Shown in pieces: positions 1 through 64,000 of a stretch of DNA of 64,000 nt. Origin of the DNA: a virus (taxonomy: Duplodnaviria; Caudoviricetes). The notes under the pieces were generated by a model that saw only the letters and a list, made by a program, of their open reading frames with translations, ran no database searches and had not been told where the DNA came from. The DNA lies in the IMG/VR virus record IMGVR_UViG_2974751360_000001, positions 3,663-67,662 of that record. One strand, given 5' to 3'. Positions within the stretch are counted from its first letter, which is position 1; every line of letters starts with the position of its first letter. A program made the translations under genes and the position numbers.

Positions 1-2
1 CC

Positions 3-407
3 GAAGCGCAGCGCGACGTCGACGAAGAAGCGACCGAGGACACCACGTTCGACAACGGCCCCCGCGAGGGAACCCTCCCCGAGAGTTTCCTGGCCGAGGC
101 CCGGGAGCCGTGGGTGAAGTACACCGACGAGGCCAACGACCGGCCGCAGGAGCCCTCCTCCCAGGAGTGGCGCCAGAAGATCAGCGGGGTTCTCGGTGTC
201 CGGCCGGGCGAGATGAACTACGACCTCGACACCGCGGTGAACAAGATCGGCGAGCTGCGCAAGGTCAACCGAGCGAAGGCGACCGGCGACGAGTGGCGCG
301 CGGGGGTCGCCGACGCTCTGGGGGAGCCGGAGAACGGCCCGTACCTCGGTCTCGCGGAGGCGATGACGGCGATCCGAGACCTCCGCAGGCTCCAGTCGCG
401 CTGGTAG
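3..407 (+). CDS. hypothetical protein, 5' truncated by the window edge
   Basis: Frame is open from base 3 with phage-like codon usage; internal two-fold repeat (EWRQKISGVLG / EWRAGVADALG). Confidence 0.7.
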   Translation, partial: EAQRDVDEEATEDTTFDNGPREGTLPESFLAEAREPWVKYTDEANDRPQEPSSQEWRQKISGVLGVRPGEMNYDLDTAVNKIGELRKVNRAKATGDEWRAGVADALGEPENGPYLGLAEAMTAIRDLRRLQSRW

Positions 408-440
408 CGATTGACGTCAATCGGGAAAGTGGGGTACGGT
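408..440 (+). promoter_or_regulatory. sigma-A-like promoter overlapping palindrome CGATTGACGTCAATCG
   Basis: TTGACG(411-416)-18 bp-TACGGT(435-440); ATG 7 nt downstream. Confidence 0.7.
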
Positions 441-446
441 GGAGGC

Positions 447-938
447 ATGAACACGACAACACCGCCGCCGGACCCCACTTTCCCACCGGATGCCTTCGAG
501 ACGCTCGGATTCACTGACACACCGAACCCGGCGCACGAGAAGCTCGCTCGCGAGCGCATGGACGCCTTCCCTGAGCGAATCCGGACGGTACAGGTGAGCT
601 TCCCGCGTCGCGCTGGGAGGGATCGGTTCCTGGAGGCCACCCGGAAGCTCATGGAGGGGCTGGAGCTGTCGCCGGAGGAGGTCGACGACCTCAAACGGGT
701 GCTCCAGGGCTTCAACGAGCAGATGCGACCGTTCGCCGACTCGGTCCGAGGCCTGTTTCAGACCATCGAGCACACCTGGACCAACATCCAGCCGTCGATC
801 AAGGTGCTCGAAGAGTGGGCCGCGGACATGGAGCGAAAGCCCGTCCACCCCAAGGATGTTCGCGACGAGCGCGGCATCAAGCAGCCGTCGCCGGTAGCGC
901 CGTTCTGGGCCGCGCGACCGAACGGACGACGCCGGTGA
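447..938 (+). CDS. hypothetical protein
   Basis: ORF directly after promoter; stop overlaps next start (GTGA). Confidence 0.75.
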   Translation: MNTTTPPPDPTFPPDAFETLGFTDTPNPAHEKLARERMDAFPERIRTVQVSFPRRAGRDRFLEATRKLMEGLELSPEEVDDLKRVLQGFNEQMRPFADSVRGLFQTIEHTWTNIQPSIKVLEEWAADMERKPVHPKDVRDERGIKQPSPVAPFWAARPNGRRR

Positions 939-1078
939 GCGCCCGGGTCGAGGAGAACGTCCTCTACTACGCCTCGTGCGACAAATGCCAGTGGTACAGC
1001 GAGGATTTCGACGGCAGAGGGGCCGCTGATCGAGAGGCCAAGGACCACAACGACGAGGAGCACAACGACGATGAGTGA
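935..1078 (+). CDS. small CxxC/His protein
   Basis: GTG start coupled to previous stop; SCDKCQW...DHNDEEH. Confidence 0.6.
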   Translation: MSARVEENVLYYASCDKCQWYSEDFDGRGAADREAKDHNDEEHNDDE

Positions 1079-1478
1079 CGCCAAGGACAGCGCAGAGCTG
1101 CGCGCGATACGCGAGCAGATCATCGGGTCGGCAGAACCCGACCCCGAGCACAACGAGGGTGCGTCGATGCACGACCTCGTGATCGAGGACATGCGCAAGC
1201 GCAAGGAGTTCGGCCTGACGAAGTACGGGACCGTGCTCCAGGCCCACAACGGCCGCAACGCGTTGCGCGACGCCTACGACGAAGTGCTCGACCTCGCGGT
1301 GTACCTGCGACAGCGCATCGAGGAGGACGAGAAGCTGCGACGACTCGCCGGTGCCGCGGTGACCGCCGACATCCCGCCGATGCTCCGGCCGGACGGCTGG
1401 CGGCAGTGCCCGAAGCGGGGTCCGCATCAGCGACAATGCATCTACCAGGAAGGTCATCTAGGAAGGCATCGCGCATGA
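1071..1478 (+). CDS. putative MazG-like (all-alpha) nucleotide pyrophosphohydrolase-related protein
   Basis: RKEFGLTKYGTVL...ALRDAYDEVLDLAVYL helical acidic motif; C-terminal C..C..GH.G.H. Confidence 0.5.
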   Translation: MSDAKDSAELRAIREQIIGSAEPDPEHNEGASMHDLVIEDMRKRKEFGLTKYGTVLQAHNGRNALRDAYDEVLDLAVYLRQRIEEDEKLRRLAGAAVTADIPPMLRPDGWRQCPKRGPHQRQCIYQEGHLGRHRA

Positions 1479-1705
1479 CCGATTTCGCACTTCGTTTCCT
1501 CGCTCTGCTCGGCCCGCTGGCCGTATACGGCGTCGTCGTCCGGCTGATGGAGTCCAAGCCCATCGACCAGTGGTGGCCGCTGCTGATCTTCGCGGTGGTC
1601 GTCAACGGCGGGATGGCGCTCGTGGTGTGGTTCCGCAGCCACCGCGGCGACCCGGACGACGAGCTCACCCTCGAAGATCCCGAGCGCCGATACGGGTCGT
1701 TCTGA
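1475..1705 (+). CDS. membrane protein (2 TM)
   Basis: Two hydrophobic stretches; ATGA overlap with upstream gene. Confidence 0.7.
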   Translation: MTDFALRFLALLGPLAVYGVVVRLMESKPIDQWWPLLIFAVVVNGGMALVVWFRSHRGDPDDELTLEDPERRYGSF

Positions 1706-1944
1706 TGCCGATGGACGCCCCGCAGGCAGGGGCAAAACCCAAGTGGCGCTTCCGAAAGGAGGTGCGGCAGTTCTACCAGCGGCTCGAAGCCGCCGGAGGG
1801 GAGATCCGTTACCCGCGAGGAAACGGGCACCCGAAGCTCTTCTACGAGGGGCAGTTCATCGCCACGCTGGGCATGACCACGAAAGACCGCCACTGGGACC
1901 GCAACGTCATCTCCGCGTGCAGACGCGCCGGAATGACCATCTAA
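1705..1944 (+). CDS. hicA: HicA-like toxin (dsRBD-fold RNase)
   Basis: 79 aa basic protein; LEAAGGEIRYPRGNGHPKL (GxH motif) and RNVISACRRAG C-terminal helix. Confidence 0.7.
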   Translation: MPMDAPQAGAKPKWRFRKEVRQFYQRLEAAGGEIRYPRGNGHPKLFYEGQFIATLGMTTKDRHWDRNVISACRRAGMTI

Positions 1945-1957
1945 CCGGGGAGAACAC

Positions 1958-2416
1958 ATGAAGTACCAGGTCAAAGACCTGATCGAGGCCACCGAGCGCA
2001 TCATTGCGCAGGCCGACGGGAAGGCGTATGAGGCGAGGCTCGCGTGGCTGGCCGAGCACGAGGAGGCGTTCCGCGCACTGCGCGACCGGATGACCCAACG
2101 CCTCCGGAAGCACGAGCCGATCACCGAGCAGGACTTCAAGGACACCCTCGGGGTGCTCGACGTCGGCTACGGCAAGCGCCGGGCCTACCACGACCCACGT
2201 CGGTCGCCGATCGCCTCGCTGCGCCAGACGCGGCCCCGGGGGCACCTGAACATCTTCTACAGCGACATCGTCGGCCTGCGCGACACACTCCGTGGGCTCG
2301 ATCAGGAGTCGGTGACCGACCGGGACCTGACCGACCTCGGGTTCAACCGCTACGGCGCGGTAGTCAACCGGCTCCAGAACCCGGATCGCTACTGGGGAAA
2401 CCAGGTGATCTGGTGA
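1958..2416 (+). CDS. hypothetical protein
   Basis: GGAG RBS, 152 aa, typical codon usage. Confidence 0.75.
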   Translation: MKYQVKDLIEATERIIAQADGKAYEARLAWLAEHEEAFRALRDRMTQRLRKHEPITEQDFKDTLGVLDVGYGKRRAYHDPRRSPIASLRQTRPRGHLNIFYSDIVGLRDTLRGLDQESVTDRDLTDLGFNRYGAVVNRLQNPDRYWGNQVIW

Positions 2417-2844
2417 GCGACACGCGATTGAAAGTGGCCGTCGGCGACGTGCTGAAGCTCCGACGACGGATGCGGGACTTCGAGGCCGAGCGGGCCGAGC
2501 GCAAATCGGGGCAGTTGTATTCGTCCCGGAAGATCTACCGGTGGGAGTATTCCGAGGTCACGGTAACCAAGGTCGGCCGGGTGTACCTCACAGCCGAGTC
2601 GACCAACGAGCACGGGATGAAGTGGGAACGCAAGTTCCGGCTCGACAACGGCTCGGAGGTCGGCAACGCGCTCGACGTCCAGGTGTACACCGAGGAGTCG
2701 TTGGCGGCGCAGGAGCGGCGCGAGAAGGCGCTCGAACAACTCGCCGAGCTGACCAACGGCTACGCCTGGCGCAGCAAACTGACCACGGACGCGATGGTCG
2801 GCATCGTCGCGATCCTGACCGCGGAGGGGAGTCACGATGGCTGA
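2413..2844 (+). CDS. hypothetical protein (beta-barrel-like; VTVTKVGRVY motif)
   Basis: GTGA overlap, coding-like codon bias. Confidence 0.7.
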   Translation: MSDTRLKVAVGDVLKLRRRMRDFEAERAERKSGQLYSSRKIYRWEYSEVTVTKVGRVYLTAESTNEHGMKWERKFRLDNGSEVGNALDVQVYTEESLAAQERREKALEQLAELTNGYAWRSKLTTDAMVGIVAILTAEGSHDG

Positions 2845-3178
2845 GTGGTGGGAGCAGAGCTCGTCGATCGACCTGACCGACGAAGAACTCGCCGAGCTGA
2901 TCTCCAAGCTGGAGGTATTCGAGGAAGACCAGCGGGGATCGCTGTATCCGCAGCTCAAAGAGCTGGAGGAGTACCGGTATTTCTCGAACAGGTACGGCCA
3001 GGCGGTGAAGACGTTCTTCCTCGAAAAGGCGAACCTGCGAGGGGACGATCTGAAGAAGGCGGTCGACTGGCTGCTCCGGGACAAGACGAGGGCCACAGGG
3101 GCGATCCTCGAAGGTATCTACCAGTGGAACGAACAACGAGAGGACGCCGACCGTGCCCGGACGACCCCGAGACACTGA
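2837..3178 (+). CDS. hypothetical protein
   Basis: GGAG RBS, overlapping operon. Confidence 0.7.
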   Translation: MAEWWEQSSSIDLTDEELAELISKLEVFEEDQRGSLYPQLKELEEYRYFSNRYGQAVKTFFLEKANLRGDDLKKAVDWLLRDKTRATGAILEGIYQWNEQREDADRARTTPRH

Positions 3179-3521
3179 GCCGATCAAGGATCCGACGACC
3201 GCGTTGCGCGCGTTCGCACAGGCCTGCGCGGAGGCCTACGGTCCCATGCAGCGCCACCCCGCCGCCGCGACGAAGATCGGGCTGGAAGTCGACGCCTTCC
3301 TCGCCGAGTGGGTCGTCATGCGGCCGATCGACCTCGGCCGGGAACGCGCGGCGCAGGCCGAGTGGCAGACCGAGGCGAAGAGAGCGTTCGCGGTGATGCT
3401 CCAGGCGATCAAGGCCCTCGGCGGGGACCAGCTCGGTCAGTTGATCCTCAACGAGGTCTCGAAGATCTACGAGTTCCACGGACTCAGTGCCGAAGAGGAG
3501 TTCGAGAGGTTCACCCCGTGA
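3153..3521 (+). CDS. hypothetical protein
   Basis: GAGG RBS, operon context. Confidence 0.7.
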   Translation: MPGRPRDTEPIKDPTTALRAFAQACAEAYGPMQRHPAAATKIGLEVDAFLAEWVVMRPIDLGRERAAQAEWQTEAKRAFAVMLQAIKALGGDQLGQLILNEVSKIYEFHGLSAEEEFERFTP

Positions 3522-3844
3522 AGCGGCTGACGGCGATGTTCGCAGGCCTGCGATTCCGCCGGGAGTACGCGGTGGAGTGGGTGCATCTGGCGCCCGACCC
3601 CGACCGGCCTGGCGAACAGAAGGTGATGACGTCGCAGTCCGATGCGACGCGGTCGTGGGAGGTCGCGAGATCGGCGTCCGCATGGATTAGCGAGTCGCCG
3701 GGGGTCATCTGGGCCCGGATCGTCGAACGTTCGGTGCGCGAGGAGCGGGAGCACTGGTGGCTGCCGTGGCGCACGACCGGCGAGACCCGCTGGTATGAGC
3801 TGGAGCTCGGTGGGTCCGAGGGAAAGCCGATGTTCCAGACCTAG
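3518..3844 (+). CDS. hypothetical Trp-rich protein
   Basis: GTGA overlap with upstream stop. Confidence 0.65.
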   Translation: MKRLTAMFAGLRFRREYAVEWVHLAPDPDRPGEQKVMTSQSDATRSWEVARSASAWISESPGVIWARIVERSVREEREHWWLPWRTTGETRWYELELGGSEGKPMFQT

Positions 3845-3873
3845 TTGCTGCTGTTGGCGTCAACTGATACAGT
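3845..3873 (+). promoter_or_regulatory. sigma-A-like promoter with variant palindrome TTGGCGTCAA in the spacer
   Basis: TTGCTG-17 bp-TACAGT; ATG 7 nt downstream. Confidence 0.65.
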
Positions 3874-3879
3874 AGACGC

Positions 3880-4350
3880 ATGAACGAAAACAAGCAGCCC
3901 AAGGACCCCGATGTGGACCCCGACCTGGTCCACATCGGGTTCGTCCTCGACGGCGCCATCTGCCGAATGAACATCCCGGCCAACCTCGCTCGGAAGATGG
4001 GGATGGCGCTCTTCGACGAGGCCGACCTGGTCGAGGGCAAGACCCCTCTCCGAGAGCGCCTGCGGCGCCGGTGGAAGCCCGGAGGCCGACGCGACTTCCA
4101 GAACTTCCTATCCGGTGTTGGTGTCGGATGGCTCGTGGTCACCATCTCCTCGGGGGTCGCGTTCCAGAACCACACCGCGGCGATCGGGGCCGGGCTCCTG
4201 ACCTCGGCGACGATCGCCCTTCAGTGTCAGCGGCACTTCCAAGACCGCCGGGACCTCGACGAAGAGATGCGCGAGAAGAGGTACCAGGCAGAGACCGGCG
4301 CCGACATCGACGCAACGACCGGCCAGCTACCCTGGGAGATCCTGCGGTGA
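3880..4350 (+). CDS. membrane protein
   Basis: Two hydrophobic segments (GVGVGWLVVTISSGVAF; AAIGAGLLTSATIAL). Confidence 0.7.
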   Translation: MNENKQPKDPDVDPDLVHIGFVLDGAICRMNIPANLARKMGMALFDEADLVEGKTPLRERLRRRWKPGGRRDFQNFLSGVGVGWLVVTISSGVAFQNHTAAIGAGLLTSATIALQCQRHFQDRRDLDEEMREKRYQAETGADIDATTGQLPWEILR

Positions 4351-4652
4351 GCATCGTCGTCGGCCATCGGCCCGGCACCCCGCAGGGAGGGCGATTCGCA
4401 CCCCGAGCGACGCTCGTCGGCTGCGACTTCCCGCTGTGCGACAAGGCCATTCACTTCCCGGTGAATCTCCAGTCGAGCAACGCCCAGTGCATCCGCGACA
4501 CCATTCGGTTCATGGAGGCGCACAACCGAAAGCAGCAGATCCAGGGCTGGCTCGTCGACACCACCGTCGATCCGGCGAAGTTCTTCTGCTCCCGACATGC
4601 CGATTCCCCAGCCGTGGGGACGGTCATCCTGCAACCGAAGCGAGACATATGA
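4347..4652 (+). CDS. hypothetical Cys-containing (possible Zn-binding) protein
   Basis: CDFPLC...GWLVD...FCSRH; GTGA overlap. Confidence 0.65.
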   Translation: MSIVVGHRPGTPQGGRFAPRATLVGCDFPLCDKAIHFPVNLQSSNAQCIRDTIRFMEAHNRKQQIQGWLVDTTVDPAKFFCSRHADSPAVGTVILQPKRDI

Positions 4653-5023
4653 GCGCCACCAACATCGTCGAGGAACTGACCACTGAGGACTACATCCAGG
4701 CCTCTGAGCAGCTTCTTCGTATCCAGGAGAAGAAGGCCTCCGGGAAGGAGCTGTCGAAGAAGGAGCGCGCGATCGTGGTCTACGCATCGCTCATGATGGC
4801 GTCGGACCGGTCGGCCGACATGTACCGCGGGGTCTGGAAGGACTTCGTCAACAACAACGGCGAGCAGATGACGCATGAAGGGGCGCAAAAGGCCCGGCGA
4901 TTTTACGATCTGCTTCAGCAGGGGGTCAGTGCGGCCGAGAAAGGATACGAGGTCGGCGAGCCCATCGCGTTGCGGTCGATCCTCGAAGACTTCCGCGAGA
5001 TCTACTCGACGGACCTGCTGTGA
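4649..5023 (+). CDS. hypothetical protein
   Basis: ATGA overlap, codon bias. Confidence 0.7.
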   Translation: MSATNIVEELTTEDYIQASEQLLRIQEKKASGKELSKKERAIVVYASLMMASDRSADMYRGVWKDFVNNNGEQMTHEGAQKARRFYDLLQQGVSAAEKGYEVGEPIALRSILEDFREIYSTDLL

Positions 5024-5289
5024 GCGACCACATCGCCCGGCCGGTCGCCGAGCTGAAGGTGCTCAAACGCATCGACGCCGACCGCGTCGGCCGCGTCCTG
5101 AAACAGGACCAGGAGTCGATGCGGACGATGAGCAAGGCCGACCTCCAGAAGGTACTCGACCAGGCCGAGGCAGACATGACGCGGTGCTACGACGCCTCGG
5201 CGACGCTGCGCGAGGTGGGCAACCAGCTCGCCGACGTGATGATCGAAGCCCTGACCACGGCCGCGGACAGGGGTCTGAAGATCCGGTGA
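5020..5289 (+). CDS. hypothetical coiled-coil protein
   Basis: GTGA overlap. Confidence 0.7.
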   Translation: MSDHIARPVAELKVLKRIDADRVGRVLKQDQESMRTMSKADLQKVLDQAEADMTRCYDASATLREVGNQLADVMIEALTTAADRGLKIR

Positions 5290-5642
5290 CATTCATGGAG
5301 AAGGCGGGCACCGGGGTAGGCCTCTGGCTGTTGCTCGCCGCGCTGATCAACGCCGCCGACCATCGGTGGTTGGTCTGCGCAACGATCCTCTCCCTGGCCT
5401 CCGGCATCCTCGTCTGGGTGTTCGGCCGGGCGAGCGACCGAGAGGCTGCCCGCCAGAAGCGGGAAAACGACGCGCTGTTGGACCGGCTCGAACACGAAAT
5501 GAATCAGGAGGACGCATCAGGTGAGTACATCCGGGACGGGAACGGATTCTGGATCCGCAAACCCCAAGAGCGAGATCTCGGAGATAGCCGCCGAGACGAT
5601 GAAGACCGCGATCAACGCGGAGGTGAAGGAGCGTTTCGGTGA
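5286..5642 (+). CDS. membrane protein (2 TM)
   Basis: GVGLWLLLAALINAA and LVCATILSLASGILVWVF. Confidence 0.65.
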   Translation: MTFMEKAGTGVGLWLLLAALINAADHRWLVCATILSLASGILVWVFGRASDREAARQKRENDALLDRLEHEMNQEDASGEYIRDGNGFWIRKPQERDLGDSRRDDEDRDQRGGEGAFR

Positions 5643-5829
5643 GGACTTCTACGTGAAGAACTCGATCGTCCTCGCCCTCGTCGAGCGGCCCCGGGGCGAC
5701 CTGGAACGGCCCGACGCACCACGGATCTCGATCTTCCTGAAGAGCCTCGAACCGATCGACCCCAGCGTCGCGGTCAAGATCCTCGAAGAGGCCGCGGCGA
5801 TCTACCAGCGGAAGCGCGCCGAGGGATGA
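5521..5829 (+). CDS. hypothetical protein (start uncertain; alternative ATG 5599)
   Basis: Good codon bias in 3' part; overlaps upstream gene. Confidence 0.6.
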   Translation: MSTSGTGTDSGSANPKSEISEIAAETMKTAINAEVKERFGEDFYVKNSIVLALVERPRGDLERPDAPRISIFLKSLEPIDPSVAVKILEEAAAIYQRKRAEG

Positions 5830-6059
5830 ACGAAGAAGAGATCGCAGTGAACCAGAGCCTACAGACCGTATCGCAGATCCTCACCCAGGCGGGTCTCGCG
5901 CAGGTCATCATGGACGTAGAGGACATGAAGCTGCTGGTCAGCATGTTGAAGGGACGGTCGACGATCGTCAAGATGAGCGGTCGAACAGCCCTCCGCGAGG
6001 ACGAGCTGATCAATCGCCTCACCCACCAGATTCATCGACTCGGAGGAACCACATCATGA
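5826..6059 (+). CDS. hypothetical protein
   Basis: ATGA overlaps at both ends. Confidence 0.65.
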   Translation: MNEEEIAVNQSLQTVSQILTQAGLAQVIMDVEDMKLLVSMLKGRSTIVKMSGRTALREDELINRLTHQIHRLGGTTS

Positions 6060-6847
6060 CCGAAGTACTCATCCGCACGCTCCGCGGAACCGGGGAGCCG
6101 TTGCAGCAGCCGAACGGCTCGCTGGGAGCACAGCCGGGGTGGCCTCCCTCCAGCGGGAACGGGGTGTTCAACCCGTTGAACATGTCCGACGAGATCGTGC
6201 GCGAGGTCGCGACTCTCGGGGTGCGGCACGTGCCGATCCCCTACCCGGCGTCGATCGCCCCGGCCGGTGGGACGAAGATGTTCCACCAGAGCTATGCGGA
6301 GGGGTACCGAGCGATGGAGATCGCCGGAGCGGATCCGCGACCGACGATCTACTTCGGATACTCCCTCGGGGCGATCATCGCCGGGGACGCGGCAGCCGCC
6401 GGGGACCTGCCGAACTGCATCGGCTTGATCCTGATCTCGGACCCCTTGCGGCACCCGGATCAGATCGTGCCGGAGTGCGGCGTCGGAAAGCACCTGTACG
6501 GCTGCGCTGGGAAGCGCTTCATCGCGATCAACGCCCCGGTTTACTCGTACTCGGTCCGGGACGACACGATCTCGGCGCTCGCCGCGGACAACGGGTTCCG
6601 GCTCTTCTCCGACATCGTCACCGGATACCGGCAGCCGTGGAAGGTCGGGTACGCCAACCTCGGCGCGATCGCCGACGCCGCGGCGAAGTACCTCGGCACG
6701 CCGCCGACCGAGATCTTCGGCCGCAAGACCCCGGCGAAGCCCAGTCGGCACGTGGTCTACAGCTCCGAGAAGATGCCGCTCATGCCGATGACGTACACGG
6801 CGCACGCCGCGGGGAAGGCGATGGAGATCGCGGCGAACCACATCTAG
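6056..6847 (+). CDS. lysB: lysin B (cutinase-like serine esterase)
   Basis: LRGTGE N-terminus, YPAS, nucleophile elbow GYSLG, ISDPLRHP. Confidence 0.8.
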   Translation: MTEVLIRTLRGTGEPLQQPNGSLGAQPGWPPSSGNGVFNPLNMSDEIVREVATLGVRHVPIPYPASIAPAGGTKMFHQSYAEGYRAMEIAGADPRPTIYFGYSLGAIIAGDAAAAGDLPNCIGLILISDPLRHPDQIVPECGVGKHLYGCAGKRFIAINAPVYSYSVRDDTISALAADNGFRLFSDIVTGYRQPWKVGYANLGAIADAAAKYLGTPPTEIFGRKTPAKPSRHVVYSSEKMPLMPMTYTAHAAGKAMEIAANHI

Positions 6848-6930
6848 TGGTACCCTGACCGCGAGATCGCTACCTGTTGTGTTGGTCTCTTCGTTCTCCT
6901 CGGGGCAAACGGGAAGAGCGCGTCGCACGG

Positions 6931-6960
6931 AAACCCCGGCCTGGGAAGAGGCCGGGGTTT
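6931..6960. terminator. hairpin, probable intrinsic terminator
   Basis: AAACCCCGGCCT-loop-AGGCCGGGGTTT. Confidence 0.65.
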
Positions 6961-6986
6961 CTGTCATCTCGGGGTACGATCGCCGC

Positions 6987-7250
6987 ATGTCGTCCTCGTC
7001 CAGCCGCGCCAAGGGGAAGGCCTCCGATGGGGCCAACCTGAAGGTCTACTGGTCTACCGGCGCCGGTGGGGCGAAGATCAAGTGGAACACCCCCGGGGAC
7101 ATGACGCGGTGCGTTCGGTACATACGCAAGTACGCCGAGAAGGAGGGCTTCTCCGCGCAGGGGTTCTGCGCTCGGCTGCACAAGCAGATGACCGGCGTCT
7201 ACCCGGGTGACAGGCGAAACGTCGGCGGAAACGGGAGATCGAAGAGCTGA
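6987..7250 (+). CDS. small basic conserved phage protein (KIKWNTPGDMTRC motif)
   Basis: -10 TACGAT 7 nt upstream; W.TPGD..RC...GFCARLH motif. Confidence 0.65.
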   Translation: MSSSSSRAKGKASDGANLKVYWSTGAGGAKIKWNTPGDMTRCVRYIRKYAEKEGFSAQGFCARLHKQMTGVYPGDRRNVGGNGRSKS

Positions 7251-8218
7251 TGGCGAACAGTCTGGGAGCCGTCTTCCCATCGAAGACCCGTGCCGAGTGG
7301 GTCACCCTCAACCCTCTCCTGATGAAGGGGCAGGGGGCATACGAGGAGGACACCGGTGCGCTGAAGATCGGGAACGGGACCGACGTCTACAACGACCTCG
7401 ACTACTTCGTCGGGGCTGTTCAGGCCGTCTCTCCTGAGCAGATCGAAGAGCTGATTCAGCAGTTCGTCCCTGCGTCCGACCAGGCCAACAAGGCATACGG
7501 CACAAACAGCGCGGGCGAAGAGATCATGTGGAGCATCTCGTCGTCGCCGTCGGGAGCAACGCTGGTGCTCCGAGGTACCGGCGGAACAGTCCAGGTCGGA
7601 GAGGCGACCGCTGGGGCTCATGCTGTCCCGAAGTCGCAGCTCGACGCCTCTTTGCGAGAAGTGCTGCTGGCAGGCGACAAGGTCGTTCCGCTGGTCGGCG
7701 GGAACTGGTACCCGATCCCGGGCACCGGCACCACGACGACCCGCGCGACGGCGAACAATGGCGAGTCCCGATTCGGTCGGATCGTGGCAGGACGTGACTG
7801 CACACTCGACGCGATGGCCCTCGAAGTCACCACGGCGGGGACTGCCGGGTCGCTGATCCGCTTCGGCATCTACGACTTCGACCCGGTCACCGGCGCCGTG
7901 GGACCGCTGCTCCTGGATGCCGGAACGATCGAAGCCGAGTCGGTCGGGACGAAGATCCTGAACACCAGCTTCCCGGTGAAGGCGGGCAAGCACTACCTCG
8001 TCGGCGCGGCGATCCAGGGGAACCCCGCGACCCGGCCGGTGCTGCGCGCGATGGTCAGCAACGACGTCTTCCTCGCGTCAAGCAACGCCGCGCAGATCTC
8101 CAGCACCGGAATCTCGAACCTCACGAGCACCATGACCGGCCCGCTGCCCAACACCCCCGGCTTCGGGTTCGGAGGCTCCGGCGCGCTGTTCCGGGTCATG
8201 GTCCGGGCTGCGGCCTGA
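7250..8218 (+). CDS. minor tail / fibre-like protein with Mtd-N (hyaluronidase N-terminal)-like domain
   Basis: AEWVTLNPLLMKGQGAYEEDTGALKIGNGTDVYNDLDY; beta-rich C-terminus. Confidence 0.65.
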   Translation: MANSLGAVFPSKTRAEWVTLNPLLMKGQGAYEEDTGALKIGNGTDVYNDLDYFVGAVQAVSPEQIEELIQQFVPASDQANKAYGTNSAGEEIMWSISSSPSGATLVLRGTGGTVQVGEATAGAHAVPKSQLDASLREVLLAGDKVVPLVGGNWYPIPGTGTTTTRATANNGESRFGRIVAGRDCTLDAMALEVTTAGTAGSLIRFGIYDFDPVTGAVGPLLLDAGTIEAESVGTKILNTSFPVKAGKHYLVGAAIQGNPATRPVLRAMVSNDVFLASSNAAQISSTGISNLTSTMTGPLPNTPGFGFGGSGALFRVMVRAAA

Positions 8219-8238
8219 CCAGCGGGTATTATCCGGTC

Positions 8239-8415
8239 ATGGCACGGAGACGACGCGGCGGGTCGCTGAACACCCGGAAGAAGGGCAAGGCGAAGAACGG
8301 CGCGAAGTGGGGGCACGGGTTCGTCCCGAAGAACGCCGCCGCGCGCAAGCTGAAGAAGAAGCTCGACCGAAACGGTAAGCGCCGCAAGCGAACTGCCAAG
8401 GGCTACCCGAAGTGA
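8239..8415 (+). CDS. 58-aa highly basic protein (not in the ORF track)
   Basis: MARRRRGGSLNTRKKGKAKNGAKWGHGFVPKNAAARKLKKKLDRNGKRRKRTAKGYPK; fills the gap and overlaps next start. Confidence 0.65.
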   Translation: MARRRRGGSLNTRKKGKAKNGAKWGHGFVPKNAAARKLKKKLDRNGKRRKRTAKGYPK

Positions 8416-8681
8416 GTGAGCACTACCGGGACACCGAGGAGTGGGACGCCGTCGTCAACGCGGTCCAGCGACTCCAGGACTGGCAGGGACGTCGGAACGG
8501 CACTGAGGATCGCATGGTGGTCGACTTCGTGATCACCACGTTCAATATGCCGAAGGAACGACCAACCGAAGATGACCAGCCGATCGGGGGATATGGCAGC
8601 TTCGCGACACAGCCGTTCCCGCACATCAACATCGGGCTTCACGATCAGGGCCGGGACTACTGGTCGGATCTGGTGGAATGA
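8412..8681 (+). CDS. hypothetical protein
   Basis: GTGA and ATGA overlaps. Confidence 0.65.
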   Translation: MSEHYRDTEEWDAVVNAVQRLQDWQGRRNGTEDRMVVDFVITTFNMPKERPTEDDQPIGGYGSFATQPFPHINIGLHDQGRDYWSDLVE

Positions 8682-9109
8682 CCGGCCGGGCCCCGAAGCT
8701 CTGCTCCTGGCGCGACCCTGAGAACCCCAGTCGAAAGTGCTCGCGCCGCGCCGAGGAGGCGCCGAACGGCGACGACTTCCGGTGTAAGGACCACTGGCGC
8801 AAGTCCTTCGGCGCCAAGGTGCCGCGCCGGGTTCGGCCACTCACGGAGGACGAGAAGAACTACATCCGCGAGCGCGACCACCACGTGTGTCGGGAGTGCG
8901 GGGAACCGGCGCACCAGGTCGATCACATCGTCGAGGTCGCCGACGGCGGGGGCAACGAGCCGAGCAACCTTCAGCTCCTCTGCGACGAGCACCACGCCGA
9001 CAAGACGCGCGCGAGCCAGGAGGCATGGGACCCTGGGATACGACGCCGGACGTCGGCGCGTGCGCAGGCGAAGAGGAAGGCACGGGCCGCGGGGCTCTAC
9101 GTGCAGTAG
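8678..9109 (+). CDS. HNH endonuclease (packaging-associated)
   Basis: CRECG...VDHIVEVADGGGNEPSNLQLLCDEHHADKT; next to terminase. Confidence 0.9.
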   Translation: MTGRAPKLCSWRDPENPSRKCSRRAEEAPNGDDFRCKDHWRKSFGAKVPRRVRPLTEDEKNYIRERDHHVCRECGEPAHQVDHIVEVADGGGNEPSNLQLLCDEHHADKTRASQEAWDPGIRRRTSARAQAKRKARAAGLYVQ

Positions 9110-9133
9110 ATCGGTCGACTGGGGAGGTCGCAG

Positions 9134-10864
9134 ATGAGGGTGGAATACCCGGCAGCCGAGGACGACGACGTCTTCTATCCGACCCTCGGTCCGCAGGTCG
9201 CCGACTTCATCGAGGCGAACTTCACCTACGGCCCGGGCTCGCTCCAGGGCCAGCCCGCGCGCCTGACCGATGACCAGCGCCGGGTGCTCTACCGAGCGTA
9301 CGAACACTTCCCGAAGGGGCACAAGCTCTACGGCATGGACATGTCCGGCCGACGCCGGTTCCAGCGGGTGTCGTGGTCGGTGCGCAAGGGATCGGCGAAG
9401 ACCGAGTTCATGGCCTGGGTCACTGGCTGCGAGTTGCACCCCGACGCGCCGGTGCGCTTCAACGGCTACATCGAGGACATCACCGAGGCGCAGGAGGAGG
9501 CCTGGACCGAGGAGGACCAGGAGCGCTACACCAAGTTCGGCCTCGCGCCCGGCCGCGCCGTCAACAACCCCTACATCCCTCTGCTGGCCTACACCAAGGA
9601 CCAGACCGAGGAGCTGGCGTTCGGTGCGCTCCGGTCTATCCTGGAGACCACTCCGGACGCCGACCGGCTCTTCGACATCGGCAAGCAACGGATCATCCGG
9701 AAGAATGAGTACGGCGCCGAGGACGGCAAGTGCCACGCGCTCGCCGGTAACCCGAACTCGGCCGACGGCGCGCGTACCACCTTCCAGGGCCTCGACGAGA
9801 CCCACCGTCTCTACACCGACACCCACCGCGACGCCATCGAGACGATGCTTCAGAACCTCCCGAAGAGGCCGATGGAGGACCCGTGGCAGCTCGCGATCAC
9901 CACCGCGGGTGAGCCCGGCCAGGGGTCCTACGCCGAGGACGAGTACAAGGAGGGAATCGCTTGTGCCGCAGGGAAGAAGAAGTCCGAGGGCTTCTACTTC
10001 CTGCACCGTCAGGCCCCCGACGGCTCGAAGTTCAACACCATGCAGCAGCGCATGGAGGCGATCTGGTGGGCTACCTCCCCGTCGGTGCGCGAGTGGACGC
10101 GGTTCGACTCGATCGCGGCCAACTGGGACCGCGAGGGAGCCGACACCCAGTACCTCGAACGGGTGTGGACCAACCGGTGGACCCAGACCGCGTCGCAGGC
10201 CTTCAACCGCGAGGAGTTCGAGGCCCTCGGCGACTCCCGGTTCCGCATCCCCGACGGCGCGTTCGTCACCGTCGGCTTCGACGGTGCGAAGTTCCAGGAC
10301 TCGACCGGCTTCGTCGTCACCGACATCGAGACCGGCCGACAGAACGTACTCGGCTTCTGGGAGCGGCCGGACGACTCGGTGCTCGGGAAGAACGCCGACG
10401 GGACCCGGGTGAAGTGGCAGGTTCCCGAGGCCGAGGTCAACGCGACCTTCGACGACATCATGCGCCGGTTCAAGGTCTGGCGGGTCTACGCCGATCCCCC
10501 GCACTGGGTGGAGACCGTCGGCCACTGGCACGCGAAGCACCCCGACCAGGTCTTCGAGTTCTGGACCAAGGACCCAACGCGGATGTACTACGCGGTGAAG
10601 GGGTACCGCAGCGCCATCTCTAGCGGGGACGTGTCGCACGATGGGGACCCCGACTTCGTCGACCACATCGGCAACGCGGGCAAGCGCACGACCCGTGGCG
10701 AGGACGAGGACGGGCAGCCGCGGTTCGTCCTGACGAAGATCTCCTACGAGCGCAAGTTCGACCTCGCGATGGCAGGCATCCTATCGTGGGAGGCGCGAAT
10801 GGACGCGATCAACGAGGGTGCCGAGCCGCCGGTCGACACCTGGGAGATCATCCGGGCCCGATGA
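9134..10864 (+). CDS. terminase large subunit
   Basis: VRKGSAKTE Walker A-like, GLDETH Walker B, ITTAG, GFDGAKFQDST nuclease, KFDLAMA. Confidence 0.92.
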   Translation: MRVEYPAAEDDDVFYPTLGPQVADFIEANFTYGPGSLQGQPARLTDDQRRVLYRAYEHFPKGHKLYGMDMSGRRRFQRVSWSVRKGSAKTEFMAWVTGCELHPDAPVRFNGYIEDITEAQEEAWTEEDQERYTKFGLAPGRAVNNPYIPLLAYTKDQTEELAFGALRSILETTPDADRLFDIGKQRIIRKNEYGAEDGKCHALAGNPNSADGARTTFQGLDETHRLYTDTHRDAIETMLQNLPKRPMEDPWQLAITTAGEPGQGSYAEDEYKEGIACAAGKKKSEGFYFLHRQAPDGSKFNTMQQRMEAIWWATSPSVREWTRFDSIAANWDREGADTQYLERVWTNRWTQTASQAFNREEFEALGDSRFRIPDGAFVTVGFDGAKFQDSTGFVVTDIETGRQNVLGFWERPDDSVLGKNADGTRVKWQVPEAEVNATFDDIMRRFKVWRVYADPPHWVETVGHWHAKHPDQVFEFWTKDPTRMYYAVKGYRSAISSGDVSHDGDPDFVDHIGNAGKRTTRGEDEDGQPRFVLTKISYERKFDLAMAGILSWEARMDAINEGAEPPVDTWEIIRAR

Positions 10865-10906
10865 CCAGACTGTTACAGTTGGCGCAAACCAGAGAAGGAG
10901 TCTGAC

Positions 10907-12484
10907 GTGGCGGTGACCCGCGGCCAGGTGGTGAAGGCCATTCCGCCAGGCGAAGACGACAAGCCCGGGGAGGCGTGGTTCGTCGTCTACCTGCTGAAGG
11001 AGCTCATCTCTCGGCGGGATCGGTACGACCGCCTGCGCAAGTACATCGAGGGCGATCCGCCCAAGCCCCAGACTCCGCGCAACACTCCGGAGGACTCCTG
11101 GAAGGAGTTCGAGGCCTTCCGGCGCATCAGCCGGACCAACCTCGCCGGGCAGATCGTCGCCGCGTGTGTCGACCGCACCGCGGTGCAGGCCTTCCGTACC
11201 GCCGCCGAGTACGACACCGACGGCGACAAGCAGGCCCGGAAGCTCTGGGACGACAACGACATGGACGTCAAGGGCGTCGACGCGATGTCGGACACCTTCG
11301 CCTACGGCCTGGGTCTCCTGCTGGCCGATCCGATCACGAAGAGGGCCAAGCACTTCCGCCCCTGGCAGGCCGTCGTCATCAACGACGCCGCCGACGAGCC
11401 GCGTGCCGCGCTCACCATCGAGCACAACCCTGTCGAGGGCCGCGACTACGCACACCTGTACCTGCGCGACGTCGACGAAAATGGCATGGCGACCGGCAAG
11501 GTCGAGGTTCACATCGCGGTGCGCGACCGAGACCAGCGGGCCTCGATGAAGGGCGGGATCTTCGCGAAGTCCGTTCCCCTGAACACCTACCTCACCCAGC
11601 GGTGGGTGTGGTGGAAGACCGTCACGACTGACCTGGAGACGATCCCCCTCGTCCCGTTCGACAACCGTGAGGGCCACAGCGAGATCGAGAACGACACCGA
11701 TATTCTCGACCGGATCAACTACCAGATCCTCCAGCGGGTCGTGATCATCACGATGCAGGCCTTCAAGCAGCGTGCGATCAAGGGCAAGTTCCCGAAGTAC
11801 GACTCTCAGGGCAACGAGATCGACTACGACAAGATGTTCCCGGCCGACCCCAACGCGCTCTGGCTGCTGCCGGAGGACGCCGACATCTGGGAGTCCGGCC
11901 AGGCACAGATCCAGGACATCCTCTCCGCGGTGAAGGATGACGTCCGCGACCTCGCGTCGGTCACGCGCACGCCGATGAACTACTTCCAGTCCGACTCGGC
12001 CAACCAGTCGGCGACCGGGTCGGAGCTCCAGAACGACTCCTACCTGCTGAAGATCCGCGACCGCAAGGCCCGGATGCGCGGCCGGTGGGTCCGGTTCATG
12101 TCGCTGATGTTCCAGATCAACGGCGACACAGAGCGCTCGAACATCGAGAAGCTCGCGGTCATCTGGATGCCGAGCGACAACGTCTCGATCTCGGATCGCT
12201 ACAGCGCTGCCAGCCAGGCGAAGGCGTTGGGCCTGTCGATGCGGACGATCATGCGCGAGGTGCTCAACTTCGATCCGGAGACCATCGAGGTCGCCGAGCT
12301 GGAGCTGATCTCCGAGACGCTGAAGAACGCGATCCGGCCGCAGGACGCCGGGACGACGACCGGCGCCAGCCCGGCGCAGCAGACGCCCCTCCAGGCTCGC
12401 GCGGCGTCGGCCACCGCGCTCGCGACAAGCAACGGCGCGACCAGTAGGTCCACCGGCGCGACGGCCGGACGGAGCGGCCAGTGA
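10907..12484 (+). CDS. portal protein
   Basis: Follows terminase; 525 aa; LWDDNDMD and ILDRINY motifs of SPP1-type portals. Confidence 0.88.
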   Translation: MAVTRGQVVKAIPPGEDDKPGEAWFVVYLLKELISRRDRYDRLRKYIEGDPPKPQTPRNTPEDSWKEFEAFRRISRTNLAGQIVAACVDRTAVQAFRTAAEYDTDGDKQARKLWDDNDMDVKGVDAMSDTFAYGLGLLLADPITKRAKHFRPWQAVVINDAADEPRAALTIEHNPVEGRDYAHLYLRDVDENGMATGKVEVHIAVRDRDQRASMKGGIFAKSVPLNTYLTQRWVWWKTVTTDLETIPLVPFDNREGHSEIENDTDILDRINYQILQRVVIITMQAFKQRAIKGKFPKYDSQGNEIDYDKMFPADPNALWLLPEDADIWESGQAQIQDILSAVKDDVRDLASVTRTPMNYFQSDSANQSATGSELQNDSYLLKIRDRKARMRGRWVRFMSLMFQINGDTERSNIEKLAVIWMPSDNVSISDRYSAASQAKALGLSMRTIMREVLNFDPETIEVAELELISETLKNAIRPQDAGTTTGASPAQQTPLQARAASATALATSNGATSRSTGATAGRSGQ

Positions 12485-13869
12485 CCACCCCAGGATCGCT
12501 GCTGCCGCGGCCGAGCCTGCTCGACGTCCCGCCGGTGCCGCCCGACGAGATGACGGCCGAAGAGCAGGAGGCATGGATCGTCGCGCAGGTCGCCGCGATC
12601 ACCCTCGGAGCCGCCGCGGCACGAGAGGCAACGACGAACGCTGTTGTTCTGCAACTGGTTCCGATGCTCCGACTGATCAACCCCTACAACGAGACCGCGG
12701 TGACCCGGTTCGCGCTGGAGGCCGCGAGCCTGGTCGGCCAGGGCATCGAGCAGATCGGCCAGATCGCGTGGTCCGCGGTGTCGACGCGCCTCGGCGTGCA
12801 GGGGTACCGACTCGGTCAGGCCTATCGGACGCCGACCGACGGCCGGACGACCGACCTCGCCGTGGCGTACAAGAGGGTCGCCGCGGACTACCGCTACCGC
12901 GTGTCCCAGGGGGTCGAGTCAATCGCCGGGACAATCCAGCAGGCCGAGGAGGAGCGGTTCCAGGCCATCGGTGGGGCCGTGGTTGCCGAGGGACGCCGAG
13001 GGGAGAGCAATGCCGAAGTCAAAGGGACGTCGCGGTCACCGGGAAAGACTGGCGGCTCGAAGTCGACGAGCGGAGGCGGAAGCGGAGCGGACCGGTCTGG
13101 ATCCGCGAAAGGCTCCGATGCTGCATCGGGTGCTGGCTCAGCGGGCAAGGGTGGAGCGTCGTCAGGCGGAAGCGGCGCAGGAGCGGGGACTCCACCGAAG
13201 AAGTCTGATCGACGAGTCAATGAGACCGCCGACGACTTCCCGACCCGAGATGCCGACCCTGCCGCGGGAGCCCCTGCGGCCGGAGACGTCGCCGACGAAG
13301 ACGCCGCTCGGGTTGAAGCCGAGCTTCGCCGCGAAGCCGCGCTGAGCGACGCCGAGAAGCAGACGCTCCTCGAACAGGTCGCCCAGCAGGAGATGGAGAT
13401 CCGTCTCGAACGCATGGTCAACGACGACATGGCGATGGCGGCGCGCTCGGCGTTCCGAGACGCGATCCAGTCGGCGCCGAAGGGCGTGATCACCGGCTAC
13501 CGGCGGGTGCTGCACCCCGAGTTGTCGCAGTCCGGCCAGTCGTGCGGCCTGTGCATCGCGGCGTCGACTCGCATCTACAAGGCCAAAAACCTTATGCCGC
13601 TGCACAATCTGTGCAACTGCGAGCCAGTGGAGATCGTCAAGGGTCGGGACGTCGGTGATCAGATCAACGACGAAGACCTGGAGATACTCTATGGTGAGGC
13701 GGGGGATAGCACCCACCGAACGGATCTCTCGAACACGAAGTGGACTGTGTTCGAGCACCCGGAGCTCGGACCGGTCCTGCGGTCGGTGCCTCGGAATAAG
13801 AAGAGGAAGCCCGTGGACATCGAGTTCAGCTCGCGGGAGTCAGCCAGCGACCGGGGAGGTCAATCATGA
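12481..13869 (+). CDS. capsid maturation / MuF-like head protein
   Basis: GYRRVLHPE...SCGLCIAASTRIY...PLHNLCNC; between portal and scaffold. Confidence 0.7.
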   Translation: MTTPGSLLPRPSLLDVPPVPPDEMTAEEQEAWIVAQVAAITLGAAAAREATTNAVVLQLVPMLRLINPYNETAVTRFALEAASLVGQGIEQIGQIAWSAVSTRLGVQGYRLGQAYRTPTDGRTTDLAVAYKRVAADYRYRVSQGVESIAGTIQQAEEERFQAIGGAVVAEGRRGESNAEVKGTSRSPGKTGGSKSTSGGGSGADRSGSAKGSDAASGAGSAGKGGASSGGSGAGAGTPPKKSDRRVNETADDFPTRDADPAAGAPAAGDVADEDAARVEAELRREAALSDAEKQTLLEQVAQQEMEIRLERMVNDDMAMAARSAFRDAIQSAPKGVITGYRRVLHPELSQSGQSCGLCIAASTRIYKAKNLMPLHNLCNCEPVEIVKGRDVGDQINDEDLEILYGEAGDSTHRTDLSNTKWTVFEHPELGPVLRSVPRNKKRKPVDIEFSSRESASDRGGQS

Positions 13870-14549
13870 AGTACGCCAACAAGTCCCGCATCATCGCCGC
13901 AGCCATACCGCTCGACGGCCTGGTCCCCTTCTCGGGCCGACCCGCTCGCGCCGGTCGGGCGATCCCGCGTCGCGACCCCGATCCGAACGAGCACGGCGGG
14001 AAGGACCCGAAGGACAAGGACGATCCGGACAAGGACAACCCGGACGACGATCCGTCGAAGAAGACCGACGACGATGACGATCCGAAGCCGATCGACGTCA
14101 CCCAGACCCAGGCGTACAAGGACGAGAAGGCTCGCGCTGACAAGGCCGAGCGCGAACTCAACACGCTGAAGCGCAAGGGCATGAGCCAGGACGAACAGGC
14201 TCGTGCCGACGAACTCGACGCCGCCGTCAACACCGCAGTGTCGGCGAAGGAGGTCGAGCTGACCGACCACTACGAGGGTCGGATCGCCGCGCTCCAGGAG
14301 CAGATCATCGAGACCGCGATCGACAACGTCTTCGCCAGCGGCGGTCTCCAGCGCAAAGACTACGACGACGTCATCGCGACTTTGGACAAGACCAAGTTCG
14401 TCAAGGACGATGGCAGTGTTGATCGGGAGAAGGTCACCAAGGCCCTGTCCCCCATCACCCGAGCGGCGACCTCGCGGCCACCGCGCACCACCAGCGGTCG
14501 ATCGACCGGGGACCGTGGCTTCGGCCGTTACCTCCCGCAGAACGACTGA
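13866..14549 (+). CDS. scaffolding protein
   Basis: Acidic DPK repeats plus coiled coil; position before capsid genes. Confidence 0.75.
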   Translation: MKYANKSRIIAAAIPLDGLVPFSGRPARAGRAIPRRDPDPNEHGGKDPKDKDDPDKDNPDDDPSKKTDDDDDPKPIDVTQTQAYKDEKARADKAERELNTLKRKGMSQDEQARADELDAAVNTAVSAKEVELTDHYEGRIAALQEQIIETAIDNVFASGGLQRKDYDDVIATLDKTKFVKDDGSVDREKVTKALSPITRAATSRPPRTTSGRSTGDRGFGRYLPQND

Positions 14550-14566
14550 GAGAAGGAGAAGGCTCA

Positions 14567-14986
14567 ATGGCCGGATTGACCCCCACGCGGACTACCAACG
14601 CGAACGTCCGCGACCACACCTGGATGGCGTCGCGCGAAGGCCTGGAGAACGCTCACAGCGCCACGCTCGACGCGACCAGTCTCTCGGCTGCCGGTAACCA
14701 CCGGCTCCAGAACTGGCTGCGCGGCGGCACGCCCCTCGGTGAGATCACCGCCGTCGGACCGAAGAAGGGCCAGTACGGGCTCTACGACCCCACGGCCACC
14801 GACGGCCGACAGAAGCACGCCGGGTTCCTTGTGGACGCGGTTCAGCTCGTCGACCCGGTCACCGGCGTGGCGAACGTCCCCCTCACCGGGGCGATCCTCC
14901 GGAAGGGTCAGGTGCTCGTCAATCGCCTGCCGGTCGCGTTCGATGCGACCGACGCCGACGTGTCGCCGCACTTCATCTACCGGTAG
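14567..14986 (+). CDS. head decoration protein
   Basis: GTPLGEIT...YGLYDPTATDGRQKHAGFL typical of lambda-D-like decoration proteins. Confidence 0.75.
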   Translation: MAGLTPTRTTNANVRDHTWMASREGLENAHSATLDATSLSAAGNHRLQNWLRGGTPLGEITAVGPKKGQYGLYDPTATDGRQKHAGFLVDAVQLVDPVTGVANVPLTGAILRKGQVLVNRLPVAFDATDADVSPHFIYR

Positions 14987-15024
14987 AGACCAGGGTCCTC
15001 GGACCAGAAGACAGGAGAGGGTAA

Positions 15025-16095
15025 ATGCCCATCAATCGCGATTTCGTCGACCCGGCTGAGTTGACGAGTCAGGTCCGAGTGGCTCTGGCCGACCAGGACA
15101 TCAACGGCCCGAACACTCTCGCGCCGTACCTGCCGTCGGAGACCGTCGACGACATCGAGTACGAGACCGAGACCGGTGAAGGTGGCCTGATCGAGGCTGC
15201 CATGTACCGCGCGTTCGACGCCGAGCTGCCGCTGACCAACGACGAGGCGCTCGGTCAGGCCCGCGGTCGTATCCACCCGCTCGGCCAGAAGATCCCCCTC
15301 CTGGAGGAGGATCGCATCCGGCTGCGCAACGGTGCCGAGGATGGCCTGCGCGCCTACATCGACCGCGTGTCGCGTCGCATCGCCAAGGCGGTCGCGCTCC
15401 AGATCAACCTGAAGCGTGCCGAGGCGCTGGCGACCGGCAAGCTGCACTTCGTCGGCAACCGGCAGAACTTCGACGTCGACTTCGGCCGACGCGCGGACTT
15501 CACCTTCACCGCGGCGGATCTGTTCACCGACCTGGACGTCAACCCGTTCCAGGTGCTGGAGCAGATGAACCAGAACTACCTGGACGAGAACGGTTTCGAG
15601 ATCGAGACCTTCCTCGCGTCGCAGCAGGTGAAGAACGCCTTCTACCGGCACCCGATGGTCACCGCGCTGGCCTTCGGCCGGAAGGTGTCCGACATCGACG
15701 CGGGCATGGTGGCACCGGCCTCGGCGATCGACGCTCTCTTCGGCGAGCGCGACCTGCCTGGTTTCACCAAGACCGGCGGTCGCGTCAAGGTGCGCAACCT
15801 CGACGAGTCGGTGACGATCAAGGACCTGCTCCCGCGGGACACCCTGATCGCCGTCACCACGAAGGGCGACCCGGCAGTGGCGGGGTCGAGCGTCCTGGGC
15901 TCCACCATGTGGGGCAAGACCATCGAGGCCGACAAGCCCGACTGGGGTCTGACCGATCAGGGTGACGGTCCGGGCATCGTCGCTGCCGTCCACGACAACG
16001 ACGACGTCCCGGCTCGCATGTGGGTCTCGGCCCACGCGATCGCGATGCCGGTCCTCATCAACCCCAACTACACGATGGCCGCGAAGGTGATCTGA
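15025..16095 (+). CDS. major capsid protein (major capsid E-like)
   Basis: 356 aa; YRAFDAE, ALATGK, VDFGR, AMPVL motifs. Confidence 0.88.
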   Translation: MPINRDFVDPAELTSQVRVALADQDINGPNTLAPYLPSETVDDIEYETETGEGGLIEAAMYRAFDAELPLTNDEALGQARGRIHPLGQKIPLLEEDRIRLRNGAEDGLRAYIDRVSRRIAKAVALQINLKRAEALATGKLHFVGNRQNFDVDFGRRADFTFTAADLFTDLDVNPFQVLEQMNQNYLDENGFEIETFLASQQVKNAFYRHPMVTALAFGRKVSDIDAGMVAPASAIDALFGERDLPGFTKTGGRVKVRNLDESVTIKDLLPRDTLIAVTTKGDPAVAGSSVLGSTMWGKTIEADKPDWGLTDQGDGPGIVAAVHDNDDVPARMWVSAHAIAMPVLINPNYTMAAKVI

Positions 16096-16096
16096 G

Positions 16097-16555
16097 ATGG
16101 CGAAGCTGAAGACCTACGTCTGGCTCGAAGACCCTGACGGAGACACCCCCGGAGCGCTCGTGTCGTTCGGCCCGGAGGACACCCTCCCGGCCTGGGCCGA
16201 GAAGAAGCTCGAAGGGAAGAAGCACCTCTTCGAGGCTTCCGACGCCATCGCGGCCTCGGCCGTCGACATCCCCCTCCCGAAGGACCGGAAGCCCGAGGGC
16301 GACCGGGACTACAAGGCGACCGGCGAGACCGTCGGCCGGGAGCCAGCGGCCACCGAGAAGGGCGAGACCCAGCTCGAAGACCGCGAGGGCGAAGGCGACG
16401 ACGAGGGCGAGAGCGACGAGCCCCCGAAGGGCAACGCCTCGAAGGAGGCCTGGGCCCTCTTCGCAGGCGAGAACGGTGTCCCGGTCACCAAGGGCATGAG
16501 CCGCGATGACATCAAGGCCGCGTGCGCCGAGGCCGGGGTCTACAACCCGGAGTAG
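16097..16555 (+). CDS. head-associated protein with C-terminal small helical domain
   Basis: FGPEDTLPAWA N-terminus; PKGNASKEAW...MSRDDIKA C-terminus. Confidence 0.6.
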   Translation: MAKLKTYVWLEDPDGDTPGALVSFGPEDTLPAWAEKKLEGKKHLFEASDAIAASAVDIPLPKDRKPEGDRDYKATGETVGREPAATEKGETQLEDREGEGDDEGESDEPPKGNASKEAWALFAGENGVPVTKGMSRDDIKAACAEAGVYNPE

Positions 16556-16601
16556 TAACACCGACGACGAGGCCCGAAACAGGAACAGGGGAGGGGTGGA
16601 C

Positions 16602-17057
16602 ATGCCCGCATTGGCAACGTTCGAGGACGTCCAGAGCGGATATGAGAAGCCCATCCCCGGCTCTCTCCGACCAAAGGTCGAGAAGTTCCTGGATCGGGCC
16701 TCTCTTCGTCTGCACTTCATCGTGCCCAAGCTCGACGCGGCGCTGGCGAAGGCCTACGCCGAGAGCGACTACGATCCGGATGCTCCTGCCGGGGACGACA
16801 ACGAGATGCCTCGCGTCCCGGCATTCGTGCGCGACATGGTCGTGCAGGCCGCAGAGAACAAGCTGCGGAACTTCGGCGGGTTCTCCTCCGAATCGGCCGG
16901 TGTGTTCTCGGTGACCCGAGAGGACTACTGGGCCAAGGGTCGGATCTCGTTCGACCCTGAGGATCTCGTGCTGCTCAACGAGGCGATCGACGAGACCTTC
17001 GGCGCGTACCGAATGGGTCCCATCCGCTCCCACGTCCCCTGCACGAGGCTTCCGTGA
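16602..17057 (+). CDS. head-to-tail adaptor
   Basis: LATFEDV...RNFGGFSSESAGVFS; synteny. Confidence 0.7.
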   Translation: MPALATFEDVQSGYEKPIPGSLRPKVEKFLDRASLRLHFIVPKLDAALAKAYAESDYDPDAPAGDDNEMPRVPAFVRDMVVQAAENKLRNFGGFSSESAGVFSVTREDYWAKGRISFDPEDLVLLNEAIDETFGAYRMGPIRSHVPCTRLP

Positions 17058-17455
17058 TCGGGCTCAACGTCCTGGCCGGGTCGGTCGACGTCGAGGTCTG
17101 GGATAAACCAGCGGACTCATGGGGAGAGGGCAAGGCGGGTATGACCCTCCAGTTCACTCTGGAGATGGTCCCCATCGTCCCCCGCACCACCACGATCGCG
17201 TCGAACGACTCGTTCCGCGAACGCATCGAGTCCGGCTACACCATGTGGCTTTCGGCCGAGGACATCGCGCGACTGACGGAGAGCCAGGAGTTCCGCGTCG
17301 TCTTCCCGACCGGCCAGAAGGTGGCCTTCGCTCTCGATGGCTCCCTCGAAGGCCTGCTGTGGGACATGAACCCCCTCTCCAGCTTCAACATGGGCAACGA
17401 GGTCAATCTGAAGTTCCTCCGGCGGATCGGGAACCGCGGGGTCGACGATGAATGA
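17054..17455 (+). CDS. head-to-tail stopper
   Basis: Synteny, beta-rich 133 aa. Confidence 0.55.
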   Translation: MIGLNVLAGSVDVEVWDKPADSWGEGKAGMTLQFTLEMVPIVPRTTTIASNDSFRERIESGYTMWLSAEDIARLTESQEFRVVFPTGQKVAFALDGSLEGLLWDMNPLSSFNMGNEVNLKFLRRIGNRGVDDE

Positions 17456-17792
17456 CCGGATGCGCAACGGGTACCGACAGAACACGAAGGGCATGGGACA
17501 GTTGCTCCGGCGCTCGAAGCCCCTCGACCGCGCGCTGCGCTACCACGCCGTCCAGATCGCCTGGTACTACCGACGCAAGTACCCTCGGTCCAACGAGGTT
17601 GGAGCGCCGTCGGCCGACCAGGTGTCGGTGGTCAAGCGCGTGCCCGGCGGTCGGCGCAAGGACCGCATGGAGATGCGGATCGTCGCCCGCAACCAGAAGA
17701 ACATGAAGGCAATGTCGACCACCTTCCGCGGCGCCCTCGTGCGTGAGTCGGGAGGACGAAAGATCAGCGCCCGGGGGAGGGTCTCAGAATGA
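17448..17792 (+). CDS. neck / tail completion protein
   Basis: Basic 114 aa, synteny. Confidence 0.5.
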   Translation: MNDRMRNGYRQNTKGMGQLLRRSKPLDRALRYHAVQIAWYYRRKYPRSNEVGAPSADQVSVVKRVPGGRRKDRMEMRIVARNQKNMKAMSTTFRGALVRESGGRKISARGRVSE

Positions 17793-18304
17793 CGTGGGTG
17801 CAGCCAGACATCGGCGAATTGATCGCGGATGTGCGGGACAAGTTCGAGGGGTTCAACAGCGACTTCCCGGAAGGCGCAGTGTATCCCGACATCGAGAAGG
17901 TGTTCGCGTCCGTGCTCCGGCCGCTGGTCGAGAAGGACACCTACATCGGCAACTTCGTCATCGCCGACTACGACGAGGACGCGATCGACGAGGACACCGG
18001 CGAGGTGGCGTCGAGCCCCTTCATCGAGATCCACCGGCGGGGTGGGGAGTACGACCCCGACGACTTTAGCTATTACCCCAACGTCGAGATATTGTGCTGG
18101 GGGAAGTCGAGATCGGTGGCGAACAACACCGCAGACAAGGCTGCAATTCTGCTCCACGGCTGCGGCGGCGCTGAGATCGACGGCGTTCTGATCGACTTGG
18201 TCGAGGACGCAACCGGTGACGAGGAAGTTCGTCAGAACAACTTCGACGACCGGTGCGTGACGCGGCAGTTCCGGGCAGGATACCGACCCATCTACCCCGA
18301 CTGA
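17789..18304 (+). CDS. tail terminator
   Basis: PFIEIHRRGG motif; directly before major tail gene. Confidence 0.65.
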   Translation: MTWVQPDIGELIADVRDKFEGFNSDFPEGAVYPDIEKVFASVLRPLVEKDTYIGNFVIADYDEDAIDEDTGEVASSPFIEIHRRGGEYDPDDFSYYPNVEILCWGKSRSVANNTADKAAILLHGCGGAEIDGVLIDLVEDATGDEEVRQNNFDDRCVTRQFRAGYRPIYPD

Positions 18305-18334
18305 GTCGGGAACCGAAGATAAGGAGAAGGGCAG

Positions 18335-19018
18335 ATGCCTTCGTTTTCCGCACTCGCCAAGCGGCAGGGTGAGCTCATCCGCAAGCCCCTGGCGGGGATC
18401 ATCTGTGTCGCTCCCGAAGACTTCGAGATCGACGCCGACTTCAAGCTGACCACGCTCGCCGCCGGTGGCGCGATCGAGCTGGCCGACCTCTCCGGCTGGG
18501 ACCAGCTCGGCTGGGTCTCCAAGTCCGACGGTGTCGTGTTCTCGGCCGACACCGAGACCTCCGACGTCGAGTCGTGGGGCGCGTTGGAGCCGACCCGTTC
18601 CGACATCACCAAGGACGTCACCTCCGCGCAGTTCACCTGCCAGGAGACGAACAAGATCGTCCTGGAGATGTTCTACAACGTCGACCTCGAAACCACCCTC
18701 GGTGATTTCGATACCGGCGAGGTCGCGTTCAACCAGGCCGTCGATCCGACGACCACCTACCGACGGATGCTGTACCTGTCGAAGGACGGCAGTGGTCCGA
18801 AGGAGACCTTCATCGCGAAGCTGATGCCGCGAGGCTCGGTCACCGCGAAGTCGGATCAGAACTGGAACTCCGAGGACGCACTCGTCCACGGCATGACCTG
18901 TACCGCGAAGGTCGACGACGAGGTCGGCTACGCCGTCCGTCATCTGTTCGGCGGCGCCGGATGGAAGGCCAATCTGACCAAGATGGGCTTCACCCTCGCG
19001 CCCGACCCGACGCCGTAG
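18335..19018 (+). CDS. major tail protein
   Basis: LGWVSKSDGVVF...VESWGALEPTRSDI, typical actinophage tail tube. Confidence 0.85.
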   Translation: MPSFSALAKRQGELIRKPLAGIICVAPEDFEIDADFKLTTLAAGGAIELADLSGWDQLGWVSKSDGVVFSADTETSDVESWGALEPTRSDITKDVTSAQFTCQETNKIVLEMFYNVDLETTLGDFDTGEVAFNQAVDPTTTYRRMLYLSKDGSGPKETFIAKLMPRGSVTAKSDQNWNSEDALVHGMTCTAKVDDEVGYAVRHLFGGAGWKANLTKMGFTLAPDPTP

Positions 19019-19021
19019 AGC

Positions 19022-19063
19022 CCAGCCCGGCCCGCTCTTCCTCCCCGGTAGCGGGCCGGGTTG
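19022..19063 (+). terminator. hairpin after major tail gene
   Basis: CCAGCCCGGCCCGCT...AGCGGGCCGGGTTGG. Confidence 0.5.
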
Positions 19064-19104
19064 GTCCCACCGGGGAGGGCCATCACCAAGACCAGGAGAA
19101 GATC

Positions 19105-19521
19105 ATGACGTTCCAGCCCGTCAAGCTCGTCCACCCGAAGACCGGCGTCGTGGTCACTGCGACCACCGCGGTCGATCTCACCAACTTCCGCTTCGCCGAC
19201 GGCTACCTGCCCGAGGACGTCGCGCGCACCCTCGTCGCCAAGACCGAGGGGGTCGAGGAGAAGTACCCGAAGCTCGTCGAGGGAGTGAAGAACCTCGACG
19301 AGATCCAGCGCGCCGAGAGCGAGGCCGAGAAGCCCGCCGAGGACGCCCCCGTCGCCGACGAAGGCGAGAAGGCCGATGAGGGAGAGGCCAAGGGGGAGGA
19401 TGCGCCCTCGACCGACGCTCCCAAGGTAGCCTCGACGAAGACGGCCAAGACCTCGTCTCGCCCGTCGACCGCCGCCAAGAGCGGGACGGACGCCAGCGGC
19501 ACCGACGTCGGCGTTTCCTGA
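19105..19521 (+). CDS. hypothetical protein with low-complexity tail
   Basis: AGGAG RBS, strong codon bias. Confidence 0.7.
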   Translation: MTFQPVKLVHPKTGVVVTATTAVDLTNFRFADGYLPEDVARTLVAKTEGVEEKYPKLVEGVKNLDEIQRAESEAEKPAEDAPVADEGEKADEGEAKGEDAPSTDAPKVASTKTAKTSSRPSTAAKSGTDASGTDVGVS

Positions 19522-19554
19522 CCACCGAAGTAACGAACTACCGGGGAGGTAGCG

Positions 19555-19869
19555 ATGGGAATCAAGTTCTCCGATCTGGAGAAGCGCGCAGAGCGTTCGG
19601 TCGCGAAGAAGAATCGCAGGCCGTACGTCATCGAGGTCGAGGATGATGATCCGATCACCATCCCCTACCCGGACGCCATCAAGTCGATGGAGTACGAACG
19701 ACGCGACGACCTCTACGGGTCGCTCCAGATCCTCGCCGGGGCCGAGTTCCCCCGCATCCTCGAACTGGTCGAGGGCAAGGATCTGGAGGTCGTCCAGTAT
19801 CTCCTCACCGACATGTGGAAGTTCTGGCGCGACGACGCTCATGAGGTCCCCGGGGGAAAAGAGGACTGA
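19555..19869 (+). CDS. tail assembly chaperone (short form)
   Basis: Upstream of tape measure; ends just after a slippery site. Confidence 0.8.
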   Translation: MGIKFSDLEKRAERSVAKKNRRPYVIEVEDDDPITIPYPDAIKSMEYERRDDLYGSLQILAGAEFPRILELVEGKDLEVVQYLLTDMWKFWRDDAHEVPGGKED

Positions 19870-20360
19870 GGGAGCTCTTCGACGAGTACGGCCTGGAGAT
19901 CTTGCGGGACTTCAGGTCGTACTGGTTCGGACTCGACGTCCTCGAATACTTCCGCGGCGAGCGGACCTGGGCCGAGTTCTACGACTTCCTCAACGGTCTG
20001 CCCGCCCACTCGCGCTTCAAGGCCAAGCTCGCGCTCGACCCCGACTTCGCCGAGATCCTCCACCAGCGGAAGCTGGAGATGAACGAGGACGACGAAGACG
20101 AGGACGACGACAGCGAAGAGGGCTGGAAGCCGAAAACTAAGTCGCAAGAGGGGTACACCCCCATGATCGCGACGGCCTACACACTGATCGAATCGGTCCA
20201 AGAGGTCACTCGCACGCTGATCGCGGTCAACGGCCAGAAGCCGCCGTCGAAGCAGAAGCTCCCCCGGCCGGTCTCGGCTCTCGACATCCTCGAACTGATG
20301 GACGAGAAGAGCGACATGGACGACCTCGCCGCCAGGTTTCGCGTCGGGCAGCGGACCTGA
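19555..20360 (+). CDS. tail assembly chaperone (long, frameshifted form)
   Basis: Downstream ORF 19902-20360 is in the -1 frame of the short chaperone. Confidence 0.75.
19852..19860 (+). other. programmed -1 ribosomal frameshift site GGGGGAAAA
   Basis: The -1 frame continues RGLRELFDEYGLEILRDF... to 20360. Confidence 0.8.
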
Positions 20361-20385
20361 GATAGGATCGCAAGTGCCTACCGAG

Positions 20386-20420
20386 AGGGCACCAGGGAAC
20401 GGGAAACCCTGGTGCCCTTT
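20386..20420 (+). terminator. hairpin plus T-run between chaperone and tape measure genes
   Basis: AGGGCACCAGGG-loop-CCCTGGTGCCCT-TT. Confidence 0.5.
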
Positions 20421-20446
20421 CGCATATCAGAGAGGGGTGAGACAGC

Positions 20447-23400
20447 GTGGCGAAGACCTTCCTCGTCGGCGAAGGCGCTGTCCGTCTCATCCCCAACGCG
20501 GCAACTTTCCACAAGACCGCACGGGCGAAGCTCGCCGCAGATCCGCTCCATGTCGGCGTCGAGCTGAAGCCGAACATGACCGGGTTCACCCGGGATGCTC
20601 GCGCGAAGTTGAAGACGGTCGAGGGGCTCTCGGTCAAGGTCTCGCTGAAGCCGGACGTCACCGGGTTTGCCCGCGAGGCCCAGGCGAAGATCGACGCCAC
20701 CCGCGACCTGAAGGCCCGGGTCGCGGTCGAGGCCCGGGTGGACCGGGGGTCGGTCGCCAACGCACATCGGGAGATTCAGGCACAGCTCTCCGCGATGGGG
20801 CCGGTGAGGGTATCCATCGAGTCTCGCGTTGATGACGCCAGCCTGCGCCGGGCCATCGAGACCCTGCGCGCTCGCGTCGCCGCAGCGAACATCACGGCCA
20901 ACATCAACAGCCGCAACGGCCGAGGCCCGCTCGGCGGGATGGGGGACGGCGGTGGAGGAGGTGGTCGAGGTGGCAGTGGTCGGCCAGTACGCAAGGCCGC
21001 GATCGCTACCGGCACCGTCATGGCCCCGATCGTCACCCAGGCTGCCGTCGGCGGTCTGACCGCGCTCATCGGTGCTGCCTCGCAGGCTGCCGGTGCTCTC
21101 GGCCTGCTCCCCGCTGCCGCGACGGCTGCCGGAGCTGGTCTCGCTGCCATCGCCATCGGCGCCGTCGGCATCGGCGGCGCGTTCTCGGCGCTCTCGGACG
21201 CCTCGAAGTCCGCGGGGACGGCCGTCACCCAGAGCGCCAGCCAGCAGGCCGCGGCTCAACGGGGGATCGAGGCTGCCGACCGCGGGCTTGCCACCGCGCA
21301 CCGCGGGGTGACTCGCGCGCTCGAAGATCTCAACGACGCTCGCAAGGACGCCGTCCGGCGCCTGCGGGACATGAACGATGAGATGAAGATGGCTCCGATC
21401 AACGAGCGCGAGGCTGCGCTCGCGATCAAGGAAGCCGTCCGGCGCGTCCAAGAGGCCACCGCATCCGGCGACGCTCTGGAGATCGAGGGCGCGCAGATCG
21501 ACCTGGAGAAGTCGCAGCTCCAGTACGACCAGCTCCGCAAGCAGAACGACGACCTTGCCAACGACGTCGCCGAGGCCAATCGCAAGGGGGTCGAGGGAGA
21601 CAAGCAGGTCATCGCGGCGAAGGACGGCGTCGTCGACGCCAACAACGCGCTGAAGGACGCCCAGGACGCGCTTACCGCCGCGATGGAGTCGGCAGCCAAC
21701 GCCGCGAACCAGATGGCTGGTGGGGTCGACAAGGTCGCGCAGGCGATGGACCGGCTCTCGCCGAAGGCCCAGCAGTTCGTCCGGCAGATCCACGCGCTCG
21801 GACCGGCCTGGACCGAGACCCGCAAGTTCATCCAGGACGCCCTGTTCAACCGGCTCGGCGACTCGGTGACCAAGCTCGCCGGTGTCCAGCTCCCGGTGTT
21901 GCGGACCGGGCTGGCGGGGATCGCGACCGAGATCAACGGCGGGCTCCGCGGTGCGCTCGCGACCTTCTCCACCGAGCAGGCCGCGATGGACTTCACCACC
22001 ACGCTCAACAACTCGCGTGGCATGTGGGCCGGGATCGCGCAGAGCTTCGCGCCGTTCGCGCAGGCCTTCATGAACGTCACCACTGTCGGGTCGACCTTCA
22101 TGCCGCGCCTCGGTACCGCGGTGTCGAACATGGCGTCGAGCTTCAAGCAGTTCACCGACGAGGCCCGGGCCGACGGTTCGATGCAGGAGTTCTTCGAGAA
22201 CTCCCTGACGATGGCGAAGCAGCTCGGCCGCATTCTCGCCAACGTCGGCGCGATCATCGGCGAGATCTTCTCGGCCGGAGCGGAGACCGGCGGTGGATTC
22301 CTCAACACCATCGAGACCGCGACCGGCGAGCTGCGCGCGTTCCTCGGCTCGGTCGAGGGACAAGAGGGCCTGAAGACCTTCTTCAACGGGGTCAAGGAAG
22401 CCGTCCAGACCCTCGCGCCGATCATCACCATCGTCGGCGACGTCTTGCTCACCGTGCTCGGCCCGGCGCTGACCGACCTCGTGATCGGGATGGGGCCAGG
22501 CCTCGTCGCGATGTTCCAAGGCCTCGGCAACGGGCTCGCAGCGATCCAGCCGATCATGGAGACCGTTGGCGTCGCGTTCGGTCAGATCGGATTCGAGCTC
22601 GGCAAGGTCTTCGAGGTGCTCGGCCCGGTCATCGCCGAGGTGTTTGCCGCGTTGGCTCCCGCCATCGGCCCGCTCGCCGCGCTGCTCGGCAGCATCATCA
22701 AGGGACTCGCGCCGATCCTGACCCTGGTCGGCGGGGTCGTCGGTGCGCTCGTCGGCGCTCTTGCTCCTGCCTTCCAGACCATCACCGACGCGCTCGGACC
22801 GGTCATCGCGGGGCTCGTCGACGCGCTGATGCCGATCATCCCTCCGCTGGCCGAAGCAATCGGCGCGATGGCCGGTGCCCTCGCCGGTGTGCTCGCCGAG
22901 ATCATCGGTGCTTTGGCACCTGTAATCACCCAGATCGCAACGGGATTCGCTGATCTGGTGATCGCGATCCTGCCGATCGTGCCGGTGTTCGCCGAGCTGA
23001 TCACCAGCCTGCTGCCGGGCCTGATGACCGTGATCAACGCGATCCTGCCGTTGTTCCCGACGATCGTGCAGGCGCTCGTCAGCATCGTGAGTTTCATTGT
23101 CCCCATTCTGATTCCGGTCCTGAAGGTGCTCAGCACCATCGTGTCGACCGTGTTCACCGTGATCGCGAACGTGATCGGCTGGGCCATCCGGAACATCATC
23201 GTGCCGGTGTTGACCTGGCTGATCAAGGGGATCACCAATGTCGGCGACATCGCGAAGTGGTTGTGGGACAACGCACTTAAGCCGGTGATCGACTTCATCG
23301 TCGACGGGTGGAAGTGGCTCTGGAGCATGGTCGAACCTGTGTTCGATGCGCTCCGGAACGGGATCTCGCGCGTCGGAGACTTCTTCTCCACCGTCGTCGA

Positions 23401-25873
23401 CGGCATCGGCACGGCCTGGGGACGACTGGTCGACATCGCGAAGACCCCTATCAACTGGGTGATCAACCACGTGATCAACGGCGGTATCGGTCGCGCCTGG
23501 AAGGCGGTCGACAACTTCCTCGGCGGGCACATGCCCGACTGGGTCGACGTCAGCCCGATCGGCATGGCCTCCGGTGGCGAGGTGCCGATGGCAGCCGGAG
23601 CGGTCCGAGGCAAGGACTCGGTTCGCATTCTCGGTATGCCCGGCGAGCACATGTGGGACGTGATGGACGTCGCCCGTGCCGGTGGTCAGCAGGCCATGTA
23701 CCGGATGCGCGACATGGTGATGAAGGGCAAGCCGTTCACCTGGACTCCGGCCGGACTGGCTGACGCCGAGGGCGACGGAGCGCTGCCGCGGTACGCCAAG
23801 GGTGGCGAGCTGTCCGCAGGCGACCGACTGGCTCCGCTCCCGGGCGAGGGTGGGCTCCAGCCGATCGCTCAGCTCATGGCGCGCATCATCAAGGGCACCT
23901 GGCCCAAGACGGTCACGTCCATCGGCGGCTACCGTCCTCCGGACGGCTACAACGAGCACTCATCGGGCCGCGCGCTCGACGTCATGGTGGCCGAGCTCGG
24001 GGGCAAGACCGGCGACGAGGTCACCGAGTTCTCGATGGCGAACCACCCGAACTATCCGGTGACGCACACCATCTGGAAGCAGCAGATGCACTACCCGCCG
24101 GACGGTCGCACCGAGGGGATGGACGACCGCGGGTCGCCGACGCAGAACCACATGGACCACCCGCACATCTGGTACGCGCCGAACCAGGGCCCGATCAACC
24201 CGAACATCATGCCCGACAACATCGCGTTCGGCGGCGTCACTGACGCCGCCGTCCGCAAGGGCATCACCGCGTGGGCAGAGAAGGCCTTCAACACCGCGCT
24301 CGCACCGGTGAAGAAGCTCCTCGACACCGCGGCGTTCAACCCTCCCCCGGAGATCAAGGCGACCCCGCGCGAGCTGTACAAGGGCATGGTCGAACCCGCG
24401 AAGGAGAAGCTGCTCGACAAGGTCTCCGAGCTGACCTCGGTCGAGGGCTGGAAGAACATGCTCGGCGGCGCGGTCGACAAGGTGAAGTCCGGCGCAGGCA
24501 ACCTCCTCGGCGGGTTGAAGCGTGTGCTCTTCGACACCGGAGGCGTCATCCGGCCGGGCACCACCGTCGTGCAGAACGACACCGGTCGCGACGAGTACAT
24601 GCTCAACCCGATGGAGACCGTCCTGCTTCGCGGGCTGGTCGCCGCCCTTCGCGGGATCGGGATCAACCCGGTTCTGCCGCAGCAGCAGCCGCTCACCCCC
24701 GATACCGGCGACAAGCCGCTTACTCCGGAGACCGGACCGGCCGACGTCAACATCGCTGGCGTCGGTGGCAAGTCGACGGCCCCCGGCGAGCTGCCGGTTC
24801 CCGAACAGACCGAGATCAAGCCGCCGACCGCCGCGGACCTCGACGACGGCCTGCCGGGAACCGGCTCCGGCGCGGCGACGATCCCGCTGAAGCGCAATCC
24901 GGACGGCACGTACACCTCGACCGACCCCGAGTGGGCCAAGCTCATCAAGCGGGAGTCCGGTGGCGACCCGACGGTCACTCAGAAGGTCACCGACGTCAAC
25001 TCCGGCGGTAACGAGGCCAGCGGATTGTTCCAGATCGCCAAGGGCACCTGGGCATCAAACGGCGGCACGAAGTTCGCGCCGACCGCCGGTGAGGCGACTC
25101 CGGAGCAGCAGGCCGAGATCGCGGCGAAGATCTTCAACGAGCAGGGTGGGTCCCCGTGGGGTTCCGGTGCCGGGCAGAACTTCGGCCGCGAGGACGAGGC
25201 GCTGCTGCGCAAGGGCATCCGTCCGGCCGGGACCAAGGACGACCCGATCTCGGTCACCGTGGATACCCCGTCGGATGATCCGTCGAAGGATTGGGCCACC
25301 ACCGCGGAGACCGAGCCCGGCGACAAGACCGGATCGGCGTACGGCCAGAACCTCCAGGGCGCGGCGATCGGCAAGGACGGCTCCTACAAGCCGGACAACA
25401 ACGTCCCGTCGGTGAACAAGGGCGGGAACATCGACACCAAGCCGATGTTCACCAACCCGTTCGAGACCTTCGAGGGCAAGCTCGGCATGGGGTTCGCGAA
25501 GAACGCCCCGCTCGGGATCGGCAGTCCGCAGGCCGAGATGCTGGCGAAGAAGGCCCCGGCCGTCACCGAACTCGCCAACGGCATCGCCAAGGCTGCCCCG
25601 GCATGGGGCGCGGCCCTCGCGGGCAACCCGGCCGCGCTCATCGCGAACATCGGTCAGGCGACCGGTCAGTGGGCGACCAAGACCGCGAGCGACTTCGCCA
25701 ACTACATCCCGGAGGCCGCTCCCGGAATGCTGGAGTCCGCGCTGTCGGCGATCGGTGGACCGCTGATTGGTACGGTGAACACCGGCGTCAGCACGGACGA
25801 ACTCATGTCCACGATGGAGGACGCGCAGAACCGGCAGATGCGCCGGACCAAGGCCGGACGCCGGAGGTACTGA
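20447..25873 (+). CDS. tape measure protein with C-terminal peptidase-like and Rpf-like transglycosylase domains
   Basis: 1808 aa Ala/Gly-rich helical repeats; EHSSGRALD...HMDHPH; RESGG...GLFQI...W...A..EQQ...QG.SPW. Confidence 0.93.
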   Translation: MAKTFLVGEGAVRLIPNAATFHKTARAKLAADPLHVGVELKPNMTGFTRDARAKLKTVEGLSVKVSLKPDVTGFAREAQAKIDATRDLKARVAVEARVDRGSVANAHREIQAQLSAMGPVRVSIESRVDDASLRRAIETLRARVAAANITANINSRNGRGPLGGMGDGGGGGGRGGSGRPVRKAAIATGTVMAPIVTQAAVGGLTALIGAASQAAGALGLLPAAATAAGAGLAAIAIGAVGIGGAFSALSDASKSAGTAVTQSASQQAAAQRGIEAADRGLATAHRGVTRALEDLNDARKDAVRRLRDMNDEMKMAPINEREAALAIKEAVRRVQEATASGDALEIEGAQIDLEKSQLQYDQLRKQNDDLANDVAEANRKGVEGDKQVIAAKDGVVDANNALKDAQDALTAAMESAANAANQMAGGVDKVAQAMDRLSPKAQQFVRQIHALGPAWTETRKFIQDALFNRLGDSVTKLAGVQLPVLRTGLAGIATEINGGLRGALATFSTEQAAMDFTTTLNNSRGMWAGIAQSFAPFAQAFMNVTTVGSTFMPRLGTAVSNMASSFKQFTDEARADGSMQEFFENSLTMAKQLGRILANVGAIIGEIFSAGAETGGGFLNTIETATGELRAFLGSVEGQEGLKTFFNGVKEAVQTLAPIITIVGDVLLTVLGPALTDLVIGMGPGLVAMFQGLGNGLAAIQPIMETVGVAFGQIGFELGKVFEVLGPVIAEVFAALAPAIGPLAALLGSIIKGLAPILTLVGGVVGALVGALAPAFQTITDALGPVIAGLVDALMPIIPPLAEAIGAMAGALAGVLAEIIGALAPVITQIATGFADLVIAILPIVPVFAELITSLLPGLMTVINAILPLFPTIVQALVSIVSFIVPILIPVLKVLSTIVSTVFTVIANVIGWAIRNIIVPVLTWLIKGITNVGDIAKWLWDNALKPVIDFIVDGWKWLWSMVEPVFDALRNGISRVGDFFSTVVDGIGTAWGRLVDIAKTPINWVINHVINGGIGRAWKAVDNFLGGHMPDWVDVSPIGMASGGEVPMAAGAVRGKDSVRILGMPGEHMWDVMDVARAGGQQAMYRMRDMVMKGKPFTWTPAGLADAEGDGALPRYAKGGELSAGDRLAPLPGEGGLQPIAQLMARIIKGTWPKTVTSIGGYRPPDGYNEHSSGRALDVMVAELGGKTGDEVTEFSMANHPNYPVTHTIWKQQMHYPPDGRTEGMDDRGSPTQNHMDHPHIWYAPNQGPINPNIMPDNIAFGGVTDAAVRKGITAWAEKAFNTALAPVKKLLDTAAFNPPPEIKATPRELYKGMVEPAKEKLLDKVSELTSVEGWKNMLGGAVDKVKSGAGNLLGGLKRVLFDTGGVIRPGTTVVQNDTGRDEYMLNPMETVLLRGLVAALRGIGINPVLPQQQPLTPDTGDKPLTPETGPADVNIAGVGGKSTAPGELPVPEQTEIKPPTAADLDDGLPGTGSGAATIPLKRNPDGTYTSTDPEWAKLIKRESGGDPTVTQKVTDVNSGGNEASGLFQIAKGTWASNGGTKFAPTAGEATPEQQAEIAAKIFNEQGGSPWGSGAGQNFGREDEALLRKGIRPAGTKDDPISVTVDTPSDDPSKDWATTAETEPGDKTGSAYGQNLQGAAIGKDGSYKPDNNVPSVNKGGNIDTKPMFTNPFETFEGKLGMGFAKNAPLGIGSPQAEMLAKKAPAVTELANGIAKAAPAWGAALAGNPAALIANIGQATGQWATKTASDFANYIPEAAPGMLESALSAIGGPLIGTVNTGVSTDELMSTMEDAQNRQMRRTKAGRRRY

Positions 25874-25874
25874 C

Positions 25875-26792
25875 GTGAGTGGTGGGCTGAGCCGAGGGGA
25901 TCGGACCTGGGTCATCTTCCGCGGTCCCGAGGGTGGCCGGTTCTGGCTGTCCGGGATGCGCGGGCAGGGCAAGCAGGGAGTCGAGCTGGCGATGGGGCTC
26001 ACCGGCCTCGATCGACCGCCGACCGAGCTGGTCTGGCTCCAGGAAGCCCATCAGAACGGGGCCGACCTCGTCGGCTCGAACGTCGACGTCCGGACGATCA
26101 AGGGTGCGGTCAACATCCTGGGGAAGACCCCGCGTCAGGTGCGCGCGGCCTACGACGACTGGCAGCGGAACAACTTCTTCGAGCGGTACTCCCGGCTGTT
26201 CTTCATCAACAGCTACAGCGGGGTCCGATTCCTCGATGTCCTCCTCGGCGCGTCGCCGGATGGCTCGCTCGACAAAGACCCCGCGCTGCTCCGACGGCTG
26301 GCAGGATACCCGTGGACCTGGGTCTCCCCGAACCCCTACTACAAGGGGTACTCCGAGACCTTCCGGTCGAAGGTGGTCAACGGGAACTCGACGATCGAGA
26401 TGAAGGTCCGCAACCTCGGCTCGGCGCCGCGGGTCTACCCGCGTATCTACCTGCCCGGACCAGGCACCTGGCACATCCCCCGGGGCACCCGGCAGCCGAA
26501 CTGGCGCGGCGAGGAGGGCCTCGGCCCACTCGTCGAGGACGACATGATCCCGCTCCCACCTTTGAAGAGCGGGGAGGGCGTCTGGCTCAACCCCGACACT
26601 CGTATCGAGACCATCACTCGGGTCGGCCCCAGTGGGCAGGAGAAGAACCTCTGGGCACAGATGAACGGCCAACGACCTAAGCTCTGGCTCAACCCCCGCT
26701 CGCAGGAGACGTGGAAGTTCCGCGTCCAAGGCGGGCTCCCCGGCACGGAGGCCAAGATGATCGTGCAGCCCCTCTACATGACGTTCTGGTGA
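25875..26792 (+). CDS. minor tail protein (distal tail / Dit-like)
   Basis: First gene after tape measure, 305 aa. Confidence 0.75.
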   Translation: MSGGLSRGDRTWVIFRGPEGGRFWLSGMRGQGKQGVELAMGLTGLDRPPTELVWLQEAHQNGADLVGSNVDVRTIKGAVNILGKTPRQVRAAYDDWQRNNFFERYSRLFFINSYSGVRFLDVLLGASPDGSLDKDPALLRRLAGYPWTWVSPNPYYKGYSETFRSKVVNGNSTIEMKVRNLGSAPRVYPRIYLPGPGTWHIPRGTRQPNWRGEEGLGPLVEDDMIPLPPLKSGEGVWLNPDTRIETITRVGPSGQEKNLWAQMNGQRPKLWLNPRSQETWKFRVQGGLPGTEAKMIVQPLYMTFW

Positions 26793-26795
26793 GCC

Positions 26796-28412
26796 ATGCC
26801 TCCTCTGCTGAGTGACGCGCCCCCGATCCCGCTCGACGACCGCGGGATCATCCCGTCGTGGCGAACGACCGCCGACATCGAGATCCGCCGGTGGATCGAC
26901 GACGACCCGATGGGGCTCGAAGGCTACTGCAACGACTTCATCGAGGCCGAGGCCGAGTTCGCCGAGAACGAGACCGGCCCCGGGCACATCGAGGTGCCCT
27001 ACCACTCGAAGTGGGCGAAGATCTTCGCCAACTGTGACAACGAGAACATCTTCGTCCACATCAAGATCAACGGCGAATGGTGGACCGGCCGCGTCGACAA
27101 GTGCCGGAAGAAGCGCAAGGGGAAGAAGCGCACGGTCATCGCCGAGCTGGTCAGCGACTACGTCTGGCTGGAGTCGATGTTCTGCTGGCCCAACAACTTC
27201 ACCCCGCTCGGGTTCCAATGGCCGAAGAAGAACGTCAAGCTCATGCCCACCAAGAGCATGATCGAGAGCTACATCTTCGAGGTGCTGTTCCGGCTCCAGG
27301 CCTTCGGTAGCGGGCTCCACCGGTTCCCCATCGGGTTCTTCAACAACCCCGGTGAGAACTGGTGGTCGATGAAGGTCAAGGACTGGGCCCGACCGTGCGT
27401 GGTGATCCCGAGCAGTCTGCTTCACGACACCACGCGCTGGAACGCGCTCCTGGCCCGAATGACCCCGCTCGACGAGCTGTTCCGCGAGGTCGCCTACGAC
27501 GAGCACGTCGTCATCGAGGCGAAGGCCTGGGTGAAGGGACGTGACCCCCAGCCGTCGGACAAGATCACCCTCGAACACTCGTGCATCTACTTCAAGGTCC
27601 ACGACAAACGAGGCGTCGTCGGCCGCACCGGCACGGTGCTCGATGGCCTGTTCAACACCGTCATCGACACGGTCAGCCCGATCGTCGAGAACATCGTCGG
27701 CGCCTTCACCGAGAACAGCGAGATGTACTCGCTGTCGAAGTTCTTCGGCACCGACCCCAAGGACCCCTGGGTGGTCATCCGCGAGGACGACCTCGACGAC
27801 GACATCGAAGAGTCCGAGGTCGTCATCAACTCGCCTCAGGCCCATACCGGGATCGTCGGTGGACAGTCCCCCGAGTGGCTGAACAAGGGCATCGAGATGG
27901 TCGCCAACGCGGCGATCGGGGGCATCCTCGCGGTGGCCGGGATCTCGTTCCTCTCGGACCTGATCAGCGGGGAGCTCTCCGACATCGCGCTGGCCTTCCA
28001 GAGCCAGACCAACGAGCGCCTGCGCGCCAAGTTCGGCCTCTTCATGCTGCCAGAGGCCTACCCCGGATCCGGGACGACGGCCTACACCTACGACTCGATC
28101 CAGGCGCTCCGGAAGATCATGTTCGAGACCCGGCCGTACCGGTCGTTCTCGGTCACGATCAACGACGGGAAGCCGTTCATCCCGTTCGTCCACTTCGGTA
28201 TCGGAGACCCCATCGGCTGGGAGGACGACGGCGAGATCCACGTCGACTACGTCCGCCGCATCACCGTCACGCTCAACCGCGCGAAGCGGACTCGGATGAC
28301 GATCAAGGTCGGCGACGAGCAAGCACTGAAGGACCCGATGGAGCTGGCGCTGAAGCGCGTCGAGAGGGTCAAGCAGGCCTTCGACTTCTGGACTTTGTCG
28401 GATGCCGGTTAG
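26796..28412 (+). CDS. minor tail protein (baseplate hub-like)
   Basis: WTGRV...; FGIGDPIGW; synteny. Confidence 0.78.
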   Translation: MPPLLSDAPPIPLDDRGIIPSWRTTADIEIRRWIDDDPMGLEGYCNDFIEAEAEFAENETGPGHIEVPYHSKWAKIFANCDNENIFVHIKINGEWWTGRVDKCRKKRKGKKRTVIAELVSDYVWLESMFCWPNNFTPLGFQWPKKNVKLMPTKSMIESYIFEVLFRLQAFGSGLHRFPIGFFNNPGENWWSMKVKDWARPCVVIPSSLLHDTTRWNALLARMTPLDELFREVAYDEHVVIEAKAWVKGRDPQPSDKITLEHSCIYFKVHDKRGVVGRTGTVLDGLFNTVIDTVSPIVENIVGAFTENSEMYSLSKFFGTDPKDPWVVIREDDLDDDIEESEVVINSPQAHTGIVGGQSPEWLNKGIEMVANAAIGGILAVAGISFLSDLISGELSDIALAFQSQTNERLRAKFGLFMLPEAYPGSGTTAYTYDSIQALRKIMFETRPYRSFSVTINDGKPFIPFVHFGIGDPIGWEDDGEIHVDYVRRITVTLNRAKRTRMTIKVGDEQALKDPMELALKRVERVKQAFDFWTLSDAG

Positions 28413-28446
28413 ACCCGGATAGACTGACCGCGACCGAGGGAGAAAC

Positions 28447-29556
28447 ATGCCGGAGACCATCAAGGAAGCCATCGTTCAGCTCATCCTGCGCTGGGATGGC
28501 GATGCGATGGACTACGAGTCCGAGCGCCGCGCGATCATCGAGGTCACCAACGGCGTCGGCGAGCTGCTCCTGCCGCGGGGCCGTCAGGGTGACCCCGGCA
28601 AAGACGGCGAGCCCGGTCCGAAGCTCGCGCCGGACGTGGTGCTTAGCCAAGCGAACGATTCTGACATCACCCCATTGCTGCCGCAGGATCTCGCGGAGGG
28701 TGACCGCGGGTATGTCGTGCTCAACGACACCACCAACACCGCGTGGTTCTGGAACGGCGAAGAGTGGCGCATCGTCCACGACGTGGTCGGGATGCAAGGC
28801 GACATCGGACCGTCGGTCGGCTTCAGCATCGGCACAGTCACCACCTCCCCCTCCGGCGGGCAGGCTGCTGTCTCGGTAGACCCGGCGTCGACCGCGACGA
28901 ACAAGATCCTGAACTTCGTTCTCCCCCGAGGCAACCAGGGATCGGTCGGCGTCGGCCAGAAGGGTGACGCCGGAGACGCAATCGCCGGAGCAGGCGACGT
29001 CGAGATGCCCGTGGGTGGCCCGGCCGACGGCCAGGTGCTCGTCTACGACAGCCTTCTGGAGAAGTGGCGACCCACCACGTTCATGTCCGGACCGGTCGGC
29101 CCCTTCGCCATCGGCCCCAACGATTTCACCGTGGTCAACGACAACAACTGGTCGAACGACTACAAGGTCATCGCCCAGATCAACGTCCCCGCACAGGGAT
29201 TCGCATGGCACCCTCGGGTCTTCGCCCAGTGCGACGTGAAGCTCACCGGCGTGCAGGCGCGCGTCGACCTCGAAGCCCGGCTCGGATCGGCGACCGGACC
29301 CGTGGTCGGCCGCGGCCCGGGCAACACGATCACCGCGATCATCGACAACTTCTACCCTCGGGACCTGTCACCGGCGTTCGAGGGGTCTCCGATGACGCCG
29401 GAGTCTACGGCGTACTCGGTCTCGAAGGGCGAGGTCGGCACGATCTACCTCGTGCTGCGCCGGATCGACACCCTCGCGACCTTCGGCGTCTCCACCCGCA
29501 AGGATCGAGCCTCGTTCACCGTCTACTGCGACCCAATCCCTGGCTCCGAGGCGTAG
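28447..29556 (+). CDS. minor tail protein with short collagen-like repeats
   Basis: GRQGDPGKDGEPGP, LNFVLPRG. Confidence 0.75.
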   Translation: MPETIKEAIVQLILRWDGDAMDYESERRAIIEVTNGVGELLLPRGRQGDPGKDGEPGPKLAPDVVLSQANDSDITPLLPQDLAEGDRGYVVLNDTTNTAWFWNGEEWRIVHDVVGMQGDIGPSVGFSIGTVTTSPSGGQAAVSVDPASTATNKILNFVLPRGNQGSVGVGQKGDAGDAIAGAGDVEMPVGGPADGQVLVYDSLLEKWRPTTFMSGPVGPFAIGPNDFTVVNDNNWSNDYKVIAQINVPAQGFAWHPRVFAQCDVKLTGVQARVDLEARLGSATGPVVGRGPGNTITAIIDNFYPRDLSPAFEGSPMTPESTAYSVSKGEVGTIYLVLRRIDTLATFGVSTRKDRASFTVYCDPIPGSEA

Positions 29557-29557
29557 C

Positions 29558-32116
29558 GTGACCGACGTCCTCGACCTCAATCGGCACACCCCGGCGGAAC
29601 TCCTCCTCGCGGGCAAACAGCTCGCGGTCAAGAGGGACATCTGGGACCCGAAGAGCGTCGGTGAGATCGTCGCGAAGATCCTCGACATGTTCGGGCTCGA
29701 CATCCCGAACTGGGAAGACGCACTTGCCAATTGGGAGGCCCTGAAGGATGCCTTCGAGGGCAGCTACACCGGCGACGACTTCGCGCTTAACGCGATCCAG
29801 AACGTCGTCGGCACCCTGCGACGTCTCGCGACCGGACTGATCAACCCGGGACGGCTGCCGCTGATCCCCTTCAGCCACATCGGCGAGGCCTACCCGAACC
29901 TGCTAGAGAACGGTGGGTTCGAGAGCGCCGACTCCCTCGACGGCCAGGACATCTGGACCTGGGACGGCGCCGAGGGACGCACGGCTCCCGGCGCCGCGCG
30001 CACCACTGGTGACGGAAATCGAAAGGTGTTGCTGTCCAACAGCGTTCCCGCCACCGCCGAGCAGAAGTTCCAGATCTCGGGCTGGGTGAAGTGGACCGGC
30101 CTGACCGGCGGGGCCAATGCACTGCGGGTCTCGGTCATCCCCTACATCGGCGACACGGCACAGGCCGAGGTCCCCATCGCCGCGCGCAACTCGCCGTCGG
30201 CCAGCTCGGGGTGGACCGAACTCACCGGCACGTACGAGGTGCCGACCGGCGTCGACAGCATCCGGCTCCAGGTCGAGGTCGGGGCCACCACCACTGCGGG
30301 CACCGTGTGGTGGGACGACATGCGGATCTCGAAGTACGGCAGCCTGCCCCAGCGCTTCATCGGCGGGCTCGTCGACGCGCTCGGCGATCTCGGCGAGGGC
30401 ATCGTTGCGGTCGTCAACAACGTCGGCGAGTTCTTCGACAAGATCACCGGCCGGATCGGCTCCACCGTCAGTGACATCCAGGAGTGGATCTCTCAGCTCG
30501 GCACGATCCTCGGCGGCGGCACCGTCGGCGCAGGCCTCCTCCCGACCCTGTCGAACGGTCTCCGCGGCGTCGTCGGGGGAATCCAGGACTTCGCGCAGAA
30601 CATCCTCGACGCCATCATCCGCGCGATCCGCGGTGTTCCCTTCGTCGGAGGCTCCCTGGCGAACCTCATCGAAGAGGTCACCGGCCTGCGCACCACGGCC
30701 GACGTCGCCAGCGCGACCGCTCTCACCGCGGACCTGAAGGCCGAAGATCTCGCGGCCAACGTGCGCGACGGTGCCGAGAACACCGGCACAGCCGCCGGGA
30801 CCGGGCCGATCGCACAGGCGTTCGAGGCTGTCCGAGGGCTTCGTCGCCGGGCCGACGAGGCACAGGAAGCGGCGGTCGTCGCGCAGCAGCAGCTCCAGGA
30901 ACTCCTGGCCTCCAACGAGGCGGGGGCATCCGGCGGTCGTAGCGGCACCGACACCATCAACCGGCCGGACTCGAATACCCTTGGTCCGCTATGGATCTCG
31001 AACAACATCGGAGGGGGCCAGCTCTCGATCGTCAACAACGCGATCGAGCTGACCTATTCCGACGTCTCCCAACCCGCTCGTGGATACGCGCTCTGGGACG
31101 GCGAGGCCCCGGTCAGCGACTACTTCGCGAACACCATCGTGCTGAAGAGTGGGTTCTCCAGCTCGTTCGGCGGCGGCGACCCCTACCTCTACCTGCTCAA
31201 CCGATGGGACGGACTCTGGGTCGGAAACAGCGCGAGCAACCTCATGCCGAACAACGCGATCATGACCCGGATCTCGCGCTCCGGTGGGCTCGCGGTGTAC
31301 ATCGTCCTCAACGGCGTGCCTGGCAACCCGGTCGCCACTTCCGACGTCGAGGACCCGCGCGCCGGTGACGTGATCCAGTTCCGTCCCGGGTCGCTGGCGA
31401 ACGAGCGACAGTTCTCCCTGCTCTACAACGGCCGAACCGTCGCCGGACACACCGACAACGCCGACCTGTCGAAGATGGGGCCGACTTTCCGGCGGCACGG
31501 CGTGGCGATGTACGGCGAGGGGGTTCCCTTCGTCGGTTGGAAGCGGCCATCACCGATCTCCAGCTACTCCTGGTCGGACATCCCCGGCGGCGGGATCGTG
31601 CTCGGCAACGCCTTCCGATACTCGCGCGTCGCCGCGGCCTCGGTCAACCAGGCGCTCAACGCCCGTATTCCGGCGAACTTCTTTGACACACAAGTGATGT
31701 CGGAGGACATCAAGCCCCCGGCTGGAACGACCTACGACTACGCCCGTGGTGAGTTCGTCGTGACGAAGGAAGGGTGGTGGCAGTTCGACCTGATGTACAC
31801 CGGAACCACCGCGGTCATTGGCTCCTCGTCCTCCTCCCCCATGCGACCGGTCCTCTTCTACGGCCAAGGGGCCGTGGGTACTTCGTCCGTCCCGATGTCG
31901 ACCGAGCGATTCACCAACCCGAACCAGGACGACCCCGACACCTTCGGTGACCAGGGGAAGACCGCGATCTCCATCACCGCAGTGCTCGGCACCGTCATGA
32001 GATACTGCACTGTCGGCGAGCGCGTTGCCCCCGGATGGGGAGCAACCAGTCCAGCCAGCCTCGTCGGCGTTGCCGATGGATACGGAATGTCGTTCTCCGG
32101 ACGACTATTGAGCTAG
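29558..32116 (+). CDS. minor tail protein / receptor-binding with carbohydrate-binding-like module
   Basis: NLLENGGFES...SGWTELTGTYEVP...VWWDD; coiled coil; beta C-terminus. Confidence 0.78.
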   Translation: MTDVLDLNRHTPAELLLAGKQLAVKRDIWDPKSVGEIVAKILDMFGLDIPNWEDALANWEALKDAFEGSYTGDDFALNAIQNVVGTLRRLATGLINPGRLPLIPFSHIGEAYPNLLENGGFESADSLDGQDIWTWDGAEGRTAPGAARTTGDGNRKVLLSNSVPATAEQKFQISGWVKWTGLTGGANALRVSVIPYIGDTAQAEVPIAARNSPSASSGWTELTGTYEVPTGVDSIRLQVEVGATTTAGTVWWDDMRISKYGSLPQRFIGGLVDALGDLGEGIVAVVNNVGEFFDKITGRIGSTVSDIQEWISQLGTILGGGTVGAGLLPTLSNGLRGVVGGIQDFAQNILDAIIRAIRGVPFVGGSLANLIEEVTGLRTTADVASATALTADLKAEDLAANVRDGAENTGTAAGTGPIAQAFEAVRGLRRRADEAQEAAVVAQQQLQELLASNEAGASGGRSGTDTINRPDSNTLGPLWISNNIGGGQLSIVNNAIELTYSDVSQPARGYALWDGEAPVSDYFANTIVLKSGFSSSFGGGDPYLYLLNRWDGLWVGNSASNLMPNNAIMTRISRSGGLAVYIVLNGVPGNPVATSDVEDPRAGDVIQFRPGSLANERQFSLLYNGRTVAGHTDNADLSKMGPTFRRHGVAMYGEGVPFVGWKRPSPISSYSWSDIPGGGIVLGNAFRYSRVAAASVNQALNARIPANFFDTQVMSEDIKPPAGTTYDYARGEFVVTKEGWWQFDLMYTGTTAVIGSSSSSPMRPVLFYGQGAVGTSSVPMSTERFTNPNQDDPDTFGDQGKTAISITAVLGTVMRYCTVGERVAPGWGATSPASLVGVADGYGMSFSGRLLS

Positions 32117-32124
32117 GGGAGACC

Positions 32125-32289
32125 ATGTCGGAAACCGTTCACGCACAGTTCGATTCGCTGCCTGGTGTCGACGTCGTGCTCACCCGAGGACACGATGAGT
32201 TCGGCCCGGACTTCATCTCGGTTGAGTGCTACCGCGACGGCGAGATCATCCGTGGCGCCAACGGCGGGTTTAGCGGACCCGGGGCCTGA
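32125..32289 (+). CDS. small hypothetical tail-region protein
   Basis: GGGAG RBS; MSETVHAQFDSLPGVDV... Confidence 0.55.
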   Translation: MSETVHAQFDSLPGVDVVLTRGHDEFGPDFISVECYRDGEIIRGANGGFSGPGA

Positions 32290-33344
32290 TGTGGTCCCCT
32301 GACCCGGCGCCGGACGCCCCGGTCCACCCCGGCCTCGGTTGGTCGCCGACGGGTCCGGTCATCGAGCAGGACTCCGAGCTGGGATGGTGGGTCAAGCTCC
32401 AGCTCCTCGCGGTCGCGGAGGGGTACGGCGAGTTCTCGGCAGCCCTCGCGGCACATCTGCGAGCCACTGCGGAGGCAACCGGGTCGTTCCCGGCTGCCGC
32501 GGTGGTCCGACTCCTCGCGACGATCACCGGCACCGGGATCTTCCAGGCGACGGCCGCGGCGCACCTCACCGGGCAGTTCACTGGTCTCGGAGAGTTCGCG
32601 GCGCGGCTTGCCCTTCCTGCCAGCGCGAGCTTCACCGGCACGGGATCGTTCCAGGCCTCGGCGACAGCTCACCTCCTGGCGTCGATGGAAGGCCTCGGGT
32701 CGTCCACAGCGAGCCAGCTTGCACACCTCCTCGCCAGCTTCACGGGCACCGGTTCCTTCTCCGCGTCGGCCGCGTACAGCCCCGTCGCGCCGACCACCAC
32801 GACGATCACCACCGTCGGCGCTTTCACCTACCCGATCCCGGGGTGGAGCATCTTCATCGACGTCATCGGTCTCGGCGGCGGTCGAGGCGGCCAGACCGGA
32901 TCCGGCGCGAACAGTCAACCCGGGTCCGGAGGCCTCCCCGGAGAGTGGGCCGGGATCACCCTCCAGCGGGGCGTGGACATCCCCTGGACCGAGTCGCAAT
33001 TCACCGGCGTCGTCGGGGCTGGCGGCGCCGGGGGAGCGAACTCGGGCAACGCCGCGGGGCAACCAGGCGGAAACACGACGATCACCGCGTCGGTCGGCAC
33101 CCTCACCGCGGCCGGAGGGACCGGCGTCAACAGCGGATCAACGAGACGGGACGGCCCCGGACCAGGCAACTACACTTACCTCGGCACCGAGTACGTCGGC
33201 GGCGCGCTGTCCGACGGCAGCGGGCTCCCGGGGAACCCACCCGGCGGCGGCGGATCAGGTGGCAACGGCGGCATCTTCGGCAACAGGACCCGCGGCGGCG
33301 CGGGAGCGAGGGGACAGGTGTGGTTCAGAGCACGACAGTCGTGA
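32289..33344 (+). CDS. glycine-rich minor tail protein
   Basis: Repeated A.FTGTG.F units and Gly-rich C-terminus (GGGGSGG...GARGQVW). Confidence 0.75.
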   Translation: MWSPDPAPDAPVHPGLGWSPTGPVIEQDSELGWWVKLQLLAVAEGYGEFSAALAAHLRATAEATGSFPAAAVVRLLATITGTGIFQATAAAHLTGQFTGLGEFAARLALPASASFTGTGSFQASATAHLLASMEGLGSSTASQLAHLLASFTGTGSFSASAAYSPVAPTTTTITTVGAFTYPIPGWSIFIDVIGLGGGRGGQTGSGANSQPGSGGLPGEWAGITLQRGVDIPWTESQFTGVVGAGGAGGANSGNAAGQPGGNTTITASVGTLTAAGGTGVNSGSTRRDGPGPGNYTYLGTEYVGGALSDGSGLPGNPPGGGGSGGNGGIFGNRTRGGAGARGQVWFRARQS

Positions 33345-33619
33345 CGTTCGAGACCGAGCTGTGGATCGAGTTCGGCAGCTACGCGCTCATGCCGGTCGAC
33401 ACCGAGATCCTCTACAGCTCGATCGAGGACCGATTCATCGTCGCGGCGTGCGCCACCACCTACGACTACGGGCCCTTCTCCGACGGGTACGCCCCCGCCT
33501 TCGAGTTCGAAGGCCTTCGGATCTCGGCCAGTCTCTTCGGCGAGATCGACTCAGCCGTCGTCACCTGTATCAGCTCACCCAGCGGGGACGGCTCCCGCAT
33601 CACCACGATCAAGGAGTAG
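33341..33619 (+). CDS. hypothetical protein
   Basis: GTGA overlap; MTFETELWIEFGSY... Confidence 0.6.
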   Translation: MTFETELWIEFGSYALMPVDTEILYSSIEDRFIVAACATTYDYGPFSDGYAPAFEFEGLRISASLFGEIDSAVVTCISSPSGDGSRITTIKE

Positions 33620-33625
33620 ACCATC

Positions 33626-33967
33626 ATGGCCGCAACGAACGCCGACAAGATCGCGATCGCCGAGTACATCGCCAGCCGCGGGAACAAGATCACTCCGCAT
33701 AGCGGCGACCCCGGAACGACTGGCGCGAACCGGATCGGGACCCTGGAGGGCAACACCCCCTGGGGGTCCGGCGCGATGGATGGATCTGTCGCACAGGTCG
33801 TCGGCGGCGCGGTCCCCTTCACAATCCCCGGCAGCACCAACGTGACGCACTACGGGATCTGGAACGGGACGACCTTCCTCCGCGGATACCCGCTGGACAA
33901 CCCCGTCACGATCGGCGCGTCGGCCACCTCGGTCGACATCACCCCGAAGATTCGGTACACGAGCTGA
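33626..33967 (+). CDS. minor tail protein
   Basis: HSGDPGTTGAN...VTHYGIW motif of small tail-fibre-associated proteins. Confidence 0.65.
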   Translation: MAATNADKIAIAEYIASRGNKITPHSGDPGTTGANRIGTLEGNTPWGSGAMDGSVAQVVGGAVPFTIPGSTNVTHYGIWNGTTFLRGYPLDNPVTIGASATSVDITPKIRYTS

Positions 33968-34023
33968 GTTTCGACGGGCTTTCTCGCCCGGTGCTACCGT
34001 CGGGTCACCGGGAAGGGGAGAAG

Positions 34024-34656
34024 ATGGCTGCTGGCGACGTCGTACTGAAGTTCGACCATGTGATCATCCCGCAAGAGACGTACTACTGGTGCGGCCCTGC
34101 GACGATGCAGGTTCTCCTGTCGATCCGCGGGATCAAGGTCACCGAGAAGTACATGGCCGACCAGCTCGGAACCACTGTCAACGGCACCGACACCATCCTG
34201 TACCTCACGCGAGAGCTGAACGAGCGACTCGGCGACATCTATCGAACCGTGCAGGTCCCGGGAGCCGGAAACCTCGACCAGTTCCGCAAGCACGTCTTCC
34301 ACTCGATCGACGCCGGATACGGGGTCGGTGGCAACATCATGGTGCCTCCGGCCAACTACCCTCGGCCACAGCGAGGGGAGCGCGCACAGTACGGCGGGGG
34401 ATGGATCTACCACTACTGGTCCATCGTCGCGAAGAACGAACGGCTCGACCAGATGGCGATCGCCGACAGCGGGTTCCCGGATTACTTCTACTGGGTCACT
34501 AGCGAGCAGGCGCTCTCGATGATCTCCGGAAAGGGCTACACCTGGGCCGCGAATGCCAAGGTCGCCGACGACTTCCTCGGCGCACTGTCCGAGGCCGACC
34601 AGCTCCGCGTGCTCGCTGCCGCGATGCAGGTCGGCGAACCCCACCGAGGAGCATGA
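34024..34656 (+). CDS. lysA: lysin A, peptidase C39-like half
   Basis: QETYYWCGPA catalytic Cys; HY; IADSG. Confidence 0.85.
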   Translation: MAAGDVVLKFDHVIIPQETYYWCGPATMQVLLSIRGIKVTEKYMADQLGTTVNGTDTILYLTRELNERLGDIYRTVQVPGAGNLDQFRKHVFHSIDAGYGVGGNIMVPPANYPRPQRGERAQYGGGWIYHYWSIVAKNERLDQMAIADSGFPDYFYWVTSEQALSMISGKGYTWAANAKVADDFLGALSEADQLRVLAAAMQVGEPHRGA

Positions 34657-35678
34657 TGGACGCCGCCACACTGCGCCAGGCGCTCATGCCGACAACTAAG
34701 TCGGCCGAGTCGCTGGCCCCTCTCGTCTCCTTCGTGGAGAGCGCGATGGAGATCGCCGAGATCAACACCGTCCGACGCGCCGCGGCGTGGTTCGCCACGA
34801 TCGGCGAGGAGACCGGCGGGTTCGCGAACTTCGTCGAGCTGTGGGGCCCGACCGCGCAGCAACGTGGGTACGAGGGCCGGGCTGATCTCGGGAACACCGT
34901 GTCCGGGGACGGTTACCGGTTCCGCGGCCGAGGGGCCATCCAGCTCACCGGCCGGAACAACTACCGCGAGTTCGGAAAGTGGTGTGTCGCACGAGGTCTG
35001 GTCGATGACCCCGAGCACTTCACGAAAAACCCGGACCTCGTCGCAACGCCGCGGTGGGGGTTCCTCGCGGCGGCAAAGTACTGGTCGACGACCTCGCGCA
35101 AGGGGAAGACGATCAACCAGTGGGCCGACGCCGGGGACATCCTGGCCGTCAGCCGATGTGTCAACGGCTGGGTCGACGGGGTAATGCCCTGGGGATGGCC
35201 CGGGCGACAATCGCGTTACAACACGTGTCTCGCGCTCGGCGAGGCGATCCTACCGGGAGGTTTACTCATGGCACTCGACGCACAGGCACAGGGGAAGATC
35301 CTCGGCGCCGCGATTCAGACCGGCGAAGCCCAGGTCACCGACCTGGAGAAGGGTGTGATCGGCCCACGGCCGCAGCGCAACACCCAGTACTACAACGTCG
35401 ACGGCAACCCGTCGTTGGCGCAGAAGGGGCTGAAGCTCGCCTACCTGCGCGCGATGGTCATGGACCTGTGGAACGAGCTGGTCTACGACGGCTACGTGGC
35501 CGACGTCCCGGACCCCGCGCTCGACAGCCAGCGCTACGGCTCGCCGGTGCGATTCATCACCGCGATCCACAAGAACGTGCGGCAGAGCTTCCTGCTCATC
35601 CGCGCCATCGCCGAGAAGGTCGGCGTCGACACCAAGGCCGTGCTCGAACCGGCCCCCATCATCGAGGAGAAGAAGTGA
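34653..35678 (+). CDS. lysA: lysin A, GH19 glycoside hydrolase half plus C-terminal domain
   Basis: ATIGEETGG, YEGRADLGNT..GDGYRFRGRGAIQLTGRNNY. Confidence 0.88.
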   Translation: MMDAATLRQALMPTTKSAESLAPLVSFVESAMEIAEINTVRRAAAWFATIGEETGGFANFVELWGPTAQQRGYEGRADLGNTVSGDGYRFRGRGAIQLTGRNNYREFGKWCVARGLVDDPEHFTKNPDLVATPRWGFLAAAKYWSTTSRKGKTINQWADAGDILAVSRCVNGWVDGVMPWGWPGRQSRYNTCLALGEAILPGGLLMALDAQAQGKILGAAIQTGEAQVTDLEKGVIGPRPQRNTQYYNVDGNPSLAQKGLKLAYLRAMVMDLWNELVYDGYVADVPDPALDSQRYGSPVRFITAIHKNVRQSFLLIRAIAEKVGVDTKAVLEPAPIIEEKK

Positions 35679-35983
35679 CTCTGCCCAGCGTTCCCCCGGT
35701 CCCTGCCAGCGAGGTCGTCGACCAGCTCCGCGCAGATCTGCACGCGCAGCCGTGGTTCAAGCGGTTCTCGAACACCGTGACCACCGCCTTCGGCGGGCTC
35801 GCGCTCGTCATCTGGCTGCTGGCCTCGAACGGCTACGAGCTGTCCGGCACTATCCAGACGGCGATCGGCTCGGTCGTCGTGCTGGCGACCGTCCTCGGCG
35901 TCCTCCAGACCCCCAACGGGATCACCCCGAAGGGTGTCGAGAAGGTGGAGCGCGCCGCCGAAGAGGTCAACGCGAAGTTCTGA
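35675..35983 (+). CDS. holin
   Basis: 2 TM segments; QPWFKRFSNTVT and TPNGIT motifs; follows lysin. Confidence 0.72.
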   Translation: MTLPSVPPVPASEVVDQLRADLHAQPWFKRFSNTVTTAFGGLALVIWLLASNGYELSGTIQTAIGSVVVLATVLGVLQTPNGITPKGVEKVERAAEEVNAKF

Positions 35984-36492
35984 TGCTGCGCAAGCTGCTG
36001 GAGAAGCTGCCCCGGCTGGGGGACTGGACGCCGACCGTCCCGTTCCCCCTCCGGGCGGTCATCCTTGCGCTCTGGGCCCTGGAGCCGATCTCGCGGGGCC
36101 TGGACTACATCACCGGCGAGACCAACCCCACCGCGACGCTCTCAAAAGTCGAGGCGGCGTTCCCTCTATGGTTCTGGGGGCTGCTCTGCCTGTCCTCGGG
36201 CATCCTGATCCTGCTCGGCTTTGCAGGGCGTTGGCGCCGAGTGTCGATCATCGGCCTCTACTTCGCGGGTGCTGCCTACATCGCGCTCGCCTGCGGATTC
36301 ACTGCTGCGGTGTACGAGCGCGGAGGAGACGGATTCCGGACACCGATCACGTTCTTCGTGCTCGGGTTCACCTACTGGGCCGCGGCTCTCGGATACGCGA
36401 TCAACCAGCAGCCCCGGCTTATCGTTGTCGATGACGATGACGATCCCGACGTGAAGGTGTCCGATGGAAGTCCCACTGCCCACCAGCGATAA
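35983..36492 (+). CDS. membrane protein (4 TM), lysis cassette
   Basis: Multiple hydrophobic helices; TGATG overlap. Confidence 0.7.
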   Translation: MLRKLLEKLPRLGDWTPTVPFPLRAVILALWALEPISRGLDYITGETNPTATLSKVEAAFPLWFWGLLCLSSGILILLGFAGRWRRVSIIGLYFAGAAYIALACGFTAAVYERGGDGFRTPITFFVLGFTYWAAALGYAINQQPRLIVVDDDDDPDVKVSDGSPTAHQR

Positions 36493-36892
36493 CTTCTGGC
36501 TGACCCTACTCGTCTTCATCCTGTTCGGGTCCCCCGCTCTCTTCAGCAAGGCCGCGGCGAAGCTCCCCGGCATCTTCGGCGCAGCCGGACGGTGGTGGCA
36601 AGGTCGCTCAACGGCCAGCCGAAATACCTCCCGTGTGATCACCGCGACCAACCTCGATCGCATCATCGAAGAGCGGGTCAGCGAGAAGATCGGCCACGTC
36701 GAGAAAGAACTCGACGAACTGCGTGAGGACGTCGACGACTACGCGGAGTATCTGACCTACGACGCCGGATGGCACCGCGAGATCAACATCTATGCAGCTC
36801 AGGAGGGCTTCGCCTTCCCTCCCCCGCTCCACATGACGTTCACCCAGTGGCAGGAGCGCAAGCGGGCCCTGCGTGCCGGGATCACTCCTTGA
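36464..36892 (+). CDS. membrane-anchored coiled-coil protein, lysis cassette
   Basis: N-terminal TM followed by coiled coil. Confidence 0.7.
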   Translation: MEVPLPTSDNFWLTLLVFILFGSPALFSKAAAKLPGIFGAAGRWWQGRSTASRNTSRVITATNLDRIIEERVSEKIGHVEKELDELREDVDDYAEYLTYDAGWHREINIYAAQEGFAFPPPLHMTFTQWQERKRALRAGITP

Positions 36893-39452
36893 CGATCGAG
36901 AGCCCCTTGTAGATGTAGACCGAGGTGGTCTTCCCGGCCCGGCGCAGGCTGGCCTGCTTGGGTACGAATCCCTGGTCCCGCATTCGCGCGCCGAACTCGC
37001 GCTTGCTCAGGCTCTCTTTGACCTGCTCGCGGACGGTCCACTGGTGGTAGAGCTCGAACAGGACCGAGGTCACGACCTTGCCCTTCTCGTCCTCCTTCGT
37101 CATCTCCGCGAGGAATGTCTGGAACGCGCTCGTCCCGGCGATGAACGTCTTCTGTCGGACCTGCACCGCGGCGGGCATGTTCTCTTCGAGGCCCTCCATC
37201 AGGTAGTCGAGCAGGCCTTCGACGAGCCACGCGAGCACCGCGCGCAACGCCTCGGGGTCGTTCTTAATCGGCTCCGGCTCCACCCTGCCCGGAGGGACTT
37301 GATGGTCGAAAGGGAGAACGAGCAGACGCCGCCAGAGCGCCGCGTCGCCGTCCTCGATCGTCGGCATGGAGTTCGTCGCGACGATCGGGGTGAACATCGG
37401 GGTCCGCTGCACCATGACGTTGCTGTAGAGCGCGCGAGCGGTCACCGAGTCACCGCCGGTGAGGCGCTTGATCATGTCGGAGTGCAGCCGGTTGCGCTGG
37501 CCGATCTCGGAGGCGAACACCGCGCGCCGCGGGAACGCACTGATCACCTCGGGCATGGGACCGGCGTCGCGCCGCTGGCGGAACATGCTGTTCATGTCGA
37601 TCGCGCCGCCATAGTCTCCGAGCGCGGCCTGGACCGCTTCGAGGATCGTGGTCTTGCCGGTCGACGTTCCGCCCTGGATGAAGATGATGCGGCGTTGCGG
37701 GTTGCCTCCCATGAAGGCGTAGCCGAAGACCTTGCGGACGTACCGGCGGTACTTCCGGTCGGGGAGGAACGTGTCGAGGTAGCTCTCCCACTTGGCATTT
37801 CGGTAGTGGGGCTCGTACGCCACGGGGGTGTGCTGGAGGATCAGATCCTCGGGCTTGCCCTTCCGGCACAGTGCATCGTAATCGGACACGATCCCGCCGG
37901 TGGCCTCGGCGTCGCGCAGGTCGAGCACGCCGTTGCCGACGCCCCAGGTCAGCGGGTTTGTGTCGAAGTCCGCGGGGTCGATCGCGTTCTTCGAGAGGAC
38001 GTGGGCCATCGACATCGAGTGCTCGATGATCGTGCGGTTGCCCGCCTTGGTCGCGCGCATCGCGTAGGCCTTCGCCTCCTTCAGCACGTCCTCGGCCTCG
38101 GAGCTTCCCTGCTCGGTGAGCGCGTCAGCCTGCACGAACAACCGGTCCGCGGTGGCGCGGAGGGAGGCCTGCACGGACTGAGACCAGAGCAGGCCGTAGG
38201 TCTCGGCCTTCGCCAGCTTCACCAGCCGACCGATCTCGTCGTCCCACCAGGCCCACTCGTCGGCGCCGGATCGGATGGGTCGGATCGCGTCGCCGAAGGC
38301 GTCGAGGAACATCATGGCGCGGCCCGAGTCGTTGTCCTCGTACTCCGTCGCGTCGACGATCGTGTTCCGGCGCTCGACCCACCGGCGCATCATCTTCTCG
38401 TGGAAGACCTCGAAGTCGATGTCACCGTCGTGCGCGGTGTATCCGCCGACGGTCGAGATCCGGATCATGTCGTTGGCGATGTCCGCGCGGAGGTTGGCGA
38501 CCTCCCCGCACAGCGAGCGCCGCCACTCCAGCTTCGCGCTGGTCAGGTCGCGCCGGGCCTCCCCGTCGTTGGCGCCGAGGGTCTCCTCGAAGAAGGCCTT
38601 GCGCACGCGGGTGATGCCGACCTTCAGTCCGTGGTGGCCTTCGGCCGCGAGCTGGACGATCTCGTGGAGCCGGGCGACCATCGTGTCGTGGGCACCGGCG
38701 CCCATCTCGTCGTCGAGCTTCTCGGGGTCGGTGGCGCGGTTCATCTGACCGGAAGGTTCCTCGGTGTACCCGGGGATGTTCTCTTCGAGCCACAGGAACG
38801 CCTCGTCGACGTCGTCGATCTTCTCGACCTCGCGCGCTGGTCCGGACTCGCCTTTCCACATCGCCTCGCGCCAGGCCTCCGGCAGCATCGGCAGGTCGGC
38901 CACGTCCGGAGGAGTGTCGCGAGGGATCTCGTCGGTGTCATACCACTGGTAGCACCGCGGAGGGTCGACCGGGCCTTTGTCCCAGGTCACCTGAGAGGGC
39001 CACGCTACGGCGTAGCGGTGGGTGTTCTGGATGATCTCGATGTCGGCGCCCGGCTTGCCGACCCACTTCTGCCCAGCGGGAACGAGGTAGAACCGGATGC
39101 CGGACGGGTTCTCGATCCCGCGCGCCGTCGAGCGCCAGGTCCGGGGAAGCGGGCCGTGCTCTTCGATCAGGCGTTCGAGTGTCTCGTTGCCGGTCTTGCT
39201 GTCGTACTGGTCGACGTCGATACCGATGACCTCGTAGGCCTTGCCATCCTCTTCGAGGATGAACCGCGGCATCCGCAGTCCGATATTCGACTCCGGCCGC
39301 TCCTCGATCCAGTTGACGACGGCGTTCTCGTCGGGGATCGGGTTGTTGCCGGTGGTGTCGTCCGGCGGTGTCGCCTTCAGCCCCTCCGGCAGCGGGAGTG
39401 GTGCCCATCCCTGTTCGAGGTACAGAGCGGCGTGGTCACCGAAGATGGTCAA
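36882..39452 (-). CDS. DNA primase/polymerase fused to SF3 (D5-like) helicase
   Basis: Prim-Pol N-terminus (GWAPLPL, NIGLR, IDVD); GGTSTGKTT Walker A; IKRLTGGD; TTG start with AGGAG. Confidence 0.87.
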   Translation of the reverse strand: MTIFGDHAALYLEQGWAPLPLPEGLKATPPDDTTGNNPIPDENAVVNWIEERPESNIGLRMPRFILEEDGKAYEVIGIDVDQYDSKTGNETLERLIEEHGPLPRTWRSTARGIENPSGIRFYLVPAGQKWVGKPGADIEIIQNTHRYAVAWPSQVTWDKGPVDPPRCYQWYDTDEIPRDTPPDVADLPMLPEAWREAMWKGESGPAREVEKIDDVDEAFLWLEENIPGYTEEPSGQMNRATDPEKLDDEMGAGAHDTMVARLHEIVQLAAEGHHGLKVGITRVRKAFFEETLGANDGEARRDLTSAKLEWRRSLCGEVANLRADIANDMIRISTVGGYTAHDGDIDFEVFHEKMMRRWVERRNTIVDATEYEDNDSGRAMMFLDAFGDAIRPIRSGADEWAWWDDEIGRLVKLAKAETYGLLWSQSVQASLRATADRLFVQADALTEQGSSEAEDVLKEAKAYAMRATKAGNRTIIEHSMSMAHVLSKNAIDPADFDTNPLTWGVGNGVLDLRDAEATGGIVSDYDALCRKGKPEDLILQHTPVAYEPHYRNAKWESYLDTFLPDRKYRRYVRKVFGYAFMGGNPQRRIIFIQGGTSTGKTTILEAVQAALGDYGGAIDMNSMFRQRRDAGPMPEVISAFPRRAVFASEIGQRNRLHSDMIKRLTGGDSVTARALYSNVMVQRTPMFTPIVATNSMPTIEDGDAALWRRLLVLPFDHQVPPGRVEPEPIKNDPEALRAVLAWLVEGLLDYLMEGLEENMPAAVQVRQKTFIAGTSAFQTFLAEMTKEDEKGKVVTSVLFELYHQWTVREQVKESLSKREFGARMRDQGFVPKQASLRRAGKTTSVYIYKGLSIVKE

Positions 39453-39462
39453 CTGGGGTCTC

Positions 39463-39843
39463 CTACGTCTGCTGCACGGTGAGCAGGATCGCGTCGGCGT
39501 CGTTGAAATGGACACCGCATCCGGGGCAAAGGAAGGGGTAGTTCAGGTAGTGCCGGAAGTATTCGAGGTGGGGCTCGCAAAGCATGAGTCGACTCACGAG
39601 CAGCCCGTTGTCGAAGACGTACCCCTCGATGTCTGGGATCTTTCGGGGGTCAGACCAGCAGGGGCACAGTCGGATTGTAACGAGTTTGCGGGAGAGATTC
39701 TGGCAGCCGCCACGATGTGTCTCGCGCTCAGGAATGCCCGCGGGGAGAATCTCTCCGACCACATTCCAGCGAGTGCGGTGGACGTCGCAGGGGACACCTT
39801 CAGGCTGGAAGTCCAGGTTCTTTAGGGTCTGCTCGATGTCCAC
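39463..39843 (-). CDS. Cys-rich hypothetical protein
   Basis: Multiple Cys/His pairs (CDVH, CPC, CEPH, CPGC); start approximate. Confidence 0.6.
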   Translation of the reverse strand: MDIEQTLKNLDFQPEGVPCDVHRTRWNVVGEILPAGIPERETHRGGCQNLSRKLVTIRLCPCWSDPRKIPDIEGYVFDNGLLVSRLMLCEPHLEYFRHYLNYPFLCPGCGVHFNDADAILLTVQQT

Positions 39844-40150
39844 GAGGAGTGCTCTCTTTCGGCTCGATCGGGAAGAGTTCGCCGCCGTAGACACCCTCAG
39901 CCTTGGGGTCGCTCAGCGCGGCGGCGAGACAGAGCGAACGCTGGTTGCAGGCTCGGCACACCGCTTTCGCGGCCTCGTGGCGGTCCCCTTTCGCGACGGA
40001 GCTCTCCCCCTTCGCGTTCTTCTCGCCGCCGCCGTCGAGTTCGGCATCCCACAGCCATCGCCCCGGGAAGCGATCGTCGCAGCACAAGGCCTGCCGGTGG
40101 TCGACGGCGAGTTGAGCGGGCGAGAGGAACCCGAGGGAGAGAGCGGTCAC
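39800..40150 (-). CDS. whiB: WhiB family transcription factor
   Basis: C...AKAVCRACNQRSLC...EGVYGG. Confidence 0.8.
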   Translation of the reverse strand: MTALSLGFLSPAQLAVDHRQALCCDDRFPGRWLWDAELDGGGEKNAKGESSVAKGDRHEAAKAVCRACNQRSLCLAAALSDPKAEGVYGGELFPIEPKESTPRGHRADPKEPGLPA

Positions 40151-40428
40151 TGGCGAGGAGCTGCTCGGTCGGACGCGGCGATGATGGCCTCGCGAACGAC
40201 CTCGGGGTTGAAGTACAGGGTGAAGCCCTGGATCTCCAGGCGCTCGGCCACCATGCGCATCATGTTCTCGTTCGAGATCCCCTGCTCTGGGTCCCAGTTG
40301 TCGTCGAGCCGCTTCACCGGGTGGACGTCGGACCCGGCACGGAGCTTGCCGTCCTCGTAGTCCTTGACCACCGAGTTCACGGTGGCGACGAGCCGTTCGG
40401 CGACGGCGATGGGTTCGAGGCGCTTCAC
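40147..40428 (-). CDS. hypothetical protein
   Basis: GTGA overlaps at both ends. Confidence 0.6.
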   Translation of the reverse strand: MKRLEPIAVAERLVATVNSVVKDYEDGKLRAGSDVHPVKRLDDNWDPEQGISNENMMRMVAERLEIQGFTLYFNPEVVREAIIAASDRAAPRQ

Positions 40429-40892
40429 AGTGCAGCTCCAGCGGTCATGAGGGAATCGACGCTCTCTCGGTAGTAGCGAACCTGCTTGGGGCCCAGCGGC
40501 CGGACCCCGACGATCTTGCCCTCGCGCTCCCACCGGCGCAACGTCGGCCGGGACACCCCGAGGAGGTTGGCGGTGGTGTTGGCGTCGATGGTCTCACGGA
40601 TCACTTCGCGGAGCTTCTCGATCTGCTCGGGAGATGCCTTGCGAGGCAGGGTCTTCGAGTCGGAGCGCTTCGCCACGGCCAGACGCCACTGGTAGATCTC
40701 TTCAATGATCTTCTCGTAGTCGTCGATCAGGGTGATCACGGGAACTCGTTGGTGCGAACCGGCCGTCCGGGTGACCGTGAGGGTCTCCATTCCATCGCGC
40801 AGGCAGCGACGAAGGACCCACGCGGGCACACCGAGCAGGACCGCGGCCTGGTTGATACTCACCAGGTTGTCGATCGTGTTGTCAGTGCTCAT
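40425..40892 (-). CDS. tandem MerR/excisionase-like HTH DNA-binding protein
   Basis: SINQAAVLLGVPAWVLRR...RTAGSHQR and TTANLLGVSRPTLRRWEREGKI...RY. Confidence 0.78.
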   Translation of the reverse strand: MSTDNTIDNLVSINQAAVLLGVPAWVLRRCLRDGMETLTVTRTAGSHQRVPVITLIDDYEKIIEEIYQWRLAVAKRSDSKTLPRKASPEQIEKLREVIRETIDANTTANLLGVSRPTLRRWEREGKIVGVRPLGPKQVRYYRESVDSLMTAGAAL

Positions 40893-40921
40893 TGCCTCTT
40901 CCTCAAAGTTGTTTCGATTGC

Positions 40922-41671
40922 TCACAACTGTATCAGATCCCTTCGCACGGCCTCGCCGAGCAGCGGCCACGCGGTGAACATCTTCGCGCGAGAGGCCCGG
41001 ACCTTTCGGAGGAACAGCAAAGCGTGCCGGTCCGCGTCGCGCGCGTGACGGCTGCCGGACTCGTAGAACCCCCAGAGCTTCAGCCGCTCGTCGGTCACCG
41101 AGGACTTCGCCTCGCTCGGCTGCTGCTTGGTCAGCGGGTACGGGACGTTCTTCCCCTCCCACAACAACTGGTCGAGACCCCCGGTGATCCTCACCGGCGA
41201 GAGCGCGTCCCGGCCCTTGCTCTGGGTGCGCAGGATGAAGTCCTCGACGACAACGACCGTCCGAGGTACCCCTGCGGCCACCTGGATCAGCCGCTCGCAG
41301 AGGAACACGCCTGCCGCCTCTCCCGTCTCGGAGTGGCCGAGGTCCCCACCCTGTGCGATCGCCGAGGTCCCCGCTGAGCCGGACTGCGCGCCGCAGTCGA
41401 TCTCGCCGTGATACCAGTGCGTCACGACGTCGTTCGGCCGGACGGTCTTGTCGAGGAGCTTCGCCGGGTCGAGGCGCATGATCGACCAGCCGGTGGTGCC
41501 TCCGGGGTCGAACGCGATGATCGAGAGGTTCCGGGCCAGGTGGTTGCGGATGCCGTCGTCGGTCATGTCGGCGACCTTCTCCTCGAAGGTCCGACTCTCG
41601 TACTCGGGGTTCTCCCGGAACGCGATCTTCCGATCGAGCCACGGTCCGCGGGGCGGGGCGGGCTTCATCAT
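40922..41671 (-). CDS. ruvC: RuvC-like Holliday junction resolvase
   Basis: IAFDPGGTTGW, VVVEDF, HARDA. Confidence 0.78.
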   Translation of the reverse strand: MMKPAPPRGPWLDRKIAFRENPEYESRTFEEKVADMTDDGIRNHLARNLSIIAFDPGGTTGWSIMRLDPAKLLDKTVRPNDVVTHWYHGEIDCGAQSGSAGTSAIAQGGDLGHSETGEAAGVFLCERLIQVAAGVPRTVVVVEDFILRTQSKGRDALSPVRITGGLDQLLWEGKNVPYPLTKQQPSEAKSSVTDERLKLWGFYESGSRHARDADRHALLFLRKVRASRAKMFTAWPLLGEAVRRDLIQL

Positions 41672-44600
41672 TCCTCCAACTCGATCAGGGTGAGTTCTTC
41701 TGCCTGGACGCTGGGGCCGTGGCCCTCGCGCGCGATTCCGAGGACGTGGACCGCGGTGTTGGGGCCGACCGCCGCCAGGTCTTCGGCGTGCTCGGGATAC
41801 AGGTACCGATGGACGTAGATGTGGACCTCGATCCCCTCTCCGTCCTCGGCGATGATCGTGGCCTTCGTCGACAGCTCGGGGTTCTTCGTCACCTCGCGGA
41901 GATGCTCGATCGACTCGCCGGTGCGACGGCGCAGGCCCTCGAAGTGGTCCTTGATGACCACCTCGCGGATCAGCCCGATGAACACCACTCGCTCGTCAAC
42001 GCTGTCGAGCAGCAGGTTCGACGGGGTGCTCTCGCCGAGCAGACCCACCTCGCCGTCGGCGATCGACGCCTCGATACTGGCGACGGCCTGCGCGGCACGG
42101 TTGATCCCGAACGGATCCGGATCGTCCGACATTGCGATGAGCCGCTCCACCATCTTCGCCCCGACGCCGGGCACTCCACGCGAGGGCTCGTCCGGCTTGG
42201 TCTTGCGACCCCGCTTCGGCGCGACGTAGCGCATCTCTCCCCACTCCAGACCGACCAGGCCGAAGTCGATCGGAGAGCCGCCGGTCTTCCGAGCGTCGCG
42301 CCAGTCGACCATCTTCTGGCCGACCTTCTCCGCGACGCCGTCGACCTGGGTGAACCCGGCACGGATCGCGCTGGGCCCCTTGAACGGGGCCCGGATCGGG
42401 CTGCCGTCGGCGTCGAGACCGCGGAACTCGTCGGTCCACACCGGCTCCCACGTCAACTCCGACTTCGCGAGGCTCGGCGGGAGGATACTGATCCCGTGTC
42501 GCGTTGCATCCTTCATGAGGGCCAGAGATTGATCCTTGTCCGCGCGGCGCAGCGCCGCCGCGAAGAACTCGCGAGGGTAGTAGAGCTTCAGCCAGGCGAG
42601 CCAGTAGCCGACGACCGCGTAGCAGACCGCGTGCGCGATGTTGAACAGGTAGCTCGATGACGCGGCCATGTAGTCCCACAGCTCCCGGGCCTCGCTCTCG
42701 TTGAGCCCGATCTCGCGCTTCATGCCGTCCCGGAACTCCTCCCAGAAGGCCTCGAAGGCACCACCCTGCTTCTTCTTTCCGATGATCCGGCGCAGCGCCC
42801 CGACCCGCGCGCCGGGCATCCCCGCGGCGCGGCCCATGTCCATCACCTGTTCCTGGTAGACCAGGCAGCCGTTGGTGGACTCCAGCACCGCATTCAACTC
42901 CGGGAAGCCCCACCAGTCGCGCGGTTCTTCCTTCCCCATCTCGACGGCCTCGTAGTGCTTGGTCTGCCCCGAGATCAGCGCACCGGGACGCGACAGCGCG
43001 TTGACGTCGGCGAGGTGGCGGAACTCGAACTCGGTCGTCGCGGCGAGGGTGTTGACGATCCCGCGGGTGGTCCGTCCGTCGAACTGGAAGATGCCGGTGA
43101 GGTCGCCGGTCCCGAAGATCTCGTCGAACACCCGCCGGTCGTCGCGCGGCAGCGCGTAGAGGTCGGTCCAGGACATGCCGATCCAGCCGAGCGCATCGGA
43201 GATCAGGCCGAGCGTCGCCAGCCCGAGGATGTCGAGCTTCAGCATCCCGAGGTACTCGGCATCGCGTTTGTCATACGCGATGCCCCGGCGGGTCACGCCG
43301 TCCTTGGTCTGGGTGTAGATCGCGCACGTCTCGACGATGGGCTTGGTCGAGATCACCAGCCCGGCCGCGTGGATGCCGAGACCGCGGTAGTCGCCCTCGA
43401 TCTTCTCGGCCATGCGCAGGTCGGGGTACTTCTCAACGATCTCCTGGGCCCGCTTGAAGTTGGCGATCGCATCGGTCACCGAGTAGTTCTCACGGGGGTC
43501 GCCGTCCTCGCGGTCGACGATGAGATCCTTCAGCTCGTGGACTTCGGCGAAGTCGAGCAACTCGTGCGCGCGAGCGACGTCCTTGACCGACGTCCGGCCG
43601 CGGTAGCGCATGTAGTTCGCGATGTGGCTGGTCTTCTCAGCGCCGTACTTTTCTGTGGCGTAGGCGAATACGGCCTTCGGGTTCTCGAAGTCGATGTCGA
43701 TGTCGGGGTCGTCCGGTCGCGACGGGTCGATGAACCGCTCGAACTGCATGAGCGGGAACTCCATCGGGTCGATCTCGGTGATGCGCAGCAAGTAGCAGAT
43801 CTCCGACCCGGCAGCTGAGCCACGGCCGGGGCCGACCCCCATCTTCGCGACGTCCTTGGCCCATCGGACCAGGTCGGAGCACACGAGGAAATAGTCGCAG
43901 AACCCTTTCTCTTCGAGCAGGCCGAACTCGTAGTGGATCCGCTTCAGGTAGGCATCGGTGTCGTCGTCCCAGCGCTGCGCGAAGCGAGGGTCGGTGTTCG
44001 AGCGGAACTCGATCCCGTCATTGATCCACTCGCGCAGCCGGTCCGGCGCGGACATCTGCTTGCCCCGCTCGATGTAGATGACGCGCTCCGACTTCGGCAG
44101 CTCGACGGTGCAGCGGTCGGCGATCTCGCGGGCCCCGCGGATGGCGGCGTTGGCCTCCCGGCGACTGAGATCGCAGGCCATGAGCTTCTCTTGGCACTCG
44201 GTGTCTGATTCGGGGTAGGTCAGCCGGACGTCGTACTCCCAGTCGGCGTCTTGGGTCTCAACGGTCCCACCGCGGTGTGCCGCGTGAAGCATTCTCTGGA
44301 TGGCGTTCTGATCCGGGTAGGGGTAGTGGACGTCGGCCGTCGCGACGGTGGGGATGCCGTCGGCCGCGGCGATGTCGCCGAAGACCTGGTTGAGCAGCAC
44401 CGATCGCTCCAGCTCGGGGAACATCTGCATCTCCAGGTAGAACCGGTCGCCGTAGACCTTCTGGAACTTTGCGATGAGCGCGCGGGTCTCGTCGACGGAC
44501 TCCCGGGTCCAGTCGTCGCGCCGGTCTCCCAGGGTCTTGCCGCCCAGTAGCGTGCAGGAGATCCACGAGTCTGCACACCCACTGGTCACGATGAGGCCGC

Positions 44601-44970
44601 GGGTCAGCTCGGGGTCGAGGATCTGATTCAGGTGCAGGCGGGGGACGTACTTGGTCTGCTCCCAAGCCAGACCGACGAGCCGATTGAGGTTGCGATACCC
44701 CTCGGCGTTCATCGCGAGCACGGTCTGGTGGAAGTGCCGTCGGCGGGGCTCGTCGGCCGGGGCGATGTCGAACTCGCAGCCGAAGATCGGCTTGATCCCG
44801 GCCTCGTTCGCGGCCTGTTCGAGCTGGACGTGCGACGAGAGGTTCCGGTGCTCGGTCAGCCCGAGCGCGTCCATCCCCAGCTCTTTGACCCGCGCGACGT
44901 GGTGTTTCGGCAGCTTGTGGCCGTCACCGTGGGACGACGAGGTGTGCGTGTGCAGCGATACCCACTCCAT
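41668..44970 (-). CDS. dnaE: DNA polymerase III alpha subunit (DnaE-like)
   Basis: PHP domain LHTHT..S..DG; GPGRGSAAGS; PDIDIDF; HAAG; KLDILGL; FNIAHA..Y. Confidence 0.95.
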   Translation of the reverse strand: MEWVSLHTHTSSSHGDGHKLPKHHVARVKELGMDALGLTEHRNLSSHVQLEQAANEAGIKPIFGCEFDIAPADEPRRRHFHQTVLAMNAEGYRNLNRLVGLAWEQTKYVPRLHLNQILDPELTRGLIVTSGCADSWISCTLLGGKTLGDRRDDWTRESVDETRALIAKFQKVYGDRFYLEMQMFPELERSVLLNQVFGDIAAADGIPTVATADVHYPYPDQNAIQRMLHAAHRGGTVETQDADWEYDVRLTYPESDTECQEKLMACDLSRREANAAIRGAREIADRCTVELPKSERVIYIERGKQMSAPDRLREWINDGIEFRSNTDPRFAQRWDDDTDAYLKRIHYEFGLLEEKGFCDYFLVCSDLVRWAKDVAKMGVGPGRGSAAGSEICYLLRITEIDPMEFPLMQFERFIDPSRPDDPDIDIDFENPKAVFAYATEKYGAEKTSHIANYMRYRGRTSVKDVARAHELLDFAEVHELKDLIVDREDGDPRENYSVTDAIANFKRAQEIVEKYPDLRMAEKIEGDYRGLGIHAAGLVISTKPIVETCAIYTQTKDGVTRRGIAYDKRDAEYLGMLKLDILGLATLGLISDALGWIGMSWTDLYALPRDDRRVFDEIFGTGDLTGIFQFDGRTTRGIVNTLAATTEFEFRHLADVNALSRPGALISGQTKHYEAVEMGKEEPRDWWGFPELNAVLESTNGCLVYQEQVMDMGRAAGMPGARVGALRRIIGKKKQGGAFEAFWEEFRDGMKREIGLNESEARELWDYMAASSSYLFNIAHAVCYAVVGYWLAWLKLYYPREFFAAALRRADKDQSLALMKDATRHGISILPPSLAKSELTWEPVWTDEFRGLDADGSPIRAPFKGPSAIRAGFTQVDGVAEKVGQKMVDWRDARKTGGSPIDFGLVGLEWGEMRYVAPKRGRKTKPDEPSRGVPGVGAKMVERLIAMSDDPDPFGINRAAQAVASIEASIADGEVGLLGESTPSNLLLDSVDERVVFIGLIREVVIKDHFEGLRRRTGESIEHLREVTKNPELSTKATIIAEDGEGIEVHIYVHRYLYPEHAEDLAAVGPNTAVHVLGIAREGHGPSVQAEELTLIELEE

Positions 44971-45326
44971 CAGAGCGATCCGCCCTTCCGTAGTCCGTCA
45001 AGGTGCGAGAAGTCGAGAGGGGCCCGGATCGCACGCTCGGTAGCGGCCAGACGGGCCTTCATGCCCTCGAACGGGTCGATGTACCCCCGGTAGAGATCCT
45101 TCGGTGCGTTGAGGATTCGACCCCTGAAGATCTTCTGACCGTTCTCGTCGAAAGAGGACAGCGGGGCGAAGTAGTGCCGAGAGGGAGAGTCTGGCGCTCG
45201 GTGACGTCGTCCTTCGTCGTGTCCGGCAACCAGTGTGCAACGCATCATGGCGCCCGTCTTGGACTCGCGGACGTATTCGCAACGGCCGCGCGGTTTCAGC
45301 GTCGAGACGCGGTTGACGATGGTCAT
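44970..45326 (-). CDS. hypothetical protein
   Basis: GGAGG RBS; C...CTLVAGHDEGRRH. Confidence 0.65.
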   Translation of the reverse strand: MTIVNRVSTLKPRGRCEYVRESKTGAMMRCTLVAGHDEGRRHRAPDSPSRHYFAPLSSFDENGQKIFRGRILNAPKDLYRGYIDPFEGMKARLAATERAIRAPLDFSHLDGLRKGGSL

Positions 45327-45372
45327 GGTTCCTCCAAAATTGCCGGAAAATCCGGGGAAGTTGCTGGGGCAA

Positions 45373-45402
45373 ACTTTACCGATTGACGTCAATTGAAGTC
45401 AA
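45373..45402 (-). promoter_or_regulatory. leftward promoter with TTGACGTCAA in the spacer
   Basis: TTGACT-18 bp-TAAAGT on the minus strand, upstream of the dnaE operon. Confidence 0.7.
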
Positions 45403-45620
45403 GCGACGTTCCGGCCACGCGAGCCGATGAGCCAACTCTTGAAGGTGATCATGTTGTGCCGGACGGCCCACTCTCGCATCTCCTCCGCGTGATCGGAGCA
45501 CTCGTTCTCGCGCTCGATCTCCTGCCGGTACCGTTCCTCGCGGTACTCGCTGACCAGGCGGGCATGGTCGGACGAGCACTGCACGTGGTCGGGGTTGCAG
45601 CGCAGGTGCCGCGGGATCAC
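45399..45620 (-). CDS. hypothetical protein (ITFKSWL motif)
   Basis: GTGA overlap; 73 aa. Confidence 0.6.
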   Translation of the reverse strand: MIPRHLRCNPDHVQCSSDHARLVSEYREERYRQEIERENECSDHAEEMREWAVRHNMITFKSWLIGSRGRNVA

Positions 45621-46177
45621 CGCTCTGGGAAGATGTCCACAGCCTCGACCGGCGGGTTTCCGGGCTTGCGGATGAACAGGGGCACCCCTTCGTCGGTGAC
45701 GCCGATCTGGACGTACTCCCCGAGCTCTCCCGAGGGTTCGGCGCGGTCGACTGGAGGCAGCTCGGCCAACGCCTCGTTGAGCCGGTCCTTCGCGGTCTCG
45801 GTGACGAACTCCTCGACCGTCTTTCGCAGTCGGTCGGTCTCGATCGCGCCGGTGATCATCGTGTCGACGTTGCCGCCGCGGACCAGCAGCAGGCAGGGGG
45901 TGTGGCTCAGCATCGCCTCTTCGAGGAACCGACGGACCTCTGGCGGTTGAGCCGAGAACGGGGCCGTGCGGAGCGCGGTGGCGAACCGGAGCTTCTGGTG
46001 CGGGATGTCCTGGCAGGCGCTATCCATCACTTCGAGAAGGTAGTCGTAGAGCGGCTCGTCGGGTCGGCCGACGAGAATGACCCACCGGCTCCGCTGGTTG
46101 GTGTTCAGCGCGGCCTGGTGGACGAGCATGTTCGATAGATCGGGCAGTTCGTTGGGGTTGGTCGGGATGTTCGGCAT
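45617..46177 (-). CDS. hypothetical protein
   Basis: GAGGAG RBS before MPNIPTN. Confidence 0.7.
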   Translation of the reverse strand: MPNIPTNPNELPDLSNMLVHQAALNTNQRSRWVILVGRPDEPLYDYLLEVMDSACQDIPHQKLRFATALRTAPFSAQPPEVRRFLEEAMLSHTPCLLLVRGGNVDTMITGAIETDRLRKTVEEFVTETAKDRLNEALAELPPVDRAEPSGELGEYVQIGVTDEGVPLFIRKPGNPPVEAVDIFPER

Positions 46178-46202
46178 ATCGGGCTCCTCGGGGCAATAGG
46201 AA

Positions 46203-46239
46203 GAGCGGGTGGACCGACCCCTCATCGGTCCACCCGCTC
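46203..46239 (-). terminator. strong intergenic hairpin
   Basis: GAGCGGGTGGACCGA-loop-TCGGTCCACCCGCTC. Confidence 0.6.
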
Positions 46240-46246
46240 GGGTGGG

Positions 46247-47164
46247 TCAGAACGCGCTGCGGCGCCTGCGACCGGCAGCGGGCTTCTTCGGCTCCGGCTC
46301 GGGCTCCGGCTCCGGCTCTTCGGCCACATAGCCGTCTTCGTCGCCGTCCTCGGACACGTATTCGCCCTCGTCCTCCTCGTCGGGGACCTCGTACGTCGGA
46401 TCGTCATCGTCGTCGCCGGTACCGCTCTCGTCCGGCTCCGATTCGGCTTCCGGGTCATCATCGACGACCGCGTCACCGTCGTCATCCGACACGACCTCGT
46501 CGTTGTCGGTCTCGGTCAGGACGTCGTCGACCGAATCGCCATCGTCTTCGACGATCACGTCCTCGTCGTCGGTGATGGGGTCCGGGACCTCGTGGTCACC
46601 GGGGTAGATGTCGTTGACTCGCAGCGAGCGGCGAACGGTCTTCTCGACCTTCTTCGTCTTCGGATTGAGCTTCTTCGCGGTGTAGTTCTCCCCACGGGCC
46701 GAGACGACGACCGGGAACCCCTTGAAGTCCTTTCCGCTGGTCACGAGCTTGCCCATGCGGATGATCTTCTCGCCCTTGTCGTCGAGCACCGCGTTGCCAC
46801 CCCAGAACACCGCGCGGAGCTTGTCGTCGCCGGAGATGGCGTCGAACAGCCGGTTGATCTGGCCGACCTTCAGGTCGATGTAGTCCTCTTCCATGCTCTC
46901 CGGGATCACGAGGCGATGGAAGATCGCGAAACCGTTGTAGATCGAGTTGTCGTGGCTCTTCGGGGCCTCGAACTCGATGATGGCGACCAGCATGGGCTTC
47001 TTGGGCTTGTCCTCGCTGCCCTTGGTCTCCTTGATCTGCAACTGCTTGATCTTCGCGGCGTAGACCCCGGGAGGAGGGGTGGGGCCGGTGTAGTTGGCGA
47101 ACCCAGTCGCCGCCTCGACCTTCGCCGCCTCGGCGCCGATCTTCAGCTTCAGCTTCACTGCCAT
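46247..47164 (-). CDS. putative single-stranded DNA-binding protein with long acidic tail
   Basis: YTGPTPPPGVYAAKI N-terminus; very acidic C-terminus; follows AAA ATPase. Confidence 0.55.
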   Translation of the reverse strand: MAVKLKLKIGAEAAKVEAATGFANYTGPTPPPGVYAAKIKQLQIKETKGSEDKPKKPMLVAIIEFEAPKSHDNSIYNGFAIFHRLVIPESMEEDYIDLKVGQINRLFDAISGDDKLRAVFWGGNAVLDDKGEKIIRMGKLVTSGKDFKGFPVVVSARGENYTAKKLNPKTKKVEKTVRRSLRVNDIYPGDHEVPDPITDDEDVIVEDDGDSVDDVLTETDNDEVVSDDDGDAVVDDDPEAESEPDESGTGDDDDDPTYEVPDEEDEGEYVSEDGDEDGYVAEEPEPEPEPEPKKPAAGRRRRSAF

Positions 47165-47176
47165 TGTCGTTTTCTC

Positions 47177-48040
47177 CTATTCGCCCTGGTTGGGGGCTGT
47201 TTGTGGGGCCTTCTTCGCAGGTGCCTTCTTCGCCGGGGCCTTCTTCGGCGCCGGAGCTTCTTCCTCGACCGAGTTGGCCGCGACGATCTTGTCGGTGATC
47301 TGCGCGAGACCCATCCCGATCGTGCGAGGACCGAGCGCGTCGAAACGGTCCTTTGCCATGTACCGGTCGGTCCCGCGCCACTCGATCACCCGTCGGGGCG
47401 TGACCTTCTGGGTCTTCGCGTCCTTGACGTCGCGGAAGTGCATGTAGCCGACGAGGTGCATCTGCGCGGCGATCCAGTTCGCCACGCCGTACCCCTTGCC
47501 GTGGAAGTTGGGGAGCTTGAACTCCTCGCCTTCCTCATTGGTCACGAGCATCGCGTGCGCGGTCCAGAGGACGTTCACCGGCAGCGCGTTGAACAGGGTG
47601 ATGTAGCGCATGAGGCGCTGCTGCTCTTTGCCATATTCGTCGAGGTGGACCTTGTCCGGATCGAGATCCTTCGCGGTGCCCTCCTCGACGCGCTCGTCGA
47701 CGATGTCGCGCCGGATGTTGAGCTGGAGCTGAGTGCCGGTGTCGACACACACCCAGTCGAACGGAAAGCCCGGCTTCTCGGCGTTCTCGGCCAGCCACTC
47801 GTAAGCCTCCTCGAACTTCTCCCACGAGTTGATGCAGTCCCAGACTTTGGTGTTGCCCGACGACTTCCGTGCCGACACGGTGCCGTTCTCGGTGGCGAGG
47901 ATCAGCGGGTTCCGTGCGGATCCGGCGATGCGGGTCTTCCCGATGCCCGGGTCCCCGTAGAGCAGGATCGTGATGTATTCGGTGTACTCGTCGATGTCGA
48001 CGATGTCACCAGGGAGCTCGAAAACGGTGTTAGCGGTCAA
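47177..48040 (-). CDS. AAA ATPase (Sak4/RecA-like recombinase)
   Basis: LLYGDPGIGKT, VCVDTGT, WTAH, AKDRF; KKAPA repeats at C-terminus. Confidence 0.8.
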   Translation of the reverse strand: MTANTVFELPGDIVDIDEYTEYITILLYGDPGIGKTRIAGSARNPLILATENGTVSARKSSGNTKVWDCINSWEKFEEAYEWLAENAEKPGFPFDWVCVDTGTQLQLNIRRDIVDERVEEGTAKDLDPDKVHLDEYGKEQQRLMRYITLFNALPVNVLWTAHAMLVTNEEGEEFKLPNFHGKGYGVANWIAAQMHLVGYMHFRDVKDAKTQKVTPRRVIEWRGTDRYMAKDRFDALGPRTIGMGLAQITDKIVAANSVEEEAPAPKKAPAKKAPAKKAPQTAPNQGE

Positions 48041-48402
48041 AACGAAAGCTCCTGAATGAGTTCGATCGTGGGAAGCCGAAGAATCGTGTGAAGCAGGTCT
48101 GGATACCAGGACCCGACTTCCTTGGCAAGATCCGGTCTCTCTACGTCGATCGCTTCCGGCGTCCGATTCAAATGGGAGGTTCGGATGGTCACTCGTACCA
48201 ATCGTCCCCGAGAAAACCCGAGAGCCCGAACGAGAACGTCTTCGTCCCCAACAGGACGGTTGTGACCGGGGTCGACGCGGGCAATCAAAAGCCCGTCTCC
48301 GGCGTGTTCGTGAAAATCGTGCGGGTGCCCGGAAGGCAGATTGGCGAAATCCTCGACCGACAAGGGTCGGTAGTGCTCGGGACGGGTAACGGGTCGAGTC
48401 AT
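48037..48402 (-). CDS. hypothetical protein with atypical codon usage
   Basis: AAGAGG RBS; many A/T-ending codons. Confidence 0.55.
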   Translation of the reverse strand: MTRPVTRPEHYRPLSVEDFANLPSGHPHDFHEHAGDGLLIARVDPGHNRPVGDEDVLVRALGFSRGRLVRVTIRTSHLNRTPEAIDVERPDLAKEVGSWYPDLLHTILRLPTIELIQELSF

Positions 48403-48418
48403 TATTCCTCTTCTCTTG

Positions 48419-48433
48419 CTGTTGACGTCAACT
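48419..48433. promoter_or_regulatory. TTGACGTCAA palindrome (operator-like)
   Basis: GTTGACGTCAAC in a 40-bp intergenic gap. Confidence 0.6.
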
Positions 48434-48442
48434 GTACCAGAC

Positions 48443-49648
48443 TCAGAAGTCGCCGCGTCGGTCTTCGCCGCGGTGAGCCTCATACGGGTCGCGGACCCGG
48501 AACGCCGCGTCCTTCAGCATCTCGATGTCGCCGCCGTTCTCGTCAGCCAGGCACAGGTCGTAGAAGTCGCAGTCCCAGGTGCAGTCGCGGGTCGGCGTCT
48601 TGTACAGCGGGAGCAGACCCTCGCGCATCGCGTTCATCGTCTGCACCTCGTCGGCGATGTGCTGGATCTGCTTGCGGCGCTCCTTCGCCGTGCGGAGCAC
48701 CTTCTCGCGCTTGAACCGCGGGCTCGGCTGAGTGCTCGACACCTCGCCGAGTACGGTCAGGTCGACCTCGTCAGCGATCTCGACGAGGTCATCGAGCTTC
48801 GCTTTGGTGAGGGATTTCTCCATAGCCGGGCCGGTGACCGTGATCCACTCCTGGTCGGTGCCGGAGGCCACCGCGAGCTTCGCGTGGTGCTCCAGGATCG
48901 CCGCGATGAAGTGCTCCTTCTTCGGCTTGTTGGTCGCCAGCCCCTTCTCGTTGACTGGCCGACCGTCCGGTGGCGCCTTCATCAGGAAGTTGTAGAGGAT
49001 GCCGGAGATCCGCTCCTTTCCGCCGATGACCTGCTGGCGCCGGAGCACGTTGTCAGCGACGGCCCAGTAGCCTCCCGCCTGGTCGTCGAGCGGCAGATGG
49101 TTGGTCCGGATGGACCGGGCCGTTTTGTGGTCCCACAGCCAGATCGAGCCGTTGTGCGCGTGATCCCGGGCGACGATGTCGAAGGTGCCGTGGAACTGTG
49201 CGACCGGCGTCAGGTCCTTCGGCCGGTCAGGGTCGACGCCGGTGGACCGCGGGATCTTGACGCCGAAGGCCTGCTCGGGCGAGAGGATCTCCCAGTTGTC
49301 GTCCTGGCCGAACTCGACGAGGTAGTTCGCGAGCATCGCCAGGCCGACGGCCTCGGCATCCATCACGATCTGGTCGGCGTCCGGCGGCAGCCCGCTGTTG
49401 CGCATGTCGACGCGGATCAGCTCGCGCACACCCTCGCAGTACTCCGACCATGTCTCTTCGAGGTCCCGGCCTCGCTTGAAGCCTGGGATGTACCACTGCT
49501 CGAAGGCCAGGTGGATGCCCGTGCCGAACCACAGCGGGAGCTTCTGCCGCTTCGACTCCAGGCCGTCGCGCCAACCCCACCACCACCGCTGCGGGCACCG
49601 CTTGAAGTCCTTGCGCTCCGACCCGCGGAGCAGGGGGAGGTCAGTCAT
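48443..49648 (-). CDS. Cas4-like PD-(D/E)xK exonuclease
   Basis: FKRCPQRW, GTGIH, GTFD, WDHKT, CTWDCDFYDLC. Confidence 0.82.
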   Translation of the reverse strand: MTDLPLLRGSERKDFKRCPQRWWWGWRDGLESKRQKLPLWFGTGIHLAFEQWYIPGFKRGRDLEETWSEYCEGVRELIRVDMRNSGLPPDADQIVMDAEAVGLAMLANYLVEFGQDDNWEILSPEQAFGVKIPRSTGVDPDRPKDLTPVAQFHGTFDIVARDHAHNGSIWLWDHKTARSIRTNHLPLDDQAGGYWAVADNVLRRQQVIGGKERISGILYNFLMKAPPDGRPVNEKGLATNKPKKEHFIAAILEHHAKLAVASGTDQEWITVTGPAMEKSLTKAKLDDLVEIADEVDLTVLGEVSSTQPSPRFKREKVLRTAKERRKQIQHIADEVQTMNAMREGLLPLYKTPTRDCTWDCDFYDLCLADENGGDIEMLKDAAFRVRDPYEAHRGEDRRGDF

Positions 49649-49940
49649 CGGCGATCACCGCTTCCGAGGCGATCGTGATGACGCGATCCCAGTTAACCTC
49701 CAGCAGGGTCATGTGGGTGCCGCTGTTCGCGTTCGGGACCTTGGTCGAGGCGTTCGCCTCTCGCAAGGGCAGGAAGGTGAGCATGTGGGGCTCACCGGTG
49801 TGAACGACGTAGCCGACGAGGTCGCGGAGGGTTCCGCCGACGCCGATCTCGTAGCGCAGGGTCGCGGTCAGCGGGTCGATCTCGCCATAGTTCTGTTCGA
49901 CGTAGGTCTCGATAGCAGTGCTGATGTGGCGCTTGGACAT
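49641..49940 (-). CDS. hypothetical protein
   Basis: GAGG RBS before MSKRHIS. Confidence 0.6.
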   Translation of the reverse strand: MSKRHISTAIETYVEQNYGEIDPLTATLRYEIGVGGTLRDLVGYVVHTGEPHMLTFLPLREANASTKVPNANSGTHMTLLEVNWDRVITIASEAVIADD

Positions 49941-49969
49941 GGATTCCTCTCGGGGCAGGTGGGACGGTA

Positions 49970-50146
49970 TCAGGACATCCGGACAGGGGTGGGGTTGGTC
50001 GCCCCGCAGTCCAGGCACACCCTCTGGCCGAGGCGCACGACTCCGGCAGGGTGTCCGTCCTGGGTGGCGGGGCGGGTGACCCAGTCCTTGACCGTGGTCC
50101 GGGGGTGCTTGCAGCGCTTGTGCGCCCGGCGCTCAGCCCGGTTCAC
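49970..50146 (-). CDS. small Zn-finger-like protein
   Basis: NRAERRA...CKH...CLDCG; GTGA overlap. Confidence 0.55.
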   Translation of the reverse strand: MNRAERRAHKRCKHPRTTVKDWVTRPATQDGHPAGVVRLGQRVCLDCGATNPTPVRMS

Positions 50147-50529
50147 TGGACCGACGGGAATGCGCCGCGGAACACGTGCCAGACGAGCCCGCCGTCGCGG
50201 ATCGTCGCGATGTGGGCCTCCATCGCCATGTAGACGTTCTCGTGCTTGTGGTCTCGGGTCCCCTCGATGGTCTGCACGCACCCGCGGATGCGCTCCTCGT
50301 GCAGCGGGTGACCGGTGCCGCGGATTTCGATCGGGACGTATTCGAACGAGTCCGGGTGGGTCTCGACGATCATCCAGATGTCGATCATGGACCGGAGATC
50401 GTTGCTACCAAGAGGGAGCTGTTTGGTGGAGCTGAGATCGGCAGCGAGAATGCCAACGACGGTCGCCCCCTCGACCTTGATCTGCTGGCTGTCGGTGATC
50501 GGGACGGTGAACTTCCAGATGGTTCTCAT
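50143..50529 (-). CDS. conserved phage hypothetical protein
   Basis: MRTIWKF...GTGH...GLVWHVF motif. Confidence 0.7.
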   Translation of the reverse strand: MRTIWKFTVPITDSQQIKVEGATVVGILAADLSSTKQLPLGSNDLRSMIDIWMIVETHPDSFEYVPIEIRGTGHPLHEERIRGCVQTIEGTRDHKHENVYMAMEAHIATIRDGGLVWHVFRGAFPSVQ

Positions 50530-52613
50530 GCTGCCTTCTTTCGGTCGATGGGGGTGAGCAGGGACTTCGCGAACGTGACGCCGCGTTGGCCGTCGATGAG
50601 CATCTTCGTCAGGCGCTCCCGACTGCCGGTGGTGAAGGCGATGTTCTCTTCGATGGTTCCGAGGGTGCGCAGGTAGTGGATCGTGACCTGATGGACCCGA
50701 GAGACGCGGTGAATGCGGTCTTCGACCTGCTCCTGCTCGTCGGGAATCCAGGTCTCGTCGAGGAACACGAGATCGTCGGCTGCGTCGAGGGTGAGCGAAA
50801 CACCGCCAGCCTGGGTGTTGAGCAGGAACACGCGCGGCCCGCCGACGGACTGCCAGCGGTCCTTGTTGGCCTTCCGCTGCGCCTGGGGCACTTTGCCGGT
50901 CACCTTCAGGCACTCGATCCCGAGCTTGGCGAGCTCGCGCTCGTACATGTCGAGGATCGAGGTGAACTGGCTGGCGACGACCACCTTGCGGACGGCCTCC
51001 TCCTCGTCCGGCTCCATCGACGAGTGCTTGTTGATGCCGAGGGAGTCGAGGAACTCGACCAGCCACGCGAACTTGTTCGACGGCATCTGGGGCAGGAAGC
51101 GGTAGGCCTCCTCGCCGTCCTTCATGAACGTCTCGATGTCGCCGTGGCAGATCGCGAACTGCTTCATCCGGGTCAGCTCTGCGAGGAACGTCGACGCGAC
51201 GAGGATGCCTGAGTCGAGCATGGTCTCGGCCTCTTCGGAGATCTCGCGGTAGGCCTTCTCCTGCTTGGCGTCCATCGTGAGCCAGTGGCCGATCGGGCTG
51301 TCGTCGTCGAAGGTCCCGTCCTCGTACGGCAGCGGGGTCCCCGCGTAGAGCTTCGGCGGGAGTTCGGCGTACACCTCGGCCTTGGTCCGGCGCAGCATGA
51401 TCGGCGCGATGTCCTCGTAGAACAACTTCGCCTTGGTCTCGTCCAGACCGGCGATCTCGACGTTGCCCGGGCCGCGGCCTTCCTGGTTCGCTCGGACGTC
51501 GCCGAGCACGTGGAACCACTGCTGTGCCCAGGTCCAGTAGGCGTGGTATTTGTCCGGGTAGAGCCAGTTCAGGGTGCCCCAGAGGTTCTCGACCTTCCCG
51601 CGGAACGGGGTGCCGGACAGCGCGATCTTCATGCCGCCCTCGCGCACGGGGATCATGCCCGCACCGGCGCGCACCTGGGTCTGGCTCTGCGGGGTCGCAG
51701 AGTGGCAGATGAGCGCGCGGTGGCTCTCGTCGATGATGAACGCCGACCACTCCCGCTCGTGGAGCTGGGGGTACTTGTGGTCCCACCACCCGGGCTCTTT
51801 GAAGGTGCCCATCTTGCCGGTGCGCTTGTGCGGCCGAGTGACCGGCATCGGCGGGATCCACTGCGAGCGCATCATCTCCAGATTGATGATGATCCACCGG
51901 CGGCGGTCGGTCGGCGGCGGTCCGAGGCGGTCGAGAATAGCCTTGCGGGTCTTCCCCTGCCCCATGATCGCGATGCACTCTTCGTCGGGAGCCCAGACCG
52001 CGAGTTCGTCCGGCCAGGTGGTCGCCACCGCAATCGACGGCGCCGCGACGAGGATGTCGCCGACGATGCCTGCCTCGGCCATCGAGCCGATGGTCTGGAG
52101 CGTCTTGCCCAGGCCGGGGTGGTCGGCGAGCAGCGCGGCGCGCGTGTGGGTGAGGAACGCGATCCCGGCCCGCTGGTACGCGCGGACCATGCGGTTGACC
52201 GCGGGCAGCTCGGCTCGGAACCGGTCGCTGAGTTCGGCGTCCGACTTCGCGCTGGCGAAGTTCTCGATGTTGCCCAGCCGCTCGATTTCGTCGAGGGCCC
52301 AGTCTTCCAGCCCGGCCGAGGTCCACAGATCCTCGCCGGTCGGACCGCCGAAGGCCTGTCGCAGAGCCTTGCAGTTGGTCAGGCTCAGGTCGATCTCCCC
52401 GCCACCGGAGGTGACGTCGCGACCACCCAGCTCTTTGAGCTGCATCATCAGGTGATCGCGGTACTCAACCTTCAGGCCGGTCGGCCACCACAGCTCGATG
52501 GTGGTGAGCGAGGTGTCGCCGTCGGCCCGCTGTGCCCAGAACGCGCCCTCTTTCAGCGCTGCGATTCGTTCGAGGTCTGTTGGGTTGTCGGAAACGAGCT
52601 CGATGGCTCCCAT
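50526..52613 (-). CDS. SNF2-family DNA helicase
   Basis: LADHPGLGKTLQ, IIDESH, LSGTP, QVEDRIHR. Confidence 0.9.
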   Translation of the reverse strand: MGAIELVSDNPTDLERIAALKEGAFWAQRADGDTSLTTIELWWPTGLKVEYRDHLMMQLKELGGRDVTSGGGEIDLSLTNCKALRQAFGGPTGEDLWTSAGLEDWALDEIERLGNIENFASAKSDAELSDRFRAELPAVNRMVRAYQRAGIAFLTHTRAALLADHPGLGKTLQTIGSMAEAGIVGDILVAAPSIAVATTWPDELAVWAPDEECIAIMGQGKTRKAILDRLGPPPTDRRRWIIINLEMMRSQWIPPMPVTRPHKRTGKMGTFKEPGWWDHKYPQLHEREWSAFIIDESHRALICHSATPQSQTQVRAGAGMIPVREGGMKIALSGTPFRGKVENLWGTLNWLYPDKYHAYWTWAQQWFHVLGDVRANQEGRGPGNVEIAGLDETKAKLFYEDIAPIMLRRTKAEVYAELPPKLYAGTPLPYEDGTFDDDSPIGHWLTMDAKQEKAYREISEEAETMLDSGILVASTFLAELTRMKQFAICHGDIETFMKDGEEAYRFLPQMPSNKFAWLVEFLDSLGINKHSSMEPDEEEAVRKVVVASQFTSILDMYERELAKLGIECLKVTGKVPQAQRKANKDRWQSVGGPRVFLLNTQAGGVSLTLDAADDLVFLDETWIPDEQEQVEDRIHRVSRVHQVTIHYLRTLGTIEENIAFTTGSRERLTKMLIDGQRGVTFAKSLLTPIDRKKAA

Positions 52614-53122
52614 GTGATCTCCCCGGAGTTCATCTGGTCGGCAATGCGGGTCAGCTTGTTGCGGTACTGCGGAGCGCCCTCGCGACCGGTGAAGGTCACT
52701 CCGGCCCAGGTGCCGTGCAGGCGAGCGGCGACACCCTGGAAGCGAGCGAAGTCCTGGGCAGCGGAGAGCGCGTCACGCGAGCATAGGGCGAGGAACGGAC
52801 AGTCCTGTTTGCACCGCTTCTCGACGAACCGTTTGTGCTCGCGGGTGAGTTCCTGGTCCCACTTCGTGTCGCCGAGATCGTGCTCCGGAGGGATGAACGT
52901 GTCGCCGAGGCCGTCGCAGGGCTTCAGCTCGGAGCGCCAACCGCGGAGGTCGGCCGGTACCTCGGGAACGTCGAACTCCATCGCGACGTTGCGCTCGACC
53001 TGCCGAGGCGTTCCGAAGACTCGCTCTTCGACGGTTGGGCCCTCGATGCGCTGGCTGGCGACGACTCGTACGCCCTGGAAGTAGAACGCGGCATTCGCGT
53101 GGTTGCCGAGTCGGATGGTCAA
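52553..53122 (-). CDS. WhiB-like protein (divergent)
   Basis: PC...F...RCKQDCPFLALC...HGTWAG. Confidence 0.55.
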   Translation of the reverse strand: MTIRLGNHANAAFYFQGVRVVASQRIEGPTVEERVFGTPRQVERNVAMEFDVPEVPADLRGWRSELKPCDGLGDTFIPPEHDLGDTKWDQELTREHKRFVEKRCKQDCPFLALCSRDALSAAQDFARFQGVAARLHGTWAGVTFTGREGAPQYRNKLTRIADQMNSGEITWEPSSSFPTTQQTSNESQR

Positions 53123-53295
53123 CGCGGTTCGTTCCCGACGATGTACGGCGCGCTGAGATTGCTCTCGCTGTGCTGCGGGACGCCGTCGAGGTGGTTCTTC
53201 AGCGCCTCCTCTTCGGAGGTGGCGGTGACCGAGAAGGTCGTGATGGTGGTCTGCTCGACCGCGACGAGGAAGTCGCGAGGCTCGGGGTTGTCCAC
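53119..53295 (-). CDS. 58-aa hypothetical protein (not in the ORF track)
   Basis: AGGAG RBS + GTG; MDNPEPRDFLVAVEQTTITTFSVTATSEEEALKN... Confidence 0.6.
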   Translation of the reverse strand: MDNPEPRDFLVAVEQTTITTFSVTATSEEEALKNHLDGVPQHSESNLSAPYIVGNEPR

Positions 53296-53372
53296 GGTGG
53301 TCTCCTGGATGACGAGGGAGACGGCCGGACCGGTGATGGCCCGGCCGTCAGGGTGAAGCGTAGACCTCGCGA

Positions 53373-53702
53373 CTACGAGGCGTCTTCGTCCTCGCCGTCA
53401 CCGGGCTCCTCGGCCGGTCCCTCGTCGGTCTCGTCGTCGAAGTAGGTCGGCGCCTCGTACGTGTAGTCCGGGCCGGTGCGCGGCAGCTCGCCCATGTTCA
53501 CCGGCGCGGTGTTGGCGTCGCCGCCGATGGTGCTGCCGTCGGTCGAGACGATCGGCGGCGGGCACGGAGCTGTGCCCGTCGCGGTGACCATCGTGCAGGG
53601 TCGGACCGGTGCGGCTTCGACTTCGCCGGTCAACGCGGCAGCGATGGGTCCGAAGACAAAGACGACGGCGGCGAGAAGGAAGATGGCGATTCGGGTCTTC
53701 AT
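53373..53702 (-). CDS. secreted or membrane-anchored protein
   Basis: Signal-like N-terminus MKTRIAIFLLAAVVFVF; acidic tail. Confidence 0.7.
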   Translation of the reverse strand: MKTRIAIFLLAAVVFVFGPIAAALTGEVEAAPVRPCTMVTATGTAPCPPPIVSTDGSTIGGDANTAPVNMGELPRTGPDYTYEAPTYFDDETDEGPAEEPGDGEDEDAS

Positions 53703-53741
53703 TGTGGTTCTCCTGGTTGGTGTTTCGTGCGGGTGGAACTA

Positions 53742-53770
53742 ACTGTACACGGTTGGTGTCAACCGGTCAA
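53742..53770 (-). promoter_or_regulatory. leftward promoter with variant palindrome TTGACACCAA
   Basis: TTGACC-17 bp-TACAGT on the minus strand. Confidence 0.7.
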
Positions 53771-54210
53771 GGAAAGGGTCGGAGGTCGTTGTCGACCGCG
53801 CTGAAGACACCCAGCGGGACCGAGGTGACGCCGTCGCCATAGAGGAAGATCTGGTCGGTGCCGGAGAAGGAGTACTCCTCCTCGGCTCCGGCGGTGACGT
53901 TGAGCGTGACGGTCTCCCCATCGCTGCCGGTCATGTAGATCTGACGCAGCTCGGCAATGACGATCTTCACCGATTCGAGATCCTGCCCCATTCGCTTGAC
54001 GAAGCCGATGTAGCGACCGATGTCGCGGCCCATCAGCTCGCAGGCGTAGATGGTCACCGGCTCGTCGTCCACTGTCGGCGGCTCGCGTCGAGCGATCCAC
54101 CCGGAAACGGCGGTGGTGGGGGCACAGATGGGCATCCTCTCGTCCCGACCCAGCGCGTCGGTGGCGTTCGCAGGGGTGTGACGGGGCTGGATCTTGGTCT
54201 TCGAGGCCAT
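53767..54210 (-). CDS. hypothetical protein
   Basis: 147 aa, codon bias. Confidence 0.7.
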   Translation of the reverse strand: MASKTKIQPRHTPANATDALGRDERMPICAPTTAVSGWIARREPPTVDDEPVTIYACELMGRDIGRYIGFVKRMGQDLESVKIVIAELRQIYMTGSDGETVTLNVTAGAEEEYSFSGTDQIFLYGDGVTSVPLGVFSAVDNDLRPFP

Positions 54211-54215
54211 GTGGG

Positions 54216-55154
54216 TTATCCGATCCTGGTGATGCGAGCGACGGCGACGGAGCGGAAGCCGCCGCCGGTCTGGATGAAGTGGAGGATGCGCAGGTCTTCG
54301 CCGTGCTCCTCGGGATCGAACTCGGCGGGGGTGATGTGCGGCGGGTACTTCTCGGTCGACCCGTCGACCACGGAGGAGTCGATGGTCCCCGACAGCGAAT
54401 TGCGCCAGGTGATCTCGACATGGTTGTTCGACTTCCGGTTGACCCCGAGCTTGGTCAGGATCTCCTCGGAGGTGAGCGGGGACGCGACCGACGACCAGTT
54501 GCGATGCGGGTTGGTCTGCTGCTGGCGCACCGCGGCGTAGGTCTCCTGTTGCGAGAAGGTCGGATGGACCGCGTCGGCGGGCTTGGCCTTCTCCGCGGCG
54601 CCGATGTGCGCGAGGGCTTCGTCGGCGACGGCTCGATGGTCGGCCTTGGGGACGATCCCGAACGCCTCCGGGGTGGTCTCCATATGGGCGGCACTATGGG
54701 CGGCACTCTCGTCGCCGGTTTCCGTATGGGCGGCACTGGTGGGCGGCACGTCCTGGTGGGCGGCACTATGGGCGGCACTGGTGGGCGGCACTGGGGTGTC
54801 CTGCTCGGCCACCGGGCCTTCGTAGTCGACGAGCGACGGCGGCTTGACGTGGAAGTCGTTCTCGATCGCCTCGCGCACCGCGCCACCCTCGGTGTCCAGC
54901 ACGGTCTGAGTGCCGTCGAGCGCGACGTGGGTGACCTGATCGCTGTCGGTGTCCGGGTCGATGGCGTAGAAGGCCTTCAGCTCCTCTGCGCCCCAGTCGC
55001 CGTCGAGGTCGCGCCGCAGCGTGACAAATGCGAACTTGCGGTTGGCCTTCGGCCCCTTCGTGGCCTCCCAGCCGTACTTGGCGGCGTGGTCGGTGATCGA
55101 GTTCGCGAGCTCCAGCGCGTCGATCTTCGCCTGCTCGAAGTCTTCAGGTGACAT
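54216..55154 (-). CDS. hypothetical protein with internal repeat linker
   Basis: AGGAG RBS; SAAH/VPPT repeats. Confidence 0.75.
   Translation of the reverse strand: MSPEDFEQAKIDALELANSITDHAAKYGWEATKGPKANRKFAFVTLRRDLDGDWGAEELKAFYAIDPDTDSDQVTHVALDGTQTVLDTEGGAVREAIENDFHVKPPSLVDYEGPVAEQDTPVPPTSAAHSAAHQDVPPTSAAHTETGDESAAHSAAHMETTPEAFGIVPKADHRAVADEALAHIGAAEKAKPADAVHPTFSQQETYAAVRQQQTNPHRNWSSVASPLTSEEILTKLGVNRKSNNHVEITWRNSLSGTIDSSVVDGSTEKYPPHITPAEFDPEEHGEDLRILHFIQTGGGFRSVAVARITRIG
54685..54791. repeat. seven copies of TGGGCGGCAC
   Basis: Copies start at 54685, 54697, 54727, 54740, 54757, 54769, 54782. Confidence 0.9.
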
Positions 55155-55323
55155 GGTTCTCCTATTTTCGTGAAAACTGTTATCTCACATAATTATTCAA
55201 ATTCAATATCATCATCAACATCCGCGAAATCGGCTGTACCGGCGTACCGGGGGCTCGGGCGGGCGGGGCGCGGGCGCGCGTCGCGGGGCACGGACCACGG
55301 CGATGTGTCATGCGCGCGGTCGA

Positions 55324-55375
55324 TCGAAAGTCTGTTCGATGGATCGAAAGTCTGTTCGATCGAACCTGTGTTCGA
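55324..55375. promoter_or_regulatory. three tandem actinobacterial LexA (SOS) boxes
   Basis: TCGAAAGTCTGTTCGA twice and TCGAACCTGTGTTCGA; consensus TCGAAC-N4-GTTCGA. Confidence 0.65.
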
Positions 55376-55621
55376 TCGGGTGTCGGTCCGGCCGGGGTGA
55401 CCCTCTCGCGCGATTGGCTGCGCGGTCGCCGTGTCCTGACACCCGGCGCGCTAACCCTGTCGCCGTGCGAGGCTCTGGCCTCGCCGTGTCCCGCTGTTGA
55501 CTTGTCGAAGAACTTGCGCCGTCTGGCGCGTTGGAACAACTGTAACCGTTAGTGGGCAACCGACGCAACTCCGACCGGTGACCCGGCCGTGTCGCGAACG
55601 TCTGCGCTGTTCATGAGGGAC

Positions 55622-55670
55622 ACGGTACGTGTCCTCTCGGTTGACGTCAACCGTTCACAGTGCTTACTGT
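55622..55670. promoter_or_regulatory. divergent promoter pair sharing palindrome CGGTTGACGTCAACCG
   Basis: Plus strand TTGACG-18-TACTGT; minus strand TTGACG-17-TACCGT. Confidence 0.65.
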
Positions 55671-55711
55671 GTCCTCACCGGCCGCACACGGCGACCGGAT
55701 GAGAGGACACC

Positions 55712-56515
55712 ATGACACTCACACTCACCCCGCTCACCGGAGCCGACGCGCAGCGTTTCGACGGCGCGCAGTTCGACGACGGGACCGCCTACCGGGTCGC
55801 CGATACCCGCGTGTCCGGCGTCGTCGCCGCGCGCCGGATCCTGTCGGGCAACGGATCGCCGACGCACCGGCCGATCGACCCGACAACCGACGCGGCGCGC
55901 GAGGACACCCCGACCGCGCTGTATCCCGCGCTGTGGCTCACGTTCGGCGCGCAGGCGCGCGGGACCTACCTGAACACTCACGACACCGTCGAGATGTACC
56001 CGGAACCGTTCAACGTCAACGGCCGCGACTATCACCGGGTGACGGTGCACGTTGATTTCTATCCGGTCGGTGTCGCCGGTCTCGACGTCGATTACAGATC
56101 ACCCCAATCGGTGTCGCCGTGGAACCGGTACCCGGTCGAGACCGCGCGAAAGCGTGCCCGGGATCTCGCCGACGGCGTCGGGGGTGTCCTGTTTGTCGAG
56201 AGCGTGCCCGGGACCAACGGCGAGCGCTCGCACGGTGTGTTCATCGCCGACGTCTCGCAGTATGACCGCGGCGAGATGACAGAAGCGGGCCGACGGACGG
56301 CCGAAAGGATCGCCGTCGAGATCCTGCGCGCACAGATCGACGCCGGTGTCGAGACCGATTGGCTCGACGACGTCGCCAATCACATCAACGGGCAGATCGC
56401 CGCGGCCGACGAAATCGCGCACCGGTGGAACGTCGAGAGCGCGAGGCTTCAGAACCTGCGCGTTGCGGCGCGCACCGCGGCCGTCGCCGGTCACAGTGTG
56501 CGGGTCGCCCGGTGA
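55712..56515 (+). CDS. hypothetical protein
   Basis: GAGG RBS; 267 aa; 1 Lys. Confidence 0.75.
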   Translation: MTLTLTPLTGADAQRFDGAQFDDGTAYRVADTRVSGVVAARRILSGNGSPTHRPIDPTTDAAREDTPTALYPALWLTFGAQARGTYLNTHDTVEMYPEPFNVNGRDYHRVTVHVDFYPVGVAGLDVDYRSPQSVSPWNRYPVETARKRARDLADGVGGVLFVESVPGTNGERSHGVFIADVSQYDRGEMTEAGRRTAERIAVEILRAQIDAGVETDWLDDVANHINGQIAAADEIAHRWNVESARLQNLRVAARTAAVAGHSVRVAR

Positions 56516-56904
56516 CCGCGGCCGTCGCAACGCGCACCGGGACCGGTCCCCTCGCGATTGACGTCGACCACGTCGGCGAGACCACGGCGACGCTCACCGC
56601 GGCCGGGTACGTCTGGCAAGTGATCGCCGACGCCGACGACACCGGCGCCGACCGGGTGCGTGTCGTGTGCCACGGTCGCCGGGTGTCTCGACTGTTCGAC
56701 CGGTGGCAGTACCCGCGGGCAGACGTGTGGTCGGCCGTCGGCGAGTACGCGGTCGGTCTCCTCACCGGCGCGCAGCGGGTGACACTCACCCTCACCCCGG
56801 CCGACCGCGGCGCCATATCATTCCGCGGCCGACGGCCGTTGCCCGATCACGAGCGGCACGCCGTCGAGAGCGCAGCGCGGCACTACTCCCCCGATCTCTT
56901 CTAA
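56512..56904 (+). CDS. hypothetical protein
   Basis: GTGA overlap; 0 Lys. Confidence 0.65.
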   Translation: MTAAVATRTGTGPLAIDVDHVGETTATLTAAGYVWQVIADADDTGADRVRVVCHGRRVSRLFDRWQYPRADVWSAVGEYAVGLLTGAQRVTLTLTPADRGAISFRGRRPLPDHERHAVESAARHYSPDLF

Positions 56905-56931
56905 CCCTCACTCCCAGGAACAGGACACGCA

Positions 56932-57690
56932 ATGCTGATCTCGACCGAAAACGGCGTCACCTCGACCATCACGACACGCACCCGCTATGCCTACGGCTCG
57001 ACCACGGCGACCGGGACACCCCGCACGTGTGAGGTCATCGTGCGCAGCGGGTACGGCGCCGACGCGATACCGGCCGACCTCGACGCCGTGCGCGCCGGTG
57101 ATCTCGCACCGCAGGCGTGGAACGTCGCACCGACCAACACCCGCGAGTACACGGTTACCCGTTTCATCACGGCGAGCGCTGCGCAGCGTGAGGTGACTTC
57201 ACTCCGACGCGCAGGTTTCAACGCGCAACGCGACGCACGGTCGACACCGGCCGACTACAAACGGCGCAACGGTCCCGGCGCCTACTACACCGGTCCCGAC
57301 GTCGTGCGGCTGGTAGCGCGCACAAACCGGGTATTCGTCGCATGGCGCCGACAGGGCATCACGTGGTGGTACGACGTGACCGTGATCGACCACGGCGCCT
57401 ACTACACGCACCGCAGCGGGGTGCGCGAGATCGGTCACGTCGGCGACTATCTCGACGCCGTGCGCTGGGAAGGCGCGCGGTCGGGGGACACGGTCCCGAC
57501 GGTCACGGCCGGGCGATCGGGGGACCCGATCGCTGTTCGGTTGCACGGGCGAGATCTCGCCAATGTGGCTCAGTGCGAGGGGTGCGGCCGTTTCTGGGAT
57601 GACGCGCACACGTCGAGCGTCACCCCGGCACCGTCGGGCCGGTGCCCATTCGAGTATGACCACGGACAACCGATCGCCCGTTGGTACTGA
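56932..57690 (+). CDS. hypothetical protein with C-terminal Zn-ribbon-like motif
   Basis: CEGCGRFWDD...TPAPSGRCPFEYDH; repeated leader. Confidence 0.7.
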   Translation: MLISTENGVTSTITTRTRYAYGSTTATGTPRTCEVIVRSGYGADAIPADLDAVRAGDLAPQAWNVAPTNTREYTVTRFITASAAQREVTSLRRAGFNAQRDARSTPADYKRRNGPGAYYTGPDVVRLVARTNRVFVAWRRQGITWWYDVTVIDHGAYYTHRSGVREIGHVGDYLDAVRWEGARSGDTVPTVTAGRSGDPIAVRLHGRDLANVAQCEGCGRFWDDAHTSSVTPAPSGRCPFEYDHGQPIARWY

Positions 57691-57719
57691 CACCCTCACT
57701 CACAGAACAGGATTGAGCC

Positions 57720-58178
57720 ATGACAACAACAATCACACCGGGTGCGCTCTCGCGCGCACGTCTCGACCGCGCGTTCGCTGCGGCCGATTGGCATCGCGTC
57801 GGCACGCCGTCCGTGGTCGACGTGTATGAACGGGTGATCCAGCGGGATTACGGCCGGGACCGTTGGTTGGTGCAGGTGTATCGACACCCCAACGGACGGG
57901 TAACCGGCGCAACGTTTTTCGACGGTGACGGGATCGCGTACCCGTTTGACGGCCGGGGTGTCGTGTCGCAGTTGCTCGATTTCCTCGCCGGGGTGCGTTT
58001 CGACGTGATCACGTACAACGGCGCAGTTCCGACGTTCGGTGTGCGCTACGGCCGGTCGTCGCTTCACGTGCGACCGACACGGCGCAGCGCGCGAGATCTC
58101 GCACGACGGCACAGCGCAGCGGGCGAGAGCGTCGAGATCCGGCGCCGGGACCCTCGCGACACGGCCGCGGCCGGATAG
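57720..58178 (+). CDS. hypothetical protein
   Basis: Repeated leader with AGGA; 0 Lys. Confidence 0.7.
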   Translation: MTTTITPGALSRARLDRAFAAADWHRVGTPSVVDVYERVIQRDYGRDRWLVQVYRHPNGRVTGATFFDGDGIAYPFDGRGVVSQLLDFLAGVRFDVITYNGAVPTFGVRYGRSSLHVRPTRRSARDLARRHSAAGESVEIRRRDPRDTAAAG

Positions 58179-58179
58179 T

Positions 58180-58208
58180 TTGCACGGTTGACGTCAACCG
58201 CGTAACGT
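58180..58208 (+). promoter_or_regulatory. promoter with TTGACGTCAA in the spacer
   Basis: TTGCAC-17 bp-TAACGT. Confidence 0.7.
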
Positions 58209-58253
58209 GTCCCTCATCGGGTCACCGGGACCCGCTCACGAAAGGATCGACCC

Positions 58254-59087
58254 ATGACACTCACACACGTTGTCACCGTCCGCGACACCGTCACGTTGCG
58301 CCGGGATCTCTCGGCTACCGGGTACGTCGGCGCAGTTCACCCCGACGGCGTTACCGTGCGGGTGTCCTGGGAAGGCGCCGGGACCTCGACCCTCGAAAAC
58401 ATCGCCGACCTGTTCTATATCCTCCCCGCCGATCACGTAGGCGAGCGTCACACGGTTGATCTGCGGCCGGGCATCCCGACCGTGTGCGGCGAACACATTG
58501 TCGAGTACTCCGAAGAGTACGGCGACGACGAATACGTTGGGACCTGCGCGCACCCGGCCGGTCACGACGGCGACCACGCCGTCGAGAGCGTCGAGATCAC
58601 TCGCCAGTACTCCGACGGGACCAAATACGTCGAGACGTTCACCCGTAGCGCAACGGGCGAGTACACCACGGCCGCGGGTGAGATTGTTGACGCAACCGAC
58701 GCCGATACGCTGCGCGCGGCCGTCGAGTCGATTGACGCTCACTACGGCGCCGACGTCGAGACCGACCCGCGGTGCGTTGCCTGCGGTGAGCCGATCGACT
58801 ACTGCCAAGGACACGGCGAGATCGGCGATCCGGTCGGCGCGGCGATCCTCGACGCGCACGACGACGGCGACCACAACAACTGTCACCCGCTGGGCTGCGA
58901 TGAGACGCCGGTCCCGGCCGTCGGCGCGTCTGTGTTCGTCACCGACCCGGCCGCACCCGGTTTTCACGGGACCATCACCGCGGTCGACGAGATCTCGCGC
59001 ACCGTCACCGTGTCGACGTGGACACGCGACGGTGAGCCGATCAATTACGGCGTGGCCGTGCGCGACGTCGTCGAGATCACCAAGTAG
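58254..59087 (+). CDS. acidic Cys/His-rich hypothetical protein
   Basis: CAHPAGHDGDH; CVACGEPIDYCQGHG; GAAAGGA RBS. Confidence 0.75.
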   Translation: MTLTHVVTVRDTVTLRRDLSATGYVGAVHPDGVTVRVSWEGAGTSTLENIADLFYILPADHVGERHTVDLRPGIPTVCGEHIVEYSEEYGDDEYVGTCAHPAGHDGDHAVESVEITRQYSDGTKYVETFTRSATGEYTTAAGEIVDATDADTLRAAVESIDAHYGADVETDPRCVACGEPIDYCQGHGEIGDPVGAAILDAHDDGDHNNCHPLGCDETPVPAVGASVFVTDPAAPGFHGTITAVDEISRTVTVSTWTRDGEPINYGVAVRDVVEITK

Positions 59088-59149
59088 ATCAACCCTCGCG
59101 GCCGGGTCACCTCGACCCGGCCGCACCCCTCACAGAACAGGAACATGAC

Positions 59150-59701
59150 ATGCGGATCCACACGACACTTACCTACGGCGATCTCTCCGACGCACTGCGC
59201 GCAGCAAACGAGATCACCGCGCAGATCTCGACCGACGTCGCGCCGAACAGTCACCGCGACGAGTACCGGCCGCACACGGTCACCCCGCTGCATTTCGAGC
59301 GATGCAGCACACATGGTTCACGTACTCACTCGCGCGCGTTCGACGTGATGTTGTCCGGCGACGCGACGAACCATCACAACACAGGTTGTTACGGCGCCGG
59401 GAACGATTACGCGGCGACGTGGGATCAATGGGGCCTATTCCTGTCGGAGTTGTTCGCGAGGGATGAGTACATCCGCATTCCGCAGATCTATCACGACGCC
59501 GAACACTTCCATTGGGCAACCGGCGACCGGTATCGGCGCGAGATCTGGACACCGGCGCAGTATCACCGGCGTCACGGGTGGACGTTCTCCGGTGAGAGCG
59601 TCACCGGCGCGTACACGGTGAGTGAGTGCCGCGCCGACGCCTGCGCAGCGATCACCCGTCGTGTCGCGTGGGGCCGTAAGTGGTCGGAGATCTCGCAGTG
59701 A
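59150..59701 (+). CDS. hypothetical protein
   Basis: HGSRTH..AFDV.L; AATWDQWGLFL; repeated leader. Confidence 0.75.
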   Translation: MRIHTTLTYGDLSDALRAANEITAQISTDVAPNSHRDEYRPHTVTPLHFERCSTHGSRTHSRAFDVMLSGDATNHHNTGCYGAGNDYAATWDQWGLFLSELFARDEYIRIPQIYHDAEHFHWATGDRYRREIWTPAQYHRRHGWTFSGESVTGAYTVSECRADACAAITRRVAWGRKWSEISQ

Positions 59702-59865
59702 GGGCGACCGAACGTCGCGCGCTGCGCCGGATCACGGCCGACGCGCTCGCCGGTCTCGCAGCGATCCCGGCCGACACCGCTCACTACTGGCAAGCGCTCG
59801 ACACCCTGCACACGGCGCGCGCTCACCGTCGCGCGCTACTGATCTCGAAAGGCGAGGACCGATGA
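59698..59865 (+). CDS. small hypothetical protein
   Basis: GTGA and ATGA overlaps. Confidence 0.55.
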   Translation: MRATERRALRRITADALAGLAAIPADTAHYWQALDTLHTARAHRRALLISKGEDR

Positions 59866-60554
59866 ACGTCACGACACCCGACGGCCGGGTGATTGGCCGC
59901 GTGGATCTCACCCCGACCGACGTCGCAGCGCTCGCACACGGTGTCGGCGCCGGTGTCGAGTCACGGGTGCGCGCTCTCATCGCCTCGCAGCGCGCAGCGA
60001 TCGCAACCGGCGGCGGCTGGACACCGGGACCTCGACCCGCGGCCGACACGGCGCGCGAGGACATCCCGACCTCACCACGTCGGCGCCGTTGGTGGCCGTG
60101 GGTCGCCGGTGCGCTGTTCGCTCTCGCGTTGATCGGCTACGTCACCGACGAGGAGACCGACACCGGTGCCGCTGCGCCGACCTCGACCGGCGAGACCGTC
60201 ACCGTCGCGCCGCAACCGGCCGACGCACCTCGCGCAGTACCGGCCGCGGACGGTTCAATCCTTGTCGGGACCGTGGTCGTCGACAACGTATTCGACCGTG
60301 ACTCACCGCTGCGATCCCGGTTCGCCGGTGTCCTGATCTCGCACGGCGTCGCCGGGACCTCGGGCACCGAACTCGACGCGAACGTGCGCGACGGTGTGAC
60401 TTTCTGTCGAGATCTCGCCGTCGGCAACCTCACCGCGCAGCGGCACGCCGACGTCGTGACCGGGACCGCGGACGCTGCGACGTCATACGGTGTCGGAAAA
60501 CAACGGCGCGCAGTTGTCACCGCTGCGCTCTCGACCCTCTGCCCTGCTCTGTAA
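59862..60554 (+). CDS. membrane protein with DUF732-like C-terminal domain
   Basis: RRRRWWPWVAGALFALALIG TM; GVTFCRDL...LSTLCP. Confidence 0.65.
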   Translation: MNVTTPDGRVIGRVDLTPTDVAALAHGVGAGVESRVRALIASQRAAIATGGGWTPGPRPAADTAREDIPTSPRRRRWWPWVAGALFALALIGYVTDEETDTGAAAPTSTGETVTVAPQPADAPRAVPAADGSILVGTVVVDNVFDRDSPLRSRFAGVLISHGVAGTSGTELDANVRDGVTFCRDLAVGNLTAQRHADVVTGTADAATSYGVGKQRRAVVTAALSTLCPAL

Positions 60555-60579
60555 CCCTCACTCACACAAAGGATTAGAC

Positions 60580-61110
60580 ATGCATACTCGACAGACACCA
60601 TCCGGCGACGATTGGGACGTTACCCGTTTCCTCACCCTCGACGACGTCGCGACGTTTCTCGACCACGGCCAGACGCCCGCGGGACCGCGCAGCGGGTACG
60701 GCGAGTTTGCGCTACCCGTGCGGCTGCGCTGCGCCGTCGGCGACGACGGCCGGGTCCTTATCCGGCGCGTCTATGTGCTGAACTATGGCAACGGGGGAGG
60801 CACGCCGTACGTGTACGGCCGGGTGTCCGGTGAGCGGGTGCGTTTCTACCTCGACCCGCATGTACTCGCGTGGATTGAAGAACTGCGCGAGGTCGGTTGT
60901 ACCTGCGTCGGTGTCGGTCTGCGAGACCTGCGCGCAGCGCGCGCGACAGACGCGCAATGGGCGAGGGATCACGGATACACCGAACGTCTGCGTGAGGACG
61001 GTTCACCACACCGGCGCCTGCGCGAGTATCTGACGTCACGGCCGGATGACCGGGGCCGGTTGACGCGCGAGGGTCGGCTCTACTTCGCGCAGCGGGCGAG
61101 CGCACTGTGA
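60580..61110 (+). CDS. hypothetical protein
   Basis: Repeated leader; RRVYVLNYGNGGG motif; 0 Lys. Confidence 0.7.
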   Translation: MHTRQTPSGDDWDVTRFLTLDDVATFLDHGQTPAGPRSGYGEFALPVRLRCAVGDDGRVLIRRVYVLNYGNGGGTPYVYGRVSGERVRFYLDPHVLAWIEELREVGCTCVGVGLRDLRAARATDAQWARDHGYTERLREDGSPHRRLREYLTSRPDDRGRLTREGRLYFAQRASAL

Positions 61111-61325
61111 GCGCGGGCGAAGTGCGCGACGTGATGCACGACGTCGTCGGTGTCGGCGATCTCATCATTTGTCGCGGCGAGTATCACCGGGTGACGGCCG
61201 TCGTCGAGTACGGCCCCGGCGACGCACCGGACACGGCGCCTATGAGGCGGGATTGGTGGGTGCGGGAATATCGGACGGCCGTAGGTAGTCGGTGGCGAGG
61301 CTTCCCGCAACGGCCGACCGACTGA
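61107..61325 (+). CDS. small hypothetical protein
   Basis: GTGA overlap. Confidence 0.55.
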   Translation: MSAGEVRDVMHDVVGVGDLIICRGEYHRVTAVVEYGPGDAPDTAPMRRDWWVREYRTAVGSRWRGFPQRPTD

Positions 61326-61375
61326 CTGACATCGCGAGACCTGGACACCCGGCGTGAACTGCGCCGGGTGTCTAC

Positions 61376-61404
61376 TTGTGTCGGTTGACGTCAACGGGTA
61401 ATGT
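61376..61404 (+). promoter_or_regulatory. promoter with TTGACGTCAA in the spacer
   Basis: TTGTGT-17 bp-TAATGT. Confidence 0.65.
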
Positions 61405-61451
61405 CCGGGGTGTCGGTGAGAGACACCGGCGCACCCCGAAAGGATCGACCC

Positions 61452-61802
61452 ATGACACTCAATCGCCTCGCCGCCAATCGCGAAACCATCGCCCGTGTGC
61501 AGGCAACGCGCGGTCTCACCGTGTCCGAACGCCTTGTCGCCGGTCCGGCCGTCGCCGATGCTCGCGAGGCCTCGCGCAACGGCTGGACAATCACGTACCT
61601 CGACCCCTACGCGCTCGCCGTGGTCGACGCTCGCGACGGTTTCACGGTCACCGCGCAGTACTCGCGCGCCAGCAACGGCGTCACGTTCGCTGAGACCTCG
61701 CACGGCGGGAACACTCGACAGGTCGGCCGACGCAACGGCGTCACGCTGCGCGAGCAACTGCGGACCATCCTCGCGCCGATCACCCCGGCGTCCGACAACT
61801 GA
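61452..61802 (+). CDS. hypothetical protein
   Basis: GAAAGGA RBS; 0 Lys. Confidence 0.7.
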   Translation: MTLNRLAANRETIARVQATRGLTVSERLVAGPAVADAREASRNGWTITYLDPYALAVVDARDGFTVTAQYSRASNGVTFAETSHGGNTRQVGRRNGVTLREQLRTILAPITPASDN

Positions 61803-61811
61803 TCACCCCGG

Positions 61812-61841
61812 CGCCGGGACACGCACTGTGTCCCGGCGTTT
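61812..61841 (+). terminator. hairpin plus TTT (terminator or processing site)
   Basis: CGCCGGGACAC-loop-GTGTCCCGGCG-TTT. Confidence 0.5.
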
Positions 61842-61879
61842 CCTCATCTGACAACAACCGATCTCGAAAGGATCACCCC

Positions 61880-62401
61880 ATGACACACAACAACCTCGCA
61901 GTCGGCGACCGGGTCACGGTCGCAGTGACGGCCGCAACGGCTCACCTCACCGGACACACGCCGCGCGTCGAGACCGGGCACGTGTTCCGCGTCGAGAGCG
62001 TCGACCGGGATACGGCCGTTGTCACGCCGGATTACCCGATGCTGTACACGGCGCCTCATCAGACGGTCGTCGCCGTCGACGACTGCGCGCCGGTCACTCA
62101 CCTGTTCACAGTGCGCCGGTTGTCCGCGTTGAACGTGCGAGCGCTGCGCGAGGCACGCGACGCCGGGCAACTCACCGGCGTGCAGGACATCACCCCGACC
62201 ATGGTCACGTTCTACGGGAACACACCGGCCGACGTGATTGTGCGTCTCGACATCGCCCGGGATCGCCTCGCGTCGGTGTGGGGGACCCGCGGACACCCGG
62301 TTGCCTCACTCCCGGCCGTCCGTCGGAAACTCGACCGCGCAGCGCGAGGCGAGGGCACCGGCGCCGTGTCGGCACGCGAGATCTCGCGGGGTGATCGGTG
62401 A
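61880..62401 (+). CDS. hypothetical protein
   Basis: GAAAGGA RBS; 173 aa. Confidence 0.7.
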   Translation: MTHNNLAVGDRVTVAVTAATAHLTGHTPRVETGHVFRVESVDRDTAVVTPDYPMLYTAPHQTVVAVDDCAPVTHLFTVRRLSALNVRALREARDAGQLTGVQDITPTMVTFYGNTPADVIVRLDIARDRLASVWGTRGHPVASLPAVRRKLDRAARGEGTGAVSAREISRGDR

Positions 62402-62943
62402 TGTTTCGTTGCCAGAACTGCGGCGAGCACACCGTCGCCGAACCACTCGCCCGTCACTGCGAGACCTGCGCAGCGTTGCGGATCGCTTTCGGCGAGGACA
62501 TCGCGCACGGCCTCGAGAGCGTCGCGCGCGGGTACGTCGACGCGCTGTGCTGGACACAACCGGATTACTACGGCGACGGCGACGACAACGGCGACGGCGA
62601 GGATCGAACGTTGCGAGATCTCGGCTACGGGTACGGCGATCTCCACCCCGGGACCCGGGACCGGATCACGGCCGAACTGTCGGCCGTTGTCGCAGCGCAC
62701 CCGTTGGCCGTGCGCATGTACGGCGCAGCTCGGACTTTCAACGCCGGTGACGGCGACGTCTGGGAACACTTCGGACATGACTACCTGCTCACTCGCGACG
62801 GTCACGGCGCCGGATTCTGGGACCGCGGGTTAGGCGATCTCGGCGAGTACCTGTCGACCATCGCCGGTAACGCAGGCGATCACGTCGAACTGTGGCGAGA
62901 CGCTAACGGTCTCCTCACCGACGGCGACGACGGCGACGGTTGA
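62398..62943 (+). CDS. conserved phage hypothetical protein (GHDxxLTRxGHGAGFWD motif)
   Basis: YVDALCW...GHDYLLTRDGHGAGFWDRG. Confidence 0.75.
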   Translation: MMFRCQNCGEHTVAEPLARHCETCAALRIAFGEDIAHGLESVARGYVDALCWTQPDYYGDGDDNGDGEDRTLRDLGYGYGDLHPGTRDRITAELSAVVAAHPLAVRMYGAARTFNAGDGDVWEHFGHDYLLTRDGHGAGFWDRGLGDLGEYLSTIAGNAGDHVELWRDANGLLTDGDDGDG

Positions 62944-63235
62944 TACCCTCGCAGCGCTCGCGCGCCGGTGTCATGTCCCGGTGACGTGACGCGACACCCG
63001 CACCCCGGTTCGACTTCGGTCGGCCGGGGTGTCTCGCGTTTGGCGCCGTGTGCGGCGTGTGAGCGCGCAGCGCAGCGGGTGAGGGTGATTGATCCCGGCG
63101 AGGCGAGATCGGCCGCGTGTGGGGATCTCGCGGCGCACACGGGCCGGTGTGGTCGGTCGGGTGCGCAGGCGAGGGGTGACACGGGTAGGGGTGTCCTGGG
63201 AGGGGTGTCTATACACGGGTCGAGATCTGCGCCGT

Positions 63236-63412
63236 TGAACGATTGAAACGTTTCAATCGACCACGGTATCGACGGGTGAGGGTGAGCGCAGATAGATATA
63301 TGAATGAGAGGGGATCTATATACATGCGAGGAAATGTGAAAAATGAACGATTGAAACGTTTCAATTCCCTATTTTATCGAGGCTGGTCATTTCGCAGATA
63401 GATATGAATGAA
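63236..63412. repeat. duplicated unit of about 107 bp with palindrome ATTGAAACGTTTCAAT, in an AT-rich island
   Basis: TGAACGATTGAAACGTTTCAAT at 63236 and 63344; CGCAGATAGATA(TA)TGAATGA at 63287 and 63393. Confidence 0.8.
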
Positions 63413-63561
63413 TAGAAAAATGATTCTTAGAATTGATTGTAATAGGCATTGTATTGGGGGGGGGTAGGGGTCCTATATAGGGGTATTTATGCATATTCCA
63501 ATATATTTAGATGTTCTAACTATATTTGTTGAAATAATTCTGAGATATTTCGAGAATTAGT

Positions 63562-63590
63562 TTGCACAATTGACGTCAACTGTGTAAGGT
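63562..63590 (+). promoter_or_regulatory. promoter with TTGACGTCAA in the spacer and AT-rich upstream element
   Basis: TTGCAC-17 bp-TAAGGT. Confidence 0.7.
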
Positions 63591-63632
63591 AATAGGTGTA
63601 AGGCAAACACAGAAACGAAATGAGGAAACGAA

Positions 63633-63836
63633 ATGATCGCAACAATCGACACCCCCGCAACCGGTACCGTCACGGCGCAGTTCGACACCATGGGGGAGGC
63701 ATCCGAATGGATCGTCGACGTGGTGCGAGCGCAGTACGGCCCCTCACGTGACGGGGTGCGGATCACCGGCGAGGGCCTGCGGGGTGAGTTGGAAGACGAC
63801 ACCTACGGCGTGATCGGGACATGGTCGCTCGCCTGA
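63633..63836 (+). CDS. small hypothetical protein
   Basis: GAGG RBS; 67 aa; 0 Lys. Confidence 0.65.
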   Translation: MIATIDTPATGTVTAQFDTMGEASEWIVDVVRAQYGPSRDGVRITGEGLRGELEDDTYGVIGTWSLA

Positions 63837-63850
63837 GAGCGCAGCGCACG

Positions 63851-63885
63851 ACGGCCGTACCCTACGGGGTGCGGCCGTTTTCGTT
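63851..63885 (+). terminator. intrinsic terminator
   Basis: ACGGCCGTACCC-loop-GGGTGCGGCCGT-TTTCGTT. Confidence 0.65.
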
Positions 63886-64000
63886 GGCGCAGCGTGGATC
63901 TCAGCGGGTGCGAGGGGTAGTGGGAGGCGAGGCACTGCGACGCCGACACCCCGGGGGTACACCCCTCCCCCGTGCCTGCGGCCGGGGGCCCGCCGCGTAC

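Follow-up and report, generated by a model that had tools for sequence, protein, structure and literature searches.

The window, by which we mean the whole stretch of 64,000 nucleotides analysed here, belongs to a Gordonia terrae phage of the genus Kablunavirus, and no integrase is annotated in its relatives. Between positions 55712 and 63836, at the right end of the genome, lies a block of 14 rightward ORFs, for which the gene calls were transferred by mapping from the annotated relative Buggaboo. Gene 1 (55712..56515; + strand, as are all 14 genes and the promoter-like units below) encodes 267 aa with 1 Lys and 27 Arg (pI 5.6; phrog_26936). All nine members of its family, with identities down to 34%, have 0–3 Lys and 25–32 Arg, and the AF2 model (pLDDT 88) has an alpha/beta fold with a C-terminal 67-residue helical hairpin, for which no match was found among solved folds. 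Gene 2 (56512..56904) encodes 130 aa with 0 Lys and 15 Arg (phrog_13959), gene 3 (56932..57690) 252 aa with 1 Lys (AAA), 29 Arg and a Cys-rich C-terminus (phrog_15177), and gene 4 (57720..58178) 152 aa with 0 Lys and 24 Arg (pI 10.9). The Cys/His-rich product of gene 5 (58254..59087) has 277 aa, 13 Arg, a pI of 4.4 and 2 Lys, one of which is the final residue. A protein atlas search returned no match above 0.81 for gene 3 and none above 0.79 for gene 5. Gene 6 (59150..59701; 183 aa; phrog_18547) has a single Lys codon, 20 nt ahead of the start of gene 7, and the only one in gene 7 (59698..59865; 55 aa), an AAA, falls within the GAAAGG ribosome-binding site of gene 8. Gene 8 (59862..60554; 230 aa, 1 Lys, 20 Arg; phrog_16405) is a membrane protein according to the annotation of relatives. 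No Lys is encoded by gene 9 (60580..61110; 176 aa, 27 Arg), gene 10 (61107..61325; 72 aa) or gene 11 (61452..61802; 116 aa), and 1 Lys by gene 12 (61880..62401; 173 aa; phrog_13451). Gene 13 (62398..62943; phrog_20867 and phrog_1915) has 0 Lys, a length of 181 aa with the GTG at 62398 as start (155 aa in the protein database entry), the invariant family motif GHD..LTR.GHG.GFWDRG and an all-alpha AF2 model (pLDDT 92), again with no match among solved folds. Gene 14 (63633..63836; 67 aa, 0 Lys, pI 4.05) is the final gene ahead of the genome end.

No two block proteins were alike by BLAST, and their pI values span 4.05 to 11.16. Scans of ten block proteins against Pfam and of ten proteins against NCBIfam gave 0 matches each, and the Pfam scan of 20 other window proteins gave nothing relevant to lysine modification or tRNA. 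We give almost no credence to an artefact in which the ORFs are not genes, or have been assigned a wrong frame or strand, and the proteins are never made. Long spurious ORFs do occur on both strands in high-GC genomes, but in 13 block genes the differences from Buggaboo number 144, 115 and 377 at codon positions 1, 2 and 3, and the ORFs must be real genes in the stated frame because the differences pile up at the third position. Moreover, a codon model blind to Lys placed the annotated frame top of six for every block gene in Buggaboo, the same genes appear in the curated annotations of seven relatives (Buggaboo, Kabluna, Emianna, GTE8, Skysand, Commandaria and Fury), and two products were modelled with the high pLDDT values given above. 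The block holds no fewer than 14 genuine protein genes, none of them related to another, in about four units.

Promoter-like units were defined from repeat family D6, a pattern search and an alignment of upstream regions. Unit 1 (55629..55661) belongs to repeat family D6 and contains the perfect palindrome GGTTGACGTCAACC at 55639-55652, 60 nt upstream of gene 1. Unit 2 (58176..58208) consists of TTTGCA, an 18-nt spacer with the palindrome at 58186-58199, and TAACGT; in unit 3 (61383..61396) a palindrome with 1 mismatch lies between TTGTGT and TAATGT; and unit 4 (63558..63590) consists of TTTGCA, the palindrome variant AATTGACGTCAACT and TAAGGT. Allowing up to 2 mismatches, the palindrome pattern was found at 8 sites, versus 0.38 expected. 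The original prediction had called the block promoter-rich, which a generic promoter scan did not bear out (2 sites versus 1.1 expected), but the four units do lie ahead of block genes. Each of the roughly four gene units appears to be headed by a promoter-like site with a putative palindromic operator.

Lysine content and composition of the block

The block proteins contain 8 Lys in 2,331 aa (0.34%), with none in seven of the 14 and 1–2 in each of the other seven, exactly as the original prediction had counted; its figure of about 13 Lys in 312 aa for the leftward neighbour gene (54216-55154) was also recovered (13/312). By comparison, Lys accounts for 777 of the 17,542 residues encoded by the 72 non-block genes of the window (4.43%; binomial p = 7e-35), and when all 86 window genes were ranked by Lys content the bottom 15 included all 14 block genes. 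The lysine-desert criterion of Szulc et al, 2023 (at least 150 aa, with a continuous Lys-free stretch of at least 50% of the length) selected 9 of 9 block proteins of that size versus 3 of 34 from the other window genes, and continuous Lys-free stretches of at least 150 aa were present in 6 of the 9 block proteins of that size versus 1 of 34 elsewhere in the window. In the concatenated block, Lys-free runs reach 530 aa. The depletion spans the whole pI range and all protein types seen, namely the annotated membrane protein, the all-alpha model and the helical-hairpin model.

A frame-independent nucleotide bias did not explain the depletion. The 59 non-block genes within the GC range of the block have 4.49% Lys, and outside the block gene GC and Lys content are uncorrelated (rho 0.06). 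Shuffling bases within codon positions for each block gene (1000 rounds, lowest count 24) gave an expectation of 39.4 ± 5.5 Lys codons versus the 8 observed (p ~1e-9). Relative to the rest of the genome, AAG occurs in the block at 0.03x in frame and at 0.54x and 0.84x in the two out-of-frame readings. The sum of Lys and Arg is 10.77% in the block versus 11.34% elsewhere, showing that Arg replaces Lys one for one, and the sum of Asp and Glu is 12.8% versus 13.6%. The depletion works at the codon or residue level, without a nucleotide-level cause.

Substitutions among related genomes point the same way. Among substitutions that involve Arg, exchanges with Lys numbered 5 of 342 within the block and 165 of 707 outside it (Fisher p = 5e-25; counts pooled over six related genomes and not independent). 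Arg sites in the block change freely to other residues and almost never to Lys. We conclude with high confidence that the lysine residues of the block are under negative selection that is still operating.

As had been predicted, five of the 8 remaining Lys codons are AAA, but nothing special can be read into this surplus: the residual codons of six genomes taken together comprise 29 AAA and 59 AAG (33% AAA), matching a third-position bias that is relaxed throughout the block (GAA 27%, CAA 29%). The last tenth of the protein is enriched in residual Lys (19/79, pooled over six genomes), and some residual codons fall inside the ribosome-binding site used by the downstream gene. These data, with seven proteins keeping 1–2 Lys and residues persisting at C-termini and in ribosome-binding sites, are consistent with a graded cost for each lysine. 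Met is also avoided, more weakly than Lys (internal ATG 0.22x; exchanges of Leu, Ile or Val with Met 25/651 in the block versus 194/1812 elsewhere), and Glu and Gln show a parallel, weaker avoidance.

Distribution of the depletion among phages

Homologues in related phages were not normal in Lys content. Five more Emilbogenvirinae genomes, which represent four named genera, also have few Lys in the corresponding block (0.3–0.9% versus about 5%). Block gene content differs among the genera and the depletion persists: the five relatives carry 25 block genes from 14 families that have no homologue in the block of the window, and these 25 encode 26 Lys in 3,352 aa (0.78%). Relatives keep up to 5 Lys in one block protein. 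Across the six genomes there are at least 28 unrelated Lys-poor families. In GTE8, Lys amounts to 5.2% in the leftward genes, 0.94% in the block and 5.1% in the subsequent rightward genes, giving sharp edges on both sides. The depletion goes with genome position, not with gene family.

The trait extends through the Zierdtviridae, on hosts of three genera. Milder depletion was found in the equivalent blocks of Rhodococcus phage ChewyVIII (3.8-fold), where the first gene is annotated as Ocr-like antirestriction, and of the C. glutamicum phage P1201 (2.4-fold). No Lys-poor block was found in the M. smegmatis phage D29, whose right-end genes, which we take to be early, include gp88 and gp89 with 7.8–7.9% Lys. 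The same was true of EMsquaredA, a Gordonia phage of equal GC that infects the same G. terrae strain (best log-likelihood ratio 7.6 versus 57–64 here). Set against the Pup systems of the hosts, depletion is strong in the six Gordonia phages, intermediate in ChewyVIII and P1201 and absent from D29 and EMsquaredA, in what is too small a sample, without phylogenetic control. A need imposed by the host on all phages is not supported, since D29, on a host with the full Pup system, and EMsquaredA, with the same host and GC, lack such a block.

What the depletion may reflect

The conserved shortage of Lys resembles the outcome of selection for evading something that targets lysine. Of the original prediction, what the data support is a depletion that is frame-specific, independent of GC, conserved in relatives and maintained by ongoing selection against lysine residues, and each of the three refuting conditions that it had named was checked and none of them refutes it. 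Its points on the AAA excess and on promoter richness were weakened. We regard it as very unlikely that the composition is non-adaptive, arising in fast-evolving accessory genes that drift under GC-rich mutation pressure or share a low-Lys structural class. Several features are of the kind that drift would leave: block GC is above the rest at codon positions 1 and 2 and below it at position 3, codon adaptation is weaker, the residues with AT-rich codons (Phe, Met, Ile, Asn and Lys) are all reduced, as are Glu, Gln and Leu, and Thr, Val and His are raised. The gene 13 family is moreover Lys-poor everywhere (median 1.3% in 100 homologues), including proteobacterial phages, where two of three homologues examined have only 2–3 Lys. 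However, Lys falls 13-fold in the block versus 1.3-fold to 4.5-fold for other residues with AT-rich codons, with Tyr even rising, and the position-specific base composition of the block itself predicts 39 Lys, not 8. The near-absence of changes from freely varying Arg sites to Lys, the 4.68% Lys of small hypothetical genes in the left arm, the equal-GC phage EMsquaredA and the long Lys-free helices in the confident models of genes 1 and 13 likewise speak against drift.

We tentatively favour the reading that block products face covalent attachment of something to their lysine side chains, with ligation of Pup by PafA as the prime candidate; removal of Lys would then be an escape. In the host lineage PafA would ligate Pup, after which Mpa and the proteasome would degrade the tagged protein, and Gordonia terrae presumably carries pafA, pup, mpa and prcBA. 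Conjugation or acylation of lysines by some other system would account for the data just as well. A protein with 0–2 Lys would acquire tags at a far lower rate than the usual protein with about 10. The block and the terminase genes occupy opposite ends of the genome, so the block is probably first into the cell and first expressed, at a time when host proteostasis would still be intact. The large and specific depletion, the preserved sum of Lys and Arg, the ongoing selection, the indifference to protein type, the tie to position with sharp edges, the action at codon or residue level, the fit to a graded cost for each lysine, the published precedent of lysine deserts in Mycobacterium phages, and the Ocr-like gene that opens the block of ChewyVIII all count for covalent modification. 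The text of PMC8223512 describes a full Pup-proteasome system in M. smegmatis and also covers M. tuberculosis, S. coelicolor, R. erythropolis, Frankia alni, C. glutamicum and M. luteus, with a subgroup of these species having no proteasome genes, in which the text of PMC10665810 places C. glutamicum. Against modification stand D29, which lacks a Lys-poor block on a full-Pup host, EMsquaredA, which lacks one on the same G. terrae strain, and P1201, depleted although its host has no proteasome subunits. M. luteus is a further member of the proteasome-lacking subgroup. Nor would escape from Pup explain the parallel avoidance of Met, Glu and Gln, and the final-residue lysine of gene 5 should be exposed.

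An unlikely alternative is that Lys codons are avoided since the block is translated while tRNA-Lys is scarce, which could result from an infection-activated host anticodon nuclease or toxin or from the phage's own shut-off. Nucleases specific for tRNA-Lys exist (PrrC, PARIS AriB, MazF-mt9), the depletion is in-frame only and hits both Lys codons once the relaxed codon bias is allowed for, Arg is a natural substitute, and an ARAGORN search of the 64 kb window gave 0 tRNA genes (the first ~3.7 kb of the genome lie outside). Yet Lys codons persist in 7 of 14 genes, two of these codons lying 14–20 nt ahead of the next start, a place at which ribosome stalling would prevent coupled translation, and relatives tolerate up to 5 in one block protein. 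In addition, replication and structural genes need about 4–5% Lys soon after, no RNA ligase, kinase-phosphatase or other RNA-repair or tRNA-related domain was found by Pfam in 30 window proteins, and EMsquaredA shows no such avoidance on the same host. It is distinctly improbable that the lineage protects itself from its own weapon, a product that attacks proteins through their lysines (by modification, cross-linking or degradation) or turns host tagging onto host proteins, sparing the Lys-free proteins made with it. The trait does track the phage lineage rather than the host, being found in Zierdtviridae on three host genera and absent from the unrelated same-strain phage EMsquaredA and from D29. 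However, the scans of 30 window proteins against Pfam and of ten against NCBIfam revealed no fitting enzyme domain, later Lys-rich phage proteins would suffer too, and block gene content differs between genera with the depletion unchanged.

Whether the agent is a tagging system or loss of tRNA-Lys, it is conceivable, if far from assured, that a whole expression class of the phage subfamily is built without lysine, its first products being hidden from tagging or translatable without tRNA-Lys. All operator-controlled right-end block proteins would then qualify regardless of fold or ancestry, and protection would last until one block product disarms the tagging or tRNA-Lys system. If true, this would be amino-acid exclusion as counter-defence at the level of the transcription unit. 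Lysine deserts as such have been published: the text of Szulc et al, 2023 (PMC10665810) reports more lysine-desert proteins in Mycobacterium phages than in Escherichia and Bacillus phages, as a pan-proteome frequency, and proposes Pup avoidance, a result that the text of a 2026 review (PMC13696103) describes as confounded by GC and untested. In both cases, phages of actinobacterial hosts encode proteins with long Lys-free stretches (9 of 9 block proteins of at least 150 aa qualify), but here the deserts form one contiguous block of one genome, in Gordonia phages, with the remainder of that genome as GC-matched control, and the effect is far stronger and tied to position rather than family. We found no literature report of confinement to a single gene block, and the texts of PMC10665810 and PMC13696103 mention no block-level or expression-class pattern, although supplements may list such proteins.

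The block also shares features with other known systems. Toxin catalytic chains that cross the ER membrane are Lys-poor and Arg-rich, and lysine-less viral proteins also occur. Like the block, these toxin chains carry Arg for Lys with charge kept, read as escape from lysine-directed proteasome tagging, but they are single proteins facing eukaryotic ubiquitination, whereas at least 14 unrelated proteins in one phage block are involved here, in a bacterium; toxin catalytic subunits are mentioned in the text of PMC13696103. The attack point in the phage–host conflict would be lysine-specific, as it is for T4 and T5. T4 counters PrrC by RNA repair and T5 counters PARIS by a tRNA-Lys variant, and doing without Lys codons would add a third route round such nucleases, beside repair and replacement. 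In contrast to T4 and T5, the present phage has no tRNA gene or repair enzyme seen in the window, and half of its block genes have Lys codons. T5 pre-early genes and T7 gene 0.3 (Ocr) are first-entering early sets that neutralise host defences; we know of no amino-acid exclusion in either. The block differs from them in that we infer its early expression, and is like them in having small genes at one genome end, mostly without assigned function, under their own (here putative) promoters. A further likeness to T7 is that ChewyVIII heads its equivalent block with a gene annotated as Ocr-like.

Lysine content of the right-end block

The window matched Gordonia terrae phages of the genus Kablunavirus (Zierdtviridae, Emilbogenvirinae), with 90% identity over 92% of the query for Buggaboo and 95% identity over 77% of the query for Kabluna, and represents the final 64 kb of a genome of ~67.7 kb. 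Small genes, followed by structural and lysis genes, run rightward up to ~36.9 kb, replication genes run leftward up to 55154, and a divergent control region lies between 55154 and the lysine-poor block, which runs rightward from 55712 to the genome end. The small left-arm genes include 1711-1944, whose product has 100% identity to Buggaboo gp7, a protein with a HicA-like toxin annotation.

When the gene calls of Buggaboo were transferred to the window, the rightward stretch 55712-63836 comprised 14 ORFs. These contained 8 lysines in 2,331 aa (0.34%) and 7 of the 14 proteins had none, while the adjoining leftward gene had 13 lysines in 312 aa; all three counts bear out the original prediction. 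The 72 remaining window genes had 4.43% lysine (binomial p = 7e-35 for the contrast). Left-arm small hypothetical genes had 4.68%, so the depletion is not general to small unknown genes. A comparison with 59 non-block genes in the GC range of the block gave 4.49%, and gene GC did not correlate with lysine content (rho 0.06). Shuffling each gene within codon positions predicted 39.4 ± 5.5 lysine codons for the block (minimum 24 in 1000 shuffles) versus the 8 observed, and AAG occurred in frame at 0.03x the genome level, versus 0.54x and 0.84x out of frame. A frame-independent nucleotide bias, named at the outset as a competing explanation, therefore fails, since the depletion is in-frame and both the GC-matched genes and the shuffle disagree with it. 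The lysine depletion of the block is neither composition nor chance.

The same shuffle null was too low for the non-block genes (window 1-55154), with 509 ± 20 lysines predicted versus 777 observed; the contrast is thus two-directional, non-block lysine lying above its own codon-position base composition. AAA did account for 5 of the 8 lysine codons in the block, but the excess read into this did not survive as a signal, being a small-sample effect over a generally relaxed third-position bias (29 AAA and 59 AAG in six pooled genomes). AAG-specific avoidance was rejected, because the pooled AAA share of 33% of residual lysine codons, from counts that are not independent, resembles the A-ending share of the block's Glu and Gln codon pairs (GAA 27%, CAA 29%). 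Avoidance of an mRNA motif was discarded as well, given that AAG is hardly depleted out of frame and ACA is 6.4-fold enriched, as was foreign origin, with the block mean GC of 0.678 falling within the 0.564-0.723 of other genes and at least 28 families carrying the trait. TAT (4.2-fold) and TCA (3.6-fold) were also enriched codons in the block. A second, small lysine-poor patch was located in the tail region at 32125-33619, where a minor tail protein of 351 aa, with abundant Gly, Ala, Thr and Ser, had 1 lysine and its two small neighbours had 0 and 1; the patch has the appearance of the low-complexity composition usual in fibres.

Coding status and residue substitutions

The block ORFs are genes. 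Differences from Buggaboo numbered 144, 115 and 377 at codon positions 1, 2 and 3, respectively, and in a lysine-blind codon model the annotated frame was the best of six for every Buggaboo block gene, with weaker adaptation than elsewhere. Confident AlphaFold models were obtained for two block products, one all-alpha (pLDDT 92) and one alpha/beta with a long helical hairpin (pLDDT 88). No function could be assigned to block proteins by family, atlas or fold search: Pfam and NCBIfam each gave 0 matches for 10 proteins, PHROGs returned families of unknown function plus 'membrane protein', and protein atlas scores were at chance level (≤0.81). For two block models, Foldseek found nothing in the PDB at E ≤ 0.001, and the best VIA-align Z scores were 3.6 and, for colicin N over 90 aligned residues, 6.6, both under the tool's stated noise level.

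Lys and Arg together came to 10.77% of block residues and 11.34% of those in other genes; for Asp and Glu together the figures were 12.8% and 13.6%. Hence, arginine stands in for lysine one for one. In alignments with six relatives, 5 of the 342 block substitutions that involved Arg were exchanges with Lys, compared with 165 of 707 in other genes (Fisher p = 5e-25, for a pooled and non-independent count). Avoidance of Glu, as seen in exchanges with Asp (63/335 versus 394/1048), and of Met, as seen in exchanges with Leu, Ile or Val (25/651 versus 194/1812), was weaker than that of lysine; internal ATG stood at 0.22x. The pI of the 14 proteins spanned 4.05 to 11.16, and paralogy was rejected, with no BLAST matches among them.

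Besides lysine, internal Met was 4.5-fold down in the block, Gln and Glu were about halved and His was doubled (3.4% versus 1.7%). Met was also avoided as a replacement for Leu, Ile and Val, and no reading offered here accounts for the Met, Gln, Glu and His shifts. Among pooled residual lysines, 19 of 79 were within the last tenth of the protein; in the window, two residual lysine codons lay 14-20 nt before the next start, within ribosome-binding sequence, and another residual lysine was the terminal residue of its protein. Block genes had a common translation-start context, CTCAC ... GAAAGGA or ACAGGA ... ATGACA, shared at 55686-55732, 56906-56950, 57694-57740, 58228-58273, 61426-61471 and 61854-61899, and 5 of the 14 proteins began with Met-Thr.

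Recurrence of the block and probable selection against lysine

Normal lysine content was not found in homologues from related phages, which were lysine-poor too (0.30-0.94% in Gordonia relatives). Buggaboo gp81-94 had 7 lysines in 2,366 aa (0.30%) and the Kabluna block 0.33%. The Emianna block had 17 in 2,494 aa (leftward genes 4.9%) and that of GTE8 18 in 1,915 aa (5.2% in leftward genes, 5.1% in the rightward genes that follow), while Skysand, Commandaria and Fury (Pleakleyvirus) had 0.91%, 0.85% and 0.79%, respectively, with 4.67%, 4.97% and 4.95% in comparison genes. Milder values were obtained for two Zierdtviridae of other hosts, ChewyVIII of Rhodococcus (1.60%; comparison genes 6.09%) and P1201 of Corynebacterium (2.65%; comparison genes 6.46%), which had 2 of 10 and 1 of 13 genes in common with the window's block, by weak BLAST matches. 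A milder lysine-poor run of 14 genes was also seen in an unrelated Mycobacterium phage cluster, at the right end of Cjw1 (gp127-140; 1244-5676 of its sequence, L007), with 1.7% lysine and 6.0% in the adjacent genes, and the phenomenon may recur outside Zierdtviridae.

All 9 members of the family of gene 1 (55712-56515, 267 aa, phrog_26936), down to 34% identity in a search of 1.84 billion representatives, had 0-3 Lys and 25-32 Arg. The family of gene 13 (62398-62943, phrog_20867/phrog_1915) was lysine-poor almost everywhere, so its homologues are a weak test as a natural experiment. Across five relatives, 25 block genes, which fall into 14 BLAST families, lacked a homologue in the window's block. 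They had 26 lysines in 3,352 aa (0.78%), matching the 0.80% of 34 shared block genes; the trait therefore goes with position or expression class and not with particular families.

Other phages were scanned by a log-likelihood ratio for a contiguous lysine-poor gene run on lysine-blind gene calls. Version 3 of the gene caller recovered 88 of 93 Buggaboo genes and version 4 recovered 81; versions 1 and 2, along with the first one to trim overlaps, failed to find 20-30 of these genes and were dropped. No lysine-poor block was detected in D29 of M. smegmatis (best ratio 8.4; right-end genes 7.8-7.9% lysine), and the best ratio in EMsquaredA, from the same G. terrae strain (GC 0.666), was 7.6 versus 57-64 for the window and Buggaboo. 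RER2 and Feastonyeet had modest blocks only (10 and 24, rough figures from version 4).

The proteins of this gene class are very probably under selection against lysine. As its cause we tentatively favour, at somewhat under even chances, exposure of the block products to a lysine-directed covalent process, for which ligation of Pup, the lysine tag of actinobacteria, would be the obvious candidate (the Gordonia Pup system is putative). Three points favour this reading: arginine is substituted for lysine in a one-to-one manner, each additional lysine seems to add to the cost, and the idea has published precedent (PMC10665810, PMC13696103). Against it count the lack of a block in D29 and EMsquaredA, the fact that a phage whose host has no proteasome is still mildly depleted, and the Met avoidance, which it leaves unexplained. 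The other mechanism initially put forward, that the block is translated independently of tRNA-Lys, appears unlikely, and self-immunity to a lysine-directed activity of the phage lineage itself is more doubtful still; Pfam searches of 20 other window proteins gave no lysine-modifying or tRNA-directed enzyme. Non-adaptive drift or a structural class is about as improbable, or slightly more so, and an artefact is hardly credible.

Lysine avoidance by actinobacterial phages as an escape from Pup tagging has already been proposed, and lysine deserts have been described for Mycobacterium phages at the pan-proteome level (PMC10665810); a 2026 review (PMC13696103) regards the proposal as confounded by GC content and still without test. 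In the article texts searched, only lysine-desert papers came up, and none described a purge restricted to a single contiguous gene block whose own genome supplies the GC-matched control. The block is free of the GC confound, since lysine stands at ~4.4% in the rest of this genome, where GC is the same. It also offers a tractable system of 14 small proteins, with the phages and host strain G. terrae 3612 named in public records. Should Pup not be responsible, the block would implicate some lysine-directed activity new to phage-host conflict; whatever the cause, a contiguous lysine-free gene run may serve as a simple sequence signature of early, host-facing phage genes.

Putative control elements and timing

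The description of the block as promoter-rich was not supported by a generic sigma-70 scan, which was at chance (2 sites versus 1.1 expected), but a palindrome-bearing unit precedes each of the genes starting at 55712, 58254, 61452 and 63633. In the last three units, the palindrome lies within a 17-18-nt spacer between two hexamers, TTTGCA- or TTGTGT-like and then TAACGT-, TAATGT- or TAAGGT-like, while the unit upstream of 55712 has the palindrome without clear flanking hexamers. Judged from this arrangement, the units may be operator-controlled promoters. The 14-bp palindrome GGTTGACGTCAACC had 8 sites with ≤2 mismatches versus 0.38 expected (409-422, 23542-23555, 48420-48433, 53751-53764, 55639-55652, 56556-56569, 58186-58199 and 61383-61396) and probably serves a single phage regulator as its operator. 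Most sites were intergenic, and besides those in the block there were some in the left arm and among the leftward replication genes.

We infer early expression of the block because the terminase genes are at the other end of the genome and because an Ocr-like gene heads the ChewyVIII block. The latter gene, gp86 (18931-19470 of the ChewyVIII sequence, L020), starts the equivalent right-end block and is annotated as an Ocr-like antirestriction protein, with 1 lysine in 179 aa; its position supports a counter-defence role for such blocks.

ORF 55310-55552, the counterpart of Buggaboo gp80 and annotated as a gene in relatives, was negative in all six frames in its Buggaboo copy and contains three tandem 20-21-nt repeats at 55320-55376; it is doubtful as a gene and looks like control region instead. 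No gene was called in window 62944-63632 (~690 bp), and the Buggaboo annotation has nothing at the equivalent position. GC is lower here (0.624 over the last 2 kb), and two 37-nt repeats, at 63236-63272 and 63344-63380, are centred on the palindrome TTGAAACGTTTCAA.
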